A stretch of DNA of 64,000 nt from Paracoccaceae bacterium. Its GTDB lineage: Bacteria; Pseudomonadota; Alphaproteobacteria; Rhodobacterales; Rhodobacteraceae. This document shows, piece after piece, positions 1-64,000 of this stretch. The stretch covers positions 1,438,209-1,502,208 of the forward strand of contig OZ254079.1 in assembly GCA_965267475.1 (NCBI GenBank). Reading direction: 5' to 3'. Positions within the stretch are counted from its first letter, which is position 1; every line of letters starts with the position of its first letter. The notes beneath the pieces are model-generated. The model had not been told where the DNA came from. It did no database searches and saw only the letters and a program-made list of their open reading frames with translations. Made by a program: the position numbers and the translations under genes.

Positions 1-647
1 TCCGGTTCCGCCATGCGCTTGACCGGATGAAGCCCGGCGATGAAGGCATGGGTGTCCGGATCGTCGCCCGCCATCGCCGTCTTGGTGCCGCCGGGCAGAA
101 CCGCGTTGATCCGGTGGCCGGTCGCCGCATGGTCGATGGCCAGCGATTTTACCAGACCGAGAAGCCCGGCTTTGGCCGCCGCATAGGCCGCCATGCCCGG
201 CATGCCGCCGTTGCTGACCCCGACAAAGGATCCGGTGAAGACGATTGCGCCCCCCGTAAGCATGGCCGGGATCTGCGCCTTTGCGGCGAAAAAGGCGCTG
301 GTCAGGTTCGTCTCAAGCACCGAGTGCCAGGTGTCGCCTGTCATCTCGGCCACCGGGGACATGTCGCCGACCATGCCCGCATTGTTGAAGGCGCCGTGAA
401 GCGCGCCGAATTCGGTGCGCGCCGTGGTCACCAGCGCCTCTGCATAGTCGGGATCGGTCACGTCGCCGGGATGGGTGACCGCCTGGCCGCCCTGTTGCCG
501 GATATCGCGGGCGATGGCCTCAAGCGCGTCCGCGCGCCGTGCGCCGAGGACGACATGCGCGCCTTCAGCGGCCGCCGCCCGGGCTGCCGCAGCACCGATG
601 CCGCTGCTTGCGCCCGTGATGATCAAAGTTTTGTCTTTCAGGTCCAT
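1..647 (-). CDS. SDR family oxidoreductase (C-terminus runs off the left edge)
   Basis: Reverse-strand reading from the ATG at 647 gives MDLKDKTLIITGASSGIGAAAARAAAAEGAHVVLGARR... It has a TGxxxGIG Rossmann motif and a YAAAK (YxxxK) catalytic motif. It is absent from the ORF track because no stop lies inside the window. Confidence 0.85.
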   Translation of the reverse strand, partial: MDLKDKTLIITGASSGIGAAAARAAAAEGAHVVLGARRADALEAIARDIRQQGGQAVTHPGDVTDPDYAEALVTTARTEFGALHGAFNNAGMVGDMSPVAEMTGDTWHSVLETNLTSAFFAAKAQIPAMLTGGAIVFTGSFVGVSNGGMPGMAAYAAAKAGLLGLVKSLAIDHAATGHRINAVLPGGTKTAMAGDDPDTHAFIAGLHPVKRMAEP

Positions 648-775
648 GCCACATGCCTTTCGCTTAATTGGCTCTGTGGCGGATTGGGCCCGGTCAGGCA
701 GGGGTATCGACCCGTTTCCTGCGGCATGACCCGGACGGGGCGAAAGACCCGCAAGATCCGGGTCGGACGCGCGTG

Positions 776-1012
776 CTAGGGTTTTTGCGTCAGGCGATAG
801 ACGCCTTCAGGCAAATCGAGCGCCGCCGCCAGATCGCGGATCTGCTTGTGGGACAGGGTCACGCGTTGCAGCCGGTCCGTCGTGGGTTCCAACTGCTCTA
901 GCGTCACGCAATCTTCAAATGCATTGATCGTCACGTCTTCTTGGCGGTGCTTGGCCGGATCATCGACCAACGTGATGACGGTTGCGTCGAAGTCGTGCTC
1001 GATCGTGAACAT
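776..1012 (-). CDS. small hypothetical protein (78 aa)
   Basis: Intact ORF with GC3-rich codon usage that fills the gap between flanking genes. No motif recognised. Confidence 0.5.
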   Translation of the reverse strand: MFTIEHDFDATVITLVDDPAKHRQEDVTINAFEDCVTLEQLEPTTDRLQRVTLSHKQIRDLAAALDLPEGVYRLTQKP

Positions 1013-1224
1013 GGCCCGGTCCTCTGGCGGTGGTCTTTTGCAAAACCCTCGCTTGCAGGCGCCGGTTTGGCAAGCAGGCAGCGCCGACGATGACCTTGGC
1101 GACCGTCATGGGTCGTGTCTTCTGGACTGGTCTGTCCGCCTGGAATGCGCGTGTTTGTGCCGGGTTGGGGGTGGTGAAGTTGGGCGGGCTCGCCCTAGAT
1201 TGCAGACAACAGTAAGGAGCAGCC

Positions 1225-1938
1225 ATGTTCAGAGCCCTTCTTTTGACCGCCTCGACCCTGGCCTTGATGGGATGTGAGTTGTCGCTAGATGACGCACCGT
1301 CGAGCCCGCCGCCGCAGCCCACCGTGAATGCCGGTCCGCCGGTCTCGGCCAGCCGCGCCGCGTCGAACTTCCGGACCGTTGTGGCCCGCGTGGAGCCGGT
1401 GGCCGAGCGCATGTGCCGGGCACGGACCGAAGGGGTGAATTGCGACTTCCTGATCTTCATCGATGAAGACGATACGAATTCGCCCAACGCCTTCCAAACG
1501 CTCGACAAGAACGGGCGCCCGGTGATCGGGTTCAATCGGGCCCTGATCGCCGATGCGCGGAACCAGGATGAGCTGGCCTTCATCCTGGGGCATGAGGCGG
1601 CCCATCACATCGAAGGGCATATCGCGACTGCCAATCAGCGCGCGGTTGAAGGGGCGGTCCTGGGTTCGGTCCTGTCCTCGATCCTCGGGGTGGATCCGGC
1701 ATCGGCCGAAACGTTGACCCGGGCATCAGCGGGCGTGAATGCGCGCCGGTTCTCGAAAGGGTTCGAACTGGAAGCCGATCGCACGGGCACGGTCATCGCA
1801 GCCCGGGCAGGGTATGATCCGGTGCGCGGCGCCGCCTTTTTCCAGCGGATCCCGGATCCGGGCGACCGGTTCCTTGGGACCCATCCGCCCAATGCCGAGC
1901 GCATCAACGTTGTCCGCCAGACGGCGGCCCAGCTTTAG
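1225..1938 (+). CDS. M48-family zinc metallopeptidase lipoprotein
   Basis: N-terminal signal with lipobox LALMGC. HEAAHH (HExxH) zinc motif. RBS aaggag lies upstream of the ATG. Confidence 0.8.
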   Translation: MFRALLLTASTLALMGCELSLDDAPSSPPPQPTVNAGPPVSASRAASNFRTVVARVEPVAERMCRARTEGVNCDFLIFIDEDDTNSPNAFQTLDKNGRPVIGFNRALIADARNQDELAFILGHEAAHHIEGHIATANQRAVEGAVLGSVLSSILGVDPASAETLTRASAGVNARRFSKGFELEADRTGTVIAARAGYDPVRGAAFFQRIPDPGDRFLGTHPPNAERINVVRQTAAQL

Positions 1939-2822
1939 GGGGATTGGACCAGCGCCTTGCGGGCGGCTTGCCTGACCGCCTGCGTCAAAGGCTCTAAAGC
2001 GTCGCGCGCAATGCGGCTGACCTGCCAATAGAGCGAGGTATCAAGCGGATGGTCGGGCAACAGCTCGATCAACGCGCCTTGTGCCAATGCGCCCCGCGCC
2101 ATCGGTTCGGGGTTCAGGCCCCAGGCCACCCCGTGCTTCGCGGCCTCAAGAAACCCGGTGACGGAGGGTAGCCGGTGCACCGGCAAGTCGACGTTGTGCC
2201 CGAGGATGCCCGCGACCCAGTCCCTTTGCAGGCGGTCCTTGTCGTTGAAAGCCAGCGCCGGTGCCGCACGAAATGCCTGTTCCGTGCACCCATCTGGAAA
2301 CCAATGCCGCCGAAACTCCGGGCTTGCGACGGCAAGGTATCGGAATGCGCCGAGCGGTGTGACGTCGCAGCCCTGCACGACCTGTGCCTGTGATGTGATG
2401 GCGGCAACCACATCGCCTTCTCGCAGCCGCTGGATCGAGTGGTCCTGGTCATCGATGATAACTTCCACCAGCAGTCCCGTCGCAGCCGCAAGCGTCGGCG
2501 TGAACCAGGCGGCCAAGCTGTCGGCATTCACCACAATTCGGACGGGAAGGCGGTTTGTATCGGCCCCCGAAAGGGCAAGGTCAGCGCGCAGGTCCCGATC
2601 AAGCAACGCAAGCGCGTCGGCATGGCGCCGCACCCGCTGGCCCGCCGGCGTCGCGCGGCAGGGCTGCGCACGGATCACAAGTGTTGTGCCGACCTGATCC
2701 TCAAGCGCCTTGATCCGCTGGCTAATGGCCGACGGCGTCACATGGAGCCGATGGGCTGCCGCGTCGAAACTGCCGCTGATCAACACGGCGCGCAGAGCCT
2801 CTAACTGGGCGTTGTCGAACAT
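1935..2822 (-). CDS. argP: LysR-family transcriptional regulator, ArgP/LysG type
   Basis: N-terminal wHTH LEALRAVLISGSFDAAAHRLHVTPSAISQRIKALE. About 295 aa. Divergent from a LysE/ArgO exporter gene, the classic lysG-lysE arrangement. Confidence 0.85.
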   Translation of the reverse strand: MFDNAQLEALRAVLISGSFDAAAHRLHVTPSAISQRIKALEDQVGTTLVIRAQPCRATPAGQRVRRHADALALLDRDLRADLALSGADTNRLPVRIVVNADSLAAWFTPTLAAATGLLVEVIIDDQDHSIQRLREGDVVAAITSQAQVVQGCDVTPLGAFRYLAVASPEFRRHWFPDGCTEQAFRAAPALAFNDKDRLQRDWVAGILGHNVDLPVHRLPSVTGFLEAAKHGVAWGLNPEPMARGALAQGALIELLPDHPLDTSLYWQVSRIARDALEPLTQAVRQAARKALVQSP

Positions 2823-2844
2823 TAGGAAAACTTAAGTAAGATCA

Positions 2845-2862
2845 TAGGAATTAATTTGCCTA
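2845..2862. promoter_or_regulatory. candidate LysR-type operator (inverted repeat TAGG-N10-CCTA)
   Basis: Perfect 4-bp arms embedded in the AT-rich 83-bp divergent intergenic region between argP and the exporter gene. Assignment is by position only. Confidence 0.3.
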
Positions 2863-2905
2863 ACATAGGCTGCTCGGTCAATCAGGGTGAAAACGAGGGC
2901 ACCCG

Positions 2906-3514
2906 ATGCTTCCCATCCTGTCGACATTTGGAATTGGCTATCTTCTGGGCTTGAGCCTGATCGTCGTGATCGGCGCCCAGAATGCCTTTGTCTTGCGCCA
3001 GGGGCTTCGGCAAGAGCATGTCTTTGCCGTCTGCCTGACTTGCGGCTTTTCCGATGCGCTTCTGATCACGCTGGGTGTCACCGGCTTTGGCGCGGTGGCC
3101 GAGGCCGCGCCCTGGATTGAGCCTGTTCTGAAATGGGGCGGGGCCGCGTTTCTGGCGGTTTACGGGGCCATGAACCTTGTCTCGGCCTATCGTGGGTCCG
3201 AGGGGCTGGCCGCGTCCGGCGCGACCGGAACGCGACTTTCGACCGCGCTTCTGACATGCCTGGCGCTGACTTGGCTGAACCCCCATGTCTATCTGGACAC
3301 GGTGGTCCTTTTGGGGTCGCTTTCGGCCCAGTACAGCCCGACCTGGGCTTTCGGGGCAGGCGCGGCGACGGCCAGTTTCTCATTCTTTTTCGCCTTGGGG
3401 TATGGTGCCAGGATCCTGGCGCCGGTTTTCGCGAAACCCGCCGCATGGCGCCTTCTGGATTTGGGGGTCGGGATCATCATGATCACGATCGCGGTCACAC
3501 TGATCCTGGGTTGA
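2906..3514 (+). CDS. LysE/ArgO family basic amino acid exporter
   Basis: 202-aa polytopic membrane protein with the family-typical N-terminus GIGYLLGLSLIVVIGAQNAFVLRQGL. Paired with the ArgP regulator. Confidence 0.85.
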   Translation: MLPILSTFGIGYLLGLSLIVVIGAQNAFVLRQGLRQEHVFAVCLTCGFSDALLITLGVTGFGAVAEAAPWIEPVLKWGGAAFLAVYGAMNLVSAYRGSEGLAASGATGTRLSTALLTCLALTWLNPHVYLDTVVLLGSLSAQYSPTWAFGAGAATASFSFFFALGYGARILAPVFAKPAAWRLLDLGVGIIMITIAVTLILG

Positions 3515-3533
3515 AGCCCGGGTTCATTTCGGA

Positions 3534-4442
3534 TTGGGTCGCGCCATGGCCCAAAGTGCAAACCGGCCCCTTCTGGGCGTCTTCTGGATGTTCGTCACCG
3601 GGCTTTGCTTTGTCGGCGTGACCGCGGTTGTGAACCATTTGGGCGATGCCCTGCCTGCCGCGCAATCTGCGTTTCTTCGGTTTCTGTTCGGGCTTGTCTT
3701 CCTTGTCCCACTTGCAGGGCAGTTGAAGGGCGTTCGGTTCGGGCCTCATCTTCGGCCCATCGCAGCGCGGAGTGCCGTGCATCTGGTCGGTGTAATCCTG
3801 TGGTTTTACGCCATGGCGCGCGTCACAATGGCCGAAGTCACGGCGATGAACTTCATGGTCCCGGTCTATGTGACGATCGGGGCCGGCCTGTTCCTTGGCG
3901 AGCGGCTGGCGGCGCGCCGGCTGATTGCGGTCGGTCTGGCCCTGATCGGCGCCCTGTTGATCCTGCGTCCGGGATTTCGCGAGCTTTCGCCCGGACACAT
4001 CGCCATGCTGGGCACGTCGCTGATGCTTGCGGCGTCCTATCTTCTGGCGAAATCCCTGACCGAGGCGCTGCCGCCGGCGGCCATCGTGGCGGCGCTGTCG
4101 CTGGCGGTGACCGTTGGGCTTGCGCCGCTGGCCTGGTGGGTCTGGGTTCCGCCAACCCTGGTCGAGATCGGTTGGCTGGTGCTGGTGGCCTTCTTCGCAA
4201 CTGCCGGGCATTACACGATGACGCTTGCCTTCAAGGCGGCACCGGTTTCCGTCACCCAGCCGGTCACATTCTTGCAGCTTCTCTGGTCGGCGCTGTTCGG
4301 CTGGCTGGTCTTTCACGAACCGGTGGATCTGGGCGTCATCGCGGGTGGAACGCTGATCGTGGCGTCGGCGAGTTTCATCAGTTGGCGTGAGGCCACCCTG
4401 CGGCGCAATGCGACACCCCATACAAATGCACCGAAGATCTGA
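3534..4442 (+). CDS. DMT superfamily (EamA-like) transporter
   Basis: About 300 aa and about 10 hydrophobic segments in a duplicated EamA-like architecture. The start could be Met5 (3546). Confidence 0.75.
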   Translation: MGRAMAQSANRPLLGVFWMFVTGLCFVGVTAVVNHLGDALPAAQSAFLRFLFGLVFLVPLAGQLKGVRFGPHLRPIAARSAVHLVGVILWFYAMARVTMAEVTAMNFMVPVYVTIGAGLFLGERLAARRLIAVGLALIGALLILRPGFRELSPGHIAMLGTSLMLAASYLLAKSLTEALPPAAIVAALSLAVTVGLAPLAWWVWVPPTLVEIGWLVLVAFFATAGHYTMTLAFKAAPVSVTQPVTFLQLLWSALFGWLVFHEPVDLGVIAGGTLIVASASFISWREATLRRNATPHTNAPKI

Positions 4443-4481
4443 TCGGGACCAAAGTCTTCAAACAGATTTGGGCGCGCGCCG

Positions 4482-5258
4482 TCACATGCGTCCGAGGAAG
4501 ATGTAAAGCTCGCGCAGCGCATCGCCGTCCCACAACCCCGAATGCTGTCCGCCCGGAACCGCGATCATGCGTTTGTCCTCGGACCCGGCCAGATCGAACA
4601 AGGTCGTGCCGTGTTCGAACGGGACAAGTCGGTCTTCGGTGCCATGCAGGATCAAAAGGGGCAGGGTCACGTCTTTGATCGTCTCTTTCGAGGCCCAGCG
4701 CTGTGTGAACAGCCCGTCGAGATTTTCGGCCGGATATTGAACGGCCACAAGATCGGGGATCGACAGAAACGGCGCTTCAAGCACCACGGCATCCCCGGCC
4801 CCGGCGGCCGCAAGCTTGATAGCCAGAGCCGAGCCCAGGCTTTCGCCATAGATGATCAGGGGTGCGCCGTCGAACCGGGCGGCGATGGCAAGCGCGTCGG
4901 CGGTCAGATGGGTTTCCGATGGGCGGCCGCTGGAACCGCTTGACCCGCGATAGGCCAGCGCGGTGACGCCAAACCCCCGGTCGATCAGGTCCGAGAAGCG
5001 ATCTGTTCGACTGGCCAATGTCCCGGCATTTCCCGGCAGGTACAGGATGGTCGGGCGCGTGCCGGGCGCGGGGGCTTCCCAAAGGATCAGGGTTTCGCCA
5101 TCGGGGGTTTCAATGCGCGTCTCGGACAGCCTTGGCTCACCAGCTTCGGCGGGGCGCGCATAGGTTTGGTCGAACGGATAGACGACGCGGTCTTCGTGGC
5201 GCTCGACAAACCAAGCGACATAGCTGGTGGTCAGCGCGATCAGGGCCAGCTTCAGCAT
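4482..5258 (-). CDS. alpha/beta hydrolase with N-terminal membrane anchor
   Basis: Nucleophile elbow GESLGS, later HGTEDRLVP and GGQHSG (Asp/His region), and an N-terminal TM helix. Confidence 0.75.
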   Translation of the reverse strand: MLKLALIALTTSYVAWFVERHEDRVVYPFDQTYARPAEAGEPRLSETRIETPDGETLILWEAPAPGTRPTILYLPGNAGTLASRTDRFSDLIDRGFGVTALAYRGSSGSSGRPSETHLTADALAIAARFDGAPLIIYGESLGSALAIKLAAAGAGDAVVLEAPFLSIPDLVAVQYPAENLDGLFTQRWASKETIKDVTLPLLILHGTEDRLVPFEHGTTLFDLAGSEDKRMIAVPGGQHSGLWDGDALRELYIFLGRM

Positions 5259-5284
5259 GACGCGAGCTTAGCAAGAATTCCCGC

Positions 5285-6526
5285 TTAGCGAGAACTTTTT
5301 TGTTGTGCGTCCGCGCGGGCAAGCTGAGCTTCCCGCCGAGTGACGTAAACAATTGAAAGAAGGCCAAAAAAGGCGGATGTGAACATGACCGCGACCAGCG
5401 GGGTCGCAGACACCGACAGATCCAGCGCGCCGCCCGTAACGGCCGAAAGGATGGCGCCGCCGCCCACCATGAAGGCGCTTCCCAGGCCCGACGCCGTGCC
5501 CGCCAGATGCGGGCGCACCGACAACATGCCCGCTGAAGCGTTGGGAATGACCAACCCGTTCCCGAGCCCGACCGTCACGCAAAACGCGAAGAACGTGAAA
5601 GCTGTTTGCAGGCCGGCAATCGACAGGATCAGCGACAGGCCCATGCCGAAGGCCGTGATCAACGTGCCGTTCAGCACCATGCGGTTGACACCAATGCGGG
5701 CGGAAAACCGGCCGGACAGGAAGTTCCCCGTGGCATACCCGATCGCCGGGGCGCCGAAGCCGATGCCGGACCAGAAGGCGGACAGGCCAAAGACATCGCG
5801 CGCGACGATGGGTCCGCCGCCGAGAAACGCGAAAAAGGCGCCCGATGCGAAAGCCGCAGCCGCCACGTAGCCCCAGAACCGGCGCGACAGAAGAAGCTCG
5901 GGATACTCGGCCACCTGGTCGCGAAACCGCGCGGATCTGTGCTGCGCCGTCTCGCCAAGATCGGCGAAAGAGATCGCAAAGACGCCGAGGCCGAAGGCGA
6001 TCGTGAAGAGGAAGGTCGATTGCCAGCCGAAGGCTTCCTCCAACGCGCCGCCAATCATCGGGGCGACCATCGGAACAAGGGCCATCCCCATGGTAACATA
6101 GCCGATCTGCGACGCGGCCATGTCTTGCGGGAACATGTCGCGGATGATGGCGCGCGACAACACAAGCCCAACGACCACCGCGCCCTGGATCATGCGGAAC
6201 GCCAGGAAGACCTCGACCGTGGGCGCAAGGACGCAGCCGATGCTTGCGGCAACGAAGATCGCCAGGCAAGTCAGCGTCACCGGGCGGCGCCCGAAGCGGT
6301 CAGAGACCGGGCCAATGATCAACTGCAAAAGTGCGGTGACGCCCAGATAGGCCGAGACGGCAAGCTGGATCACCGCATAATCCGCCCGGAAATGCGTGGC
6401 CATCGAGGGCAACGACGGCAAGAAGACACTCATGTTCATGGCTCCGAGACCGGCCAGCAGAACAAGCGTCGTGATGTGGGGCGGTGTGGTCCGGTTCAGA
6501 TACCGGACGGTCGCGGCATCCGTCAT
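5285..6526 (-). CDS. MFS transporter (Bcr/CflA-like drug efflux type)
   Basis: Twelve TM-like segments and a GPVSDRFGRRPV loop motif. I set the start at MTDAATVRYL (6526) rather than the track start at 6619. Confidence 0.8.
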   Translation of the reverse strand: MTDAATVRYLNRTTPPHITTLVLLAGLGAMNMSVFLPSLPSMATHFRADYAVIQLAVSAYLGVTALLQLIIGPVSDRFGRRPVTLTCLAIFVAASIGCVLAPTVEVFLAFRMIQGAVVVGLVLSRAIIRDMFPQDMAASQIGYVTMGMALVPMVAPMIGGALEEAFGWQSTFLFTIAFGLGVFAISFADLGETAQHRSARFRDQVAEYPELLLSRRFWGYVAAAAFASGAFFAFLGGGPIVARDVFGLSAFWSGIGFGAPAIGYATGNFLSGRFSARIGVNRMVLNGTLITAFGMGLSLILSIAGLQTAFTFFAFCVTVGLGNGLVIPNASAGMLSVRPHLAGTASGLGSAFMVGGGAILSAVTGGALDLSVSATPLVAVMFTSAFFGLLSIVYVTRREAQLARADAQQKSSR

Positions 6527-6737
6527 GGGGCCTGCGCTATCCAGTTTCCGGATCGGTGTCCACGCACGCGCCGCTGTGCGCAGTTGCGGGTTCGCATACG
6601 CGTAACCGCGGGGCCCCAAAATCTTACCTAAGATTTTTGCGCCGCGCCGGGCCGCGGGACTGCGCCCAAGGATGTTTCGCCTTTGCCCCGGCGCGCCGCT
6701 TCGATATCAGATTTGGAAAGGACGAAGGGACCGAACC

Positions 6738-8270
6738 ATGACGGATGTCTTGAGCGAACTCGAAGCCCGGCGTGCGGGCGCCCGTGCGGGTGGCGGCGAG
6801 AAGCGGATCGCGGCGCAACACGCCAAGGGCAAGCTGACGGCACGCGAACGGCTGGAATTGCTTCTGGACGAAGGCAGCTTCGAAGAATTCGACATGTTCG
6901 TGGCCCACCGCACCACCGATTTCGGCATGGACAAGCAGAAGTTTCCGGGCGACGGCGTCGTCACGGGCTGGGGCACGATCAATGGCCGCCAGGTCTATGT
7001 CTTTTCGCAGGATTTCACCGTGCTTGGTGGATCGGTGTCGGAAACCCACGCCCAGAAAATCTGCAAGATCATGGATATGGCCGTGCAGAACGGCGCGCCG
7101 GTCATCGGGTTGAACGATTCCGGCGGCGCGCGGATCCAGGAAGGTGTGGGGTCGCTCGCGGGCTATGCCGAGATCTTTCAGCGCAATATCGAAGCGTCGG
7201 GCGTGATCCCGCAGATCTCCGTGATCATGGGGCCATGCGCGGGGGGCGCTGTCTATTCGCCCGCCATGACCGACTTCATCTTCATGGTGAAGGATTCGTC
7301 ATACATGTTCGTGACCGGGCCCGATGTGGTGAAGACCGTGACCAATGAGGTCGTGACCGCGGAAGAACTGGGCGGTGCGTCAACCCATACCAGGAAATCC
7401 TCGGTCGCTGATGGGGCGTTCGAAAATGACATCGAGGCGCTGGCCGAAGTGCGGCGTCTTTTCGATTTCCTGCCTTTGTCAAACCGCGAAAAGCCGCCGG
7501 TCCGGCCCACATTCGACACGGCCGAGCGGATTGAAAACAGCCTTGATACGCTGATCCCCGCCAATCCGAACCAGCCTTATGATATGAAGGAACTTATCAC
7601 CAAGGTGGCTGACGAAGGAGACTTCTATGAAATTCAGGAAGATTACGCCGGAAACATCGTCACCGGATTTATCCGTCTGGAGGGCTCTACGGTCGGGGTC
7701 GTCGCGAACCAACCGATGGTTCTGGCGGGCGTACTGGACATCGATTCCTCGCGTAAGGCGGCGCGCTTCGTCCGGTTTTGCGATGCCTTTGAAATCCCGA
7801 TCCTGACGCTTGTGGACGTGCCGGGGTTCCTGCCCGGGACGGCGCAGGAGTATGGCGGCGTGATCAAGCACGGGGCGAAACTGCTCTTTGCCTATGGCGA
7901 GGCGACGGTGCCCAAGGTGACCGTGATCACCCGCAAGGCCTATGGCGGGGCCTATGACGTGATGGCGTCGAAACATGTGAAGGCCGACATCAACTATGCC
8001 TGGCCCTCGGCCGAGATCGCGGTGATGGGCGCCAAGGGCGCGACCGAGATCCTGTACCGGTCAGAGCTGGGCGATACCGAAAAGATCGCGGCGCGCACCA
8101 AGGAATACGAAGACAACTTCGCCAACCCGTTCAAGGCAGCCGAGCGCGGCTTCATCGATGAGGTGATCATGCCCCATTCGACCCGGCGTCGCGTGGCCCG
8201 GGCCTTTGCAGCTTTGCGGGGCAAGAAGGCGTCGATGCCCTGGAAGAAGCACGACAATATTCCGTTGTAA
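6738..8270 (+). CDS. pccB: propionyl-CoA carboxylase beta (carboxyltransferase) subunit
   Basis: 510 aa from [52 protein letters not shown], the typical PccB N-terminus. RBS ggacgaaggga. The track start at 6672 is a spurious extension. Confidence 0.93.
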
Positions 8271-8331
8271 GGATCTTTTGTCCGGCACCCGGTGCCAACC
8301 GCGATCCCGTCAATGCCTTAGAGGTTATCAC

Positions 8332-8733
8332 ATGCCTGACTTCCACCTCTTCTCCTCGGGTCCCAGGCCTGTCGCTCCGTTTTCCCATGCTGTCGAAAGC
8401 GACGGCTGGGTGATCCTGACCGGGCAGATGCCAACGGATCCCGAGGCGCCGGACGATCCGCTGCCCGACGGGATCGAGGCGCAGACCCGGCGGGTGATGA
8501 AAAACCTCGAACTGATCCTGGGCGAATTGGACCTTGATCTGTCGCATATCCTGCAATGCCGCTGCTTTCTGACGGCGTTTGAGCGCGACTATGCGGTCTT
8601 CAACGAGACCTACAAATCCTTCTTCCCGGCGGACCGGTTGCCCGCGCGCACCACTGTCGGCGTAACTGCCTTGGCCGTCGGCGCTTTGGTCGAGATTGAT
8701 TGCATCGCGAAACGGCCTGTGGATAACGTGTGA
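8332..8733 (+). CDS. RidA/YjgF family protein
   Basis: About 133 aa: MPDFHLFSSGPRPVAPFSHAVESDGWVILTGQMP...ARTTVGVTALAVGALVEIDCIA, typical RidA-fold termini. The track ORF start at 8206 overlaps pccB and is rejected. Confidence 0.75.
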   Translation: MPDFHLFSSGPRPVAPFSHAVESDGWVILTGQMPTDPEAPDDPLPDGIEAQTRRVMKNLELILGELDLDLSHILQCRCFLTAFERDYAVFNETYKSFFPADRLPARTTVGVTALAVGALVEIDCIAKRPVDNV

Positions 8734-8966
8734 GTAAGATTTGGATTACCTTGAAGTTCCAGCATCTTGCCTGATGCGGGGCTTCGGGCGGGCAATATGT
8801 GTTAAACAGGCACCATTTTGCCAATCTGGTTTGGAAACAATTCCCTTCCGCGAAACCTTTCGCTAGTGTCGCGCCTGGGACCCCTATCCGGGGCCCGAAC
8901 CCCGGACGAGGGGCCAAGGGAGTTTCACTTCCAGGGACTGGCCCTTCCAGACTTTAGGAGACATAG

Positions 8967-9095
8967 ATGTCGAAGAGCATCAAAACCATTCTCGCTGTCG
9001 GCCTTCTCATGGTTGCCGCTGCTTGTGCCCAGGAAGAAGAAGTCGTCTTCGTTGAAGAACCTGTCATGGCTGAAGAGCCAATGGGCAAGTTCTAA
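8967..9095 (+). CDS. small lipoprotein (42 aa), not in ORF track
   Basis: RBS aggag lies 6 nt upstream of the ATG. Product is MSKSIKTILAVGLLMVAAACAQEEEVVFVEEPVMAEEPMGKF, with signal plus lipobox (VAAAC). A strong hairpin follows. Confidence 0.6.
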   Translation: MSKSIKTILAVGLLMVAAACAQEEEVVFVEEPVMAEEPMGKF

Positions 9096-9102
9096 GACTT
9101 CT

Positions 9103-9131
9103 GGCCGGTTGCGCGCCTTGCGCGACCGGCC
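9103..9131 (+). terminator. 12-bp GC-rich hairpin after the small lipoprotein gene
   Basis: ggccggttgcgc-gcctt-gcgcgaccggcc, with 12 pairs including one G-U. No U-tract, so terminator function is inferred from position only. Confidence 0.45.
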
Positions 9132-9161
9132 AATCGCCTGCCCGTATCGGGGGGTAAGGCA

Positions 9162-9515
9162 TTGATAAAACACCGCGGATTTCCAGGCCGCCTTCCCGGT
9201 ACCGACTTTCAATTCACAATCCGACGCGCCAATCCCAAAGGGGTCACCCCTTTGAAATCACGGCTGCGTCATCCGGACCGGAAGCCCCAGGACAAGGCTG
9301 CCGACGCCGCCTTCATGGCCGCGCTTTGGGACCACTTCGGAGAGGCCCCGTTCGAAAGGGGCAATCTGGACGCCGGTCGGTTGAGCTGGCTGTTCGGTCG
9401 TGAGGTCATCCCCGCGGAAGATCCTTTCGATGCCGCCAGTTACGATGCCCTTCTGAGAATCGACCCATCCACCGTCGAGATCAGCTTCCCCGGGCTCATG
9501 GACCGCGATTCATAG
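9162..9515 (+). CDS. hypothetical protein (start uncertain)
   Basis: The 3' two-thirds has GC3-rich coding-like codons. The 5' part contains an 8-bp hairpin (caaagggg-tca-cccctttg, 9236-9254), so the true start may be an internal Met. Confidence 0.35.
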   Translation: MIKHRGFPGRLPGTDFQFTIRRANPKGVTPLKSRLRHPDRKPQDKAADAAFMAALWDHFGEAPFERGNLDAGRLSWLFGREVIPAEDPFDAASYDALLRIDPSTVEISFPGLMDRDS

Positions 9516-9688
9516 GCAAGTTTCCGCCGAAAATCGTGAAATTCTGGCGATTTACGGCGCAATCTTCGTGTCAGTTCAACGAACTGTTTCATTTGGAAAT
9601 GATTCTCGACAGATTGTTTCGCAGGGTGGTGATCTCCAGCAAGCTCGCTGCCCAAATAAAAGTCATAACCGTTACCCTTCCCCTTCTC

Positions 9689-9727
9689 GCGGCCTGATCT
9701 CAGCAGGATCAGGCCGCACTTTATTTG
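9689..9727 (+). terminator. rho-independent terminator
   Basis: Perfect 11-bp stem gcggcctgatc / gatcaggccgc with a 7-nt loop, followed by actttatttg. Confidence 0.7.
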
Positions 9728-9858
9728 TGGGTCCGCCTGACCCCGGTCGGCGGAGGATCGCCGAATCGTTGCAATTCGCGGCGCTGCCTTTGGCGTCCCC
9801 GGTCCGGCGCGTCTATCTAAACGCGGGGCAACGACCCACAAAGGTACGGGCAGATATC

Positions 9859-10059
9859 ATGCGAAAAACTCTTGCAGCCATGGGGCTTATTGCGATCCTT
9901 GGGCTATCGGCTTGCGGCGACAACGATCTGGAACGCGGTGCGTCCGGCGCGTTGATCGGTGCGGGCGGCACGGCGCTTCTGGGCGGCAGCGTCGTGGGCG
10001 GCGCGATCATCGGCGGGGCCGCCGGTGTCTTCTGCGACGACTTCACGAACGTCTGTTAG
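9859..10059 (+). CDS. glycine-zipper small lipoprotein (66 aa)
   Basis: MRKTLAAMGLIAILGLSACGDNDLERGASGALIGAGGTALLGGSVVGGAIIGGAAGVFCDDFTNVC, with lipobox LSAC and a GxxxG-rich zipper. The 163-aa track ORF (9568) is an upstream in-frame extension. Confidence 0.7.
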   Translation: MRKTLAAMGLIAILGLSACGDNDLERGASGALIGAGGTALLGGSVVGGAIIGGAAGVFCDDFTNVC

Positions 10060-10158
10060 CGCCCACATCGTTGAAATGATGCGAAAAAGCGCGACGGGGG
10101 CATTCCCCCCGCCGCGTTTTTGTGCGTGATAGGGAGGGACGCCGAACTCGGAGGGGGC

Positions 10159-12252
10159 ATGTTCAAGAAGATCCTGATCGCCAATCGCGGAGAAATTGCC
10201 TGCCGTGTGATGAAAACGGCCAAGAAGATGGGGATCGGGACGGTTGCTTTGTACTCCGATGCCGATGCGGGCGCGCTGCATGTGAAGATGGCCGATGAGG
10301 CCGTGCATATCGGCCCTCCGCCTGCCAACCAGTCCTATATCGTCATCGACAAGGTGATGGCGGCGATCAAGGAAACGGGCGCCGAGGCCGTGCATCCGGG
10401 GTATGGCTTTCTGTCCGAGAACCCGAAATTCGCCGAAGCGCTTGAGGCGGCGGGGGTCGCCTTTATCGGTCCGCCGAAAGGCGCGATCGAGGCCATGGGC
10501 GACAAGATCACATCTAAAAAGATCGCCCAAGACGCCGGTGTCTCGACCGTTCCGGGCTATATGGGCCTGATCGGCGATGCCGAAGAGGCCAAGAAAATCG
10601 CCGGCGAAATCGGCTATCCGGTGATGATCAAGGCCTCTGCCGGGGGCGGCGGCAAGGGCATGCGGATCGCCTGGTCGGAAGATGAGGTGGCCGAGGGGTT
10701 TCAGTCGTCGAAGAACGAAGCGGCGGCATCCTTTGGCGATGACCGGATCTTCATCGAGAAATTCGTGACCCAGCCCCGCCATATCGAAATTCAGGTGCTG
10801 GCCGACAGCCATGGCAACTGCGTCTATCTGGGCGAGCGGGAATGTTCGATCCAGCGCCGAAACCAAAAGGTGATCGAAGAGGCGCCGTCGCCTTTTCTGG
10901 ACGAAGCCACGCGGAAGGCCATGGGCGAACAATCCTGCGCGCTGGCCAAGGCCGTGGGTTATACCTCGGCGGGCACAGTCGAGTTCATCGTCGATGGGGA
11001 CCGGAACTTCTATTTCCTGGAAATGAACACACGTTTGCAGGTCGAACACCCGGTGACGGAACTGATCACCGGCGTTGATCTGGTCGAACAGATGATCCGG
11101 GTCGCCAATGGTGAGGCGCTGTCGATCACCCAATCGGATGTGAAGCTGAACGGCTGGGCGATGGAATCGCGCCTTTATGCCGAAGATCCTTATCGCGGGT
11201 TTTTGCCGTCCATCGGGCGGCTGACGCGGTATCGCCCGCCCGCCGAGACGGAAGGCTACACACCGGGCGTCGTGCCTGATGCGCCGGTCGTGCGGAATGA
11301 CACGGGCGTTTTCGAGGGTGGTGAGATCAGCATGTTCTATGACCCGATGATCGCCAAACTTTGCACCTGGGGGCCCGACCGTGCGGCGGCGATTGAGGGG
11401 ATGCGGGCGGCGCTGGACGCATTCGAAGTCGAAGGGATCGGCCATAATATCCCCTTCCTGTCAGCGGTTTACGACCATCCGAAGTTCATCGCGGGCGATA
11501 TCACGACGGCGTTTATAGCCGAGGAATACCCCGACGGGTTTGAAGGGGTGGAGCTGCCCGAGTTCAGTTTGGCTCAGATCGGCGCGGTGGCGGCGGTCAT
11601 GAAAGCGATCTCACAGGAGAGATCTGCGCTATCAACAGTACGAATGAGTGAGCCTCGTCCAGTTTATGGATATGAAGTCCTTCTACCTTCCGCGAAGTAT
11701 AAGTTCATATGGGACTGCTATCCATACTTCCAGTTTCATGAATTCAAGGACCTTGGGGGGCAGCGGTACTTTCGAACGTTCGTTACAGACCAAACCGGAC
11801 GGAACTTTTCATTCGGTTTGGACTGGTTGCCGGGTGAACAGATGGCGCGCGTCCTAGCGATTGATGCGGAAATGGACGACCTCGACTACGTTGGACCACC
11901 GTTGATGGTGCTGAAGGTCGAACCACGCACCAACGGTTTCCGCATCCGCTATCGTGGTGCCGATCTTGACGTGAAAGTTCTGACTCCACGTCAGGCCGAA
12001 CTTGCCGCCCGCATGCCCGAGAAGGTGGCGCCCGATACCTCAAAACTGCTCCTTTGTCCCATGCCCGGCCTTGTCGTGAAGATCGACGTGGAAGAGGGCC
12101 AGGAAGTGCAGGAAGGCCAAGCGCTCTGCACCGTCGAGGCGATGAAGATGGAAAACATCCTCCGCGCCGAAAAGAAGGGCACAATCGCCAAGATCAACGC
12201 AGCGGCGGGCGACAGCCTGGCCGTCGATGAGGTGATCATGGAGTTTGAGTAG
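10159..12252 (+). CDS. pccA: propionyl-CoA carboxylase alpha (biotin carboxylase/BCCP) subunit
   Basis: MFKKILIANRGEIACRVMKTAKKMGI N-terminus, ATP-grasp GGGGKGMR, and C-terminal biotinyl motif EAMKMEN. RBS ggaggggg. See the finding on the atypical codon patch. Confidence 0.93.
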   Translation: MFKKILIANRGEIACRVMKTAKKMGIGTVALYSDADAGALHVKMADEAVHIGPPPANQSYIVIDKVMAAIKETGAEAVHPGYGFLSENPKFAEALEAAGVAFIGPPKGAIEAMGDKITSKKIAQDAGVSTVPGYMGLIGDAEEAKKIAGEIGYPVMIKASAGGGGKGMRIAWSEDEVAEGFQSSKNEAAASFGDDRIFIEKFVTQPRHIEIQVLADSHGNCVYLGERECSIQRRNQKVIEEAPSPFLDEATRKAMGEQSCALAKAVGYTSAGTVEFIVDGDRNFYFLEMNTRLQVEHPVTELITGVDLVEQMIRVANGEALSITQSDVKLNGWAMESRLYAEDPYRGFLPSIGRLTRYRPPAETEGYTPGVVPDAPVVRNDTGVFEGGEISMFYDPMIAKLCTWGPDRAAAIEGMRAALDAFEVEGIGHNIPFLSAVYDHPKFIAGDITTAFIAEEYPDGFEGVELPEFSLAQIGAVAAVMKAISQERSALSTVRMSEPRPVYGYEVLLPSAKYKFIWDCYPYFQFHEFKDLGGQRYFRTFVTDQTGRNFSFGLDWLPGEQMARVLAIDAEMDDLDYVGPPLMVLKVEPRTNGFRIRYRGADLDVKVLTPRQAELAARMPEKVAPDTSKLLLCPMPGLVVKIDVEEGQEVQEGQALCTVEAMKMENILRAEKKGTIAKINAAAGDSLAVDEVIMEFE

Positions 12253-12265
12253 GTGCCGGTGGCGC

Positions 12266-12745
12266 CTAGCCGCCCGCCCGGATTTCCTGCTGGCGATCTG
12301 GCATTTTATCAATGGAACGGCTGAGTTCTCGGACATCCCAGGCAAAGGGTTTCCGAAGTTTTACCCCGCCATCCTTGCCAATCAGCACCATCATGAAGCC
12401 TCGTGGACGCAATTTCGTGCGGATATCCGACCGTCCGGCGGGGTCCGTGTCGGTGATGATCACCACGTCACGCTCCAAAAGCGGGTCGGGCCGTTCGTCC
12501 AAAAGCTCAATCTGTTCGCGGAACCGCGGGTCGGCCGGTGTATCGGCAAAGACGACAATGGGTCGGGCAAGCCATTGAAAATCCTGCAAGTTCACGTCCG
12601 CCGCTTCAAAGCGAAGCGACGGGTCTTCTTGCCATTGGGCCACGGGATTCGGCGCTTCCGCGCCTTCGGCAGCCGCATCGGCGGCCCAAATCGGCTGAGA
12701 AAGCGCGAAAATCCCCAAAATGGCAGCAATTATCGGTGTGCGCAT
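12266..12745 (-). CDS. DUF4174-like periplasmic protein
   Basis: Signal peptide MRTPIIAAILGIFALSQPIWA. The body (RPIVVFADTP...ERDVVIITD...MVLIGKDGGVKLR) resembles DUF4174 as I recall it. Confidence 0.6.
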   Translation of the reverse strand: MRTPIIAAILGIFALSQPIWAADAAAEGAEAPNPVAQWQEDPSLRFEAADVNLQDFQWLARPIVVFADTPADPRFREQIELLDERPDPLLERDVVIITDTDPAGRSDIRTKLRPRGFMMVLIGKDGGVKLRKPFAWDVRELSRSIDKMPDRQQEIRAGG

Positions 12746-12846
12746 GCATCCTCCAGTTCCTTCAGATATAGGTCAGCATTGAAAAGATGCGAAGATGGAA
12801 AGGGCGCGTTATCACGTCCCCGTGTGATCGCCCGGGAAGATTGCCA

Positions 12847-14979
12847 ATGACCGATTGGAAAAAACTGGCCGAAAAAGAGCTTCGGGGCCGTCCGCTGGAT
12901 GACCTGACATGGGAGACGCTTGAGGGGATCGACGTCAAACCGCTTTATACGGCGGACGATACGGCCGATCTGGCCCATATGGACGGTGTGCCGGGATTTG
13001 CGCCCTTCACGCGGGGTGTCAGGGCAACGATGTATACCGGGCGGCCCTGGACGATCCGGCAATATGCGGGGTTCTCGACGGCAGAGGAATCGAACGCGTT
13101 TTATCGCAAGGCCTTGGAGGCCGGGCAGCAAGGCGTATCGGTCGCCTTCGATCTGGCGACCCATCGGGGCTATGACAGCGATCACGACCGGGTCGTCGGC
13201 GATGTGGGCAAGGCGGGGGTCGCGATCGACAGCGTCGAAGACATGAAGATCCTGTTCGACGGGATCCCCTTGGACAAGATCAGCGTGTCGATGACGATGA
13301 ACGGGGCTGTCATCCCGGTTCTCGCATCCTTCATCGTGGCGGGCGAGGAACAGGGCGTGGATCGCGCCGCCCTGTCGGGCACCATTCAGAACGATATTCT
13401 GAAAGAGTTCATGGTGCGGAACACCTATGTCTATCCGCCTGAGCCTTCGATGCGGATTGTGGCCGATATCATCGAATACACCGCCGCCGAGATGCCCAAG
13501 TTCAACTCGATTTCAATCTCGGGCTATCACATGCAGGAAGCGGGCGCGAACCTGGTGCAGGAACTTGGGTTTACCCTGGCGGACGGGCGCGAATATGTCC
13601 GCACGGCCATCGCGCGCGGCATGGATGTCGACAAGTTTGCACCGCGCCTGTCGTTCTTTTTCGCCATCGGCATGAATTTTTTCATGGAGGCGGCCAAGCT
13701 GCGTGCGGCGCGCCTTCTCTGGTCGCGGATCATGGAGGAATTCGACCCGAAGGATCCCCGGTCTTCGATGCTGCGCACCCATTGCCAGACATCCGGGGTC
13801 AGTCTGCAGGAGCAGGACCCCTATAACAATGTGATCCGCACGGCCTATGAGGCGATGTCGGCGGTCCTCGGCGGGACCCAGTCGCTGCATACCAATGCTT
13901 TGGACGAAGCCATTGCGCTGCCGACCGAGTTCTCCGCTCGGATCGCGCGGAACACGCAGCTGATCCTTCAGGAAGAAACCGGCATCACCAATGTCGTCGA
14001 TCCGTTGGCCGGCTCCTACTTTGTCGAAAGCCTGACGGCGGACCTGGCCGAAAAGGCCTGGGCGCTGATCGAAGAGGTGGAGGCGATGGGCGGCATGACC
14101 AAGGCTGTGGCCTCTGGCATGCCCAAACTTCGGATCGAGGAAACAGCCGCGCGGCGGCAAGCCATGATCGACCGGGGCGACGAGGTGATCGTTGGCGTCA
14201 ACAAGTACCGCAAAGACGCCGAGGACCCGATCGATATCCTCGATGTCGATAACGTCGCGGTCCGCGAGGCGCAGGTGGCGAAACTGGCGCGCATCCGGGG
14301 GACCCGCGATGCGGCGGCCTGCGAAGGCGCCCTTGCGGCGCTTGAGCAGGGCGCCACCACTGGCACGGGAAATCTTCTGGCGTTGGCGGTTGAAGCGGCG
14401 CGGGCCCGGGCCACGGTGGGTGAAATCTCGACAGCGATGGAAAACGCCTTCGGGCGGCACAGGGCAGAGGTGAAGACATTGGCAGGGGTGTACGGGTCCG
14501 CCTATGAGGGCGACGCAGGGTTCGAAGCGATCCAGAAAGATGTCGAGGCTTTTGCAGCGGCGGAGGGACGCAGGCCCCGCATGCTGGTTGTCAAAATGGG
14601 TCAGGATGGCCATGACCGGGGCGCCAAGGTCATCGCAACGGCCTTTGCCGATATCGGATTTGATGTTGATGTGGGTCCCTTGTTCCAGACCCCGGACGAG
14701 GCCGCGCAGGATGCCATCGATAATGATGTGCATGTGGTGGGCATTTCGTCCCAGGCGGCTGGACACAAGACGCTGGCACCCAAGCTGATCGAGGCGCTGA
14801 AAGCGCAAGGCGCAGGCGATATTCTGGTCATTTGCGGCGGTGTGATCCCACAGCAGGACTATGACTTCCTGAAAGGGGCCGGTGTCAGCGCGATCTTCGG
14901 CCCGGGCACGAATATCCCCGAAGCGGCGCGCGAAATCCTCGATCTCATCCGTGCGGCGCGTCCAAAAGCCGCCGAATAG
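12847..14979 (+). CDS. scpA: methylmalonyl-CoA mutase (single-chain, B12-dependent)
   Basis: 710 aa from [41 protein letters not shown] motif and the C-terminal B12-binding DxHxxG motif ([10 protein letters not shown]). Confidence 0.93.
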
Positions 14980-15016
14980 GTCCACTGCCAACTTGGAACC
15001 TTGAAAAAGCCCTGCC

Positions 15017-15928
15017 ATGGTTGCCGCCAAGGCAATGGGGGTGGCCATGGGCGACAGAATTGGTTTCATCGGGTTGGGCGACATGGGGGTTCCCATGGCG
15101 GGGTGTCTGGCCGATGCAGGGCTGACCCCGCTTCTTTGGGCAAGACGACCGGAAAGTGCCACTCCGCTGCTGGCGCGTGGCGCGGAGCGCGCTGAAACGG
15201 TTGATGATCTCTTCGCTGCCTGTGACCGGGTGGTGCTGATGCTCGCCAACGGCGCGGCCATGGATCAGGTGCTTGGGCGCCGCACGGATGCGTTCAAGAT
15301 CCATGTCGCGGGCCACATAATCATCCATATGGGCACCACGCCGCCGGAGTATTCCGAAGCGCTTGGGCAGGATATCGCGGTGGCAGGCGGCCACTATGCC
15401 GAGGTTCCCGTCTCTGGCTCGACCGGGCCCGCCGCGACCGGCGATCTGGTCGCCATGGCTGCGGGCGAACCGGACGTTCTGGACAGCATCAAGGACGTCA
15501 TCGCGCCCATGTGCCGGGCGACCGTACCTTGCGGCGCGGTTCCCAAGGCGCTGCAAATGAAGCTGGCTGTGAACACCTATCTTTGCGGCCTGGTGACGGG
15601 TCTGTTTGAGGCGTTCAATATGGCCCGCCATGCTGATCTTGACCTGGAAACGCTGGCAAAGATCCTCGAAGCCGGGCCGATGAACTGCGATCTGATGCGC
15701 ATGAAGCTTCCGAAGCTCATCCATGAAGACTATGCCCCGCAAGGCAGCATCCGGCAGGCGGTGAATAACACCACAATGATCGTCAACGAAGGCAAACGGG
15801 TGGGCGCGGCGATGCCCACGACCGAGGTCATGCTGGCGCTTGTGCAAGAGGCCTTCGCCGCAGGCTGGGAAAACGAAGATATGGCTGCTGTCACGAAGGC
15901 GCTTGCGGCGCGCACGGCCAAGGCCTGA
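15017..15928 (+). CDS. NAD(P)-dependent oxidoreductase, 3-hydroxyisobutyrate/6-phosphogluconate dehydrogenase-like
   Basis: IGFIGLGDMGVPMAGCL dinucleotide-binding motif near the N-terminus. About 290-300 aa. The start may be an internal Met (MGDRIGF). Confidence 0.75.
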   Translation: MVAAKAMGVAMGDRIGFIGLGDMGVPMAGCLADAGLTPLLWARRPESATPLLARGAERAETVDDLFAACDRVVLMLANGAAMDQVLGRRTDAFKIHVAGHIIIHMGTTPPEYSEALGQDIAVAGGHYAEVPVSGSTGPAATGDLVAMAAGEPDVLDSIKDVIAPMCRATVPCGAVPKALQMKLAVNTYLCGLVTGLFEAFNMARHADLDLETLAKILEAGPMNCDLMRMKLPKLIHEDYAPQGSIRQAVNNTTMIVNEGKRVGAAMPTTEVMLALVQEAFAAGWENEDMAAVTKALAARTAKA

Positions 15929-15931
15929 GCC

Positions 15932-16657
15932 ATGGCGTTGTCGCTTGGTATGCTGGGAGACCATCCCATTTACGGCCCGGCCGAAGGCTCCGAATTGCCG
16001 GGCGTTGTCATCCTGCACGGATCCGAAGGGCCCTGGGGCGGGTGGTCGCATCGGTTTGCCGCCATCCTTGCAGCGCACGGGTATCTGGCCGTGCCCCACG
16101 GCTATGGCGAAGGCGATGTCTGGAACGCGGGCAACATTCACGAAGTCGACCTGACCCGGGTTCTACGCACCGGGCGGGATCTGGCCGCGCACCCCCGCTG
16201 CCGGTCAGTCGGCTTGTTCGGATGGTCCCGGGGCGGCGAGGCCACCATGCATATCGCGGTTTTGGCCGGGCCGGATACGCCCTTTGCAGCCTATGCCGCG
16301 CATGCCCCTGCGGATCGCGTCGTCCCGGCCTTCGATGCCGGCGTCTTGCAAGGTCGTCCCCGCGCTTTGGTGGAAGGCGCGCGCGCCTGGGTCTGGCCCG
16401 GTGCCGAGGACGCGCTGGCCCCTGGCAGCGCCATCGAGATCGAACGGTGCCCCAGGCCCATCTTCCTGTCCGTCGGAACCGAGGATCAGGTCTGGGATCC
16501 GGACATGACCCGCAACCTGGCCCGCCGTCTGACCGAAGCGGGCCGTGACCCCGACGTTTTCATCGCGGAAGGACAAGGCCACGGCTTTGCCTTTGACCGC
16601 GAATGGGAACTCTGGGATCGTCTTACTGCATTTTTTGGGAAACATTTGGAGGGATAG
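15932..16657 (+). CDS. alpha/beta hydrolase (dienelactone hydrolase/BAAT C-terminal-like)
   Basis: GWSRGG nucleophile elbow, late EDQVWD and GQGHGF (Asp/His) motifs. Confidence 0.65.
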   Translation: MALSLGMLGDHPIYGPAEGSELPGVVILHGSEGPWGGWSHRFAAILAAHGYLAVPHGYGEGDVWNAGNIHEVDLTRVLRTGRDLAAHPRCRSVGLFGWSRGGEATMHIAVLAGPDTPFAAYAAHAPADRVVPAFDAGVLQGRPRALVEGARAWVWPGAEDALAPGSAIEIERCPRPIFLSVGTEDQVWDPDMTRNLARRLTEAGRDPDVFIAEGQGHGFAFDREWELWDRLTAFFGKHLEG

Positions 16658-16659
16658 CC

Positions 16660-17022
16660 ATGGCTGGCCAGGTCACTGGATTGGGCGGCGTCTTCTTTCG
16701 CGCACAGGATCCGGATGCGTTAAGTGCTTGGTACAAGACGCATTTCGGGATCGATGCAGGTGAGTTCTGGGCGCAGGCCCAGGGCCAGGCGGTGTTGGGT
16801 GTCTTCAAGTCCACCACCGATTACTTCCACCCGGACAAGCAATGGATGATGAATTTCCGGGTCGATGATCTGGCCGCCATCACCGAACGGCTTCAGGCCG
16901 CCGGGATCGCCATCCGCAAGGATGACGACTGGGATATGCCTGGGATTGGCAAGTTTGCCCGGATCACGGACCCCGAGGGCAATGAAGTTGAACTCTGGGA
17001 ACCTGCGCCCGAGGCCATGTAA
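16660..17022 (+). CDS. VOC (glyoxalase/bleomycin resistance) family protein
   Basis: 120 aa from MAGQVTGLGGVFFRAQDPDALSAWY...DPEGNEVELWEP. RBS ggaggga. It starts 3 nt after the upstream stop. Confidence 0.7.
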   Translation: MAGQVTGLGGVFFRAQDPDALSAWYKTHFGIDAGEFWAQAQGQAVLGVFKSTTDYFHPDKQWMMNFRVDDLAAITERLQAAGIAIRKDDDWDMPGIGKFARITDPEGNEVELWEPAPEAM

Positions 17023-17034
17023 GGACCACCCGAC

Positions 17035-17541
17035 GTGACGCCGCGCCTTTACACTCCCGATGATGTGCCGGGGATTCTTGAGATCTGGAACCGTACCATC
17101 CGCGACACGCTCGCCACGTTTCGGGCGGTCGCGTTCTCGGACGCGCAATTGACCGATCTTCTGGCCAGCCGTGCTGACGCTGGGTTTGCGACATTCGTTG
17201 TGGGCGATGGAACGGTCGATGGCTTCGTGACCTATGCGCAGTTTCGCGGTGGGGACGGGTACCGGCACACAACCGAACATACGATCCTGTTGAATGAGGC
17301 CATCCGGGGCAAAGGGGGCGGGCGGGCCCTGATGGCGGCCATGGAGGGCCACGCGGCGGCGCGCGGAATTCATTCGAATTTTGCGGTCGTGTCCTCGGCC
17401 AATCCCGCCGCCGTCACGTTCCACGAGCGTCTGGGCTATGCCGAACAGGCCATTTTGCCGGAAGTGGGCCGCAAATGGGACCGCTGGCTTGATGCCCATC
17501 TGATGCAAAAACGCCTGTCAGGCCCGGCAGGCGCAGGGTAA
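17035..17541 (+). CDS. GNAT family N-acetyltransferase (PAT/YncA-like)
   Basis: GTG start. The RGKGGGRALMAAM acetyl-CoA loop (R/Q-x-x-G-x-G/A) and overall length resemble phosphinothricin/amino-acid N-acetyltransferases. Confidence 0.75.
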   Translation: MTPRLYTPDDVPGILEIWNRTIRDTLATFRAVAFSDAQLTDLLASRADAGFATFVVGDGTVDGFVTYAQFRGGDGYRHTTEHTILLNEAIRGKGGGRALMAAMEGHAAARGIHSNFAVVSSANPAAVTFHERLGYAEQAILPEVGRKWDRWLDAHLMQKRLSGPAGAG

Positions 17542-17551
17542 GGTCCGGGCC

Positions 17552-18235
17552 ATGTCGATATGGTCCCGCATTGCAGACGCACTGTCTGCCCTGACCTCGG
17601 GCGAGCCCCTCTCGGAGGTGTTTGAGCGTCTGCGCACGCCGCCGGAACGCAGTGTGGCTTTCGCCATCGCGGTGATTGCGCTGGGCGCCAAGATGGCCAA
17701 GGCCGACGGGCAGGTGACGCGGGACGAAGTGACCGCTTTTCGCGAAATCTTTCACATCCCCAAGGAAGAAGAGCAGAACGCCGCACGGGTGTTCAACATG
17801 GCGCGCACCGATGTCGCGGGCTTTGAGATCTATGCAAATCGGATCCACGACATGTTCGGGAAGGGCGATCCGGCGCTTTCCGACTTGCTTGAGGGGCTGT
17901 TTCACATCGCATTGGCGGATGGAACCTATCACCCTGCCGAAGACGATTTCCTGCATCATGTCAGTGATATATTCGAGATCCCAGAACGCGAATTCCGGGC
18001 CTTGCGGACCCGCTTCGTGCCGGATGCCGCGCCGGACCCATGGGACGTTCTGGGCGTCGACCCGCAGACGCCAATTGAGGAGGTGCGCAAGGCCTGGCGC
18101 GCCCTTGTGCGTGAGACGCATCCCGACCGGATGATGGCGCGGGGCGTGCCGGAAGAAGCCGTCAAGCTGGCCGAGAAACGCCTGATCGCCATCAATCGGG
18201 CCTGGGAAGAGATCTCGGAAGGCCGTGCCGCCTGA
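17552..18235 (+). CDS. TerB-like domain / C-terminal J-domain co-chaperone (DjlA-like, no TM)
   Basis: KMAKADGQVTRDEVTAF and IALADGTYHPAEDDFL tellurite-resistance TerB-type repeats. C-terminal J domain DPWDVLGVDPQTPIEEVRKAWRALVRETHPDR (HPD motif). Confidence 0.8.
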   Translation: MSIWSRIADALSALTSGEPLSEVFERLRTPPERSVAFAIAVIALGAKMAKADGQVTRDEVTAFREIFHIPKEEEQNAARVFNMARTDVAGFEIYANRIHDMFGKGDPALSDLLEGLFHIALADGTYHPAEDDFLHHVSDIFEIPEREFRALRTRFVPDAAPDPWDVLGVDPQTPIEEVRKAWRALVRETHPDRMMARGVPEEAVKLAEKRLIAINRAWEEISEGRAA

Positions 18236-19251
18236 TGCGGATCGCAACGTACAATGTCGAATGGTTTTCGAACCTTTTCGACGATGACGGCGCGCTTCTT
18301 GATGACCAGAACTGGTCCGGCCGGCACGACGTGCGGCGCGCCGATCAGATCGCGGCGCTGGGCGCGGTCTTTCAGGAAATTGACGCCGACGCTGTCATGG
18401 TGATCGAAGCGCCCGACAGCCATCGAAAGCGGTCAGGTGTGCAGGCCCTTGAAACCTTTGCGAAGCGCTTCGGCCTGAGGACATCGCGCGCAATCGACGG
18501 TTTCGTCAATGACACCCAGCAGGAAATCGCACTTCTGTTCGATCCCGGTATTCTGAGTGCGGTTCATGACCCGCAAGGCGGGACAGCGACGGGCGACGAC
18601 GCGCCGCGCTTCGACGAAAGCTTTTCCATCGACCTCGATATAGATGCGACACCGGATCGGGTCCGCTGGTCGAAGCCGCCCTTGGAACTGGCCGTCGAAA
18701 CCACCTCTGGTCAGACACTTCGGATGATCGGTGTACATGCCAAATCGAAAGCGCCACATGGCGCGCGCAGCGCGGACGCGATCATGCGCGTGTCCATCGC
18801 GAACCGCCGCAAGCAACTGGCGCAATGCATCTGGCTGCGCCGCCGCGTCGACCAGCATCTTGAGGCCGGAGACAATCTGATCGTGCTTGGCGACTTCAAC
18901 GACGGGCCCGGTCTTGATGAATATGAGCGGCTGTTCGGACGCTCGGGCGTCGAGATCGTGATCGGTGAAGAGGGCCACGAGCAATTGTTCGATCCCCATG
19001 CGCGCCAGGCCATGACGCAGCGGATCGGCCATGTCCGGACAACCGCGCGTTTTTATCAGGCCGACACGGGTCGGTACATTCAGGCCCTTTTGGATTATAT
19101 AATGATTTCAAAAGGTTTGCGATCAAAACGACCGGAATGGCGGATCTGGCACCCATTCGACGATGCGGCCTGTTATGACTGTCCGAACCTGCGCGACGCG
19201 CTATTGACGGCCTCAGACCATTTCCCGGTGACGCTGGATCTTGAGCTTTAG
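18235..19251 (+). CDS. endonuclease/exonuclease/phosphatase (EEP) family protein
   Basis: MRIATYNVEWF N-terminus, IVLGDFND and a C-terminal SDHFPV motif. The ATG shares one nucleotide with the upstream TGA. Confidence 0.8.
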   Translation: MRIATYNVEWFSNLFDDDGALLDDQNWSGRHDVRRADQIAALGAVFQEIDADAVMVIEAPDSHRKRSGVQALETFAKRFGLRTSRAIDGFVNDTQQEIALLFDPGILSAVHDPQGGTATGDDAPRFDESFSIDLDIDATPDRVRWSKPPLELAVETTSGQTLRMIGVHAKSKAPHGARSADAIMRVSIANRRKQLAQCIWLRRRVDQHLEAGDNLIVLGDFNDGPGLDEYERLFGRSGVEIVIGEEGHEQLFDPHARQAMTQRIGHVRTTARFYQADTGRYIQALLDYIMISKGLRSKRPEWRIWHPFDDAACYDCPNLRDALLTASDHFPVTLDLEL

Positions 19252-19288
19252 CCTTAACGGATGGGTTCGCTCGGCGTATGATGGTCGC

Positions 19289-19582
19289 ATGAAACACGTG
19301 ATGATCCTGACGCTTGCGGGCGCCTTGCTGGCGGGCCCGGCTGCGGCGAGTGACCCCAAGAGCGAGCTGGAGGAAGGGTTCGGTCTTCTTGGCGAGGGCA
19401 TGGAACTGATGTTCCGTGGTCTGATGGCCGAGATGGAGCCCGCGTTTCGCGAACTGGAAGGCGTTTTGTCGGATCTGAACGCCTATCACGCGCCGGAAGT
19501 GCTGCCCAATGGCGATATTATCATCCGGCGCCGGGTTCCATTGCAGGTCGAAACCGCGCCCGAAGGCGAAATCGACATCTAG
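19289..19582 (+). CDS. small secreted hypothetical protein
   Basis: MKHVMILTLAGALLAGPAAASDP signal peptide. The track start at 19241 overlaps the EEP gene and is rejected. Confidence 0.55.
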   Translation: MKHVMILTLAGALLAGPAAASDPKSELEEGFGLLGEGMELMFRGLMAEMEPAFRELEGVLSDLNAYHAPEVLPNGDIIIRRRVPLQVETAPEGEIDI

Positions 19583-19594
19583 GGCGTGCGCCGC

Positions 19595-21160
19595 CTAGCC
19601 TTGGACCACCTCGGTCGTGGCGCCAATGGCGTTCGCGAGTGAGGCAAAGCGCGCCTCGGCCACTTCGCCGAACAAGGGCGCCGTCCCCGGGGCCAGATGG
19701 AAACTCAAAAGCTTCTTTCTGGGCCGCCACTTCAACATGCCCATCCGGTCCGAGGCCGCGACCGAAAACATGGACCCAAACCGCATGGCTTTGCCAAGGG
19801 TCTCGGCTTCGCGAAGCCGGTCGTCGTCGAGCAGCCCGAAGAGATCCTCGAACCGCGAATCCGAATGGCTGTTCTTGTAGCGGTGCAGCAATGCGATCCC
19901 CAGAAACACCCGTTCCTTGTGGGTCAGACCGCCCAAGTTCGCACGCGTCGCGTTGTCAAAGCAAACCTCATGCCGGTAATCGGGATGCGCCCGCCAACTG
20001 ACATCGTGCAGAAGGCAGGCCGCGTGATGAATCCGGCGCGACTCGTCACTGGCTTTCGGAAAGAGCGGCGACACAAAGTCGAAAAGCTGTGTGCCGAAGC
20101 CGGGGTTCCGGGCATCTTTCTGTTCCGAGAACCGGCAGGCCTCGATCAGCGGGTCGCGGGCCCGAAGGTCATCCGACATGCGTTCATAAAGCAGCCCTTC
20201 ACGCAACCCATAGCTGGAGACCGCAATGTCATGGGGCCGGAAGGTTTTGGTGATCACGCCCAACACTTCCGAGGCGATCGGCACAAGCGCCATCCGCGCC
20301 TCGGACAGCCCCGCTGCCTGGCGAAGTTGCTCAAGGTCTTGTTTTTGAATGAATTTAATGGTGCGCGACACGTCGGAACGCGTCATCCGATACTCGTGCA
20401 AAACCGACAGTGGATAGTCGCGACGGATCATGTCGATCCGGGCGATGGCGCGCCAGGAGCCGCCGACCAGGAACAGCCGGTCGGATTGCGGACCGAGCGT
20501 TTCCATCAATTCGGCCACGACCGTCTGGATCTCGGCTTGGCGCCCTTTGCGCCCGCCTTTGACACCGCGCAGCGAAAACGGACCCAGTTGCGACGTGATC
20601 CGCTTGCCGACCTTGCCATCGGACAGTTCGGCCAACTCCATCGAGGATCCACCGATGTCGCAGACAAGCCCGTAAGAGCCCGGCCACCCCAGAAGCACGC
20701 CCTGGGCAGAAAGGCGCGCTTCTTCGCGGCCGTCGATGACCTGAACGTCAAGGCCAGTGGCCTGCATGACATCGTCTCGGAAGGCAGGTCCATCCTCGGC
20801 TTCCCGCACCGCCGCAGTCGCCACAATGCTGAGCCGGTCAATTCCCATGCCCTCGGCCAGATGCTGGAAACGTATAAGTGCCGATAGAGCGCGCGCGCGC
20901 CCTTCCGGGTTCAATTGTCCGGTTTCTGCAAGTCCCCGACCGAGGCCGCACATGATTTTCTCGTTATAGAAATAGGCCGGGCTGCGGGCTGCACCGTCAA
21001 AGACCACAAGCCGGACCGAGTTTGATCCGACATCAACGACGCCGACACGCGACAGGGCCTGGGTCGCCGGATCTTCCCTGGATCCGGTCCTGGCGCGAGT
21101 CTTGGCTGGCGTGTCCCCGCCTCCGTCCATGGCTGATCCCTTGGTTCCTTGGCGGAACAC
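19595..21160 (-). CDS. ppx: exopolyphosphatase (Ppx/GppA family)
   Basis: VDVGSNSVRLVV ASKHA-fold phosphate-1 motif, DIGGGS-like DIGGSS, and a C-terminal HD-like region (HHAACLLHDVS). Immediately downstream of ppk1. The start may be Met11. Confidence 0.88.
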   Translation of the reverse strand: MFRQGTKGSAMDGGGDTPAKTRARTGSREDPATQALSRVGVVDVGSNSVRLVVFDGAARSPAYFYNEKIMCGLGRGLAETGQLNPEGRARALSALIRFQHLAEGMGIDRLSIVATAAVREAEDGPAFRDDVMQATGLDVQVIDGREEARLSAQGVLLGWPGSYGLVCDIGGSSMELAELSDGKVGKRITSQLGPFSLRGVKGGRKGRQAEIQTVVAELMETLGPQSDRLFLVGGSWRAIARIDMIRRDYPLSVLHEYRMTRSDVSRTIKFIQKQDLEQLRQAAGLSEARMALVPIASEVLGVITKTFRPHDIAVSSYGLREGLLYERMSDDLRARDPLIEACRFSEQKDARNPGFGTQLFDFVSPLFPKASDESRRIHHAACLLHDVSWRAHPDYRHEVCFDNATRANLGGLTHKERVFLGIALLHRYKNSHSDSRFEDLFGLLDDDRLREAETLGKAMRFGSMFSVAASDRMGMLKWRPRKKLLSFHLAPGTAPLFGEVAEARFASLANAIGATTEVVQG

Positions 21161-21182
21161 TGCCCCGGCAAGCGGGCTTGCG

Positions 21183-23372
21183 TCAATCGCTGTGCTTCAA
21201 GAGCGGTGGCTCAAGGCTGGCGGCAGTGCCGCGCCCGCTAAGCGAATGCGTCTCCATGAAAAACCGGTGGCAGTCGAAGCCGATCTCACCGGGGTCGCGA
21301 TCGGGCCGGTGGAACCGGCCATCGGGCGCAAGGATCCAACTTTGCACGTTGTCGGCGAGATTGGCGGCCATGATCTGGTTGACGATCTGCGCCTTGACAG
21401 TGTCGTTGGTGATTTCGACCAGCGTTTCGACGCGGCGGTTCAGGTTCCGGTCCATCCAGTCCGCCGAAGAGATATAGACGCGCGCGTGGCCGGAAGCATC
21501 CCGCGGCCGTTTTGGAAGACCCTTGCCGTTTCCAAAACAGACGATCCGCGAATGTTCGAGGAACCGGCCCACCACAGACTTGACGCGAATGTTGTCGGAC
21601 AGGCCCCGGATCCCCGGGCGCAGACCGCAAATGCCGCGCACCACAAGATTGATCCGCACGCCGGCCTGGCTTGCCAGATACAGCGCGTCGATCACGTCCT
21701 TTTCGATCAGCGAGTTCATCTTGCCCCAGATCTCGGCCGGGCGGCCCGCCAAGGCGTGCTCTGCCTCATCCGTGATCCGTTCCAGAAGCGTGTTCTTCAG
21801 GCCCGAGGGCGAAATCGACAGGTTTTCCAACCGTTCCGGTTGGGCATAGCCCGACAGATAGTTGAAGACCCGCGTCGCGTCGCGGCCAAGGCCCGGATCG
21901 CAGGTGAAAAGGCTGAGATCCGTATAGATGCGCGCCGTGATCGGGTGGTAATTCCCGGTCCCGTAATGGGTATAGGTCACCAGATCCCCGCCTTCGCGGC
22001 GCACCACAGTCGAGATCTTCGCGTGGGTCTTGTAGTTCATGAACCCATAGACGACATGCGCCCCGGCCCGTTCCAGGCGGCGTGACTGGCGAATGTTCGC
22101 GGCTTCGTCGAAGCGGGCTTTGAGTTCCACAAGCGCCGTCACAGACTTGCCGTCCTCGGCCGCTTCGCAGAGCGCCTCGACAATCGGGCTGTCGCGCGAC
22201 GTCCGATAAAGCGTCTGCTTGATGGCCATCACGTTCGGGTCGCGGGCGGCCTGCTGAAGAAAGCGCACCACCATATCGAACGTCTCATAAGGGTGGTGCA
22301 GCAGCATGTCCTTCTGGCGGATCGCCGCGAACATGTCGCCATCATGATCCTGCACGCGTTCAGGAACGCGAGGCGTGAATGATGGCCAAAGAAGCTCGGG
22401 CCGTTCATCCAGCACCAGTTCCTTCAGATCGCCCATGCCCAGAAGGCCGTCGATCTCAACCACTTCGGCCTCGGTGATCTCAAGTTCTTCCAGGATCATT
22501 GCACGAAGGGCCCGGGGTGCCAGCGACGATATGGTGAGCCGGATCACCTCGCCCCTGCGGCGGCGTTTCAGCGCGACCTCGAACTCGCTGACCAGGTCTT
22601 CGGCTTCCTCTTCGACTTCAAGGTCGCTGTCGCGAAGGACCCGGAAGGCGCATTGATCCTTAACGGCATAGCCCGGGAACAGGCTGTCCATATGCAAAAG
22701 CAGCAGTTCTTCCAGCATCAGGAAACGCTGCGTACCGTTCGCTGAAGGCAGCCGCATGAAGCGGTCGACCTGATGCGGGACTGGCAGCAGGGCCTGAAGT
22801 TTGCGCCCATCGGATTTGCGTTCGAGCTGAAGCGCCAGGGACAATCCACCATTGGCAATGAACGGGAACGGATGGGCCGGGTCGATGGCAAGCGGCGACA
22901 GGATCGGGAAGACCTGCCTTAGGAAGACCTGTTCCAGATGCGCCTTGTCTTCCACTGTCAATGCGGAGCGACACACGATGGAAATGCCCACATGCTCCAT
23001 CTCGGCCAGCAGGCGCGACCAGATATCCAGCTGCGATTGCATGAGGGCGCGTGCATCGGCGTTGATCAGGACAAGCTGATCGGCCGGGCTGCGCCCGTCG
23101 AGCGCCGGGGTGGTGTTGCCGGCATGGGCCAATTCGCGCAGACCCGCCACGCGTACCGTAAAGAACTCATCCAGGTTCGTCGCCGAAATCGACAAGAACC
23201 GCACCCGTTCCAGCAAGGGAACGGCGGGATTGTCGGCCTCTTCCAAAACCCGCCAGTTGAAGGCCAGCCAGCTTAGTTCCCGATTGAAAAAGCGGCTTGG
23301 GCCGTCCGGATCGACATCGTCAAGCGACACCGCTGGCGGCAGAGGGGAATTCAGAAAATCGGTACGACTCAT
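21183..23372 (-). CDS. ppk1: polyphosphate kinase 1
   Basis: 729 aa from [30 protein letters not shown]-terminus, and the autophosphorylated His region NYKTHAKIS. Confidence 0.93.
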
Positions 23373-23412
23373 GGGCGTTACATGCCTGCACACTGGTACG
23401 GAGGGGTGACAA

Positions 23413-24093
23413 CTATGTGTCAGAGCTTGGGAAATTGTCCAGAACCCGGCCTGCGAGCGGTCGGGTTACGCCTTGTCCGGCTTCCAGGGCCGCCTTGTCA
23501 AGGGCTGCCACAGCAGCGCCGACGGCGGCAAAGCTTCTCTCAATCCGTCCAAGCACATAAGGCGGCACGTTGGCGGGCACCTCGATCTGGCGGTCCGCGA
23601 AGAGTTTGACCATGACCGCCTGCAACAGCATGTCGTCGGGGGGGCTGATCTCAACCACCGTTGTGGCCTGCATCCTGCTGGCAAGGTCGGGCAGGACGAT
23701 GGGCCAACGGGCCGGGGCCGTATCTGACATCAAAAGAAGCGCGCCGCCCTTCTGCCGGAGCAGATTGTGAAGGTGAAACAGCGGTTCCTCCGCTGGCTTT
23801 GCTATGGTCTCGGCATCTTCGACGACCACTGCGCCGGATCCGGCCAATTCATGCGGATCCCGGTCGGCCAGAGCCCGTGCTGGGACGATCTCGGCCGAAA
23901 CCTCTCCGGCCCAGACATGCGCCAGGTGGGTCTTTCCGGCCCCTTCGGGACCCACGATCGCCAGTTTTCCCTCTGGCCAGTCGCGCCAGCTATCCAAAGC
24001 GGCGACCGCGATCTGATTAGAAGGTGCCACAAGGAAATCCGCGCGCCCAAGCGCCGGTTTGCTGGGCAGATCGAAGCTGAGCTGTTGGGCCAT
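23413..24093 (-). CDS. hdaA: DnaA regulatory inactivator HdaA
   Basis: [30 protein letters not shown], the typical Hda N-terminus. Walker [11 protein letters not shown]. About 226 aa. The track start at 24219 overlaps the upstream gene. Confidence 0.85.
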
Positions 24094-24097
24094 GCGA

Positions 24098-25165
24098 TCA
24101 GTCTTCGCCGTTTTGTCCGGATCCTTTATAGAGGAGGCTTTCCTGATATTGCGATGATACGAAGCGGACAATGACACCGATGGCGGCGGCCACCGGGACA
24201 GCCACGAGCAGCCCGACAAAACCGAAAAGCGCCCCGAAGGCCGACAGCGAGAAGATCAGCCAGACCGGATGCAGCCCCACCGAACTGCCCACGAGTTTCG
24301 GCGTCAGGATATTGCCTTCCACCAGTTGCCCGAACTGGAAAATCCCCCAGATCAGCAGGATCCAAAGCCAGTCGCCCCAGAACTGGAACAGGGCGAGGCC
24401 AATCGCCAACAGCCCGCCGACAAGGGCGCCGACATAGGGAATAAAGGTCAAAAGCCCGGCAATGAAACCAACAACCACGCCGAATTGCAGGCCGACCGTC
24501 ATCAGTGCCACGGCATAGAATGTTCCAAGGATCAGGCAGACCGTACCCTGACCTCGGACAAAGCCGGCCATGGTCCTGTCGATGTCTTTGGCGATCGTGC
24601 GAATGGCGGGTGCGTGGTCGCGCGGCAGAAGATGGTCGATCCGGGCGACCATGTTGTCCCAGTCAAGCAGCAAGTAGAAAGCAACAACAGGGACGATCAC
24701 GAAGAACACCACAAGGTTGACGATACCGTTCAGCGATCCGACCGCCGCGTTCAGAAATTCAAGGCCGCGCGACTGAATGGCTTCACCGATCCCGGACAGA
24801 GCCCGTTGCATCGGGCCGCCCGGGTCCAGAATTTGCGGGAAACGTTCGATCAGGAACGCCTGAAGCTGGCGGGCAATCTCAGGCGCGGCCTCAACAAGGG
24901 AAATGGCCTGGCTGATCAGCAGCGGCAACACGGCCAGTGCGGCGACCACGAAGACCAGCACAGCGAAGATCGTGATGACGATGGTCGCGAAAGTGCGGCT
25001 GAAGCCCATGGTTTCCAACCGATCCGCAACCGGATCGAGGAAATAGGCAATGGCGGCTCCGAGAAGGAAGGGCAGGATGACATCGCCAAGGACCAACAGA
25101 AGCAGAAGAAATGCCACCGCAGCGACACCCCAGTACAACAGTTGTTGGCGCATGGGCAGGGCCAT
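24098..25165 (-). CDS. AI-2E family (PerM-like) transporter
   Basis: 355-aa polytopic membrane protein with family-typical organisation (ILLPFLLGAAIAYFLDP..., C-terminal IPYVG). Confidence 0.8.
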   Translation of the reverse strand: MALPMRQQLLYWGVAAVAFLLLLLVLGDVILPFLLGAAIAYFLDPVADRLETMGFSRTFATIVITIFAVLVFVVAALAVLPLLISQAISLVEAAPEIARQLQAFLIERFPQILDPGGPMQRALSGIGEAIQSRGLEFLNAAVGSLNGIVNLVVFFVIVPVVAFYLLLDWDNMVARIDHLLPRDHAPAIRTIAKDIDRTMAGFVRGQGTVCLILGTFYAVALMTVGLQFGVVVGFIAGLLTFIPYVGALVGGLLAIGLALFQFWGDWLWILLIWGIFQFGQLVEGNILTPKLVGSSVGLHPVWLIFSLSAFGALFGFVGLLVAVPVAAAIGVIVRFVSSQYQESLLYKGSGQNGED

Positions 25166-25260
25166 TCGCGTCTCCTTTCCCGGATCGGTTTCGCCGATGG
25201 TCCAGTGAAGCGCAAGGCCGAAGGAGAAGGGCCGCCCGGTTCAGGCGGCCCTTTAAGCGT

Positions 25261-25767
25261 TTAGTGGCAGTCGGGGCGGTCGCCCGGCAACAGAACCTTG
25301 TCGATCACGTGGATGACGCCGTTATCGGCGGCAATGTCGGCTATGATGACGTTGGCGCTTTCGCCCGTGCCGTCGGCGATGGACACGCCGCCCGAGCCTT
25401 TGGTGATACAAAGACGCTCGGACGCGAGGATCGGCTTGAAGTAGTTCGAGCCGCCCGGGATCATTGCAGCCGACAGGTTCCGGTCGTCGACGTGATACAG
25501 AAGCACGTTGGTCAACTGGTCCTTGTTCTCGGGCTGAAGCAGCGTTTCGACCGTGCCCTCGGGCAGCGCAGCGAAGGCGTCATTGACCGGCGCGTAAACA
25601 GTGAACGGACCGGGGCCCGCAAGGGTTTCGGCAAGGCCAGCCGCGGTGACGGCGGCCACCAGCGTCGAGAAGCGGTCATCGCCTGCCGCGATGTCGACAA
25701 TCGACTGTGCAGACACAGAAGTAGCGAACGCCGCAGCCGCGGCGGTCAGAGCAAGTGTGGATTTCAT
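25261..25767 (-). CDS. secreted fasciclin (FAS1) domain protein
   Basis: Signal peptide, then IVDIAAGDDRFSTLVAAVTAAGLAETLAGPGPFTVYAPVNDAF and NGVIHVIDKVLLP, the FAS1 H1/H2 motifs. Confidence 0.88.
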   Translation of the reverse strand: MKSTLALTAAAAAFATSVSAQSIVDIAAGDDRFSTLVAAVTAAGLAETLAGPGPFTVYAPVNDAFAALPEGTVETLLQPENKDQLTNVLLYHVDDRNLSAAMIPGGSNYFKPILASERLCITKGSGGVSIADGTGESANVIIADIAADNGVIHVIDKVLLPGDRPDCH

Positions 25768-25949
25768 GAGGTCTCTCCCATATCGCCCGCAGCCCTGTGC
25801 TGCGGGATTGGCAGGGGTACGGGCGGGTCACGCGATGGGTTCACCTGCTCACGGCTCCGTGAAGATGCGTGACATTCCGTGATCAGATCGTATTGACCGC
25901 ATCGTCTCGATGCCTAGGGTCCAGTGCAGTCATTCCCGGGACGCGATAG

Positions 25950-26975
25950 ATGACCGAAATCCCCATCGTCTGGCTTGTCACGGCTTTGGCAAGCATTGCG
26001 GTCGTTGTCATCGCCCGCGCGGCGCGATTGACGGATCCGTCGCGCCTGTTCCTGGCCTTCGGCGTGGCTGGGATCGGCGTTCTCGGGCTTCTTCTGGGCC
26101 TTCGTCTGTCGTTCGAGCGGGACTGGGCGGGCTTTCTTCAGCCCTTGGTCGGCCTGACAACCGCACCGGCCTTGTACCTTGGGCTCGACGCGTTGACCCG
26201 CGACGGACCCTATCCGTGGCGGTCGGTTCTTGTCTGGCACTGGGTTCCCATATCTCTTTTGGGCCTCGGAATACTGACCACCGGGTTCTGGCTTGCGGAT
26301 TTCGCGATTCCGCTGGTGACCCTTGTTTATATTGGGCTTTTGTCGCGCCTCGCGCTTCGCCCACTTGAAGCCTTCGTTCATGTGGCGCCGCGCGATCAGC
26401 CGGTGGTCAAGGCACTTGTCCTGGGCGTGATCGCGCTTTTTTCGTTCTTCCTTCTGGCGGATGTGGTGATCTTCGCCGCGCTTGCCACGGGCGGGCCCGA
26501 TGCGGTGCCGGGTCTTGTCGGCAATGCGGCCATGGCGCTGACGGTGCTTGTCTTCCTCGCTGCCTTGTTGGGCGGGCCCGCCCTTTTGTCGCGACGCGAC
26601 GGGAGAGAGGCGCCGGTGGCCCGCGCCGCCGAGGTCACGGAAGAGGACCGGGCGCTTCTGGCCCGGTTCGATGCCCTGATGCGCGACACGAAGCTATTCA
26701 CCGATAGCGGACTGACCCTGGCCCGGGCGGCCCGCCGACTGGGTGTCCCGGCCCGTCGCGTGTCAGAGGCGATCAACCGGGTCGCAGGCACTAACGTGTC
26801 GCGTCACATCAACGGTTTTCGCGTGGCCCATGCGCAGGATTTGCTTCGAACGACCGATTTGCCCGTCACCGAGGTGATGTTGGAGGCCGGATTTCTGTCG
26901 AAATCGACCTTCAACACCGAGTTTCGGCGGATCACCGGGCAAACGCCGTCGACGTTTCGGGCTACACTGGCCTGA
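25950..26975 (+). CDS. membrane-anchored AraC-family transcriptional regulator
   Basis: About 6 N-terminal TM segments. C-terminal AraC HTH (LARAARRLGVPARRVSEAINR...GFLSKSTFNTEFRRITGQTPSTFR). Confidence 0.82.
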   Translation: MTEIPIVWLVTALASIAVVVIARAARLTDPSRLFLAFGVAGIGVLGLLLGLRLSFERDWAGFLQPLVGLTTAPALYLGLDALTRDGPYPWRSVLVWHWVPISLLGLGILTTGFWLADFAIPLVTLVYIGLLSRLALRPLEAFVHVAPRDQPVVKALVLGVIALFSFFLLADVVIFAALATGGPDAVPGLVGNAAMALTVLVFLAALLGGPALLSRRDGREAPVARAAEVTEEDRALLARFDALMRDTKLFTDSGLTLARAARRLGVPARRVSEAINRVAGTNVSRHINGFRVAHAQDLLRTTDLPVTEVMLEAGFLSKSTFNTEFRRITGQTPSTFRATLA

Positions 26976-27480
26976 AGACATCGCAGGACGCGCGCTGTCC
27001 GTGTCGTCCGATGGGGCCAAGGCGCATCCCCGCCCGATCAAGAATGAACCCGGTTTCGGCAGGCAATCCGCGCGCGACAACGATATCAGCCATGGGACCA
27101 GAGCCGCCCGCGCTGACGGTATAGTCTTCGCTGACGATATCGCGGCCCCGCACCAGTCGCTTAACGACCCATGGATCGTTGATGAGAATGCGGACCGCGC
27201 CGACCCTTGCGTCGGGATCCATGCCCCAGAACCCGCCCGCGATCATGACCACCGAAAAGGCGCGGCATTCGCCGGTTCCAGGGATGCGGATGGTGGCTGT
27301 GCCATGCCCTTTGACCCCGGCAAGATGCATCAATGATCCGGACTTGGGATAGGGTATGTCGATGACCGCAAGCGCGCGGCCAGATGGTTCGGCGTCATGG
27401 GATCGCGCGCCGAGGGGCGCAATTGCGGCCCCGATCGCCATAAGGGCGGCAAGGGTGGCGGCTTTGAAGTCGGATGTCAT
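26962..27480 (-). CDS. secreted hypothetical protein
   Basis: Signal-like N-terminus [25 protein letters not shown] and coding-like codon usage. Its 3' end overlaps the convergent AraC gene by 14 nt. Confidence 0.5.
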
Positions 27481-27673
27481 CGGTCTGTCCTTTCGGCGTT
27501 ACGCGGGGCGTCGCCCGCTTGATGACACCGAGTTGCGCTGCCGCGCGGATTTCCGCGCCCGAAGACGCGATGTCGAACGTTCGGAAACGCATTTCCGAAC
27601 CTCGGCCTGGCCGCGGTTGCAGAGGTCGGACTGTCGCCTTAGACCGGGTTCACCTGAATTCCGGAGTCTTGCG

Positions 27674-29011
27674 ATGCGCCTCAGCCGTTACTTCCTGCCC
27701 GTCCTGAAAGAGACGCCGTCCGAGGCGCAGATCGTCTCGCATCGCATGATGTTGCGCGCCGGTATGATCAAACAGTCGGCCGCCGGGATCTATTCCTGGC
27801 TACCCTTTGGCCTGCGCGCGCTGCAAAAGGTCGAAAAGATTGTCCATGAGGAGCAAATTCGCGCGGGTCACCACCCGATGTTGATGCCGACGCTGCAATC
27901 GGCGGATCTGTGGCGCGAAAGCGGGCGTTATGACGACTATGGCGAAGAAATGCTGCGGATGCAGGACCGGCACGGGCGCGACATGCTGTTCACGCCCACC
28001 GCCGAGGAACTGATCACTGATATTTTCCGGGCCCATGTGACCAGTTATCGCGATTTGCCGCTGACCATGTATCAGATCCAGTGGAAGTTCCGCGATGAGA
28101 TCCGTCCCCGGTTCGGCGTGATGCGCGGTCGCGAGTTCTACATGAAGGATGGCTATAACTTCGATCTGACCAAGGAAGACGCGCTGCATGCCTATAACAG
28201 GCATCTGGTCAGCTATTTGCGGACCTATGAGCGCATGGGGCTTCAGGCGATCCCGATGCGTGCAGATAGCGGGCCCATTGGCGGCGATGATACGCACGAA
28301 TTCCTTGTTCTGGCCGAGACTGGCGAAAGCGAAGTCTTCTATGACAGCAATGTCACCGACATCCGGCTGGGTGAGCGCGACATCGATTATGACGACAAGG
28401 CGCAGTGCCAAGCCGTTCTGGAAGAGTTCACGACGCTTTACGCCCGCACCGACGAAACCCATGATGAAGCGCTGTTCGACCAGGTCCCGGAAGGCCGAAA
28501 GCGCAGCGCGCGCGGGATCGAAGTTGGCCAGATCTTCTATTTCGGCACCAAGTATTCCGAACCCATGGGCGCCACCGTCCAGGATGCCGACGGAAACGCC
28601 GTGCCGGTCCATATGGGATCGCACGGAATCGGCGTGTCACGGCTTCTGGGCGCGATCATCGAAGCCAGCCATGACGACAACGGTATCATCTGGCCCGAAG
28701 GTGTGGCGCCGTTCCCTGTCGGGATCGTCAACCTGCGTCAGGGGGATGCTGCGACCGATGGCGCCTGCGACGGGCTTTACGCTGCGCTGGCGGCGAAGGG
28801 GCTTGAACCCATGTACGACGACCGAGACGAGCGGGCAGGGGCCAAGTTCGCGACCATGGACCTGATCGGCCTGCCCTGGCGGATCACCGTGGGCCCGCGC
28901 GGGCTGGACAAGGGTGTGGTCGAACTGACCTCGCGCAGAACCGGTGATAGCGAAGAATTGTCGCCTGAGACCGCGGTTGACCGCCTAGTGCAGATTTACG
29001 ACGGCGTTTGA
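27674..29011 (+). CDS. proS: proline--tRNA ligase (short alphaproteobacterial type)
   Basis: 445 aa from [34 protein letters not shown]. Class II motifs ([17 protein letters not shown]; GIGVSR). The track start at 27356 adds 106 spurious residues. Confidence 0.93.
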
Positions 29012-29068
29012 CCCTCGGAAATTGAGGTTGGGTCCGCTAGACTGCCAAAAAACGGGCAGAGCAGACCC

Positions 29069-29581
29069 ATGATCGTCAGAGCCATCGCATTGGCCGCCGG
29101 GATCGCCGGCGGCGCCGGGCTGTCGCAGTTTCCGGAGTTTTCGCAGCAATACTTGCAGCGGCTGTCGGGCGCCGTAGACGAACTGCGCGGAGTGGTGACG
29201 GCCTTTGACGTGGCGGCCACCGCGGCGGGGTTGTCTCGGGAAGAGGCGCTGGCCGAGCTGCAGGGGACCGATCTGACGAATGAGCTGCGCCAGAACATCG
29301 CCGGGACGGTTGCGCGATACGATCGATTGAGCGCCGATTATCAACATCTGCGCGACGCAGGGCCCATCACGCGGCTTGCGCAGCCCTGGAATTTGGCGGA
29401 CCGCACGCTTCTGAACCGCACCTGGGACGATTTCCGACCGGCCATTCCGGTCACTTTGGACGGGTTGATCTGCTCCGGAATTGGATTTCTCGCCGGTTGG
29501 CTGGCGGCATCAACCCTTCTTGGACTTTTTTTTCGGCCCTTTCGGCGAAAGAATTCGGGAAATCTGCGGCCCTTCCTGTAA
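29069..29581 (+). CDS. DUF2937-like membrane protein
   Basis: MIVRAIALAAGIAGGAGLSQFPEFSQQYLQRLSGAVDEL, the N-terminus I associate with DUF2937. C-terminal TM segment. Confidence 0.65.
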   Translation: MIVRAIALAAGIAGGAGLSQFPEFSQQYLQRLSGAVDELRGVVTAFDVAATAAGLSREEALAELQGTDLTNELRQNIAGTVARYDRLSADYQHLRDAGPITRLAQPWNLADRTLLNRTWDDFRPAIPVTLDGLICSGIGFLAGWLAASTLLGLFFRPFRRKNSGNLRPFL

Positions 29582-29820
29582 GATTTACCACCACATTCCC
29601 AAACCCCGCCCTGTTAAGTGCCTAGATTCTAAGGAAACGCGCGCGTAGGGGCTGCGTTTTCCAGTTCAAGGTTTCTCACGCGTTTTAGATGTGCGCGGAT
29701 GCGCAGAACGCTGTTTCGAAACGGCCTTACATCCGCTCTCGCACAGCATATCTCAGCGTCATCGGAAGGCAGACACACCTTCCACTGACATGAAACAGAC
29801 TGACACTAAGGATAGACCAA

Positions 29821-30312
29821 ATGAAACTCGCACTGACAACCGCACTCGTTCTCGCCGCAGCCGCACCGGCTTTCGCATCGAACCAACTGGCCCTGTCGCT
29901 CGGCGTTGAGCCTGGCACAGCCACCGTCCAGGAACTGGCCGTTCTGAAGTCCACGATTGAATCTTCGGACAACGGCAACGCCTTCGCTTTTGACGGCGTG
30001 AAAGCCAAGATCAACGGCGACGTTGTTTCGACCCAGTCGGTCGCAGGCAACAGCCAGCTGGCCGCATCTCTCGGCGTCACCGGCACGGTCGGCGAATTGG
30101 CCGCTCTGAAAGGCGCGATCGAAAGCGCTGACGACAACAACATCGCAGCTGACGGCATCCGTGCCCGCCTGGCTGGCGACGTTGTCTCGACGCAGAGCGT
30201 GATCACTCCGGGCCACGAGCAGTTCGCTGCTTCGCTGGGTGTCTCGGCTCAGGACTATTCGGTTCTTGAACTGATCGAGCTGAAGTCGCGCATCGAAGAA
30301 GACCGCGACTAA
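29821..30312 (+). CDS. secreted three-repeat protein of unknown family, copy A (163 aa)
   Basis: RBS aaggat. Signal peptide MKLALTTALVLAAAAPAFA. Three internal repeats of QLAxSLGV-x(5-8)-ELAxLKxxIESxD. Confidence 0.8.
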   Translation: MKLALTTALVLAAAAPAFASNQLALSLGVEPGTATVQELAVLKSTIESSDNGNAFAFDGVKAKINGDVVSTQSVAGNSQLAASLGVTGTVGELAALKGAIESADDNNIAADGIRARLAGDVVSTQSVITPGHEQFAASLGVSAQDYSVLELIELKSRIEEDRD

Positions 30313-30327
30313 TCTTCTCCTCCCCGA

Positions 30328-30366
30328 CGGGCCTGGGTCCCTCTCCCTCCCTCCCTGCCAGGCCCG
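30328..30366 (+). ncRNA. C/U-rich stem-loop in 3' UTR (candidate 3'-UTR-derived sRNA module), copy A
   Basis: 9-bp stem cgggcctgg / ccaggcccg. It encloses the 21-nt loop gtccctctccctccctccctg and is preceded by cttctcctcccc. Confidence 0.4.
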
Positions 30367-30374
30367 ACACAACA

Positions 30375-30407
30375 CCGGCCTCTGCGTCCCCACGCAGAGG
30401 CCGGTTT
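30375..30407 (+). terminator. rho-independent terminator, copy A
   Basis: 12-bp stem ccggcctctgcg / cgcagaggccgg, loop tcccca, then ttt. Confidence 0.8.
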
Positions 30408-31064
30408 ACGTTTGTGGGGCGCGCGCGCCGGATCCCGCCCACCCGGACGTATCCGGGGTGCCCGTTGATGCGGCCGAACCCTGTGCGAGACCCTGTGCCC
30501 GGCGATCGGAAGAGCGCCCTAGTAATAGACGCCATATCTGACGACGCCGCCGGCATAGCACCCTGTATCCGATTACCGCAGAGGGCGCGCCATGATCGGG
30601 GTCTTGGCGTTTCAGAATGACCCACAGGCTCAGACGGAAAGCCTCGCACAGTCGGTTCCGGCTGCCGGGTTGGGGCGTTTGTTCGGCCCCATGGCAGGCA
30701 TGTTCGTCCGATTGGCAGCGCATAGCCGCCTTCAAGGGGTGCCCAGATCTTTTTTCAAAAAGATTCTGAAAAAAGATTTTGAAACTTCCCCGCTGAATTT
30801 CAGGAGAAGCGGCCCCAAATCTGTAAGAATTCGGTCTCACGCGTCTGTGAAAACGCTCTAGAGTACTGAAAATAAATACTTTTGGCGAATAGGCTCTTCG
30901 ACGCGGGGTTCAAGGTTTCTCACGCGTTTTAGATGTGCGCGGATGCGCAGAACGCTGTTTCGAAACGGCCTTACATCCGCTCTCGCACAGCATATCTCAG
31001 CGTCATCGGAAGGCAGACACACCTTCCACTGACATGAAACAGACTGACACTAAGGATAGACCAA

Positions 31065-31556
31065 ATGAAACTCGCACTGACAACCGCACTCGTTCTCGCC
31101 GCAGCCGCACCGGCTTTCGCATCGAACCAACTGGCCCTGTCGCTCGGCGTTGAGCCTGGCACAGCCACCGTCCAGGAACTGGCCGTTCTGAAGTCCACGA
31201 TTGAATCTTCGGACAACGGCAACGCCTTCGCTTTTGACGGCGTGAAAGCCAAGATCAACGGCGACGTTGTTTCGACCCAGTCGGTCGCAGGCAACAGCCA
31301 GCTGGCCGCATCTCTCGGCGTCACCGGCACGGTCGGCGAATTGGCCGCTCTGAAAGGCGCGATCGAAAGCGCTGACGACAACAACATCGCAGCTGACGGC
31401 ATCCGTGCCCGCCTGGCTGGCGACGTTGTCTCGACGCAGAGCGTGATCACTCCGGGCCACGAGCAGTTCGCTGCTTCGCTGGGTGTTTCGGCTCAGGACT
31501 ATTCGGTTCTTGAACTGATCGAGCTGAAGTCGCGCATCGAAGAAGACCGCGACTAA
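31065..31556 (+). CDS. secreted three-repeat protein of unknown family, copy B (identical protein)
   Basis: Protein identical to copy A. The single coding difference is synonymous (GTC/GTT Val). Confidence 0.8.
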   Translation: MKLALTTALVLAAAAPAFASNQLALSLGVEPGTATVQELAVLKSTIESSDNGNAFAFDGVKAKINGDVVSTQSVAGNSQLAASLGVTGTVGELAALKGAIESADDNNIAADGIRARLAGDVVSTQSVITPGHEQFAASLGVSAQDYSVLELIELKSRIEEDRD

Positions 31557-31571
31557 TCTTCTCCTCCCCGA

Positions 31572-31610
31572 CGGGCCTGGGTCCCTCTCCCTCCCTCCCT
31601 GCTAGGCCCG
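31572..31610 (+). ncRNA. C/U-rich stem-loop in 3' UTR, copy B
   Basis: Same as copy A. The one substitution (C to T at 31603) changes a G-C pair to G-U, so the stem is preserved. Confidence 0.4.
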
Positions 31611-31618
31611 ACACAACA

Positions 31619-31651
31619 CCGGCCTCTGCGTCCCCACGCAGAGGCCGGTTT
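31619..31651 (+). terminator. rho-independent terminator, copy B
   Basis: Identical to copy A. Confidence 0.8.
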
Positions 31652-31677
31652 ACGTTTGTGGGGCGCTGGAAAGGTGA

Positions 31678-32595
31678 CTAGCGAAGAGCAGACGTGGCCA
31701 AGCGCGGCATGTGGCGTTCAACTTCGGGCTGGCGCATCCCGGACCGCAAGGCCGGATCGTACAACATCTTCAGCAGCGCTTCGTCATGCTTTGTCAGCAC
31801 ACCGTAGCGTTCGTTGTCATTGAAGATCGAATGCTGCGCGGTCTTGCAATCGTTCGGCAGGCCCATGCCCTGGGCGAGTTCTTCCTGAATGCAGGATGTG
31901 CGCATCCGGTCGGTATGCTCGGCCCGGATGATCGCCACAGCGCTGCGATAGCCCTTGGTTCGATCCGCATGGGGCACCGAAATGACCATGCAAAGATGGT
32001 TGGGCTGCATCCTGAGGATGCGATTGACAGACGCGTTGCTGATCCCTTCGACATTGGTCTTCAGGAATTGGCCTATCCCGCGGCGTTCGCCATCAGACAC
32101 AACCAGAATGTGGAAGTTGGCATCGCGGGCCACGGGCGCGATCGGATGCCGGGCCACCCCGGAGAGGTGGTTGAAATAGCTGCCGATCGCCTGTTTGTCG
32201 CGGGCGCGCTGCGCATCTGACACGGAGGCACCGAATGCCACCGAATAGCGGACCGGTACTTCCCAGCGCATCATAGGTTGCGACCCAGAAGCCCCATATT
32301 CGTGCCGCATCGCGATTTCGAAGAAGTTGTGGGCCAGGCGTGCAGGCGTCAATGCCATGGACGCAGGCGCGCGGTCCTGGCGAAGGTACCCTGATGATAC
32401 GAGCGATTCTTGCATAGAGGCGTAGTGCCGCGCCAAAGGGGTGGCATAGAGGCCGATCCCGGGCATTTTCGACTTAACGGATGCACTTTCGGCTGCAAGG
32501 CTTTGCGGGAAAAGCGAAATCGCGGCGCAGGTCAGCGCAGCCATCACGGTCTTTTTCCAGACGTATCCAGTCGCTTTCGCGGCTGTTCCTTGCAT
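31678..32595 (-). CDS. DUF2927-like exported protein
   Basis: Start set at MQGTAAKATGYVWKKTVMAALTCAAISLF (signal-like). Body motifs SCIQEELAQGMGLPNDC and HSIFNDNE match my recollection of DUF2927. The track start at 32778 is probably an extension. Confidence 0.6.
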   Translation of the reverse strand: MQGTAAKATGYVWKKTVMAALTCAAISLFPQSLAAESASVKSKMPGIGLYATPLARHYASMQESLVSSGYLRQDRAPASMALTPARLAHNFFEIAMRHEYGASGSQPMMRWEVPVRYSVAFGASVSDAQRARDKQAIGSYFNHLSGVARHPIAPVARDANFHILVVSDGERRGIGQFLKTNVEGISNASVNRILRMQPNHLCMVISVPHADRTKGYRSAVAIIRAEHTDRMRTSCIQEELAQGMGLPNDCKTAQHSIFNDNERYGVLTKHDEALLKMLYDPALRSGMRQPEVERHMPRLATSALR

Positions 32596-32997
32596 GCGCG
32601 GCCCCTTTCGCAGTGTCAGGAGCAGACAGTAGGACACGATTTCGCGATCTGGCAAGGGGGTCGGCGCAATGCCGGCAGACTTGACCTTGCGGCAACGCGG
32701 GAACGCATCTTCGTGCGCAGTCGTCAGATGATCCGCTGAATTGAAAGCCCGGGTCGCGGAAAAAGCTGGGAGAGCCATTTTGGATTCCGCGTAAGCCTTT
32801 GAAAAAAATTTACATTTTGCGCGCGCGGGTCCGGCCGTTCAGGTCAAGGAACCTCACGCAAATGCTTTGTGCGGAAACGCGCGAAACCCTGTCTCAAAAC
32901 GGGTCTTAGCAGGGCAGTTGCACAGCATACCTAGGCGTCAATCAAACCCGAAACAGCCATGTCCAAATCCAGCAGATTGACCAGAAGGATCCCAGCT

Positions 32998-33357
32998 ATG
33001 ACCAGAACTGCCCTTACGTTTGCCCTTGTTCTTGTTACTGCCGCCCCAGCCTTTGCGACCGAACAGCTTGCGCGGTCGCTTGGTGTGATCCCCGGTATCG
33101 CATCGCTCGGAGAGCTGGCGCTTCTCAAGTCCACGTTGGAAAGTGAAGACGACAACAACAACCGCGACTTCCGCTATCGACGGGACCGCCTGAACGCGCG
33201 TGCGATGGTCGAGGGCTTCGATCTGTCGCCGGACCACTTGCGTTTGGCCGCGTCGCTTGGCGTCCGGGCGCAGGATCACTCGGTTGCCGATCTTCTGGAG
33301 ATGCACGCAGACCGGAAGGCCCGCCGCGAGGCACGCCGCGCTTTTTGGCGCCGCTGA
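32998..33357 (+). CDS. divergent paralog of the secreted repeat protein (119 aa)
   Basis: RBS gaaggat. Signal MTRTALTFALVLVTAAPAFA. EQLARSLGVIPGIASLGELALLKSTLESEDDNN and LRLAASLGVRAQDHSVADLLEM repeats. Basic C-terminal tail. Confidence 0.7.
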   Translation: MTRTALTFALVLVTAAPAFATEQLARSLGVIPGIASLGELALLKSTLESEDDNNNRDFRYRRDRLNARAMVEGFDLSPDHLRLAASLGVRAQDHSVADLLEMHADRKARREARRAFWRR

Positions 33358-33459
33358 CGGGCGGTTTCCGCCAGACCGGTTGGGACCATGGCTTGACGCT
33401 TGGTCCGGAAACCCGCAAGGCTTCCGCCACAACAGAGCAGAAAAAACCAAGGAGCAGTC

Positions 33460-34746
33460 GTGGCAGGCACCACGCGCCCGTTTGCAAGGTTCGAATGGTT
33501 GATCGCCTGGCGGTATTTGCGTGCCAAACGCGCCGAGGGCGGTGTCAGCGTCATGACCTGGATCAGCCTGATCGGAATTACGTTGGCCGTCGCCGCGCTG
33601 ATCATCACGCTGGCCGTTCGGGCTGGCTTCCGCGAAGAATTCGTGGACTCGATCCTGGGGGCGAACGCCCATGTCACTGTCTACGCCGCAGCGCGTGCGG
33701 CCGAGAATGGCGGGATCAGCCGGACGATTTCGAATTATGAAGCTGTCGCCGCCGAAATTGCCCAGATCCCCGGCGTGACCCGTGCTGCTCCGCTTGTCAA
33801 AGGCCAGGTCATGGCCACGGCGGCGGGCCGTCCATCGGGGGTTGAGGTCTTCGGCATCGCAAAAGAAGATCTGATGACCCTTGAACGCATCGCCGATCCG
33901 GAGACCGGGCGCGGCGACATTCAGCGCTTTGATGACGGGGTGGCCATTGGGACCGGCGTTGCGCGGGAACTTGGCGTCGATGTGGGCGACGTCATCCGCA
34001 TCATTTCACCCAACGGGATCAAGACCGCGTTCGGCACATCCCCGCGTGTCTCGGATTATGAGATTGTCTATGTCTTTTCGGCCGGTCGGTTCGATATCGA
34101 CCGAACGCGGGTCTACATGCCCTTTGCGGAAGCTCAGATCTATTTCGACCGGGACGGGGTGGCCGATGAGATCGAGGTTATGGTCGACGCTCCGGAAGAG
34201 ATCGACCGCTTTGCGGCGCCGCTTCTTCGAGCCGGAGGGGACGGCGCGCTGCTTTGGACATGGCGAGACCGGTCAGGCGCATTCCTTCGCGCGCTGGAGG
34301 TCGAAGATACCGTCATGTTCGTTCTGATGTCGGTTCTGGTTCTGATCGCCTCGATGAACATCATTTCCGGCCTTGTGATGCTGGTCAAAAACAAGGGCCG
34401 CGACATCGGGATCTTGCGGACCATGGGTCTGACCGAGGGCTCGGTCATGCGGGTTTTCTTCATCTGCGGCGCGTTGGTCGGCCTGATCGGGACCATCTTT
34501 GGCGTGATCCTGGGCTGCCTTTTCGCGATATATTTCGATCAGATCCTGGCCTTCGTGAACGGTGCGGCTGGCGGCGGTGTCTGGGACGCTTCGATCCGCG
34601 GGATCTATCGCTTGCCCGCCAAGCTTGAGATGGGTGATGTGCTTGCCGCGGTGGGGCTGTCTTTGTTCCTGTCTTTCGTCATCACGCTGTTCCCGGCCCG
34701 CCGCGCGGCGCGTCTGAACCCGGTCGAGGCGCTTCGCTATGAGTGA
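33460..34746 (+). CDS. lipoprotein-releasing ABC transporter permease (LolC/E family)
   Basis: GTG start 5 nt after RBS aaggag. Begins [23 protein letters not shown], the typical LolC/E N-terminus. FtsX-type C-terminal TM bundle. Confidence 0.88.
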
Positions 34747-35422
34747 TCCGACCCTGTCTTTGCGGGATGTCTCGAAGGCTTACAAGCGTGGGACCCCCGG
34801 CGAAGTCCGCGTGCTGGACGGCGCAAGCCTTGCCATTGCACCCGGCGAAATCGTGGCTTTGGTGGCCCCATCAGGCGCGGGCAAGTCCACGCTTCTGCAC
34901 ATTGCCGGGCTGCTGGATACGGCCGACGCAGGGCAGGTCTTGTTCGGAGGCACGGATATGTCCACCTTGTCCGACCGCAAGCGCACCGAGGCGCGGCGCC
35001 GGGATGCCGGGTTCATCTATCAGTTCCATCACCTGTTGCCCGAGTTCACGGCAATGGAAAACATTGCCTTGCCCCAACTGGCCGACGGCGCCTCGGCAGA
35101 AGCTGCTGGAGCCCGGGCCCGCGCGTTGCTGGATCTCGTCGGCCTGTCGGACCGGGCCGATCATCGCCCGGCAGCCTTGTCGGGGGGCGAACAGCAACGC
35201 GTCGCCTTTTGTCGGGCTCTGGCGAACGAACCGCGGCTTCTCCTCGCGGATGAACCCACTGGCAACCTGGATCCGGCCACCTCCGATGCCGTTTTCGATG
35301 TTCTTGTCAAACTTGTGCGCGGCACCGGGCTCGCGGCGCTAATCGCGACGCACAACCACGATCTCGCAGCTCGCATGGACCGCGTTCTGACGCTTGAAGG
35401 CGGCAAGATCACGCAGCGCTGA
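34739..35422 (+). CDS. lolD: lipoprotein-releasing ABC transporter ATP-binding protein
   Basis: Walker A PSGAGKST, signature LSGGEQQRV, Walker [13 protein letters not shown]. Overlaps the upstream permease gene by 8 nt. Confidence 0.9.
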
Positions 35423-36335
35423 GATACCGGTCGATTGCTGTCCGCAGGTTTCCCAAATGTCGGGGATGCGGTGCCTCGGGAACAAGGCGACCGCTGAGTT
35501 CTTCGGCGATAAAAAACGGCAACAGGGCTTCGGCTTCGTCCAGCGCAATGAGATCGCCGTCGCCCAGCAACGCATCGCAGTCCGCTTTGGACAGACCCCA
35601 ACGCCAGGGTCCCGTCGCGGCGGGGTCGGAGAATTCGAGATAGACGAGGAACCGCGCGATGTCCTTGGCCAGCGCCAAATGCCGCCGGTTTTGAATATCG
35701 ACGCCCCAAATCATGCCGTCGTCGACCATAAGATTGATCGGCACGAAGTCACCGTGGCTGCGGGCCCGCGTGATGGGCTGGCCTTTAAGGAAAAAGCGAT
35801 CAGCCGCCATGGCATTGATCAAACCGATCATCCGCGCCTTGTCCTTGGGGTCAGGAATGTCGCCCAGTTCGTCAAATCGCTTCTGTATCCAGAACCCCCC
35901 GCCGAAGGGGTCCGTCTGGCGCCGGTCCCTGACATAGGTGCCCAGCCAGCGTCCGGCTTCGTGCAGCAAGTCGGATCTGCTGATCTTGTCCTGCTTAAGG
36001 GCCTTGTCGGTTCGCAGACCACCAGCGCGCGACATCAAAACCAAAGGGGTGGTCTCGCTGGCGTAGATCAGCTTGGGCACCCGGTATCGCCCCTTGGACA
36101 TGCGGGGTGCCTGATGGGCCAGTTCGGCGGCCTGTGCTGTCGCCATCTCTTGAGCGGTGTCGCCCATATGGATCTTCAAGATCAGATCCTTGCCTTTGAG
36201 CTTCGCTTGGAACACCGCGCGATCGGCTTTCGCCGACAGGCAGTCGCCCAGATCCAGATCTTTCAGGTCAGGGTCGCAGGCCACAGCCTTCTGTACGGCT
36301 TCCGTGGCCGCAAGGATCTGGTCGAGCGGGATCAC
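35409..36335 (-). CDS. protein kinase-like / aminoglycoside phosphotransferase-fold protein
   Basis: Catalytic-loop-like [11 protein letters not shown] (HGDxxxxN) and downstream GVDIQ (DxD-like). The 3' end overlaps convergent lolD by 14 nt. Confidence 0.6.
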
Positions 36336-36339
36336 CGCC

Positions 36340-36789
36340 TTAGCGCGCCATCTGGGTCAAAGCGACCCCGGCGGCCATAACCGCGATGCCCGCCGCGCGG
36401 GTGGCTGTCAGGGCGGATTGCTGGGCGCCGAACAGCCCGAAATGGTCGATCAGCGCTGCCGAGATCAACTGCCCCAGAAGGACAAAAAACACCGCGTTTC
36501 CAACGCCGAACTGGGGGGCCACCCAGGTGATCGACAGGACATAGAATGCGATCAGGAGACCGGCCGCAAAAAGATGCGCGGGCTGGGAGGGCAGGGTCGC
36601 CAGGGCCCGGGGTCCGCTCGTGGCCACCATGGTCGCCAAGGCCGCGACGAATGCCACCACGAACAGCACAGTGGCGGCAGCGGCGGGAGAGCCAATCCGC
36701 GCTCCAAGCGCTGCATTCAACGCCGCCAGGATCGGGATGCCGATCCCCGCGGCAAGCATGACGACGGCAAATCCGTAGGTCGGTGGCAT
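36340..36789 (-). CDS. DMT-superfamily small membrane protein (YdcZ/DUF606-like)
   Basis: 149 aa and 5 TM-like segments. LGQLISAALIDHFGLFG motif as in DUF606. Confidence 0.65.
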   Translation of the reverse strand: MPPTYGFAVVMLAAGIGIPILAALNAALGARIGSPAAAATVLFVVAFVAALATMVATSGPRALATLPSQPAHLFAAGLLIAFYVLSITWVAPQFGVGNAVFFVLLGQLISAALIDHFGLFGAQQSALTATRAAGIAVMAAGVALTQMAR

Positions 36790-36928
36790 GGGGGTCTCCT
36801 TTGATCATTACTGAATCAAAGGCCCGGCTCTGTGTCACCCCCAGAAATCCGTCCAATCTTGACCTCAATCAACGCATGGGACCGGGATGCCGACTATCCT
36901 TTGAACATCCCAGACAAAGGAGGCCGAG

Positions 36929-37333
36929 ATGTATGGAACCCGTATACTGTCTTTTTGTGCCATTGCGCTTTGCGGCGAGGCAACGGTTGCCTTGGCCGAT
37001 GCAGCCGAGGGTGCAGACATATTCGCCACGTATTGCGTCGCCTGCCACGGAGAAGAAGGCCGGGGCGATGGCCGAATGGCGCCTATCCTCAGCATCCTTC
37101 CTGCCGATCTGACGCAGCTCAGTGCCGAAAACGATGGTGTTTTCCCCACAAGCCGCATTACCCGAAAAATCGATGGACGCGATCCATTGCTGGCGCATGG
37201 CGGCGTCATGCCGCTTTACGGGATGTTCTTTGAGGGCAACGATCAGGCCATCGCGTCCGAGACCGGCCAACCGATCCTGACATCGAAACCAATCGTCGAT
37301 GTGACCGAATTCCTGATGTCCATTCAGGAATGA
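36929..37333 (+). CDS. class I c-type cytochrome
   Basis: Signal peptide, heme-binding CVACH, and a distal Met candidate (GGVMPLYG). Confidence 0.8.
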   Translation: MYGTRILSFCAIALCGEATVALADAAEGADIFATYCVACHGEEGRGDGRMAPILSILPADLTQLSAENDGVFPTSRITRKIDGRDPLLAHGGVMPLYGMFFEGNDQAIASETGQPILTSKPIVDVTEFLMSIQE

Positions 37334-37334
37334 T

Positions 37335-38018
37335 CTAGCTGCAGATCCCGCGCGTCTCCGCTCCGTCCCATGGCAATTGCACGGCATTGCGCGGAACCGG
37401 CGACTGACGCGCCGCTGTCGGGAAGACCTGTGCGACCAGCCGCGTCAGGTCTTTCGTGCGCGCGCCGGTCGGGTCGAGGGTGCGGCAACAGACGAACTCC
37501 TCGACGATCGTGCCCTGCTGTTCATAGGTGTAATCCAGGAAGGGACGGTCCGGATCGATGTCGACCAGATAGGGGTCATCGGAATCCACATGTTCGCTGG
37601 CCGCCTTCCAGGGCGCGTAACCGGTGATGTCGCGGCGTTGCCACTGCCAAACATGGGTCAATTCATGCGCAAGCCGCATCGCGTCGGTCAGACGGATGGT
37701 CTCGGGATAACGCTTCAGGAAGTCCTCGGAATGGGCCCAACGCGAATAGTAGAGCGTTTCGAACAACGCCAGCGCGGCGAAGGATCCGGTGACAGGTTCG
37801 GTTTCCAACGGGAAAAGCCGCTCGGCACAAGTCGTTTGCGGGCGTGGTTCACGGGTCACTTCGATCAGACCGACGACCGCGCCTTTCACGATCCGAACAT
37901 CTGAGGTGTCGACCTCATCGCCTTGCACGGTGGAAATGAACGCCCGTTCCGTTTCCGTCAGGGGGCGGCTGGCACAGGCAGAAATCAGAAGGGCAATACC
38001 CAGAATCGCAATACGCAT
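37335..38018 (-). CDS. lipoprotein with zincin-like HExxH motif
   Basis: Lipobox LLISAC. AHELTHVWQWQ resembles the HEL[AT]HV.Q motif of DUF4157-type zincins. Confidence 0.55.
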   Translation of the reverse strand: MRIAILGIALLISACASRPLTETERAFISTVQGDEVDTSDVRIVKGAVVGLIEVTREPRPQTTCAERLFPLETEPVTGSFAALALFETLYYSRWAHSEDFLKRYPETIRLTDAMRLAHELTHVWQWQRRDITGYAPWKAASEHVDSDDPYLVDIDPDRPFLDYTYEQQGTIVEEFVCCRTLDPTGARTKDLTRLVAQVFPTAARQSPVPRNAVQLPWDGAETRGICS

Positions 38019-38079
38019 GGGAGGGAGAGTTGGGGCAGGGGGCCGGGCTGTCCAGCCCCCTTTGGTTTGGGCATAGGCG

Positions 38080-38595
38080 TCAAAGCGCGCAGCCCACCTG
38101 TTGGCGATTGCCGGTCAGAAAGGCCCAGATCGCGGCGGGCACACAGAAGCTCGACACCAGGAAGGTTGCAGAGACGAGCGCGACCTTCAGCCCAAGGACG
38201 AACCCGAGCCAGGTGACCCCTGCGTCAAACGACCAGGCCGCGGCGGCCAGGATCATTGCGGCCATGAAGAAGGCGAACCGAACGGGGGCCTTGTTCCTTG
38301 GCAAGGGGGCCGCCTTGACCACATGCCGGATGCCCCAATTGTAAATATATTCAAAGGGATGATGGGGCAGGATCACCGCGGCAAGCGCCACGGGAACCAT
38401 CTGCCAGAGCGTGGCCGCATCGGCCGAGGCCGTGGCGATCAGCGCCTGGGTTCCACCGATGGCAAAAGCCATCTTGGTCCAGGGCAGCATCCGGCGATAG
38501 GCCGGGTCGTCGTGATATTCAATTCCGCGCAATTGCAGGCGGGCAAGGGTTGTTTGGTCAATCATAGTGTCGTCCTCTTGAATGAATGAAGTCAT
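38080..38595 (-). CDS. hypothetical 4-TM membrane protein
   Basis: Coding-like ORF with four hydrophobic segments, possibly DUF4395-like (recollection only). The start could be Met11. Confidence 0.5.
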   Translation of the reverse strand: MTSFIQEDDTMIDQTTLARLQLRGIEYHDDPAYRRMLPWTKMAFAIGGTQALIATASADAATLWQMVPVALAAVILPHHPFEYIYNWGIRHVVKAAPLPRNKAPVRFAFFMAAMILAAAAWSFDAGVTWLGFVLGLKVALVSATFLVSSFCVPAAIWAFLTGNRQQVGCAL

Positions 38596-38672
38596 AGGGG
38601 ACGTTTTCGGCAGGGGGCCGCGACTGGCCGTGATGTCCGGCGTGAGTTCTGCGCGAAAAAGGCGTGAACGCC

Positions 38673-39116
38673 TTATCGGGCAGGGGCGCCGTTCATCGGA
38701 TCGGCTTGCCAGGCGAGGATGAAGGCGAGCGCGGTTTGGGCGCGCTCGGCAGCGCGACCCGATGCGGGTTCGGCGCGGATTTGCGCCTCGGCCCGGGCCA
38801 GCAGGGCGGCGCGAGTGGCTGGGTCGGCGGTGCGGGCCATATCGCGGATCAGGGACTTGATCCGGGTCAGATCGGCAAGCGTCGCGGCATGGGCGGCCTT
38901 GGAAAGGTCGGGCGACATGGTGCCGATGGTAAAAGGCTTCAGCGCAACGATGTCTTCCAACCCCTCAAGCCGAGGCCGGGACAGGGACAGATAACTTTGC
39001 ACCGGGTAATGGGTCTGGCGATAGGCGGCATAGGTGTCATTGTCGTCAGCCCAGGTGGGGGCGGCCAGGGTCAAACCTATTGCAGCGATGGAGGTCCAGA
39101 AACGCATGGCGAACAT
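38673..39116 (-). CDS. secreted hypothetical protein
   Basis: Start set at MFAMRFWTSIAAIGLTLAAPTWA (signal peptide). The track start at 39272 adds a non-coding-looking extension. Confidence 0.5.
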   Translation of the reverse strand: MFAMRFWTSIAAIGLTLAAPTWADDNDTYAAYRQTHYPVQSYLSLSRPRLEGLEDIVALKPFTIGTMSPDLSKAAHAATLADLTRIKSLIRDMARTADPATRAALLARAEAQIRAEPASGRAAERAQTALAFILAWQADPMNGAPAR

Positions 39117-39586
39117 TTGGACCAAAAGCGGTAACTGTCCAGACCTCGAACCCGCGCATGCGTGCGTCGCGACCCGGCCTCGTGCATTAGGGCGGGCGCG
39201 ATATCTTACATGTCCAAGAAGGTTGGAATAATTGAGCCTATGAGTGGGCGCGGTGCAAATTGATCCGGCCACCCTCGGCCCCGGGCGCTGCTGCTAAGTG
39301 GGACGGCGTCTCGTTCCTTCCGATGGATGGGCCTGCGGATACCTCAGCTTCCCGCCAAGACCGTGGGTGCCAAACATGAGCGCCCGAACGAGACGCCTTA
39401 AAGTTTATCCGCGGGTGGCTAGCCGAAAATGCGGGCCCGGGTGTTGGGTTTGAGCCAATCCAGACGCGCATTTCAATCGCCGTTTGCGGTCCTACTTAAT
39501 TGCCCAAGCAGGCAGCTTTTCACTTCTTACCCCGTTCCCTTTCGGACGCTCCAGTTGAAGGCAATTTCAACTGCTTCTAGTCAGGG

Positions 39587-39615
39587 AGAAAGAAAACAGC
39601 CTTCAAAACAAGGCT
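39587..39615 (-). terminator. rho-independent terminator downstream of parE
   Basis: Minus strand reads agcctt-gttttg-aaggct followed by gttttctttct. Confidence 0.6.
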
Positions 39616-39688
39616 CCGTTCTCCCGGACTTATCCGGGTAAGTCGGATTTAGTCACACATCATCTTGTATTCAAGGTGTGAGAAACCA

Positions 39689-41647
39689 CTAAACATCCAA
39701 CTCCTCCACGAACCGGGCGTTCTCCTGGATGTATTGGAACCTGAGTTCCGGCTTCTTCCCCATCAGACGCTCGACAAGGTCTCCGGTCTCGCCCGGCTCA
39801 TCCTCGTCAATCGTCACGCGGATCAGGGTGCGGGAGGCCGGGTCCATCGTCGTTTCTTTCAGGTCCTTGGCGTCCATCTCGCCCAGGCCCTTGAAGCGGG
39901 ACGAGTCAATCTTGCCCTTGCCGCCCAGACCCTTGGCAAGCCACTCGTCGCGTTCAGCCTCATCCAGGCAATAGACGCGTTTGGCCCCTTGCGTCAGCCG
40001 GAAGAGCGGCGGGCAGGCGAGATACAAGTGCCCCTTGTCGATCAGCCCGCGCATCTGGGTGAAGAAAAACGTCATGAGAAGCGAGGCGATATGCGCCCCG
40101 TCGACATCGGCGTCGGTCATGATGATGACCTTGTCATAGCGCAGGTCATCGACGTTGAACCGCGTGCCCATGCCGCAGCCCAAGGCCTGGGTCAGGTCCG
40201 AGATCTCTTTGTTTTCGCTCAGTTTCCCCGATGCAGCGCCCAAGACGTTCAGGATCTTGCCGCGCAGGGGCAAAAGGGCCTGGGTCTTTCGGTCGCGCGC
40301 CATCTTGGCGGACCCGCCGGCGCTGTCGCCCTCAACCAGAAATATTTCGGTCCCGTCGCGGGTCGAGGTCGAGCAATCGACCAGCTTACCCGGAAGGCGC
40401 AGTTTCTTGGTGGCCGATTTCCGCGCGGTTTCCTTTTCCTGGCGGCGGCGGATGCGTTCTTCGGCCCGGAGCACGAGAAAATCGAGGATCGCGCCCGCCG
40501 ATTTCGTGTCGGCGGCCAGCCAGTTGTCGAAATGGTCGCGGACGGCCCCTTCGACCATCTTCTGCGCGCTTTCATTCGACAGCCGGTCCTTGGTCTGGCC
40601 CACATATTGCGGATCGCGGATGAAGACCGAGACAAGCGCCGCGCCGCCCGTGATCAGGTCGTCGCGGTTGATCTGCTTGGCCTTCTTGTTCGAGACGCGT
40701 TCGCCGTAGTCGCGGATGCCCTTCAGGATTGCCGACCAGAAACCGCCTTCATGGGTGCCGCCCTCGGGCGTCGGAACCGTGTTGCAATAGGACTGGATGA
40801 ACCCATCGCGCGAGGGCGTCCAGTTGATCGCCCATTCGACCTTGCCGGTCTCATTGAACTTTTCCTTGAAATCGACGCTGCCGGAAAAGGGCCGATCGGC
40901 ATAGGTTGTGGCGCCGTCCAGCGCCTCGGTCAGGTAATCCGACAAACCGCCCGGAAAGTGGAACTTCGCCTCGGTCGGTGTTTCGCCGTCATCGATGGCC
41001 GACTTCCATCGGATCTCGACGCCCGAAAAGAGATAGGCCTTGGATCGTGCCATCTTGAACAGGCGCGCCGGTTTCAGCTGAAGCGATCCGAAGATCTCGG
41101 GGTCCGGATGGAAGGTGACGGACGTCCCGCGGCGGTTCGGGGCGGCGCCGATCTTTTCAAGCTTGGTCTGGGGCACGCCGCGGATGAACTCCATCCCGAC
41201 CAGTTCTTTGTCGCGGGCCACTTCGACCCGAAGATGGTCTGACAGCGCGTTAACCACAGACGAGCCGACCCCGTTCAATCCGCCCGAGGTTTCATAGTTG
41301 TCGCCAGAGAACTTGCCGCCCGCGTTCAGCGTGCAAAAGATGATCTCAAGCGCCGACTTGGTGGGGTCTTTCGGGTGCGGATCGGTGGGGATACCGCGCC
41401 CGTTGTCGCGGATCGTCACCGACCGGTCTTCGTGCAGTTCGACCGATATCCAGTTGGCATGGCCCGCTACGGCTTCGTCCATCGAGTTGTCGATGATCTC
41501 GGCCACCATGTGGTGCAGGGCGCGGTCATCGGTTCCGCCGATATACATGCCGGGTCTCAGCCGCACATGCTCCATATCCTCAAGGATCTGGATGCTTGAG
41601 GCATCATAGGTGTCCGCGCCGCGTGCGGTGAGAAGATCGTCGGCCAT
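39689..41647 (-). CDS. parE: DNA topoisomerase IV subunit B
   Basis: 652 aa. GHKL ATPase motifs (ALHHMVAEIIDNSMDEA, GGLNGVGSSVVNALS) and Toprim motifs EGDSAGGS and PLRGKILNV. The length fits ParE, not the ~800-aa GyrB. Confidence 0.88.
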   Translation of the reverse strand: MADDLLTARGADTYDASSIQILEDMEHVRLRPGMYIGGTDDRALHHMVAEIIDNSMDEAVAGHANWISVELHEDRSVTIRDNGRGIPTDPHPKDPTKSALEIIFCTLNAGGKFSGDNYETSGGLNGVGSSVVNALSDHLRVEVARDKELVGMEFIRGVPQTKLEKIGAAPNRRGTSVTFHPDPEIFGSLQLKPARLFKMARSKAYLFSGVEIRWKSAIDDGETPTEAKFHFPGGLSDYLTEALDGATTYADRPFSGSVDFKEKFNETGKVEWAINWTPSRDGFIQSYCNTVPTPEGGTHEGGFWSAILKGIRDYGERVSNKKAKQINRDDLITGGAALVSVFIRDPQYVGQTKDRLSNESAQKMVEGAVRDHFDNWLAADTKSAGAILDFLVLRAEERIRRRQEKETARKSATKKLRLPGKLVDCSTSTRDGTEIFLVEGDSAGGSAKMARDRKTQALLPLRGKILNVLGAASGKLSENKEISDLTQALGCGMGTRFNVDDLRYDKVIIMTDADVDGAHIASLLMTFFFTQMRGLIDKGHLYLACPPLFRLTQGAKRVYCLDEAERDEWLAKGLGGKGKIDSSRFKGLGEMDAKDLKETTMDPASRTLIRVTIDEDEPGETGDLVERLMGKKPELRFQYIQENARFVEELDV

Positions 41648-41785
41648 GGGCTGCTCTCATTCTTGTTTGGGCCATTTTGGCAGGTCGCGCGGGTCGGGGA
41701 AAGGGGCAGCGACCGTTTGATCCGGATCAAGGTATCGGCAAGGGCGTTTCGGTAAAATGGCGGGTGACATGCAGGAGGATGGAAC

Positions 41786-42646
41786 ATGCCCGACGGAAAA
41801 CTGACCCTGGACGCACCGATCGCGGACCCGAATGCGGTGGAGGCGGGCACCTACCCGTATGACACCAAGCTGTCACGCCGCACGTATGAGACGCAGAAGG
41901 CCAAGTTGCAGGCTGAATTGCTGAAGGTGCAGCGCTGGGCGCAGGAGACGGGGCAGAAGTTCGTCCTGATCTTCGAAGGTCGGGACGCGGCGGGCAAAGG
42001 CGGCACGATCAAACGGTTTACCGAGCATCTGAACCCGCGCGCCGCGCGTGTCGTGGCACTGAACAAGCCATCGGACGAAGAACGCGGCCAGTGGTTCTTT
42101 CAGAGGTATATCAAAGGTTTGCCGACATCGGGCGAAATGGTGTTTTATGACCGGTCCTGGTACAACCGGGCCGGGGTCGAGCGTGTGATGGGGTTCTGCA
42201 CGCCGAACGAGTACCTGGAATTTATGCGCCAGACGCCAGAGATGGAGCGCATGCTCGTCCGGTCTGGCATACGGCTTTACAAATACTGGTTCTCGGTCAC
42301 GCAGGACGAACAGCACGCGCGGTTCAAAAGCCGCGAAACCGATCCGTTGAAACGGTGGAAGCTGAGCCCGATCGACAAGGCGTCTCTGAACAAATGGGAT
42401 GACTATACCGAAGCGAAAGAGGCGATGTTCTTCTATACGGACACAGCCGATGCGCCCTGGACCATCGTCAAATCCAACGACAAGAAGCGTGCGCGACTTG
42501 CCTGCATGATGTATTTCCTGAATTCGTTGGATTATCCGGGCAAGGACACCGCGCTGGTCAAGGCGCCTGATCCCTTGATTGTTGGGCCGGCAGAGCATGT
42601 CGTGCACCAATCAGACCATGCGTTGGGGCGATCGCTGCACCCTTAG
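41786..42646 (+). CDS. ppk2: polyphosphate kinase 2
   Basis: FEGRDAAGKGGTIKR Walker A, QRYIKGLPTSGEMVFYDRSWYNRAGVERVMGF, and WKLSPIDK, all typical PPK2 motifs. Confidence 0.9.
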   Translation: MPDGKLTLDAPIADPNAVEAGTYPYDTKLSRRTYETQKAKLQAELLKVQRWAQETGQKFVLIFEGRDAAGKGGTIKRFTEHLNPRAARVVALNKPSDEERGQWFFQRYIKGLPTSGEMVFYDRSWYNRAGVERVMGFCTPNEYLEFMRQTPEMERMLVRSGIRLYKYWFSVTQDEQHARFKSRETDPLKRWKLSPIDKASLNKWDDYTEAKEAMFFYTDTADAPWTIVKSNDKKRARLACMMYFLNSLDYPGKDTALVKAPDPLIVGPAEHVVHQSDHALGRSLHP

Positions 42647-42821
42647 GCGCGTTTCGCAATAGGCGGGCGACAGGTATCGCCTTTGGGGGTCAATCGGCGG
42701 GGCAATCGCGGATTGTTCGCCGAGACCGGTTCAATACAGAGAGGATTTGCCAGAAAACTTGCCGGATATGCCGGGATCTGCCACGCCGGGGCCCTGTTTT
42801 GTTACGAGTGAGGTTTCCGTC

Positions 42822-43553
42822 ATGTTGGCGCGGTCTCTATTCATTTCGGTTCTATTTGCATCCGCTGCCTCCTTGGCGAGCGCCGCAAGCGTCACTGTGA
42901 CCGACTTGCGCGCAAATCCGCAGGCTTATGCCAATTGGCTGGCCACAGCCGGGAGCACGATCACCGAAGATTTCGAAACCGCAGGCGCGGCCATGGGTGG
43001 ATCATCGGGTGCGGAACTGCCGGGCGCTCTGTCCACCGCGGTCGGTCAGTTTTCGACCATCGGCGGAACAGGGACTGGCGGCACGGTGAAAAAGGCCGGG
43101 TTCGCGAACACCGGGCAGGGTCTCGGGCTACGTCGCGGCAATGTCTATGGGCGGACAAACGATACACCCGGTGGGGCCTGGTTCCTCGATTCGAACGACA
43201 CCAAGGGCATGGCCTGGTCGGTTCAGCCCGGCGACAGCTTCCGTCAGATCGCCTTTACTTTGTCCGATATCTCGGATGTCGGTGCCAAGTTCTATCTTGA
43301 GGTAAACGGGTCGGTGCTTTGGTCATCGCTGAGCCGGTTGCGCGATGGGGCCAAGCGCTTCTTCGTCATCGATTTTGGATCGGTGATGTCGGACGCAGAT
43401 GACGTCCACATCGTGTTCCGGAATGACAGGCGGAACGATGGGTTCTCGATCGACAACGTGTCGGTCGCAACGACGCCCTTGCCGCCTGCAATGCTTCTTC
43501 TTTTGGCCGGGCTTGGGGGCCTGGCCGTCATGAAACGCCGGCAGACGTCATAA
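42822..43553 (+). CDS. secreted protein with VPLPA-CTERM-type sorting signal
   Basis: Signal peptide MLARSLFISVLFASAASLASA. The C-terminus is TPLPPAMLLLLAGLGGLAVMKRRQTS (motif + TM + basic tail), as in PEP-CTERM/VPLPA-CTERM exosortase substrates. Confidence 0.7.
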   Translation: MLARSLFISVLFASAASLASAASVTVTDLRANPQAYANWLATAGSTITEDFETAGAAMGGSSGAELPGALSTAVGQFSTIGGTGTGGTVKKAGFANTGQGLGLRRGNVYGRTNDTPGGAWFLDSNDTKGMAWSVQPGDSFRQIAFTLSDISDVGAKFYLEVNGSVLWSSLSRLRDGAKRFFVIDFGSVMSDADDVHIVFRNDRRNDGFSIDNVSVATTPLPPAMLLLLAGLGGLAVMKRRQTS

Positions 43554-43695
43554 CCCATTCCCAACTTCTGCCGGACGAACGCCCCTGGTCCCTGCCGACC
43601 AGGGGCGCTTGTCTTTCAGGGTCTGCCCGCCGCTAGACCCCATCGCTAAAGGCCCGGGCTTGCCCGGTCCGCGCGAAGGGCGTAAGGCCCCGCGC

Positions 43696-45075
43696 ATGAC
43701 CACATCGCCGGAACTTGCACCGTCCGCCAAATCGCGCGGGCATTTGCGCCCACTGCTGGTGCTGGGCCTGCCTTTGATCGGCAGCCATCTGGCGCAATTT
43801 GCCGTTACAACCACGGACACGGTGATGATCGGCTGGTACGATGTGGAGGCGCTGGGCGGTCTGGTGATCGCGGGATCGCTTTACTTCGTAACGTTCCTGG
43901 TCGGGTCCGGCTTTGCCTGGGCGGTGATGCCCATGGTGGCCAGCGCCCACGCGACGGGAGATGACCGCCAGGTCCGGCGCGTGACCCGCATGGGCATGTG
44001 GCTGTCGCTGGTCTTTGGCGCGTTCTTTATGCTGCCGATGTTCGTGGCCGAGCCGATATTTCTGGCGCTCGGGCAGGACGTCGAGGTGTCACGGCAAGCA
44101 GGTCTATACTTGTCGATTGCGGCCTGGGGTCTGATCCCGAACCTGATCCTTATGGTGTTGAAGAGCTTTCTGTCTGCCTTGGAGCGAACACAGGTGATCC
44201 TTTGGATCACCATCGGTTCGGCCGTGCTGAACGCCCTGGTCAACTATGCCTTGATATTCGGCAACTGGGGCGCGCCAGAACTGGGCATCCAGGGGGCGGC
44301 CATCGCTTCTGTCACGATCCAGGGGATCGGGATGCTTGTAACCGTGGCATATGTGAACCGCGTGACGCCCGAATACGCCCTTTTCCAGAACTTCCAACGC
44401 CCGGATTGGGAGGCGTTCGGCAAGGTCTTCCAGCTTGGTTGGCCGATTGGGCTGACCAGCCTTGCCGAGGTTGGTTTGTTCATGGTCTCGTCCCTGTTGA
44501 TGGGCCTGATCAGCACCACGGCGCTTGCGGCACATGGGATCGCGCTCAGCATCGCGTCGGCGACTTTCGTGATCCATCTGGGCCTTAGCCAGGCCGCGAC
44601 CGTTCGGGCTGGAAATGCCTTTGGCCGTCATGATGAGGCACATCTGAGGCGCGGTGCGCTTGTTGCGCTGGGCCTATCCATGTGCCTTGTCGTCGTGACC
44701 ATCATCTGTTTTCTGACATTTCCCGATTTTCTGATCGGTCTGTTTCTGGACCCGAGCGAACCGGACCGGGCGGCGATTATCGCCATCGGGACCGTCCTTC
44801 TGGCGCTTGCGGCTTTGTTCCAACTGACCGACGCGGCACAGGTGATGATGCTTGGCGTCCTACGGGGCGTTCAGGACACCCATGTGCCGATGATCATGGC
44901 GACGGTCAGCTATTGGGTCGTGGGCGGGCCGGCGGCCTATATTCTTGGCTTTCCGCTTGGGTTCGGAGCAGCCGGGATCTGGATTGGCCTGACGCTTGGT
45001 TTGTCGGTCGCGGCGGTTTTGCTCACTCATCGGTTCTGGACGAAAAGCTCGCATCTGAAAGCGCAAAATTTTTGA
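43696..45075 (+). CDS. MATE family efflux transporter
   Basis: About 460 aa and 12 TM segments. The N-terminus LRPLLVLGLPLIGSHLAQFAVTTTDTVMIG is typical of NorM-like MATE proteins. Confidence 0.85.
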   Translation: MTTSPELAPSAKSRGHLRPLLVLGLPLIGSHLAQFAVTTTDTVMIGWYDVEALGGLVIAGSLYFVTFLVGSGFAWAVMPMVASAHATGDDRQVRRVTRMGMWLSLVFGAFFMLPMFVAEPIFLALGQDVEVSRQAGLYLSIAAWGLIPNLILMVLKSFLSALERTQVILWITIGSAVLNALVNYALIFGNWGAPELGIQGAAIASVTIQGIGMLVTVAYVNRVTPEYALFQNFQRPDWEAFGKVFQLGWPIGLTSLAEVGLFMVSSLLMGLISTTALAAHGIALSIASATFVIHLGLSQAATVRAGNAFGRHDEAHLRRGALVALGLSMCLVVVTIICFLTFPDFLIGLFLDPSEPDRAAIIAIGTVLLALAALFQLTDAAQVMMLGVLRGVQDTHVPMIMATVSYWVVGGPAAYILGFPLGFGAAGIWIGLTLGLSVAAVLLTHRFWTKSSHLKAQNF

Positions 45076-45090
45076 AGGAAATTTTTTGGC

Positions 45091-45112
45091 AAATTTCTTG
45101 CTGCAAGAAATC
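45091..45112. terminator. AT-rich hairpin between convergent MATE and ptsP genes
   Basis: aaatttcttgc / gcaagaaatct (10 of 11 complementary), flanked by an attttttgg run. Possible bidirectional terminator. Confidence 0.4.
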
Positions 45113-45120
45113 TCCAGCGC

Positions 45121-47364
45121 TCAGCTTACAGTTCTTAACCAGGTCATCACCGCCGCGCGCACAGATTGGTCGCCCGAAGCGCGGGCCGTATCCACGACCT
45201 CTTTTGCCTCGCTCAGATCCACCCGCCGGATCAGGTTCTTGACCGGCCCGATTGAGGCGGGGCGCATGGACAGCTTGCGGATCCCCATTGTCGCAAGGCA
45301 AAGCGCTTCGACGGGACGCCCGGCGTCTTCGCCGCAGAAGCTGAGATCGGTCCCAGTGTCGATGCAGCGCTGCACGATCTGCTCGACGAAGGTCAGAAAC
45401 GACACGTTCAGCGTGTCATACCGGCGCCGGACCCGTTCGTTTTCGCGGTCCGCCGCAAAAAAGAACTGCTTCAGATCGTTGCCGCCGATCGAGATGAAAT
45501 CGGCCAGTTCGAAAAACTGACGCGGCGCAAAGGCGAGCGAGGGCGTCTCCAGCATCGCGCCGATCTCAAGATCCGCCGGCAGGGTGTGACCCAACCGCTT
45601 TTCCTGCGCGAGCGTGTCCAGCACCATCTGACGCCCGGCCTTGAACTCATCGAACTGGGCCACAAACGGGAACATGATCGTCAGCGGCCTGCCTTCGGCG
45701 GCGCGCATCAACGCCTGGATCTGCATCCGCATCATACCCGGCCGGTCGAGCCCGACCCGGATCGCGCGCCATCCCAGCGCCGGGTTCGGCTCATCCTGGG
45801 GCTTCATGTAAGGCAGCACCTTGTCGGACCCGATATCAAGGGTCCGAAATATCACGCGCTTGTCGCCCGCGGCGTCCATGACCCGCTTGTAAAGCGCTGC
45901 AAGATCGGCCCGCCTGGGCACCGTGTTTCGTGCCAGGAACTGAAGCTCGGTCCGGAACAGGCCCACCCCTTCGGCCCCCGAGGTCTCAAGCGAGGGCAGA
46001 TCCGCCATCAGCCCGGCATTCATCAAAAGCTCAATCTCGGTCCCGTCCTTGGACTGGGCCGGTTTGTCGCGGATCGAGCGATACCGTTCCTGCGCCTGGG
46101 CCTGCATCGCCATCTTGTCGCGAAAGGCCGTCACGACGGTGTCGTCGGGCCGAAGATGCACCACGCCCTGATCACCATCGACCATGATATGGTCGCCGTT
46201 CAGCGCTTCGGTTGTGATCCTTTTGGCATTGATGACAAGCGGGATCGCCCAGGCCCGCGCCACGATTGTGGCGTGGCTGCCGACCGATCCACCTTCCAGC
46301 ACGATACCTTTGAGCTTGCGCCCGTAATCCAGCAACTCACCCGGCCCGATATTGCGGGCGATGAGAATGGGGTTCTCGGGCATATCCGCCCCGGTATCCC
46401 GACCCTGGCCCGTCAGATGCCGCAAAAGCCTGTTGGACAGGTCATCCAGATCATGGAGCCGTTCGCGCAGATATGCGTCGCCAGACTGCTCCATCCGGGT
46501 CCTGGCCGAGGATTGCTCTTTTTCCACGGCCGCTTCGGCTGACAGCCCACCCTTGATGTCCTCTTCCATTCGGCGCAACCAACTGCGCGAATTGGCAAAC
46601 ATCCGATAGGCTTCCAGAACCTCTCGCTGATCCTTGTCGCCGGTCGACGCTGCCGACAGCATCTTGTCGACCGAATAGCGCAGTTCATCGACCGCCGCCT
46701 TCAGACGCTTGGCTTCAAACTCGGGATCATCGGCGAAGGGGTTGGTGACCACAACGCGGGGCTCGTGCAGCCAGACCTGGCCTTCTGCTGCACCTTCCTG
46801 ACCGATGCCGCCCCGGAACATCTCTGGCTGCTGGTGGCGTGCCGACAAGGCGGCGCCTTCCCCGACAAAAGCGCCAAGCTCGGTCATCTCGGCCAGAACC
46901 ATGGCAACGATTTCAAGCGCATAGACCTCGTCCGCCGTGAACTCGCGCGCTTCCTTCGACTGGACCACCAAAACGCCCAGGCGTTCGCCCAGCCGCTGAA
47001 TGGGCACGCCAAGGAAGCTGGTGAAGATCTCTTCGCCGGTTTCCGGCATGAAGCGGAAGCCGCGATGTTGCGGGGCATTCGCCGTGTTGATCGGCCTGTT
47101 TCGGGCGGCGACCCGCCCGACCAGCCCTTCGCCCAGGCGCATTCGCGTCTTGTGGACCGCGTCCGGGTTAAGACCCTGCGTGGCGCAGAGTTCCAGTGTC
47201 TCGGCGTCGCGAAAAAGATAGATAGAGCAGACTTCGGTCCCGATGGATGACCCCACAAGCTCGGTGATCCGGTCAAGCCGCGCCTGACCCGCCTCGGACC
47301 CCGCCATGACCTCGCGCAGTCGGCCAAGCAGACGCCGGCTTTCACTTTCGGTGCGATCCGCCAT
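45121..47364 (-). CDS. ptsP: phosphoenolpyruvate--protein phosphotransferase, nitrogen PTS (EI-Ntr)
   Basis: 747 aa. N-terminal GAF domain, phosphohistidine region GGSVGSHATIVARA, and a C-terminal PEP-utilising TIM barrel. Confidence 0.9.
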   Translation of the reverse strand: MADRTESESRRLLGRLREVMAGSEAGQARLDRITELVGSSIGTEVCSIYLFRDAETLELCATQGLNPDAVHKTRMRLGEGLVGRVAARNRPINTANAPQHRGFRFMPETGEEIFTSFLGVPIQRLGERLGVLVVQSKEAREFTADEVYALEIVAMVLAEMTELGAFVGEGAALSARHQQPEMFRGGIGQEGAAEGQVWLHEPRVVVTNPFADDPEFEAKRLKAAVDELRYSVDKMLSAASTGDKDQREVLEAYRMFANSRSWLRRMEEDIKGGLSAEAAVEKEQSSARTRMEQSGDAYLRERLHDLDDLSNRLLRHLTGQGRDTGADMPENPILIARNIGPGELLDYGRKLKGIVLEGGSVGSHATIVARAWAIPLVINAKRITTEALNGDHIMVDGDQGVVHLRPDDTVVTAFRDKMAMQAQAQERYRSIRDKPAQSKDGTEIELLMNAGLMADLPSLETSGAEGVGLFRTELQFLARNTVPRRADLAALYKRVMDAAGDKRVIFRTLDIGSDKVLPYMKPQDEPNPALGWRAIRVGLDRPGMMRMQIQALMRAAEGRPLTIMFPFVAQFDEFKAGRQMVLDTLAQEKRLGHTLPADLEIGAMLETPSLAFAPRQFFELADFISIGGNDLKQFFFAADRENERVRRRYDTLNVSFLTFVEQIVQRCIDTGTDLSFCGEDAGRPVEALCLATMGIRKLSMRPASIGPVKNLIRRVDLSEAKEVVDTARASGDQSVRAAVMTWLRTVS

Positions 47365-47474
47365 GGGGTTTCGCCATCCTCCCGGGACCGGTCCCTTCTG
47401 GACCGGCGCCTGAGTCTAATCACAGGGCGAAGGCGAGTGAAACGAATTTTGCAGGGCGCGCGCGGAGGCCCGCC

Positions 47475-48713
47475 TTAGGCAGCCTTTTCCAATCCAAACG
47501 CGTCGTGCAGCGCCTGGACAGCAAGCTCCAGATACTTGCGGTCGATCAGGACCGAAATTTTGATCTCGGAGGTGGTGATCACTTTGATATTGATCCCTTC
47601 GTCGCGAAGCGACCGGAACATTTCGCTCGCCACACCGGCATGGGACCGCATACCGATCCCGACGACCGAAACCTTTGCAACATCCGTATCCGCCACAAGA
47701 TCATGGAAGTTGATCTCGCCCGAAGCCTTGGCCTCCATCATGGCTTTTTCCGCGCGGGCCACCTGATCGGTCGGGCAGGAAAAGGTCATGTCGGTGCGGC
47801 CTTCTTCCGAGATGTTTTGCACGATCATGTCCACATTGACGCCCGCGTCGGCCAGGGGTCCAAAGATCGCGGCGGCAATGCCTGGACGGTCGGCCACGGA
47901 TATCAGCGTCATCTTGGCTTCATCCCGGCTATAGGCGACACCGGCCACAACGTTCTTTTCCACGATATCCTCCTCCGCACAGACAAGCGTGCCCGCATGT
48001 TCGTCGTTGTCCTCAAAGCTCGACAAAACCCTGAGACGCACATTGTACCGCATGGCAAGTTCGACCGACCGCGTCTGCAAGACCTTGGCGCCCAGCGATG
48101 CCAGTTCCAGCATTTCCTCGAACGCGATCTTGTCGAGTTTCCGGGCCTTATCGGCCACCCGCGGGTCGGTCGTATAGACCCCGTCCACATCCGTATAAAT
48201 GTCGCACCGCTCGGCGCCGAAGGCCGCAGCAAATGCGACCGCCGTCGTGTCCGAGCCGCCCCGTCCAAGCGTCGTGATCCGTCCCTCCGGACTGATCCCC
48301 TGGAAGCCGGCAACCACGGCAACTTTCATGCCCTCGTCGAATTTTGACATCAGGTTCTCGGTCGGGATCTCTTCGATGCGCGCCGCGCCATGGGCCGAAG
48401 TTGTCTTCAGCGGCACCTGCCAGCCCTGCCAAGATCGCGCGGGCACATCCATTTCCTGCAAGGTCAGCGCCATCAGACCAGCTGTCACATTCTCGCCTGA
48501 GGATACGACCGCATCGTATTCGCGCGCATCGAACAGGGGTGACGTATCCTGCACCCAGCCCACAAGCTCGTTGGTCTTGCCCGACATGGCCGAGACAATG
48601 ACGATCACATCATAGCCCGCGGCAACTTCTCGGCCTACGCGTTTCGCCGCCCGCTTGATCCTGTCGAGCGTCGCGACCGACGTGCCGCCGAATTTCATGA
48701 CTAGGATCGGCAT
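47475..48713 (-). CDS. lysC: aspartate kinase
   Basis: MPILVMKFGGTSVATLDRIKRAA N-terminus, 412 aa, and C-terminal tandem ACT domains. Confidence 0.93.
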   Translation of the reverse strand: MPILVMKFGGTSVATLDRIKRAAKRVGREVAAGYDVIVIVSAMSGKTNELVGWVQDTSPLFDAREYDAVVSSGENVTAGLMALTLQEMDVPARSWQGWQVPLKTTSAHGAARIEEIPTENLMSKFDEGMKVAVVAGFQGISPEGRITTLGRGGSDTTAVAFAAAFGAERCDIYTDVDGVYTTDPRVADKARKLDKIAFEEMLELASLGAKVLQTRSVELAMRYNVRLRVLSSFEDNDEHAGTLVCAEEDIVEKNVVAGVAYSRDEAKMTLISVADRPGIAAAIFGPLADAGVNVDMIVQNISEEGRTDMTFSCPTDQVARAEKAMMEAKASGEINFHDLVADTDVAKVSVVGIGMRSHAGVASEMFRSLRDEGINIKVITTSEIKISVLIDRKYLELAVQALHDAFGLEKAA

Positions 48714-48924
48714 ATTGGCCCTTCCCGCAAACCCGTCGCCTGATAGGCGAGCGCGGGCCCAAGGGCAAGCCGGTGCGCGCGCTCTGCTTTCATCTTGGCA
48801 AAAATACTCAAGGCACCGACCGCGCAGTCCCGAGATGCCGCAACGGTCCGGGCGCCGTCCCCAATCGCACGAAGTGCCAGAAGGTGTGCGGCCGAAGGTC
48901 GCTCAATATGATAACGGTTTTCCC

Positions 48925-49569
48925 CTAGAAGGGATGGGGCCGCCCGTCCCATGTCTCGAAGACGCCGCTGGTTTCTGGCCCCAACGCGTCAAACCGGTCG
49001 ATCAGACCGGCCACGGCCTCGTCCACGGTGATGTCCGCCGCGCCGCCACCCATATCCGTTTGAACCCAGCCCGGATGATAAATCCCGACCGATACTCCGT
49101 CTGATGCCAGGTCAGCGGCCAGATTCCGGCCCAGGTTCAGCGCCGCCGCCTTGGATGCGCGATAGGCGTAAGACCCGCCCGGTGCACGCGTATGGGATGC
49201 CATTTGGCTCGAAATCACAGCGATCCTGCCATCCGCGATCCGCAAGTTCTGAAGCGCGGCGCGCACCGAAAAGAAGACGCCCGCAACATTTGTGGCAAAG
49301 CTGTCCGCCCAGATGTCCGGACCGAAGCCCGTTTCCAGCGCATGGCCCTTGTCGGCATAAATGCCTGCATTGCAAATCAACAGATCCAGGGGCGCCGTGC
49401 CCAAAGCGTCTTCGACCACGCCGAAGGACCCGGGATTGCGAACATCGAGCGGCAAAAGACCATCCTGTCCCGACCGGGATGTCCCGATCACATCGTCTCC
49501 GCGCTTTTTGTAGGCCGCCAAAAGCCCTGCGCCAATCCCGCGATTGGCACCCGTGATCAGAACGCGCAT
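48925..49569 (-). CDS. SDR family oxidoreductase (short, C-factor-like)
   Basis: MRVLITGANRGIGAGL (TGxxxGIG) and YRASKAA (YxxxK). Confidence 0.8.
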   Translation of the reverse strand: MRVLITGANRGIGAGLLAAYKKRGDDVIGTSRSGQDGLLPLDVRNPGSFGVVEDALGTAPLDLLICNAGIYADKGHALETGFGPDIWADSFATNVAGVFFSVRAALQNLRIADGRIAVISSQMASHTRAPGGSYAYRASKAAALNLGRNLAADLASDGVSVGIYHPGWVQTDMGGGAADITVDEAVAGLIDRFDALGPETSGVFETWDGRPHPF

Positions 49570-49573
49570 TCGG

Positions 49574-49996
49574 TCAATTCGCTTTTGTTTTGGGAATGAA
49601 GGGCAGGGGCGCCACAGGAACCCCGTCTTCGATCAGCTTCTTGGCATCGTCCTTATGGGCCTCGCCATAGATCGCGCGATCCGGTGCCTCACCTTCATGG
49701 ATGGCACGCGCTTCAGAGGCAAAATTCATTCCGACATAGTCGGAATTGTCTTCGATTTCCTTGCGCATCGCCGCAAGCGCCTTCTCCATTTCGCCGTCAG
49801 GCTTGGAAAGGACCGGGGTCTTGCCCGTCTTCGACGTCTTGACCGGCGGTGCCATCAGCGATTTTTCAATTTCGTCCGATCCGCAAGTCGGGCAGGTCAC
49901 GTGGCCGGCCGCCTTCAGGCTGTCAAACGCCTCGTTCGACTGAAACCAGCTTTCAAAGCCGTGCCCGTCGGCGCATCTGAGCGAAAATCGGATCAT
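49574..49996 (-). CDS. DUF1178 family protein
   Basis: MIRFSLRCADGHGFESWFQSNEAFDSLKAAGHVTCPTCGSDEIEKSLMAP, a zinc-ribbon-like N-terminus typical of DUF1178. The track start at 50233 is rejected. Confidence 0.7.
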   Translation of the reverse strand: MIRFSLRCADGHGFESWFQSNEAFDSLKAAGHVTCPTCGSDEIEKSLMAPPVKTSKTGKTPVLSKPDGEMEKALAAMRKEIEDNSDYVGMNFASEARAIHEGEAPDRAIYGEAHKDDAKKLIEDGVPVAPLPFIPKTKAN

Positions 49997-50099
49997 CACG
50001 TCCTGCCAGTTAACCGGGCCAGAACTTAAGGCCCAATTACCGGAATGCAATCCAAATGCAGAGTGGCCGGGGCGTCCGGACCGGTCTAGGTTTCCGGGA

Positions 50100-51242
50100 A
50101 TGTCGCGTTCGTCCGCCCCCAGCCCGGCCCCCCGGTTCATCGGCTCAGAGGTCTTTCGCCATGTGGCCTTTGGCGGACAGCACCCATTGCGCATTCCGCG
50201 CGTCTCGACCGTGATCGACCTGTCCCGCGCCATGGGCTGGCTCCCCGGTTCGGCCTATATCACCTCGCCGCGCGCCCGGGCCGAAGCTTTGACCGCTTGG
50301 CATGACCCGGACTACATTCGCGCGTTCTTTCGCGCCGATGCGGAAGGCGTGGTACGCCCCGGTGATCCGGAGCGCTATGGGTTGGGCACCCTGTCGAACC
50401 CGGTATTTACAGGCATGGTCCGGCGCGCCTCGACCGCTGCGGGCGGGTCGCTTTTGGCGGGCGCACTTCTGAAAGACGGTGGTGTTATCTATCACCCGGC
50501 CGGCGGAACCCATCACGGGCTTCCGGGCCGCGCAGGCGGCTTTTGCTATTTGAATGACCCGATGCACGCGATTTTGTCGCTGCGCCATGCGGGCGTACGG
50601 CGTGTGGCCTATGTCGATATCGATGCGCATCACCCGGATGGCGTGGCCGTTGGGTTAGAGGGCGATCCCGACGCCTTGTTGATTTCGGTCCATGAAGAAA
50701 ATCGTTGGCCCTTCACGGGGGTTTTGGAAGACCGGGGCGGTGGCCAGCACTACAATCTGCCCGTTCCAAAGGGGCTTAACGACACTGAAATGGCAGCAAT
50801 CCGCGACGCGCTTATTCTGCCATTGGTTCAGGCCTTCCGGCCCGAGGCGGTCGTATTGCAATGCGGGGCGGACGCGGTGGCCGAAGACCCGCTGGCGCGG
50901 CTTGACCTGTCCAACAACGCCCATTGGGCGATGGTGGCGGCGCTAAGACCGCTGGCACCCCGATACCTTGTCCTGGGCGGCGGCGGGTATAACCCCTGGA
51001 CGGTTGGGCGCCTTTGGACAGGGGTATGGGCCACTCTGGCCGGGGCCGAGATCCCCGACCGATTGCCCGACGCCGGGGCAGAAGTTTTGCGGGATCTCAG
51101 CTGGTCCCGGCTTCGCGGACGACCGCTCGATCCCGCCTGGACCGAGACCCTGCGTGACCCACCGCGCGACGGCCCGGTTCGGGATGAGATCCGGAACCGG
51201 ATCCGGGACTTGACGACGCGCCGGTTGGGCACAGCGGCGTGA
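50100..51242 (+). CDS. histone deacetylase-family (acetoin utilisation AcuC-like) protein
   Basis: HPLRIPRVSTV, GGTHHG, DIDAHHPDGV and GGGGYN motifs of class I/II deacetylase-fold enzymes. Confidence 0.8.
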   Translation: MSRSSAPSPAPRFIGSEVFRHVAFGGQHPLRIPRVSTVIDLSRAMGWLPGSAYITSPRARAEALTAWHDPDYIRAFFRADAEGVVRPGDPERYGLGTLSNPVFTGMVRRASTAAGGSLLAGALLKDGGVIYHPAGGTHHGLPGRAGGFCYLNDPMHAILSLRHAGVRRVAYVDIDAHHPDGVAVGLEGDPDALLISVHEENRWPFTGVLEDRGGGQHYNLPVPKGLNDTEMAAIRDALILPLVQAFRPEAVVLQCGADAVAEDPLARLDLSNNAHWAMVAALRPLAPRYLVLGGGGYNPWTVGRLWTGVWATLAGAEIPDRLPDAGAEVLRDLSWSRLRGRPLDPAWTETLRDPPRDGPVRDEIRNRIRDLTTRRLGTAA

Positions 51243-51781
51243 CCCGGGCTTTCTTTGCCGTTCCCTTGCCGGATGCGGTGCGGACCGAATGTCTGATTGC
51301 ACAATCCGGGATCCGGCTTGGTAGGACGGTGGCGGCAGAAAACCTGCATGTGACCTTGGTGTTTCTCGGCGAATTGGACGATCAGGCTTTGGAAGAAGCG
51401 CATTTCGTGGCCGAGAGCATTCGAGCGGAACCAGTACATCTCGCGCTTTCGCGGCTGGATGTTTTTGGGGACAGTGCACCGAGATTGATCTATGCGGCGC
51501 TGGTCCCGGACCCAGGGTTGATGGCGTTGCAGTCGAAGTTGGAAACGGGGCTTCGTCGGGTGGGGATCGACATCCCAAGGCGGCGCTTTGTTGCCCATGT
51601 CACGCTGGCACGCCTGAAAGAGCGGTCCGAAGAAGCCGCGCCCGTCCAGGCGTTTTTGGCGGCTCATGGCGGGTTGTCTGCCGTGGGGCATCCAACCTCC
51701 TTTGGCCTTTATGCGTCGACGCTGCACCCCGAAGGGCCGATCTATGAGGAACTGGCGTCCTATCCTTTGGGCCTGACCTGA
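51239..51781 (+). CDS. thpR: RNA 2',3'-cyclic phosphodiesterase (2H family)
   Basis: Two HxTx motifs (HVTLVFLG and HVTLARL). GTG start overlaps the upstream stop by 4 nt. Confidence 0.8.
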   Translation: MTRAFFAVPLPDAVRTECLIAQSGIRLGRTVAAENLHVTLVFLGELDDQALEEAHFVAESIRAEPVHLALSRLDVFGDSAPRLIYAALVPDPGLMALQSKLETGLRRVGIDIPRRRFVAHVTLARLKERSEEAAPVQAFLAAHGGLSAVGHPTSFGLYASTLHPEGPIYEELASYPLGLT

Positions 51782-51864
51782 TCTAATTGCGCGGCTGCGC
51801 CGCATTGCTTTCTCTCGTCCTCGGCCCCGGGCCTCGTCCTCGGGCCGCCCCACCGCAGGCGCGA

Positions 51865-52833
51865 TCAGGGTTGCGGGGTTCCGCCTGAGAGAACCGTCTG
51901 GAACCAGGCCGTATCGATATTGCCGCCGCAAAGGACCGTCGCAGCCTGTTGGCCTTGGACCAGGTCCTTTTCCTGGAGGAGCGCCGCAAGGGGGGCCGCG
52001 CCCGCGCCTTCGGCGAGATTATGGGTATCGGTGAAATAGATCCGTATGGCCTCGGCCACCTCATCATCGCTGACCGTCACGAAACGGGCCGCGCCCGGCG
52101 CATAAATGTCGAGCGCTTCTTGCACTGGTACGCGCACGGCCATTCCGTCTGCAAAGGTTTTGGCCGAGTTCGACGGGGAAAGCCGGCCCGTTTCGGCGGA
52201 CCGTTTGGCACTTTGCGCATTGTCTGACACGACGGCTACGATCTCGGCCGGATGGTCGAGCGCATCGCGCGCCGCGATGGCCCCGCAGATGCCGGACCCA
52301 CAGCCGATCGGCACGTAAAGCGTCGTCAGCTTGGGAAGCGCGGTCAGAAGTTCATAGGAATAGGTCGCCACGCCCCGGACGAGTTCGGTGTGAAATGGCG
52401 GTACGAAGTACAACCCTTCAGCCTTGGCCCGGGCCATGGCCGCTTCGCGGGCTTCATCGAAGTCGTCGCCAATTTCGACAAGCTCGGCACCGAACGCCCG
52501 CATGGCTGCATTCTTCTCAACCGAATTACCATGGGGCGCATAGATGACAGCACGGAGCCCGGCTGCGCGCGCGGCGCGCGCCTGGGATTGGCCATGATTG
52601 CCACGCGTGGCGGTTATGATCCCCGGACAGTCGGGCTTTGTTCGCCTTAGCCAGTCGATGAATGTAATCCCGCCCCGAACCTTGAATGCGCCCGTGGGCG
52701 CGTGGTTTTCGTGCTTCACCCAGACCTCGGCACCGGCCCGATGGCTTAGCGTTGGCCAGTGATGCTGGGCCGTTGGGGCCATGTGGCGGTAGACGAGGCG
52801 CGCGGCGTCTTCCAGTTCGGCCTTGGTGAACAT
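51865..52833 (-). CDS. threonine/serine dehydratase-family PLP enzyme
   Basis: PLP-lysine motif PTGAFKVRG, glycine loop GCGSGICG, 322 aa. Confidence 0.8.
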   Translation of the reverse strand: MFTKAELEDAARLVYRHMAPTAQHHWPTLSHRAGAEVWVKHENHAPTGAFKVRGGITFIDWLRRTKPDCPGIITATRGNHGQSQARAARAAGLRAVIYAPHGNSVEKNAAMRAFGAELVEIGDDFDEAREAAMARAKAEGLYFVPPFHTELVRGVATYSYELLTALPKLTTLYVPIGCGSGICGAIAARDALDHPAEIVAVVSDNAQSAKRSAETGRLSPSNSAKTFADGMAVRVPVQEALDIYAPGAARFVTVSDDEVAEAIRIYFTDTHNLAEGAGAAPLAALLQEKDLVQGQQAATVLCGGNIDTAWFQTVLSGGTPQP

Positions 52834-53669
52834 CAGGGATGGGCTGCCGCTTCGACGGCCCGGAGACGGATGAGAAGCCCTGCCATGTCGTCCAGATGCA
52901 CCATATTCGGCCCGTCCGACGGCGCATTGTCCGGATCGTCATGGGTTTCAACGAAAAGCGCCGCGCAGCCCACTGCCACGGCCGCGCGCGCAAGAGGTGG
53001 CACCATGGTCCGGTCGCCGCCGGTCGACGTGCCCTGGCCACCTGGTTGCTGCACCGAATGGGTGGCGTCGAAAACAACCGGATACCCGGTTTCGGCCATT
53101 TGCGGGAGTGCCCGGAAGTCAGAGACCAGAGTGTTATAGCCAAAGGACGTGCCCCGTTCGCAGAGCATGATCTGGTCATTGCCGGTCGAGGCGATCTTAT
53201 CGGCCACGTTCCGCATATCCCAGGGCGCAAGAAATTGGCCCTTCTTCACATTGACTGCCTTGCCGGTGGCACCTGCAGCCAGAAGGAGATCGGTCTGGCG
53301 ACACAGGAAGGCCGGGATTTGCAGGACATCGACGGCTTCGGCGACAGGAGCGCAGTGATCGGGCAGATGAACATCGGTCAGAACCGGGCACCCAAAGGTT
53401 TGGCGAACCTCGGCCAGGATGTTCAAACCCTCTTCCATCCCGATCCCACGCGCGGCACCGATCGAGGATCGGTTTGCCTTGTCGTAGCTTGATTTGTAGA
53501 TCCAGGGGATGCCTGCGGCGCCAGCGGCCTTGGCGATCTCTTCCGCCACATGCATGGCATGGTCGCGGCTTTCAATCTGGCAGGGGCCAGCGATCAGCGC
53601 GAAGGGCGAAGTGTTGGCGATCCGGATGTCGCCGATCTGCACGGTTTTCTGGGGCACTGGTTCCGTCAT
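52833..53669 (-). CDS. kdsA: 3-deoxy-8-phosphooctulonate synthase
   Basis: 278 aa from [47 protein letters not shown] and [11 protein letters not shown] motifs. The stop shares 1 nt with the downstream start. Confidence 0.9.
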
Positions 53670-54105
53670 CCGAGCCTCTGGATTGGGTCGAGCCGGAAAA
53701 TGCGGCAGGACGTAGGGATTTGCAATGCGATCTGACAGGGAGACGGTGGAGACCCGGACCGCCAAGACGACGAATCAACCCGGCTGTGTGCGTGTTTCCG
53801 TGCCGTACCAGCAGGCGCGGTTGGGTCACGTATCCACACGCGCCTGTCAGGGGTGCTAACATTTCGGACACGCCACGCGGTTTTGCGCTTCTTTTTGCCA
53901 GCCCACCCAAGAGAATGTGACCCGCGCCAAATGGAAAGTCGTTCAAAAACAATAGCTTGAGGAAGCTCACAATTAGGTCAGCAAAGCGGAGCTTTTTCCC
54001 AAGAACCTGTGATTGGTCAGCGACCGGCAACTTGTCCTAGGCGTCCAGTGTCGCCGTATCTCTGCGGCACCTTGACCCAAGACAATGCAAAAGAGGACCG
54101 ATCCA

Positions 54106-54411
54106 ATGTCGAACACACCCAAAACTCTCGCCGTCGCTGGCGCCGTTGCTGCCGCTCTCGCATCTTACGCCACGCTTCCCGCAAACGCGCAGGCACAGGA
54201 AAAGTGCTTCGGTGTTTCGCTTGCAGGCGAAAACGACTGTGCCGCTGGCCCGGGCACAACCTGCGCCGGTACGTCGACCGTCGACTATCAGGGCAACGCC
54301 TGGACACTGGTTGAAGCTGGCACTTGCGCCACGATCGAGTTGCCGCAGATGGCTGACGGCACCGAGCGCATGGGCTCGCTCGAAGCTCTGGAGCGTGACC
54401 TCCCGGCATAA
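54106..54411 (+). CDS. bufA: DUF2282 / BufA1-type bufferin precursor peptide (signal-peptide-bearing RiPP precursor)
   Basis: RBS aagagga lies 8 nt upstream. Sec signal [30 protein letters not shown]. The core [43 protein letters not shown] carries the four conserved Cys. Confidence 0.85.
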
Positions 54412-54419
54412 GCTTTCCC

Positions 54420-54447
54420 GGGTCCCGGGGTGCGATCTCCGGGACCC
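54420..54447 (+). promoter_or_regulatory. intercistronic hairpin between precursor and modification genes
   Basis: 9-bp GC stem gggtcccgg / ccgggaccc with a 10-nt loop. It sits 9 nt after the bufA stop and 25 nt before the bufB start. Confidence 0.6.
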
Positions 54448-54471
54448 ACCCTAATAAGATGAAGGTGCCCC

Positions 54472-55332
54472 ATGCTCGACGCAGCTCAACAGCCCTTTGG
54501 ACATCTGCCAAATCGGCCCGGCGTCGGCTATAAGGCACAGCATTTCCAGGCCATCGTGGACGACCCCGCACCGGTCGAATGGCTTGAGGTTCATGCCGAG
54601 AATTACATGGGCGACGGGGGCCGCCCGATTGCCCAACTGCGCCATCTGGCTGAGCGTATGCCAATCTCGGTGCATGGCGTCGGCCTGTCGATTGGTGGCG
54701 AAGGCCCGCTGGACTCCGAGCATCTGGCACGGCTGAAGCACCTTGTCGGATGGGTGAACCCTGCAAGTTTCTCAGAACATCTTGCCTGGTCGACCCATGA
54801 CACGGGGTATTTCAATGATTTGTTGCCTCTCCCTTACACGACGGCGACCCTGACCCGCGTTGCCGAGCATATCGATCAAGTGCAAGAGACGCTTCAGCGG
54901 CGCATGCTGCTCGAGAACCCGTCGCATTATCTCGCCTTTGCCGAAAACGAGATGAGCGAGATCGAGTTTCTGAACGAGATCGTCAAACGTACCGGTTGCG
55001 GGCTGCTGTTGGATGTCAACAACGTCTTCATCTCGGCCACGAACCAGAAAACGGATCCGGTCAGCTATATCGACGCATTTCCGCTGCACGCCGTGGGCGA
55101 GATCCATCTGGCGGGTCACGATGAGGATGAGGACGACGAAGGGGCGCCGCTTCTTATTGACAGCCACGGGCGCGAAGTCGCTGACCCGGTCTGGGTGCTT
55201 TTTGCGCATACGATCGAAAAGGGCGGCGCGAAGCCGTCGCTGATCGAATGGGATACGGATGTGCCGGATTGGCCTGTCCTGGCGGCCGAAGCGGCGCGGG
55301 CCAACGACATTCTGATCGGGGCGCCCGCATGA
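54472..55332 (+). CDS. bufB: DUF692 / MNIO-family (MbnB-like) peptide-modifying iron enzyme
   Basis: VGYKAQH, LEVHAENY, VHGVGLSIGG, FSEHLAWS, LLENPSHY, LLLDVNNV, IHLAGH, LIDSHG and IEWD, the full set of TIM-barrel DUF692 motifs. Confidence 0.88.
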   Translation: MLDAAQQPFGHLPNRPGVGYKAQHFQAIVDDPAPVEWLEVHAENYMGDGGRPIAQLRHLAERMPISVHGVGLSIGGEGPLDSEHLARLKHLVGWVNPASFSEHLAWSTHDTGYFNDLLPLPYTTATLTRVAEHIDQVQETLQRRMLLENPSHYLAFAENEMSEIEFLNEIVKRTGCGLLLDVNNVFISATNQKTDPVSYIDAFPLHAVGEIHLAGHDEDEDDEGAPLLIDSHGREVADPVWVLFAHTIEKGGAKPSLIEWDTDVPDWPVLAAEAARANDILIGAPA

Positions 55333-56081
55333 CGGTCCACCAGGCGGATTTCCTGGCGGCGGTTCTGTCGCCTGAGGCAGAAGTGCCTGCCGGATTGGTG
55401 GACCCCGAGGGCGCGCCCACGACCAAGCGCTTCAATGTGTATCGAAACAACGTGGCGGTTTCCCTGACCGAGGCGTTAGAGACGGCTTTTCCAGCCATTT
55501 CAAAGCTAATCGGCGACGAGAATTTCAAGCGCGTCGCGGGCGTTTTTCTTCGCCAACATCCGCCTTCATCGCCGGTAATGATGCTTTATGGCGAGGCTTT
55601 TCCCGGGTTCCTCGATACGTTCGAGCCGCTGAAGCATCTGGGTTATCTGGCGGATGTGGCGCGACTGGAACAGGCGCTACGCCAGTCCTATCACGCTGGC
55701 GATGCGAGCCCTGTTGACCCGGCGGCCTTGCAAGCCCTGTCGCCCGCTGCCTTGATGGCCACGCGGTTTGATCTGGCACCCGCCGTTCAGGTCTTGCAGT
55801 CACCCTGGCCAGTTTACGCGATCTGGGCGTTTAACATGGTGGATGGCGCTCCGAAGCCCATCGCCAAGCCGCAATCGGTTTTGATCACCCGGCCCGAATT
55901 TGATCCGGTGGCGCAGCCCGTAGGCAGGGGCACAGCGCATCTGACCGAGGCGCTTCGGGCGGGCCTGACATTGGGCGAAGCGCTTGAGACCGCTGCCTCA
56001 GACCCGACTTTCGATTTTACGACCGCGCTGGGCCAGTTGCTTTCAGGTGCAGCCATTACTGACATAAGGACAGACCCATGA
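55329..56081 (+). CDS. bufC: DUF2063 partner protein (BufC-like, precursor-recognition subunit)
   Basis: ATGA overlap with bufB. KRFNVYRNNVAVSLTEALETAFPAISKLIGDENF is the typical DUF2063 N-terminal signature. Confidence 0.82.
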   Translation: MTVHQADFLAAVLSPEAEVPAGLVDPEGAPTTKRFNVYRNNVAVSLTEALETAFPAISKLIGDENFKRVAGVFLRQHPPSSPVMMLYGEAFPGFLDTFEPLKHLGYLADVARLEQALRQSYHAGDASPVDPAALQALSPAALMATRFDLAPAVQVLQSPWPVYAIWAFNMVDGAPKPIAKPQSVLITRPEFDPVAQPVGRGTAHLTEALRAGLTLGEALETAASDPTFDFTTALGQLLSGAAITDIRTDP

Positions 56082-56677
56082 CCCCATTGATCCGGCTCCA
56101 AGAAGCCATCTTTCGCCCTTTCGAGCGTTTGGAACCGCTGGTCATGCCGCTTCTGGCCCGGCTCGTCTTTGCAGGGGTCCTGTTTCAATACTTCTGGGCC
56201 TCGGGCCTGACCAAGCTGGGCGACGGCATTTTCGGGTTTCTGTCGCCGTCCACTGGGGCTTACGCGCAGATCTTCCCGAAGAAGGCCGAAGAAGTCCTAT
56301 ACGATGTGACGCAATTCAGCCTGTTCGAGAAGACGGTGATTTTTGCTGGGACATGGGCCGAGTTCATCTTGCCGGTGCTTCTGGTCATCGGTCTTTTTGG
56401 CCGGTTCGCTGCGTTGGGCATGATTGGTTTCGTGGTTGTCCAAAGCCTGACGGATATCTTTGGCCACGGCGCAGACGCGGAAACGATCGGTGCCTGGTTC
56501 GACAAAGCCTCGGGTTCCTTGATCCTCGATCAGCGCGCGTTTTGGGTCTTCCTTCTGCTTTATGTGGCGGTACGGGGCGCTGGGGCCTTGTCGGTGGACC
56601 GGTTTCTATTGGGCCGGCGATCCGCGGCATCTGACCTGTCGCACGAGATCGGCGGGACTGAGAGTGTCCTGAAATAG
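56078..56677 (+). CDS. DoxX family membrane protein
   Basis: ATGA overlap with bufC. Four TM segments, LLARLVFAGVLFQYFWASGLTKL. Fourth gene of the conserved operon. Confidence 0.8.
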   Translation: MTPLIRLQEAIFRPFERLEPLVMPLLARLVFAGVLFQYFWASGLTKLGDGIFGFLSPSTGAYAQIFPKKAEEVLYDVTQFSLFEKTVIFAGTWAEFILPVLLVIGLFGRFAALGMIGFVVVQSLTDIFGHGADAETIGAWFDKASGSLILDQRAFWVFLLLYVAVRGAGALSVDRFLLGRRSAASDLSHEIGGTESVLK

Positions 56678-56700
56678 ACCCAAGACCAGCTAAGCGAAGC

Positions 56701-56727
56701 GCCCGCCATATTGGCGGGCTTTTTTTT
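56701..56727 (+). terminator. rho-independent terminator of the buf operon
   Basis: gcccgcc-atatt-ggcgggc followed by tttttttt. Confidence 0.85.
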
Positions 56728-56794
56728 GCGGCGCGGCAAGGATTTCCTTTCATGCCGGCAGCGTCTTTCGCCTTGGAGTTGTGCGTTCCGTAAC

Positions 56795-56810
56795 TTAAGA
56801 CCATCTTAAC
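56795..56810 (+). promoter_or_regulatory. CtrA-type box TTAA-N7-TTAAC upstream of bphP
   Basis: TTAAGACCATCTTAAC, a perfect match to the alphaproteobacterial CtrA consensus. It ends 34 nt before the bphP ATG. Confidence 0.45.
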
Positions 56811-56844
56811 GGTTTCGCGGCCATTCACATAAAATCGAGGGAAT

Positions 56845-59391
56845 ATGGCCTTAACGGACGACGAAATTCGCGAAGCGCTTGAGACTTGCGCGTCGGAACC
56901 CGTGCACACACCCGGTGTTACACAGCCGTTTGCCTGCCTTATGGCGATTGATGCCGAGACGAACGCCATCACCCATGTCAGCGAGAATTGCCAAGATATC
57001 CTTGGCTATCATCCGTCATCCATGCTGGGCAAGGACCTGCTGGAACTTGTTGGACGCGAAATCTGGCACGACTTGCAGAATACCTTGTTTCAGCCGGACG
57101 CGTCCGAAACCATGCAGCCGGTAGGCGAGGTGACGTTGAACGGGCGCGACCTGCATTTTGCCGCCTGCCAGTATGGACCACGCCTCATCGTCGAGTGGGA
57201 GCCGGCACGACTAGCGGCTTTTGAGGGTTCCAATGCCCTAAAAACAATTGGGTTTCTGATCAGCAAGGTCGAGTCGTGCAAAACTGAGGAGGACTTGTTC
57301 TCGACCACTGTGCGGCTGATGCGAAACTTAACGGGCTATGACCGCATCATGATCTACCGGTTCGACCGGGACTTTAACGGCGAAGTGCTCGCCGAAGAGC
57401 GAAAAAGCCGGTTAGAGAGTTTTCTGAACCTGCGCTTCCCGCATTGGGACATTCCCGAACAGGCGCGGGCGATGATGTTGAAATCGCCGCTTCGGTTCAT
57501 CAGCGATGTGGATCAGGCACCCGTTCCATTGATTGCAAGGGATGATGATCCCCAACCGCTGGATATCAGCCACGCGGCGTCACGCGGCGTTTCGCCCATC
57601 CATTTGCAATACCTGCGCAACATGGGGTCGCAGGCGACATTGACGCTGCATATCGAGTCCGACGGCGCGCTTTGGGGGATCATTTCTTTCCATCACTCGT
57701 CTCCGCGCGTTCCAGCGCCAGATCTGCGCGAACTTCTCAAACAGTTCCGGCATGTGTTTTCGTCGAAACTGCGGGTTCTGCGCCAGGACGCAAGAATTGG
57801 TCTGATCGCTCGGGTCGACGCGCTGAAAGATAGGTTTCAGGCCGAGATCGAAACAGTTCGTGGGTTTGAGGACTTCGCCACATCGGTGCTTGAAATCCTG
57901 GATGCCGATGGCCTTGCACTGACTGAGGATGGCGGCACGCGGGTCTTTGGAACCGTTCCTGACGAGCCACTCACCAAGCACGTGTTCAACCTGCCGATGG
58001 ATCGTAACGCGCTGATGAGTTTTGATAACTTGGAGAAGGAATTCCCCGGATTTTCAAAGGCGTTCAATGGTTGCGCGGGCGCGCTGGTCTGCGCGTTCGA
58101 ACCTGCGCGAAGACTTGGCATATTCCGAAAGGAGCAGTCGCGCGAAGTCAACTGGGCCGGAAATCCGGAAAAGACGATTGAGAACCACGAAGGTCGCAAC
58201 CGAATTTCGCCGCGGGGATCCTTTTCAACATATCTGGAAGTGGTTCGGGGCTTTTCGGCACCTTGGTCGGATGAGGCGCTTTATTTCGCGAGCCGCATCT
58301 GGACATTGGTGAACACGATCGAGCGTCAAGAGCTGGCCAAGGCCATGACGCACCAGCAAAAGATCATGATCGATGAGCTTAATCATCGCGTTCGCAACAT
58401 CCTGACGTTGATCCGATCGGTATCTGAGCAGTCGCGCCGGGCCAGCGCGGGTTCTTCGCAAGGCTACGCCGATGCCCTTGAAGACCGAGTCCAATCGCTG
58501 GCGGCGTCTCACGATCTTGCATCCGCAGGTCTGGCGGATGCGGTGTCCATTGAAAAGCTGATCCGGCTTGAGTTCGAACCCTATGGGTCGGATCCGGACC
58601 GCGTACAGATCGCCGGTCAAGGTGCATCGATCCGACCGGAAGCGGCGCCGATTTTCACCCTGGTTTTGCATGAACTCGTGACGAATTCGGTGAAGTACGG
58701 AGCGCTGTCGGATGCTCGGGGCGGTGTGGAGGTCACCTTGTCCGAGCAGGATGACGGTGTGGAGTTGACCTGGACGGAAAGCGGTGGCCCAGCCGTTGTC
58801 GAGCCTAAAACACTGGGGTTCGGTATCAACCTGATCCAGAAGGCGATCCCCCATGAACTGGGGGGCAGGGCCGCGCTGTCGTTCGCCGAAACGGGGGTTC
58901 GGGCCACATTCTTTCTGCCGTCCCGGGTTCTGGGCGAGACCTTAGACGTGACCCAATCCCCCAACACGGCCGCGGCCAATGCATCGAAGACGGCCACGGA
59001 GTTCCAAGACGTTTTGTCGGAAGCCACCTGCCTTATCGTTGAAGATAATTTCATCATTGCCGAAGGCCTTGGGGCCCAGCTTCGCGATTTCGGCATTGGC
59101 GGGGTCGAGACGGTTCCAAGCGTGGAAGCTGCCCTGGATTTTCTGGCCGATCAGATGCCGACCTTTGCCATCCTGGATGTCAATCTGGGTGGCGGGCAAA
59201 CCAGTCTGCCGTTGGCAAGCAATCTCTCGGATGCAGGCGTGCCTTTCCTCTTCATGTCAGGATACGGTGACAGTGCACATTTTGAAGGCCGGTTTGCAGA
59301 TGTTCTGAAGCTGACCAAACCGGCGAAGCCAGACGAAGTTTTCAGCGCAATTTCGGAAACCCTGGGCGCAACAGGCGACGGCAGATCGTGA
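56845..59391 (+). CDS. bphP: bacteriophytochrome: PAS-GAF-PHY photosensory core + HWE/HisKA_2 histidine kinase + receiver
   Basis: N-terminal Cys in LETCASEPVHTPGVTQPFA. GAF motifs YDRIMIYRFDRDFNGEVLAEE, FPHWDIPEQARAMM and SPIHLQYLRNMG. H-box ELNHRVRNILTLIRSV. C-terminal REC (LIVEDN...ILDVNL...LTKP). Confidence 0.88.
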   Translation: MALTDDEIREALETCASEPVHTPGVTQPFACLMAIDAETNAITHVSENCQDILGYHPSSMLGKDLLELVGREIWHDLQNTLFQPDASETMQPVGEVTLNGRDLHFAACQYGPRLIVEWEPARLAAFEGSNALKTIGFLISKVESCKTEEDLFSTTVRLMRNLTGYDRIMIYRFDRDFNGEVLAEERKSRLESFLNLRFPHWDIPEQARAMMLKSPLRFISDVDQAPVPLIARDDDPQPLDISHAASRGVSPIHLQYLRNMGSQATLTLHIESDGALWGIISFHHSSPRVPAPDLRELLKQFRHVFSSKLRVLRQDARIGLIARVDALKDRFQAEIETVRGFEDFATSVLEILDADGLALTEDGGTRVFGTVPDEPLTKHVFNLPMDRNALMSFDNLEKEFPGFSKAFNGCAGALVCAFEPARRLGIFRKEQSREVNWAGNPEKTIENHEGRNRISPRGSFSTYLEVVRGFSAPWSDEALYFASRIWTLVNTIERQELAKAMTHQQKIMIDELNHRVRNILTLIRSVSEQSRRASAGSSQGYADALEDRVQSLAASHDLASAGLADAVSIEKLIRLEFEPYGSDPDRVQIAGQGASIRPEAAPIFTLVLHELVTNSVKYGALSDARGGVEVTLSEQDDGVELTWTESGGPAVVEPKTLGFGINLIQKAIPHELGGRAALSFAETGVRATFFLPSRVLGETLDVTQSPNTAAANASKTATEFQDVLSEATCLIVEDNFIIAEGLGAQLRDFGIGGVETVPSVEAALDFLADQMPTFAILDVNLGGGQTSLPLASNLSDAGVPFLFMSGYGDSAHFEGRFADVLKLTKPAKPDEVFSAISETLGATGDGRS

Positions 59392-59933
59392 CACGACGTT
59401 TGGACAATCGGCATTTGCTGAAAACCGCAACATCGCAGGTGCATGCCGACACCGAACGGCTTTGGACCTCGGATGGTGTGTTCCGGGACCAGGGCGTGTA
59501 TTTTGGCTGGCTCGGTGGAATGCTGGTTGTTCATGCGCGGCTTGGGTTACCGGCAGCACGGATGCTTGGGAGCAAACCCTATTGCGAACAGGAAAAGGCG
59601 CGGGCAGCGGCTATTGCGGAGGACCTGGGTCACGTTTTGCCTGTGATACCCGTTGCAGGGAACAAGTCGGAAAGCTGGGCCTGGGGTGTCCAATATTCGG
59701 TTAGCGGCGCCGCGTTGGGCGCAAGCCATTTGCTTAGATCCGACCGGTTGGATGGTTCTTGGCCCCGGGCCTATCTTGACGCGATGGCGGGTTTTGCCCG
59801 GTCCGGCGGGTTGCGAGATTTTCTTACTGCCTTGAACGCACAGGACCTTGATCACGGGCAGGCGGTGGCAGGCGCCCGGGATGTCTTTCAGGTTCTTCAG
59901 GACGAAACGACTGTCTCAGAGAAGGCGGATTGA
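59388..59933 (+). CDS. bphO: heme oxygenase (biliverdin-producing, BphO-like)
   Basis: GTG start overlaps the bphP stop (GTGA). LKTATSQVHADTE matches the LRxxTxxxHxxxE proximal-His helix. About 180 aa. Confidence 0.75.
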   Translation: MTRRLDNRHLLKTATSQVHADTERLWTSDGVFRDQGVYFGWLGGMLVVHARLGLPAARMLGSKPYCEQEKARAAAIAEDLGHVLPVIPVAGNKSESWAWGVQYSVSGAALGASHLLRSDRLDGSWPRAYLDAMAGFARSGGLRDFLTALNAQDLDHGQAVAGARDVFQVLQDETTVSEKAD

Positions 59934-60003
59934 CGTCGGACCTGGCATGGCGGGCCGGTATCTCGCAGTCCCGTTCTGAACCAAACCGAGGCGCAATTGC
60001 GCC

Positions 60004-60899
60004 TTAACCCTCGGCGACGCCTAACTCGGATTTACGCGCCGTTTCGGGCGTGAACCCGCCAGTGCTTCGAACCGCCATGGCGCCCCGAAGATTCCCGGCT
60101 TCAAGACATGTCTGGGGGGATGCGCCGTCAAGCCAGCACGACAGGAAGCCTGCGTTGAATGCATCCCCAGCGCCGGTGGTGTCCAAGACTTCTGTCGCAA
60201 GGGCAGGGGCAGAATACGTGCCATCGGCTGACAGATAGGTGGCCCCTTTTTGACCCTTCTTGATCACCGTTACCGGTGCGATGCCACTGCCAAGCCCGAG
60301 CTTTCGCAAGGCCGTCATCTCGTCTTCGTTCGGCATGAACACATCGATTGCCCCGATGAACGGCCGTATCGCGTTTGCATCAAACGCATCGTCCCATCCG
60401 CAGTCGACCGATATCGTTGCGCCGAGCGATCGGGCAACGCCGATGACTTCGGGCCGCGCGATCAGGCTTGCGATCTCTCCGATATGGATATGCTTGATAT
60501 GTCGACGCGCCAGTTCCTTTTCGGCGAGCTTGGGAAAGGGCGGGCCGGCACGCCGCGTCAGGAAAGATCGGTCGGCTGCTTGGGCCATTGCCACGGTGAT
60601 CTGGGGCCCGTCCGCGCGTGACAAGGGCGCGCAAAGAGACAGATCGAGGTTTGACGCCTCAAGGTCCGGGCGCATCAGATCGCTGAAGGGCGACGCGGGA
60701 AGCATTGCGGCCAATGCACAGGAATGACCAAGCTGTGACAGATGCGCAGCGGTCACGAAGGCTCCGCCTCCGGCGTGGGCGCCGAAGTCTTCCGTAAAGA
60801 CCTCCGTCCCCAGTGTCGGCATCCTCGGAAGATCTGCGAAGATCAGGTCGCAGTAGAGGCGTCCGACCGAAAGCACCGCTGTTTTGCCCTGGCCACGCA

Positions 60900-60900
<1 letters not shown>
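60004..60900 (-). CDS. PfkB-family carbohydrate kinase
   Basis: C-terminal DTTGAGDAFNAGF ATP/anion-hole motif. 298 aa. Confidence 0.82.
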
Positions 60901-61955
<1,055 letters not shown>

Positions 61956-63440
61956 TCAGGTCTCCAAAAGCGCGTTGAAGGCATGGGACAGGGTAAGATC
62001 CGCCGCCTTGTGGCGGTTTGCACGAATGGTCTTGCGAGCGACGAGACCAGACAGAGTTTCGCGGTATTCGGCCAAAGCGTCGGATAGCGCCGCAGGGGCG
62101 GGACCGCCCGGGCGGTCGCGTCGGGTCACAAAGGTTTCGGTGGACACGGTCGTTTGGAAGGCCGCTTCAGTCAGGGCAGGGGACTTGCCTGTCGCTGTTT
62201 GGAAGGCCGTTACGAAGGCGCCATAGCCGAGCCCTAGTGGTGCGCCATCCTTGATCACCGCGCGGGCTGTGGCGGCTGCGATCTCGTGCGCTTGTCGGAA
62301 ACTCAGCCCCTCATCCCGAACCAGCGTGTCCGCCAGCTCCGTGATGGTGATGCAGGCCGCATCGGTTGTCTTTGCCACACGGTCCGCATTGATCTTGCAG
62401 GCGGGGACCAGAGCCGTCAGAAGCCGGAGGACCCGGCTGGCGCTGTCGAACGCGGCATAGCCTGCCTGCTGCACCTCGCCTTCGCTGTCGTTCATGTCGG
62501 TAAAAGGCGTGTTGTGCATCGTGTTCACGACCATGTCGCAGCGCCCGACCGTGGCGCTGGCCAAGTGACGCAGGTGTTCAATCGGCACCGGGTTCCGCTT
62601 TTGCGGCATGATCGACGAGATCTGGACAAGGCTGTTTGGCACGTAAAGCTGGCCCACTTCGAAGGCCGACCAGAATTGCAGGTCCTGGATCAAGCGGCCC
62701 AAATGCAGGAAGGGAAGCCTCATGGCTGAATAAAGCCCGGTCACGTAATCGACCGAAGCGATGCAGCCGTAGGCATTCAGAAGCGGATCTTCAAAGCCCA
62801 ATAGGTCAGCCACGCGGTGCCGGTCGATGGGAAACCCGGATGTCGTGATGGCGGCGGCGCCCATCGGGCAATGCTCTAACCCGTCCGCCGCAGCGTCGAG
62901 CCGTTCTGCGTCGCGCAGGATCACCTCGATGATTGCGCCAAGGTAATGTCCGAACGTCGTTGGTTGCGCCGGCTGGCCATGGGTGTAGGCGACGATCAGC
63001 GTGTCTGATTCCGCTTCGGCCTTCGCAATCAGCGCTTCGGCAAGCGCATGGGCTTCGCCCAGAAGCGTGGCGGTGCGGGTCCGCAAGGCCAGTTTGAACA
63101 GCGTGTGATCCATGTCGTTTCTGGACCGTGCGGTGTGGAGCGCACCGCCAAGGTCACCGAGACGTGCTTTCAACTCGGCTTCAACAAGGAAAAAGTAGTC
63201 CTCATGCTCGCCAGTATAGGTCAGCTTCGAGATGTCGATCTCGGCAGCGATGTCCCGCAAGGCGCCCGCAATGGCCGTGGCTTCCGCTGACGCCAATATC
63301 CCTGTCTCTGCCAGCATCACGAGATGGGCCTTGTTGATCGCGGCCATTCCCGTAGCGTAATGCGCCTTCACCCCTTCGAAGAGAGGCGCCAGCACCGTGT
63401 CGCGGTAAACCGGGTCCGGGAAAACAGAGCTGTCGGTCAT
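61956..63440 (-). CDS. argininosuccinate lyase-family (fumarate lyase superfamily) protein
   Basis: Superfamily signature SSIMPQKRNP, 494 aa from MTDSSVFPDP. ATGA overlap with the upstream permease gene and directly abuts the ATPase gene. Confidence 0.75.
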   Translation of the reverse strand: MTDSSVFPDPVYRDTVLAPLFEGVKAHYATGMAAINKAHLVMLAETGILASAEATAIAGALRDIAAEIDISKLTYTGEHEDYFFLVEAELKARLGDLGGALHTARSRNDMDHTLFKLALRTRTATLLGEAHALAEALIAKAEAESDTLIVAYTHGQPAQPTTFGHYLGAIIEVILRDAERLDAAADGLEHCPMGAAAITTSGFPIDRHRVADLLGFEDPLLNAYGCIASVDYVTGLYSAMRLPFLHLGRLIQDLQFWSAFEVGQLYVPNSLVQISSIMPQKRNPVPIEHLRHLASATVGRCDMVVNTMHNTPFTDMNDSEGEVQQAGYAAFDSASRVLRLLTALVPACKINADRVAKTTDAACITITELADTLVRDEGLSFRQAHEIAAATARAVIKDGAPLGLGYGAFVTAFQTATGKSPALTEAAFQTTVSTETFVTRRDRPGGPAPAALSDALAEYRETLSGLVARKTIRANRHKAADLTLSHAFNALLET

Positions 63441-64000
63441 CCCTTCAGCCCCGCCATGACGACACCGCGAATAATGAACCGCTGGAAGATCAGGAAGACG
63501 ATCAAGGTTGGGATGGTTGAGATCGCGGCACCCGTCATCACCAGTTCCCAAGCCACATCGGCCTCATCGGCGAAGGTCGAAAGACCCACGGGCAATGTGT
63601 ACATGTCCCAGCTGTTCGTGACGATCAGTGGCCAGATAAATGCTGTCCAATTGCCAAGGAAGACAAAGATCGCCAGCGCCGCCAACGCCGGTTTCACCAG
63701 CGGCATCGCGACGGTCCACCAAATCTGCAATTCATTCAGCCCGTCGATCCGCGCGGCTTCGATGAAGTCGTCCGGCACGGTTTCAAAGAATTGCTTCATA
63801 AGGAAGGTCCCGAAAGCCGTCATCAGACCTGGGAACATGATGCCCCAATGGGTGTCGAGCCAGCCGAAAGACTGGCTCATCAAATACCATGGGATCACAA
63901 GCATCTCGGTCGGGATCATCAGGGTTGAGAGTATTGCGATAAAGACGATGTAGCGGCCCGGGAAGCGGAACTTGCAAAGCGTATAGCCCACAAGGCTGTC
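63437..64000 (-). CDS. carbohydrate ABC transporter permease (N-terminus beyond right edge)
   Basis: EAA loop FIEAARIDGLNELQIWWTVAMP and C-terminal TM segments. The reading frame stays open to the window edge. Confidence 0.85.
   Translation of the reverse strand, partial: DSLVGYTLCKFRFPGRYIVFIAILSTLMIPTEMLVIPWYLMSQSFGWLDTHWGIMFPGLMTAFGTFLMKQFFETVPDDFIEAARIDGLNELQIWWTVAMPLVKPALAALAIFVFLGNWTAFIWPLIVTNSWDMYTLPVGLSTFADEADVAWELVMTGAAISTIPTLIVFLIFQRFIIRGVVMAGLKG

Follow-up and report, generated by a model that had tools for sequence, protein, structure and literature searches.

In a Paracoccaceae bacterium, a 759-bp unit comprising a regulatory region, a gene, a 3′ UTR and a terminator is present in two direct copies. 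This pair is very probably an old spaced tandem duplication of a whole transcription unit, the near-identity of which has been kept by recurrent interlocus gene conversion, i.e. by concerted evolution. Gene conversion is a known process, here acting on an unstudied gene family; its textbook cases are tufA/tufB in Salmonella and E. coli and the rRNA operons. The pair would offer a clean and datable bacterial example of concerted evolution of a promoter-to-terminator unit that is not a housekeeping gene. In addition, it draws attention to a family of exported repeat proteins that is specific to Rhodobacteraceae and lacks annotation.

Structure of the repeat

The analysed window is a stretch of 64,000 nucleotides of contig OZ254079.1, and all positions refer to it. 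The following features were assigned:

29069–29581, forward strand: DUF2937 gene directly upstream of copy A, used as syntenic anchor (Pfam E 2.7e-31).
29664–30422, forward strand: copy A of the very probably homogenised 759-bp unit (regulatory region, gene, 3′ UTR, terminator), 757/759 identical to copy B.
29690–29705 (copy B 30934–30949), no strand: operator-like palindrome TGTGCGCGGATGCGCA, family consensus TGTGC-N6-GCRCA, centre at about −63.5 from the predicted start.
29726–29753 (copy B 30970–30997), forward strand: putative core promoter from the family alignment, with a −35-like CTTACA (29726–29731) and a −10-like GCATATCT (29746–29753).
29759–29783 (copy B 31003–31027), forward strand: TCATC, the putative start region, and 5′-terminal hairpin GGAAGG/CCTTCC (29764–29769, 29778–29783), from the family leaders.
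29821–30312, forward strand: CDS of copy A, 163 aa (ORF and translation), with Shine-Dalgarno sequence AAGGA at 29808–29812.
30313–30409 (copy B 31557–31653), forward strand: 3′ UTR with single-stranded CUUCUCCUCCCC, hairpin 30328–30336/30358–30366 and terminator hairpin 30374–30405, predicted by RNAfold and a terminator scan.
30423–30907, no strand: 485-bp spacer, apparently non-coding, with an 89-aa ORF without Pfam match and an A/T-rich block (about 30745–30790) kept in the relative L001; copy-specific sites and indels are common with the L001 spacer.
30908–31666, forward strand: copy B of the 759-bp unit, with T at 31487 and T at 31603 unlike copy A.
31065–31556, forward strand: CDS of copy B, identical protein (ORF and translation).
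31678–32778, reverse strand: DUF2927 gene, repeatedly found next to family genes (Pfam E 2e-59).
32998–33357, forward strand: third, diverged paralogue P0100, 119 aa, with its own palindrome (32868–32883) and CAAGG block, not homogenised with A and B.

An earlier note on this DNA had described 29664–30422 and 30908–31666 as nearly identical with two differences, and our base-by-base comparison agrees with this: the two form a direct repeat of 759 bp at an offset of 1244, in which 757 of 759 positions (99.74%) are the same. Both differences were verified. The first (30243 C, 31487 T) is in the third base of codon 141 and is a synonymous GTC/GTT change (Val). The second (30359 C, 31603 T) is found on the 3′ side of the 3′-UTR stem 30328–30336/30358–30366, where it changes the pair G26-C50 to G-U; despite this change, RNAfold predicted the same 9-bp stem for both copies. 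A 759-bp match at this identity cannot have originated by chance. The copies are 1.2 kb apart in direct orientation and the repeat edges are sharp, as similarity drops to random level just beyond either end of the unit. The flanks had been called unrelated. When compared inside the window they indeed showed no significant similarity, but in a four-way alignment with the L001 genome the upstream flanks of A and B were recognised as ancient, strongly diverged paralogues.

Comparison with related genomes

To explain the near-identity, the earlier note had offered either a very recent duplication or ongoing gene conversion, and had proposed to compare related genomes. The relative L001, whose proS is 81.5% identical to that of the source genome at the DNA level (proS dS 0.87), has the same copy-spacer-copy layout. 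The order of proS, DUF2937, the family gene, a partly homologous spacer and a second copy is as in the source, and the contig stops 115 nt into this second copy. Within the spacer, L001 10936–11017 is 76% identical to 30769–30850 of the window. Another relative, L036, has a single copy of the unit, which could be the ancestral state or the result of a secondary collapse.

Copies A and B of the source were then aligned with the two copies of L001 (c1 and c2). The distal upstream flank has 17 copy-specific sites as against 1 species-specific site, and two indels in the flank are also copy-specific, one state being common to A and c1 and the other to B and c2. The 115 nt of the core, on the other hand, contain 9 species-specific sites (A=B, c1=c2) and 0 copy-specific sites. 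Since the spacer and flanks are orthologous, with copy-specific sites and indels common to both genomes, these alignments indicate that the two-copy arrangement is older than the split of the source genome from L001. Over these 115 nt, the core is the same within each genome and different between the genomes, whereas the flanks have diverged in a copy-specific manner, which argues for gene conversion rather than youth of the pair. Overall, A and B are 99.7% identical, while the units of the source and L001 are ~85% identical; likewise, the coding paralogues A and B are one synonymous site apart, as against a dS of 0.34 between the source and L001 orthologues. Of the two explanations offered before, the comparison with L001 thus favours gene conversion. 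The demonstration of concerted evolution is limited to the 5′ end of the core, i.e. to the 115 nt present in the second copy of L001. This sequence is a contig of a metagenome-assembled genome (MAG), in which a mis-join is unlikely.

Very recent duplications that occurred independently in the source and L001 would explain the near-identity by youth instead of conversion. The 99.7% identity of the copies with their abrupt ends, the lack of significant similarity between the flanks in the window and the single copy in L036 are in line with such events. However, the same spacer is not expected from two separate events, and both the spacer (76% block) and the flank of the second copy (17 versus 1 sites, common indels) are orthologous. 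Moreover, all 9 core substitutions between the genomes are common to both copies of each genome. We therefore consider independent recent duplications highly improbable.

Even less credence can be given to the second copy being an artefact, i.e. a duplication falsely introduced during assembly of the source genome. Assembly errors commonly stem from near-identical repeats, but here the copies have two differences, each is flanked by unique sequence, a unique spacer of 485 bp lies between them, the source contig is 3.76 Mb long, and the independent assembly of another species shows the same copy-spacer-copy layout. The hazard of assembly collapse, to which the earlier note had drawn attention, was encountered in other genomes: the L001 contig breaks within the second copy, and the assemblies of the P0245 lineage are scrambled, joining the repeat to all four flank combinations. 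Repeat units of this kind fragment or scramble assemblies made from short reads, as in these two cases, and will be under-counted in MAGs.

In the concerted evolution that we favour, the conversion tract would be confined to the region in which purifying selection maintains enough similarity for recombination. The ends of the tract coincide with the ends of constrained sequence, namely the first conserved regulatory block and the terminator, and this match would follow from such homology-limited conversion. The pair resembles concerted pairs of the tufA/tufB type in the near-identity of paralogues in one genome, combined with differences between the orthologues of different species, in a duplication older than the species split, and in the homogenised tract with defined ends inside diverged flanks. 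Both also involve highly expressed genes (here probably so) with biased codon usage. Unlike tufA/tufB, the source unit combines a gene for a small secreted protein with a promoter, UTRs and a terminator belonging to that gene; the copies are direct and 1.2 kb apart, and a third paralogue at a distance of 1.9 kb has not been homogenised with them.

Predicted promoter region and operator-like palindrome

The earlier note regarded each copy as a complete expression unit. This is supported by the family-conserved putative promoter elements, the ORF and the terminator, all of which are inside the repeat, and each copy looks like a self-contained transcription unit. The 157-nt leader described in the same note was not retained as such: judged by family-wide conservation, it probably consists of ~97 nt of promoter/regulatory DNA followed by a 5′ UTR of ~60 nt.

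The palindrome is located at a fixed distance upstream of family genes that encode proteins ~35–85% identical. Its distance to TCATC is 68–72 nt, or 79 nt in three loci, which is roughly one helical turn extra. Exact sites were found 20 times in 486 kb (loci and window), 17 of them upstream of family genes, and within the window all occurrences of the palindrome are upstream of the three family genes. Both half-sites correspond to the TraR tra box, with 10/12 half-site positions as in traO. The likeness to CRP-type sites, for which the consensus is TGTGA-N6-TCACA, is nearly as good (4/5 positions). With the TraR traO site ATGTGCAGATCTGCACAT, LuxR boxes and CRP sites it shares a two-fold symmetric layout of 16–18 bp, in which two 5-bp half-sites lie 11 bp apart on either side of a variable centre, although in contrast to traO the right half-site in the source is GCGCA. 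The position of the family site, (A)TGTGC-N6-GC(A/G)CA, upstream of the −35 region is similar to that in activated promoters of class I. Target boxes of LuxR-type regulators are palindromic, 18–22 bp long and located upstream of the gene; the sole experimentally defined LuxR site of a roseobacter is not an inverted repeat. No LuxR, LuxI or CRP gene was found among the ~20 ORFs of the window that were scanned.

Several other regulators were considered for the palindrome. It does not fit the Iron-Rhodo-box/IscR site (19 bp, overlapping the −35/−10 region), the CenR site (TGA-N8-TGA) or the Clr site (core GTNNC-N4-GNNAC). PpsR (TGT-N12-ACA), alpha-proteobacterial LexA (GTTC-N7-GTTC) and EcfG (GGAAC-N16-CGTT) were rejected by inspection against these consensus sequences. 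A reading as direct repeat (ATGyrC, 10-nt spacing) fails in L003, L007, L015 and L026. In Tropicimonas, the same palindrome is found upstream of a neighbouring degP/htrA-like protease gene.

When the family was aligned on TCATC, a TTG/TTA block and a CCCCATnT/GCATATCT block appeared at a spacing like that of sigma-32 promoters. The −10 element of the source, GCATATCT, fits CCCCATnT less well than that of most family members. RpoH promoters of R. sphaeroides have TTG at −36 to −34 and A-12 and T-9 in the −10 element. A scan with the sigma-70 consensus detected no promoter. The 5′ hairpin was present at the same position in 13/13 distinct family leaders, with stem sequences that differ and covary and a mean z of −3.0 versus dinucleotide shuffles; it was scored by folding each sequence against its shuffles, as MAFFT and RNAalifold were unable to align it owing to variable loop lengths.

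From this architecture, a dimeric helix-turn-helix activator would bind TGTGC-N6-GCRCA near −63 and assist RNA polymerase, the promoter being a weak one whose −10 element is sigma-32-like. The transcript would begin in TCATC and open with the ~60-nt 5′ UTR, headed by a stem-loop that could stabilise the mRNA. The combination of palindrome, sigma-32-like promoter and 5′ hairpin, with cuckoo-like 3′ UTRs in some members, is unusually well conserved in the family, and it provides a candidate operator, a predicted transcription start and a candidate sRNA as experimental handles.

The encoded protein and its family

The 163-aa protein has a predicted Sec-type signal peptide (MKLALTTALVLAAAAPAFA|S), followed by three ~50-aa repeats (QLAxSLGV..G..S..EL..LK..IE..D...GDVVSTQS). 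Its gene has a dN/dS of 0.26 versus the L001 orthologue. The codon usage is biased: Ala codons are GCT/GCA in 17/28 cases versus 19% in the neighbours, Gly codons are GGC in 13/14 cases, and GCG, GGG and GTG are avoided. These values indicate that the coding sequence is under purifying selection with strong codon bias, and hence that the protein matters.

An AlphaFold model based on a 90-sequence alignment has three helix-loop-helix modules (pLDDT 69.7, pTM 0.32). It was locally better than a poor model obtained with 20 sequences (pLDDT 61), still without tertiary packing. The mRNA would encode a small, acidic, Sec-exported protein of three independent helix-loop-helix modules on flexible VVSTQS linkers. 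Spy and CpxP are small stress-induced periplasmic helical proteins, and by analogy the source protein, also small, all-helical, Sec-exported and probably strongly expressed from a stress-type promoter, might be compared with them. Unlike Spy and CpxP, it has three separate modules on flexible linkers instead of one cradle-shaped domain, and it is without sequence or fold match to any solved structure (PDB, Foldseek).

The family comprises 585 cluster representatives. The Pfam search that had been suggested for the 163-aa sequence matched no family, and there was no match above threshold in NCBIfam, PADLOC, PDB sequences or, with Foldseek, PDB structures either. An exact-protein look-up of the 163-aa window protein and P0001 returned no record, and a metagenome scan returned no close relatives.

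3′ UTR and similarity to small RNAs

Each copy is closed by a terminator-like 14-bp hairpin (30374–30405 and 31618–31649) with a UCCCC loop. The hairpin before it has a C/U-rich loop of 21 nt, GUCCCUCUCCCUCCCUCCCUG, and its stem covaries (GGGCCTGG/CCAGGCCC in the source, GGACCTGG/CCAGGTCC in L001 and GGACCTG/CAGGTCC in L040). In a targeted search, ar14 (RF02344) was the best Rfam family, with 28.1 bits (E 6.5e-4) for the source and 23.9 bits for L001. Both scores are under the Rfam gathering score of 58.8, the first hairpin of the model is unpaired in the source, and the L040 3′ UTR gave no ar14 match. A scan of the whole window at the Rfam gathering threshold was empty, as was a tRNA scan of the window; the ar14 match also escaped an Rfam search of 5 kb at E<=10, probably due to speed filters.

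Cuckoo RNAs consist of two to four adjacent hairpins with CCUCCUCCC in each loop, and ar14/cuckoo RNAs occur in several copies and several neighbourhoods (PMC4615179). The source has two hairpins, of which loop 1, GUCCCUCUCCCUCCCUCCCUG, matches CCUCCUCCC at <=7/9 positions and loop 2 is UCCCC. The closest match (8/9, UCUCCUCCC) is single-stranded and right behind the stop codon. An anti-SD-like C/U run was present in 9/25 family 3′ UTRs versus a background of 4.4%.

The CcsR RNAs are processing products of the 3′ UTR in a small-protein mRNA that is transcribed from an RpoHI/HII promoter, and sequences cleaved by RNase E include CUCUUC and ACUUC (PMC8034643, PMC4615179); in the source, UCUUC is found directly 3′ of the stop codon. 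The unit resembles the ccaF1-CcsR1-4 locus of Rhodobacter sphaeroides in its small ORF and putative heat-shock-type (RpoH-like) promoter (PMC8034643, PMC4615179), the difference being that the upstream ORF encodes a 163-aa exported repeat protein and not a DUF1127 RNA-binding protein. With CcsR, ar14, cuckoo and NfeR RNAs it has in common a 3′ UTR with adjacent C/U-rich, anti-Shine-Dalgarno-like loops, an intrinsic terminator and multiple copies. Unlike ar14 and cuckoo RNAs, its loops lack the exact CCUCCUCCC, it scores 28 bits versus 58.8, and it does not form the first hairpin of the model.

Processing of the 3′ UTR may yield an ar14/cuckoo-type regulatory RNA. It is even conceivable, although we think it unlikely, that the two identical copies are kept mainly for an ar14/cuckoo-like anti-SD RNA freed from a bifunctional mRNA by RNase E. 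The rank of ar14 in both the source and L001, the covarying hairpin with its conserved C/U loop, the enrichment of the C/U motif in family 3′ UTRs and the precedent of CcsR, with UCUUC just after the source stop codon, speak for this, and a multi-copy state is typical of cuckoo RNAs. Against it are the scores far under the gathering threshold, the absence of the exact CCUCCUCCC loop motif, the presence of the motif in just ~1/3 of family 3′ UTRs, and the purifying selection and strong codon bias of the coding sequence. Similarly speculative is the broader notion that the bifunctional mRNA is a new 'nest' for cuckoo-type riboregulators, in which a stress- or signal-activated promoter would drive a secreted three-module protein together with a 3′-UTR anti-Shine-Dalgarno sRNA, the module being repeatedly copied and its identity preserved in at least three lineages for the sake of high and equal doses of RNA, protein or both.

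Neighbourhood, mobility and copy number in other lineages

The copies have DUF2937, DUF2927, proS and lolC/D as neighbours. DUF2937 is in the same position in L001, L036 and L040, and DUF2927 adjoins a family gene in the source, L003, L007, L009, L013 and L036. In one MAG we found four dispersed copies of the unit on two contigs, 98–100% identical over 847–1275 bp; compared with its relative L015, flanking synteny is absent. The P0245 lineage has a 1077-bp unit, 99.3–99.8% identical, in two flank contexts, and the source spacer is unrelated to the genes that separate or flank its copies.

These dispersed copies and flank contexts might suggest a non-autonomous mobile or 'hitch-hiking' cassette, spread by a mechanism acting in trans, so that identity would reflect recent transposition. 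The left repeat end also falls at, or <=~10 nt from, (GTT)CAAGG both in the source and in L024 versus its paralogues, and in P0245 it is followed after ~16 nt by a second GTTCAAGG further upstream, ~270 nt away from the regulatory block; several copies and neighbourhoods are known for ar14/cuckoo RNAs as well. As already stated in the earlier note, however, no transposase or IS ends were found: the unit ends have no terminal inverted repeats, no target-site duplication is evident in the bases abutting A and B, and there is no transposase or integrase among the Pfam-scanned neighbours. PLSDB plasmids gave no similarity at the protein or DNA level. Furthermore, the repeat ends in the MAG are nested and variable (847, 1124 and 1275 bp), the arrangement in the source and L001 is stable and orthologous across the species split, and ends at constrained sequence are expected from homology-limited conversion. 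Transposition is therefore an improbable explanation, and recurrent gene conversion remains our preferred one.

Based on the codon bias, the low dS and the near-identical multi-copy units in the two other lineages, we infer that both copies have been retained through selection for high output, i.e. for dosage. In the absence of such selection, direct repeats separated by 1.2 kb would easily be reduced to a single copy.

Two near-identical copies of a gene for a predicted exported repeat protein

Base-by-base comparison confirmed the duplicated segment with two differences that the earlier note had described. The direct repeat comprises exactly 29664-30422 (copy A) and 30908-31666 (copy B), at an offset of 1244 bp. 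The copies are identical at 757 of 759 positions, and identity falls to background level directly beyond both ends. One difference (30243 C / 31487 T) is synonymous, at the third position of a Val codon (GTC/GTT). The other (30359 C / 31603 T) is located in a 9-bp stem of the 3′ UTR, on its 3′ arm, and changes a G-C pair to G-U; both versions adopt the same fold. The window has a G+C content of 61%.

Copies A and B and their neighbourhood
about 27668-29011, proS
29069-29581, DUF2937 gene, between proS and copy A
29821-30312 and 31065-31556, 163-aa ORF, identical in both copies
30374-30405 and 31618-31649, 14-bp G+C-rich hairpin with T-rich tail
between copies A and B, 485-bp spacer
31678-32778, minus strand, DUF2927 gene, after copy B
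32998-33357, third, diverged paralogue, after the DUF2927 gene
following the third paralogue, lolC/lolD

As noted earlier, mobile element features were lacking: no transposase was found among the Pfam-scanned neighbours and no inverted repeats at the unit ends. Neither tRNA genes nor Rfam families at gathering level were present in the window.

The encoded protein carries a Sec-type signal peptide (ending AFA|S) and, behind it, three repeats, each of about 50 aa, with the pattern QLAxSLGVxPGxYSxxELxxLKxxxExxD, then GDVVSTQS. AlphaFold, run with a 90-sequence alignment, predicted three confident helix-loop-helix modules that do not pack against each other, with low-confidence linkers (pLDDT 69.7, pTM 0.32). 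Searches of Pfam, NCBIfam, PADLOC, PDB sequences and PDB folds gave no match for the protein. The family comprises 585 representatives at 50% clustering; all named members are from Rhodobacteraceae/Paracoccaceae, and none was found on plasmids in PLSDB. The closest relative that we found, P0002 (82% identical), is encoded on the 21.7-kb MAG contig L001. A dN/dS of 0.26 against L001 indicates a real coding gene. Its dS (0.34) is much lower than the value for proS (0.87; 81.5% DNA identity). Codon usage is strongly unlike that of the neighbours, favouring GCT/GCA, GGC and GTT and avoiding GCG, GGG and GTG, a departure that in bacteria would usually mark high expression.

In at least six loci that differ in other respects (the window, L003, L007, L009, L013 and L036), a DUF2927 gene directly adjoins a family gene, in two orientations, and this recurrent adjacency suggests that the two genes are functionally linked. 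Upstream of proS, an AraC-type gene (25950-26975) is syntenic in L001 and absent in L036. Polyphosphate genes are also present: PPK2 was identified by a Pfam match (41786-42646), and ppx and ppk1 (19595-23393) were assigned solely by synteny with L001.

The gene pair and its homogenisation

The near identity had been read as very recent duplication or ongoing gene conversion. Gene order on L001 matches that of the window (proS, an unannotated 307-aa ORF, DUF2937, the gene), and the gene is followed by a spacer of about 470 bp and a second copy; one spacer block is 76% identical to the window spacer. The contig stops 115 nt into the second copy, and comparison of the core, the homogenised 759-bp repeat, was limited to these 115 nt. 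Among the four sequences (copies A and B, and L001 copies c1 and c2) the core has nine variable positions (15 counted columns minus six end-gap columns). All nine are species-specific, with the copies agreeing within a genome and the genomes differing, and none is copy-specific. The upstream flank outside the homogenised part, on the other hand, contains 17 copy-specific sites (A like c1, B like c2) versus one species-specific site, and two indels of about 21 nt follow the same pairing.

These flank sites and shared indels indicate that copy B and c2 are orthologues, which places the origin of the pair before the split of the two genomes. The core has been homogenised separately in each lineage since then. 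A species-specific core with copy-specific flanks is the classical signature of gene conversion, a well-known mechanism. Gene conversion is thus supported, whereas a recent duplication is at odds with a pair that predates the split. The flanks had also been called unrelated, as no significant residual similarity exists within the window alone; the four-way comparison with L001 nevertheless aligns the upstream flanks. Similarity between the L001 copies extends upstream by about 30-47 nt more than that between the window copies, which fits independent conversion events. In a more remote relative, P0003 (54% identical; L036 and L037), this slot holds a single copy and the third paralogue is absent; the single-copy state may be ancestral or a secondary collapse.

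The left end of the tract (GTTCAAGG) coincides with the first of the blocks conserved throughout the gene family, and the right end lies 17 nt beyond the terminator stem. Conversion requires homology, and after the unconstrained flanks had diverged a tract would be anchored only in sequence kept similar by selection. The tract ends would thus be explicable without a site-specific mechanism.

Each copy is preceded, at a distance of about 120-160 nt, by an A/T-rich block (TTTTTTC...AAAAAAGATTTTGAAA; 30745-30790 and 29520-29565) in this genome of 61% G+C. The block in the window spacer is conserved in the L001 spacer (L001 about 10936-11017).

The third paralogue encodes 119 aa with two repeats only and a basic tail. 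Its region (32868-33357) shares the CAAGG block and includes a version of the palindrome with a single mismatch (32868-32883) and, as a -10-like element, CATACCT. It has no 5′ hairpin, is not homogenised with copies A and B, and is missing from the L036 relative.

A conserved upstream architecture

We aligned about 26 upstream regions of family genes, with proteins down to about 35% identity, and found a common architecture.

Upstream elements, with positions in copy A
first element, before the palindrome, CAAGG-N4-5-CTCAC block (family alignment)
29690-29705, two-fold symmetric site (A)TGTGC-N6-GC(A/G)CA; window version TGTGCGCGGATGCGCA
between the palindrome and the -10-like block, -35-like TTG/TTA block (family alignment)
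29746-29753, -10-like CCCCATnT block; window version GCATATCT
29759-29763, invariant TCATC
directly after TCATC, 5′ hairpin
between the 5′ hairpin and the Shine-Dalgarno, CA-rich tract
29808-29812, Shine-Dalgarno AAGGA, then ATG

The exact palindrome occurs at 20 sites in 486 kb (window and loci), 17 of them upstream of family genes; within the window it is found solely at the three family genes. Its centre is variable, the central bases being changed between the window and L001 while the half-sites are unchanged. From palindrome start to TCATC the distance is 68-72 nt, except in three loci where it is 79 nt and so longer by roughly one helical turn. A hairpin follows TCATC in all 13 distinct leaders (mean z -3.0 versus dinucleotide shuffles), with varying stems (GGAAGG/CCTTCC, GGCGGG/CCCGCC, GGCGC/GCGCC, GGAGG/CCTCC and GGGCG/CGCCC).

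The geometry of the predicted promoter resembles that of sigma-32-type promoters such as those of R. sphaeroides RpoHI/HII, in which TTG is located at -36 to -34 and A-12 and T-9 are critical bases. Assuming this geometry, transcription would start inside TCATC and the palindrome would be centred near -63.5, a class-I activator position. What had been described as a 157-nt leader would then be mostly promoter, with a predicted 5′ UTR of about 60 nt. The 5′ UTR contains repeated CUGAC / ACUGACA motifs (29784-29806); in the L003 leader CTGAC occurs four times in succession, and in other family leaders (CA)n tracts take the place of these motifs.

The half-sites of the palindrome equal those of the TraR tra box ATGTGCAGATCTGCACAT, and relative to the CRP consensus each half-site has one mismatch. 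For roseobacter LuxR proteins essentially no binding sites have been defined. No LuxR- or CRP-type gene was present among about 20 window ORFs scanned. Clr and CenR were considered as regulators and the Iron-Rhodo-box as the identity of the palindrome, but the site fits none of them. In two Tropicimonas species the same palindrome (TGTGCGACGCTGCGCA / TGTGCGAGACAGCGCA; L004 8070-8085 and L008 8061-8076, minus strand) is conserved about 60 nt upstream of a gene for a degP/htrA-like periplasmic protease beside family genes, and may hint at a shared envelope-related regulon.

A structured 3′ UTR

Elements of the 3′ UTR
after the stop codon, single-stranded CUUCUCCUCCCC tract
30328-30336/30358-30366, hairpin with 21-nt loop GUCCCUCUCCCUCCCUCCCUG
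third element, terminator with loop UCCCC

The hairpin stem covaries (GGGCCTGG/CCAGGCCC in the window, GGACCTGG/CCAGGTCC in L001, GGACCTG/CAGGTCC in L040) while the C/U loop is retained, and the L036 hairpin also has a CU-rich loop. In a targeted Rfam search the best family for the window 3′ UTR was ar14 (RF02344) of the cuckoo/CcsR/NfeR group, over the full model length (28.1 bits, E 6.5e-4, 151 nt), and the L001 orthologue gave the same top family (23.9 bits). However, neither score comes near the gathering score of 58.8, the first hairpin of the model is unpaired in the window, the exact loop motif CCUCCUCCC is missing and the L040 3′ UTR had no ar14 match, which together point to resemblance rather than membership. 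Neither the gene family nor its conserved regulatory architecture or cuckoo-like 3′ UTR has been described before.

Pyrimidine runs containing an anti-SD-like core are present in 9 of 25 distinct family 3′ UTRs versus a background of 4.4%. The closest functional analogue of the unit is ccaF1-CcsR1-4, where RNase E cuts sRNAs from the 3′ UTR of a small-protein mRNA transcribed from an RpoHI/HII promoter; CUCUUC and ACUUC are among the cleavage sites. The window unit has UCUUC immediately 3′ of the stop codon.

Homogenised units in other lineages

Near-identical multi-copy units were found in two further lineages. MAG CBDICG carries four dispersed copies on two contigs (L020, L022, L023 and L024; about 5656-6931 in each), 98-100% identical over 847-1275 bp, with nested ends and with the upstream region and terminator included. 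L022 and L023 show no difference over 1275 bp (100% identity), and the L022 copy is flanked by genes for RTX-like calcium-binding proteins. In the P0245 lineage (L039-L046) the unit is 1077 bp long and 99.3-99.8% identical, reaching from about 440 nt before the gene to about 145 nt after it. It has two upstream contexts (DUF2937 and DUF1801) and two downstream ones, and all four combinations occur among the different assemblies, a pattern that suggests chimeric joining across the repeat. Within this gene, internal repeats 1 and 2 have 85% DNA identity.

Homogenisation is frequent in the family but not universal, since other lineages retain diverged paralogues, for example a Tropicimonas tandem pair conserved between two species, and two Aliiroseovarius loci with 78% identity. 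About one quarter of the fetched family loci are found no more than about 800 nt from the end of their contig (L001, L012, L015, L016, L018, L031, L032 and L034), apparently more than expected for contigs of 5-100 kb, which fits assembly breaks at repeated copies.

Follow-up and report, generated by a model that had tools for sequence, protein, structure and literature searches.

The four genes at positions 54106-56677 of the window (the whole 64,000-nucleotide stretch of DNA analyzed here) raise the question of whether this Rhodobacterales bacterium makes a bufferin, a periplasmic copper-chelating peptide of the kind characterized in Caulobacter vibrioides (PMC11626156). A sequence-only reading had placed the locus in the BufA1 class of bufferins, and our analysis supports this assignment. 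All sequence-testable defining features of a Buf1-type cluster, as set out in PMC11626156 and PMC12452194, were found, and we consider the locus to be a bufABCD (Buf1-type) bufferin biosynthetic operon with a probability of roughly 0.88.

The four open reading frames lie in the same direction on the + strand and are intact and full length, with every invariant residue present. The first, bufA (54106-54411), encodes a BufA1 (DUF2282) bufferin precursor of 101 aa, bufB (54472-55332) a MNIO (DUF692) bufferin maturase of 286 aa, bufC (55329-56081) a DUF2063/HvfC_N partner protein of 250 aa with a C-terminal alpha/beta domain, and bufD (56078-56677) a DoxX-family membrane protein of 199 aa. A Shine-Dalgarno sequence, AAGAGGA, can be read on the same strand at 54091-54097, 8 nt 5' of the bufA ATG at 54106, and start codons agree with public gene calls (P0001 of 101 aa and P0271 of 250 aa, both 100% identical). 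ATGA start/stop overlaps join bufB to bufC (55329-55332) and bufC to bufD (56078-56081), and the operon ends in an intrinsic terminator on the + strand (56701-56727), whose stem-loop at 56701-56719 (8-bp stem with 7 G-C pairs, 3-nt loop) is directly followed by T8. The co-directional genes, overlaps and closing terminator described by the sequence-only reading are thus all seen at 54106-56727. With these stop/start overlaps, gaps of at most 60 nt and one terminator 3' of bufD, bufABCD would form a single transcription unit. Gene identities, operon structure, conservation and, as modeled, the fold of BufC are shown directly here, the operon being present in all 80 of the Rhodobacterales loci compared and complete wherever the contig reaches far enough.

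Searches with PF10048, PF05114 and PF09836, which had been suggested as a check of the initial reading, matched the first three gene products with E values of 8.8e-24, 1.4e-105 and 7.2e-25, respectively. BufA scored 83.7 bits against PF10048 (DUF2282/BufA1; cutoff 22.4), and its four cysteines are residues 34, 45, 53 and 74, giving the spacing C-x10-C-x7-C-x20-C in place of the C-x13-C-x7-C-x21-C first reported. BufA matches 1034 representative clusters, and the spacing recurs exactly in 114 of the best 150 representative clusters. Of 80 Rhodobacterales relatives, 79 have an orthologue with 61-90% identity; homologues at 81-86% identity carry the NCBI name "BufA1 family periplasmic bufferin-type metallophore". 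BufA itself matches no NCBIfam model, even at an E value of 1, so this name must stem from some other rule. A search of solved structures by sequence matched BufA only to signal-peptide constructs (E about 0.3). Confidence in its structure model is low (pLDDT 50), since only close homologues were available as input; the model has strands at residues 31-35 and 65-70, with a short helix at 73-76, and the topology as modeled is that published for Buf1.

The N-terminus of BufA, with Lys6 and a hydrophobic stretch at residues 8-22 followed by ANA and AQA sites, looks like a signal of the Sec type that spans residues 1-28 or 1-30 and ends in a signal-peptidase I site. Cleavage had been placed at AQA|QEKC. 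Alanine is conserved in 68 of 79 relatives at position -8 relative to the first cysteine and in 73 of 79 at -6, and less so at -4 (47 of 79), and therefore a cut at ANA|QAQEKC appears more likely. The computed monoisotopic masses of the unmodified cores are 7476.39 Da for 73 aa and 7277.30 Da for 71 aa. The mass shift to be expected is -4 Da for each modified cysteine, not for each cysteine pair as had been proposed, and -10 Da in total for a modified bufferin with its disulfide (PMC11626156). The C-terminal tail, described earlier as a long acidic extension, is of ordinary length: the 27 aa after the fourth cysteine fall inside the family interquartile range, and 79 of the 80 Rhodobacterales relatives share the tail at 60-90% conservation. 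It prolongs a GSL motif found across the family into the clade pattern ELP..ADGT.R.GSLE.L.RDLPA.

The product of bufB is a MNIO of the BufB type. It matched PF05114 with 352.7 bits and passed the NCBI equivalog model NF050167 (MNIO_BufB) with 383.4 bits (cutoff 310), over profile positions 2-261 of 262. Scores were below the cutoffs of the HvfB model NF003818 (248 vs 360 bits) and the MbnB model TIGR04159 (45.7 vs 325 bits), and likewise under those of the ApyH and ChrH models. The protein aligned with the structure 3BWW at an E value of 3e-46. At the conserved His/Glu/Asp/Asn motif positions, both 3BWW and the MbnB chains align the same residue with H103, E148, D181, N184, H212, D230, H232 and E259, and for H68 this holds in 3BWW only.

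The DUF2063 signature at the N-terminus of BufC was also recovered, with 87.5 bits over residues 5-95. A sequence search of solved structures returned no match for BufC. The full-length AlphaFold2 model has a pLDDT of 92.1, and its best Foldseek matches were TglI (8hci_A, TM 0.64) and NGO1945 (3dee), with a probability of 1.00. MbnC was a weak structural match, and the lasso-peptide RRE 5v1v appeared only at an E value of 5.5. This confident model thus resembles two MNIO partner proteins. The fourth gene had been called DoxX, and BufD does exceed the gathering score of PF07681, if barely (24.8 vs 23.6 bits, E 3.4e-5); like the other three family matches, this one is well beyond chance. All 27 BufD orthologues tested match DoxX, and about four hydrophobic segments are present in BufD, a divergent DoxX protein. 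DoxX is frequent, not universal, in Buf1 clusters.

Among the closest known systems is the founding bufferin 1 cluster of Caulobacter vibrioides (buf1; bufA1B1C1D1, CCNA_03363-03366; PMC11626156), with the same four genes in the same order: a DUF2282 precursor with a Sec signal, a MNIO, a DUF2063 partner and DoxX. The cysteine spacing x10/x7/x20 is identical to that of the Caulobacter BufA1 core (Cys12/23/31/52), and further shared residues are an Asp before the second cysteine, an Ala after the third, and a Trp 13 residues past the third with the fourth cysteine 8 past the Trp (PMC11626156). The two precursors differ in the distance from the cleavage site to the first cysteine (3-5 residues here vs 11 in Caulobacter) and in the tail past the fourth, which has 27 aa and ends in the alphaproteobacterial RDLPA motif here vs 16 aa in Caulobacter. 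The same Buf1-type four-gene architecture occurs in the gold-induced (gig) operon of Cupriavidus metallidurans and its Legionella and Bordetella homologues (PMC11626156), and these operons are metal-induced or BvgAS-controlled.

HvfABC/oxazolin (Buf_EGKCG) of Haemophilus influenzae and fontiphorin of Fontimonas likewise combine a MNIO with a DUF2063 partner, with or without DoxX; their precursors are Sec-exported and yield copper-binding thiooxazole products (PMC13097082). Those precursors carry EGKCG repeats and lack the DUF2282 fold, whereas BufA has one EKC and no repeats. An HvfABC identity was rejected for this locus on the missing repeats and on HvfB and HvfC scores below the cutoffs (for BufC 47.6 vs 142). 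In methanobactin MbnABC, too, a MNIO and a partner modify cysteines of a ribosomal peptide to give a copper chelator. Its short precursor has a leader peptide and no Sec signal, the chemistry is of the oxazolone/thioamide type, and the product is secreted to acquire copper. A methanobactin identity was discarded on the MbnB score, on the lack of an MbnA-like gene and on the weak fold match to MbnC.

What follows on the chemistry and export of the product, on its metal binding and on its physiological role is proposed by analogy with the characterized homologue. In the Caulobacter bufferin, the two central cysteines are converted to 5-thiooxazoles and the outer two form a disulfide, giving a periplasmic copper chelator (PMC11626156), and PMC13097082 reaffirms the thiooxazole assignment; what the sequence-only reading stated about the Caulobacter system was right in substance. 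By homology with Caulobacter vibrioides Buf1, BufA would be translated as a 101-aa precursor, and in the cytoplasm the iron enzyme BufB with its partner BufC would oxidize Cys45 and Cys53, each in a four-electron reaction yielding a 5-thiooxazole. Sec export and cleavage by signal peptidase behind ANA (residue 28) or AQA (residue 30) would follow, and a Cys34-Cys74 disulfide would form in the periplasm. The product of about 7.3-7.5 kDa would bind Cu(I)/Cu(II) 1:1 and buffer excess copper, with BufD as an accessory that is dispensable for modification. Among homologous systems, the gig operon of Cupriavidus provides only a minor copper defense (PMC11626156), and the MerC fusions seen within the family point to other metals as a possibility (PMC12452194).

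Regulation is where the window copy departs from Caulobacter buf1, having neither adjacent sigF-nrsF genes nor the GTAACC-N16-CGAA motif in its promoter. The claim that no sigma/anti-sigma pair or metal sensor lies adjacent was confirmed by scanning ten open reading frames at 49.6-63.6 kb, and for sigF/nrsF homologues the negative result extends to the entire 64-kb window. Adjacent sigF-nrsF genes are present in part of the Buf1 clusters and are not a defining feature; among the 80 loci, these genes and a sigmaF promoter occur together in only 4. As a counterpoint to the copper role, SigF-NrsF is the copper link of Caulobacter buf1 and is absent from the window. No conserved adjacent regulator was seen among the neighbors, the conserved ones being thrS and an ArsC-family gene, and a search of the literature on DUF2282 expression in Rhodobacterales yielded nothing useful.

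We scanned 80 upstream regions (78 relatives' loci, the window, L081 and L082) and found in most of the relatives a full double palindrome, 2x[T(C/G)ACG-N4-CGTGA], upstream of bufA and overlapping the -35 region. An example sequence, from Ruegeria, is CTGACGGGGTTGTGAGACACGGGCTCGTGAAT. The proximal core C[AC][ACG]-N6-GTGA-N-T was matched in 60 of the 80 regions, the window among them. For the whole element the window scores under the threshold and has one half-site left, the proximal right one, as the remnant CTGTGATTGG (54007-54016, + strand), a block that the closest loci (L081, L082 and L001) have conserved as well. Relatives show no sequence conservation in the 19-nt spacer seen in the window. 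We also compared the element with the patterns for CRP/FNR, the CusR box, a MerR-type spacer operator and the LysR T-N11-A motif, all of which were set aside for mismatches in half-site order or spacing. Across relatives, a TA(G/C)(G/C)nT block lies 27-30 nt past the GTGA anchor (CTATGC in L081), and by this comparison TAGGCG (54038-54043, + strand) could be the -10-like hexamer of a putative bufA promoter; a sigma-70 consensus scan did not call it.

Two hairpins were noted in the transcribed region. A small stem-loop on the + strand at its presumed 5' end (54050-54072; core pairs 54053-54058 with 54063-54068; z = -2.9) has counterparts of differing sequence in the same place in many relatives, a weak indication of conservation (median z -1.3, 54 sequences). 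Folding also predicts a GC-rich stem-loop of 11 pairs with a 6-nt loop and no T-tract between bufA and bufB (54420-54447, + strand), and strong stem-loops of unrelated sequence occur at this position in 77 loci (median longest helix 11 bp, median z -2.6), with a T-rich tail behind them in only 12 of the 77. This stem-loop probably raises the precursor message over the enzyme message. No RNA family was returned by an Rfam scan of 53600-56900 at E values up to 1.

These findings bear on an alternative in which the chemistry is the same and the Rhodobacterales peptide responds to something else than copper via SigF, by way of a regulator that binds the double palindrome. Candidate signals would be another metal, oxidative or sulfur stress, or light-linked stress. 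The frequency of the double-palindrome core and its place over the -35 region, together with the rarity of nearby sigF-nrsF genes and sigmaF promoters, fit this alternative, and PMC12452194 connects DoxX proteins with oxidative and sulfur stress. In addition, the window operon adjoins a bacteriophytochrome kinase, and that of its closest relative, L081, adjoins a PAS_2 protein and a receiver protein. However, these phytochrome-type neighbors are not orthologous (28% identity over 96 aa) and flank the operon on opposite sides, SigF-NrsF could sit elsewhere in these genomes, and conservation is complete for the residues that bind copper and for their register. We regard a different signal as unlikely, if the best of the alternatives. 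The window copy has lost most of the operator, and therefore its own inducing signal could differ.

The window copy also lies outside the thrS/arsC-like position common to 69 of the 80 relatives and has moved elsewhere in the genome. Among the non-syntenic loci, the contexts of L013, L023 and L061 look heterogeneous. A copy that has left the thrS locus and whose operator is down to one half-site might be decaying or silent, its expression no longer useful. Against such decay, all four reading frames and their invariant residues are intact, the Shine-Dalgarno sequence, -10-like box, intergenic hairpin and terminator are still there, and the G+C content of the operon (60.3%) is close to that of the window (61.1%). 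The upstream region of L081 is equally reduced, which points away from decay and to a variant that is being maintained, and we find decay improbable.

The preferred reading, a Buf1-type bufferin, includes 5-thiooxazoles as the modification, and oxazolone-thioamide pairs of the methanobactin kind would have equal mass. For related MNIO products, oxazolin among them, the initial assignment was oxazolone/thioamide (PMC11252979). NMR of Caulobacter Buf1 favors the thiooxazole (PMC11626156), and oxazolin was later revised to 5-thiooxazole with the same product supported for bufferins (PMC13097082; 10.64898/2025.12.15.693703). With BufB far under the MbnB cutoff (46 vs 325 bits), oxazolone-thioamide formation seems even less probable than decay. 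That bufA encodes an integral membrane protein, as the PF10048 title "Predicted integral membrane protein" in the Pfam copy used would have it, can be dismissed almost entirely: its sole hydrophobic segment is the N-terminal signal (8-22) with conserved AxA sites behind it, published mass spectrometry shows the family to be a cleaved soluble periplasmic peptide (PMC11626156), and the newer Pfam label is "BufA1".

A broader and rather doubtful proposal, to which we give less credence than to a different signal by itself, is a Rhodobacterales bufferin without SigF-NrsF in which a new regulator acts on the double palindrome and the tail of BufA is a functional follower, the window copy and its closest relative having relocated, shed the operator and come under another input. 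If this were true, the tail segment would serve enzyme recognition or a periplasmic partner, and the phytochrome-type signaling neighbors of the two copies would hint at light or oxidative stress as the input.

Bufferins were described in 2024, occur in thousands of bacteria and already have names in public databases, and the significance of this locus beyond its correct annotation is small: it adds one more marine alphaproteobacterium with a bufferin cluster. A second, modest lead, beside regulation, is the conserved stem-loop lying between the precursor and enzyme genes. In the abundant marine Roseobacter group, control of bufferins appears to go through a conserved operator with no relation to the known sigmaF system, and how these bacteria handle copper matters for coastal and algal-associated environments.

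The four genes of the candidate bufferin operon, bufA (54106-54411, 101 aa), bufB (54472-55332, 286 aa), bufC (55329-56081, 250 aa) and bufD (56078-56677, 199 aa), are tightly packed on the plus strand of the window. The bufB stop overlaps the bufC start in an ATGA, as does the bufC stop with the bufD start, and a terminator consisting of a G+C-rich 8-bp stem and a T8 run (56701-56727, plus strand) marks the 3' end, bearing out the co-directional unit proposed in the sequence-only reading. The chosen start codons are consistent with the N-termini of homologues, those of bufA and bufC being the starts in public gene calls of exactly the same proteins (P0001, 101 aa; P0271, 250 aa), and a plus-strand ribosome-binding site, AAGAGGA, lies 8 nt 5' of the bufA ATG. 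Since the G+C content of the operon (60.3%) is close to that of the window (61.1%), there is no sign of foreign DNA.

Profile searches agreed with the earlier assignments of genes 1 to 4 to DUF2282, DUF692, DUF2063 and DoxX. BufA matched PF10048 (DUF2282), labelled 'BufA1' in newer Pfam, with 83.7 bits, and its homologues of 81-86% identity carry the NCBI name 'BufA1 family periplasmic bufferin-type metallophore'. BufB matched PF05114 with 352.7 bits and, at 383.4 bits, exceeded the cutoff of 310 set for NCBI's equivalog of BufB, the bufferin maturase; it scored below the cutoffs of the HvfB, ApyH, MbnB and ChrH models. Its conserved motif residues (H68, H103, E148, D181, N184, H212, D230, H232 and E259), which we take to be iron ligands as in MbnB structures, are identical to the residues aligned with them in MbnB chains and in 3BWW, a DUF692 protein of solved structure, H68 being aligned with 3BWW only. 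The DUF2063/HvfC_N domain of BufC spans residues 5-95 (87.5 bits), and NCBI names its homologues 'HvfC/BufC N-terminal domain-containing protein'. The AlphaFold2 model of BufC (pLDDT 92.1) has as its best solved-structure match TglI (TM 0.64), the partner of TglH, an enzyme of the same DUF692 (MNIO) class as BufB; it also matches the DUF2063 protein NGO1945, and its match to MbnC is weak. BufD, with about four hydrophobic segments, is a marginal DoxX match (24.8 bits vs a cutoff of 23.6), and all 27 orthologues scanned matched DoxX.

The four cysteines of BufA (Cys I-IV) occupy positions 34, 45, 53 and 74, giving C-x10-C-x7-C-x20-C; the x13/x7/x21 spacing reported earlier was a miscount. Caulobacter BufA1 (core Cys12/23/31/52) has the same spacing and shares with the window BufA an Asp before Cys II, an Ala after Cys III, and a Trp 13 residues after Cys III with Cys IV following 8 residues later (PMC11626156). 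At the N-terminus of the window BufA, Lys6 precedes a hydrophobic stretch followed by a pair of AxA sites that overlap, in keeping with the signal peptide originally described, yet the cut proposed at AQA|QEKC is now the alternative: among 79 relatives, Ala is kept at -8 (68/79) and -6 (73/79) from Cys I and less so at -4 (47/79), and ANA|QAQEKC is therefore better supported. Despite its poor confidence (pLDDT 50), the structure model of BufA has strands at 31-35 and 65-70 and a short helix at 73-76, following the topology published for Buf1.

A long C-terminal extension had been singled out as noteworthy. At 27 aa, this tail after Cys IV lies within the interquartile range (17.5-32, median 22 aa) of the best 150 among the 1034 representative clusters that matched and is not special. 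In tails from the same set, G-S-L-like motifs occur in 78 of 113 and RDxP-like endings in 24 of 113. Wherever bufA could be recognised in a Rhodobacterales relative (79 relatives), the whole tail is conserved as ELP..ADGT.R.GSLE.L.RDLPA, residues P80, M82, D84, G85, R88, G90, L92, R97, D98 and P100 being invariant in close homologues. Taken together, length, shared motifs and clade conservation indicate that the tail extends a family-wide segment in a manner typical of the clade. The conservation suggests a binding role, the most obvious, if speculative, one being in recognition by BufBC; in published bufferin work, the signal peptide is dispensable and recognition involves the core (PMC11626156). 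Some Roseicyclus and Loktanella BufA proteins (loci L021, L033, L052 and L055) have a tail lengthened by an 'EAEGYAGL' insertion and by 10-25 additional residues beyond RDLP. Two representative proteins, P0198 (421 aa) and P0225 (585 aa), are long bufferin-domain fusions, in which an N-terminal BufA1 domain including an RDLPP tail precedes several hundred unannotated residues.

With one genome per species, 80 Rhodobacterales loci were recovered (BufB identity 66-78%), all with the buf operon, which is complete wherever the contig reaches far enough. In 69 of the 80 it lies 3' of thrS, and in most a convergent ArsC-family gene comes next. The window copy is away from thrS, with kdsA and a PLP enzyme gene upstream. 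Downstream of it are a gene for a bacteriophytochrome (PAS_2-GAF-PHY)-HWE histidine kinase-receiver fusion (56845-59391) and, translationally coupled to it, a 181-aa ORF (59388-59933) that matched no Pfam or NCBIfam model in HMM searches and, from its position, may be a divergent heme oxygenase. The most similar operon found, at L081 (BufB 88% identical), likewise lacks thrS linkage and comes after genes encoding a PAS_2 protein and a receiver (L081:5055-6440). Since these sensor genes sit on opposite sides of the operon and are not orthologous, the shared photoreceptor-like neighbourhood may be a coincidence.

Caulobacter buf1 is driven by sigmaF, with anti-sigma factor NrsF, via GTAACC-N16-CGAA (PMC3511200; PMC11626156). 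A divergent ECF sigma gene and nrsF (PF06532, 172 bits) lie beside bufA in only four relatives, L002, L050, L056 and L060 (e.g. L050:8161-9418, minus strand), and exactly these have GTAAC-N16-CGAA upstream of it. They also retain a single TCAC-N6-GTGA palindrome just upstream of the sigmaF promoter. The window has neither the gene pair, whose absence next to the operon was noted originally, nor this promoter. Upstream regions were scanned for 78 relatives' loci, the window, L081 and L082, and 60 of 80, the window included, match a double palindrome, 2x[T(C/G)ACG-N4-CGTGA], in its proximal core. The whole element is present in most relatives, within loci L003-L080, where it precedes bufA by about 80-120 nt (L018:9520-9552, for example); it ends about 30 nt 5' of a TA(G/C)(G/C)nT box and, over 1.39 Mb of flanking sequence, is almost confined to this position. 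This layout would fit an activator-dependent promoter; no conserved regulator gene was found near bufA across the relatives' loci. All that the window and L081 retain is the proximal half-site (CTGTGATTGG, in the window at 54007-54016, plus strand), a -10-like box (54038-54043, plus strand) and a small hairpin directly after it (54050-54072, plus strand). The hairpin, at the same position in relatives, has weak statistics (median z -1.3), its arms vary together between genera (ATCGCC/GGCGAT, ACCGC/GCGGT, GTCGC/GCGAC), and it may form a stem-loop at the 5' end of the mRNA.

Another stem-loop, G+C-rich with 11 pairs and no T-tract (54420-54447, plus strand), lies between bufA and bufB. Strong stem-loops of unrelated sequence occupy this spacer in 77 loci (median z -2.6 vs shuffles), only 12 with a T-rich tail. 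Conservation of structure and not of sequence argues for a role as RNA, and the hairpin would probably raise the precursor message above that of the enzymes, as happens in other RiPP operons. Three relatives have tandem bufA pairs before bufB (L006:9255-10000, L019:9258-10000 and L066:9255-10000), known for the family (PMC12452194), with a stem-loop 3' of each copy.

The operon shares its architecture, precursor class and enzyme class with bufferin 1, whose characterisation dates from 2024 (PMC11626156) and whose occurrence in thousands of genomes was surveyed in 2025 (PMC12452194); reports from 2025-2026 (PMC13097082; 10.64898/2025.12.15.693703) reaffirm the chemistry as 5-thiooxazole. Judged by sequence, every testable defining feature of bufferin 1 is present, and the original interpretation was correct. 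The family to which the operon belongs is well described and very widespread, and the operon is an ordinary example of it; its minor novelties, namely regulation that appears independent of SigF via an unassigned operator, the intergenic hairpin and the relocated copy, are leads at the level of the clade rather than properties of this locus.
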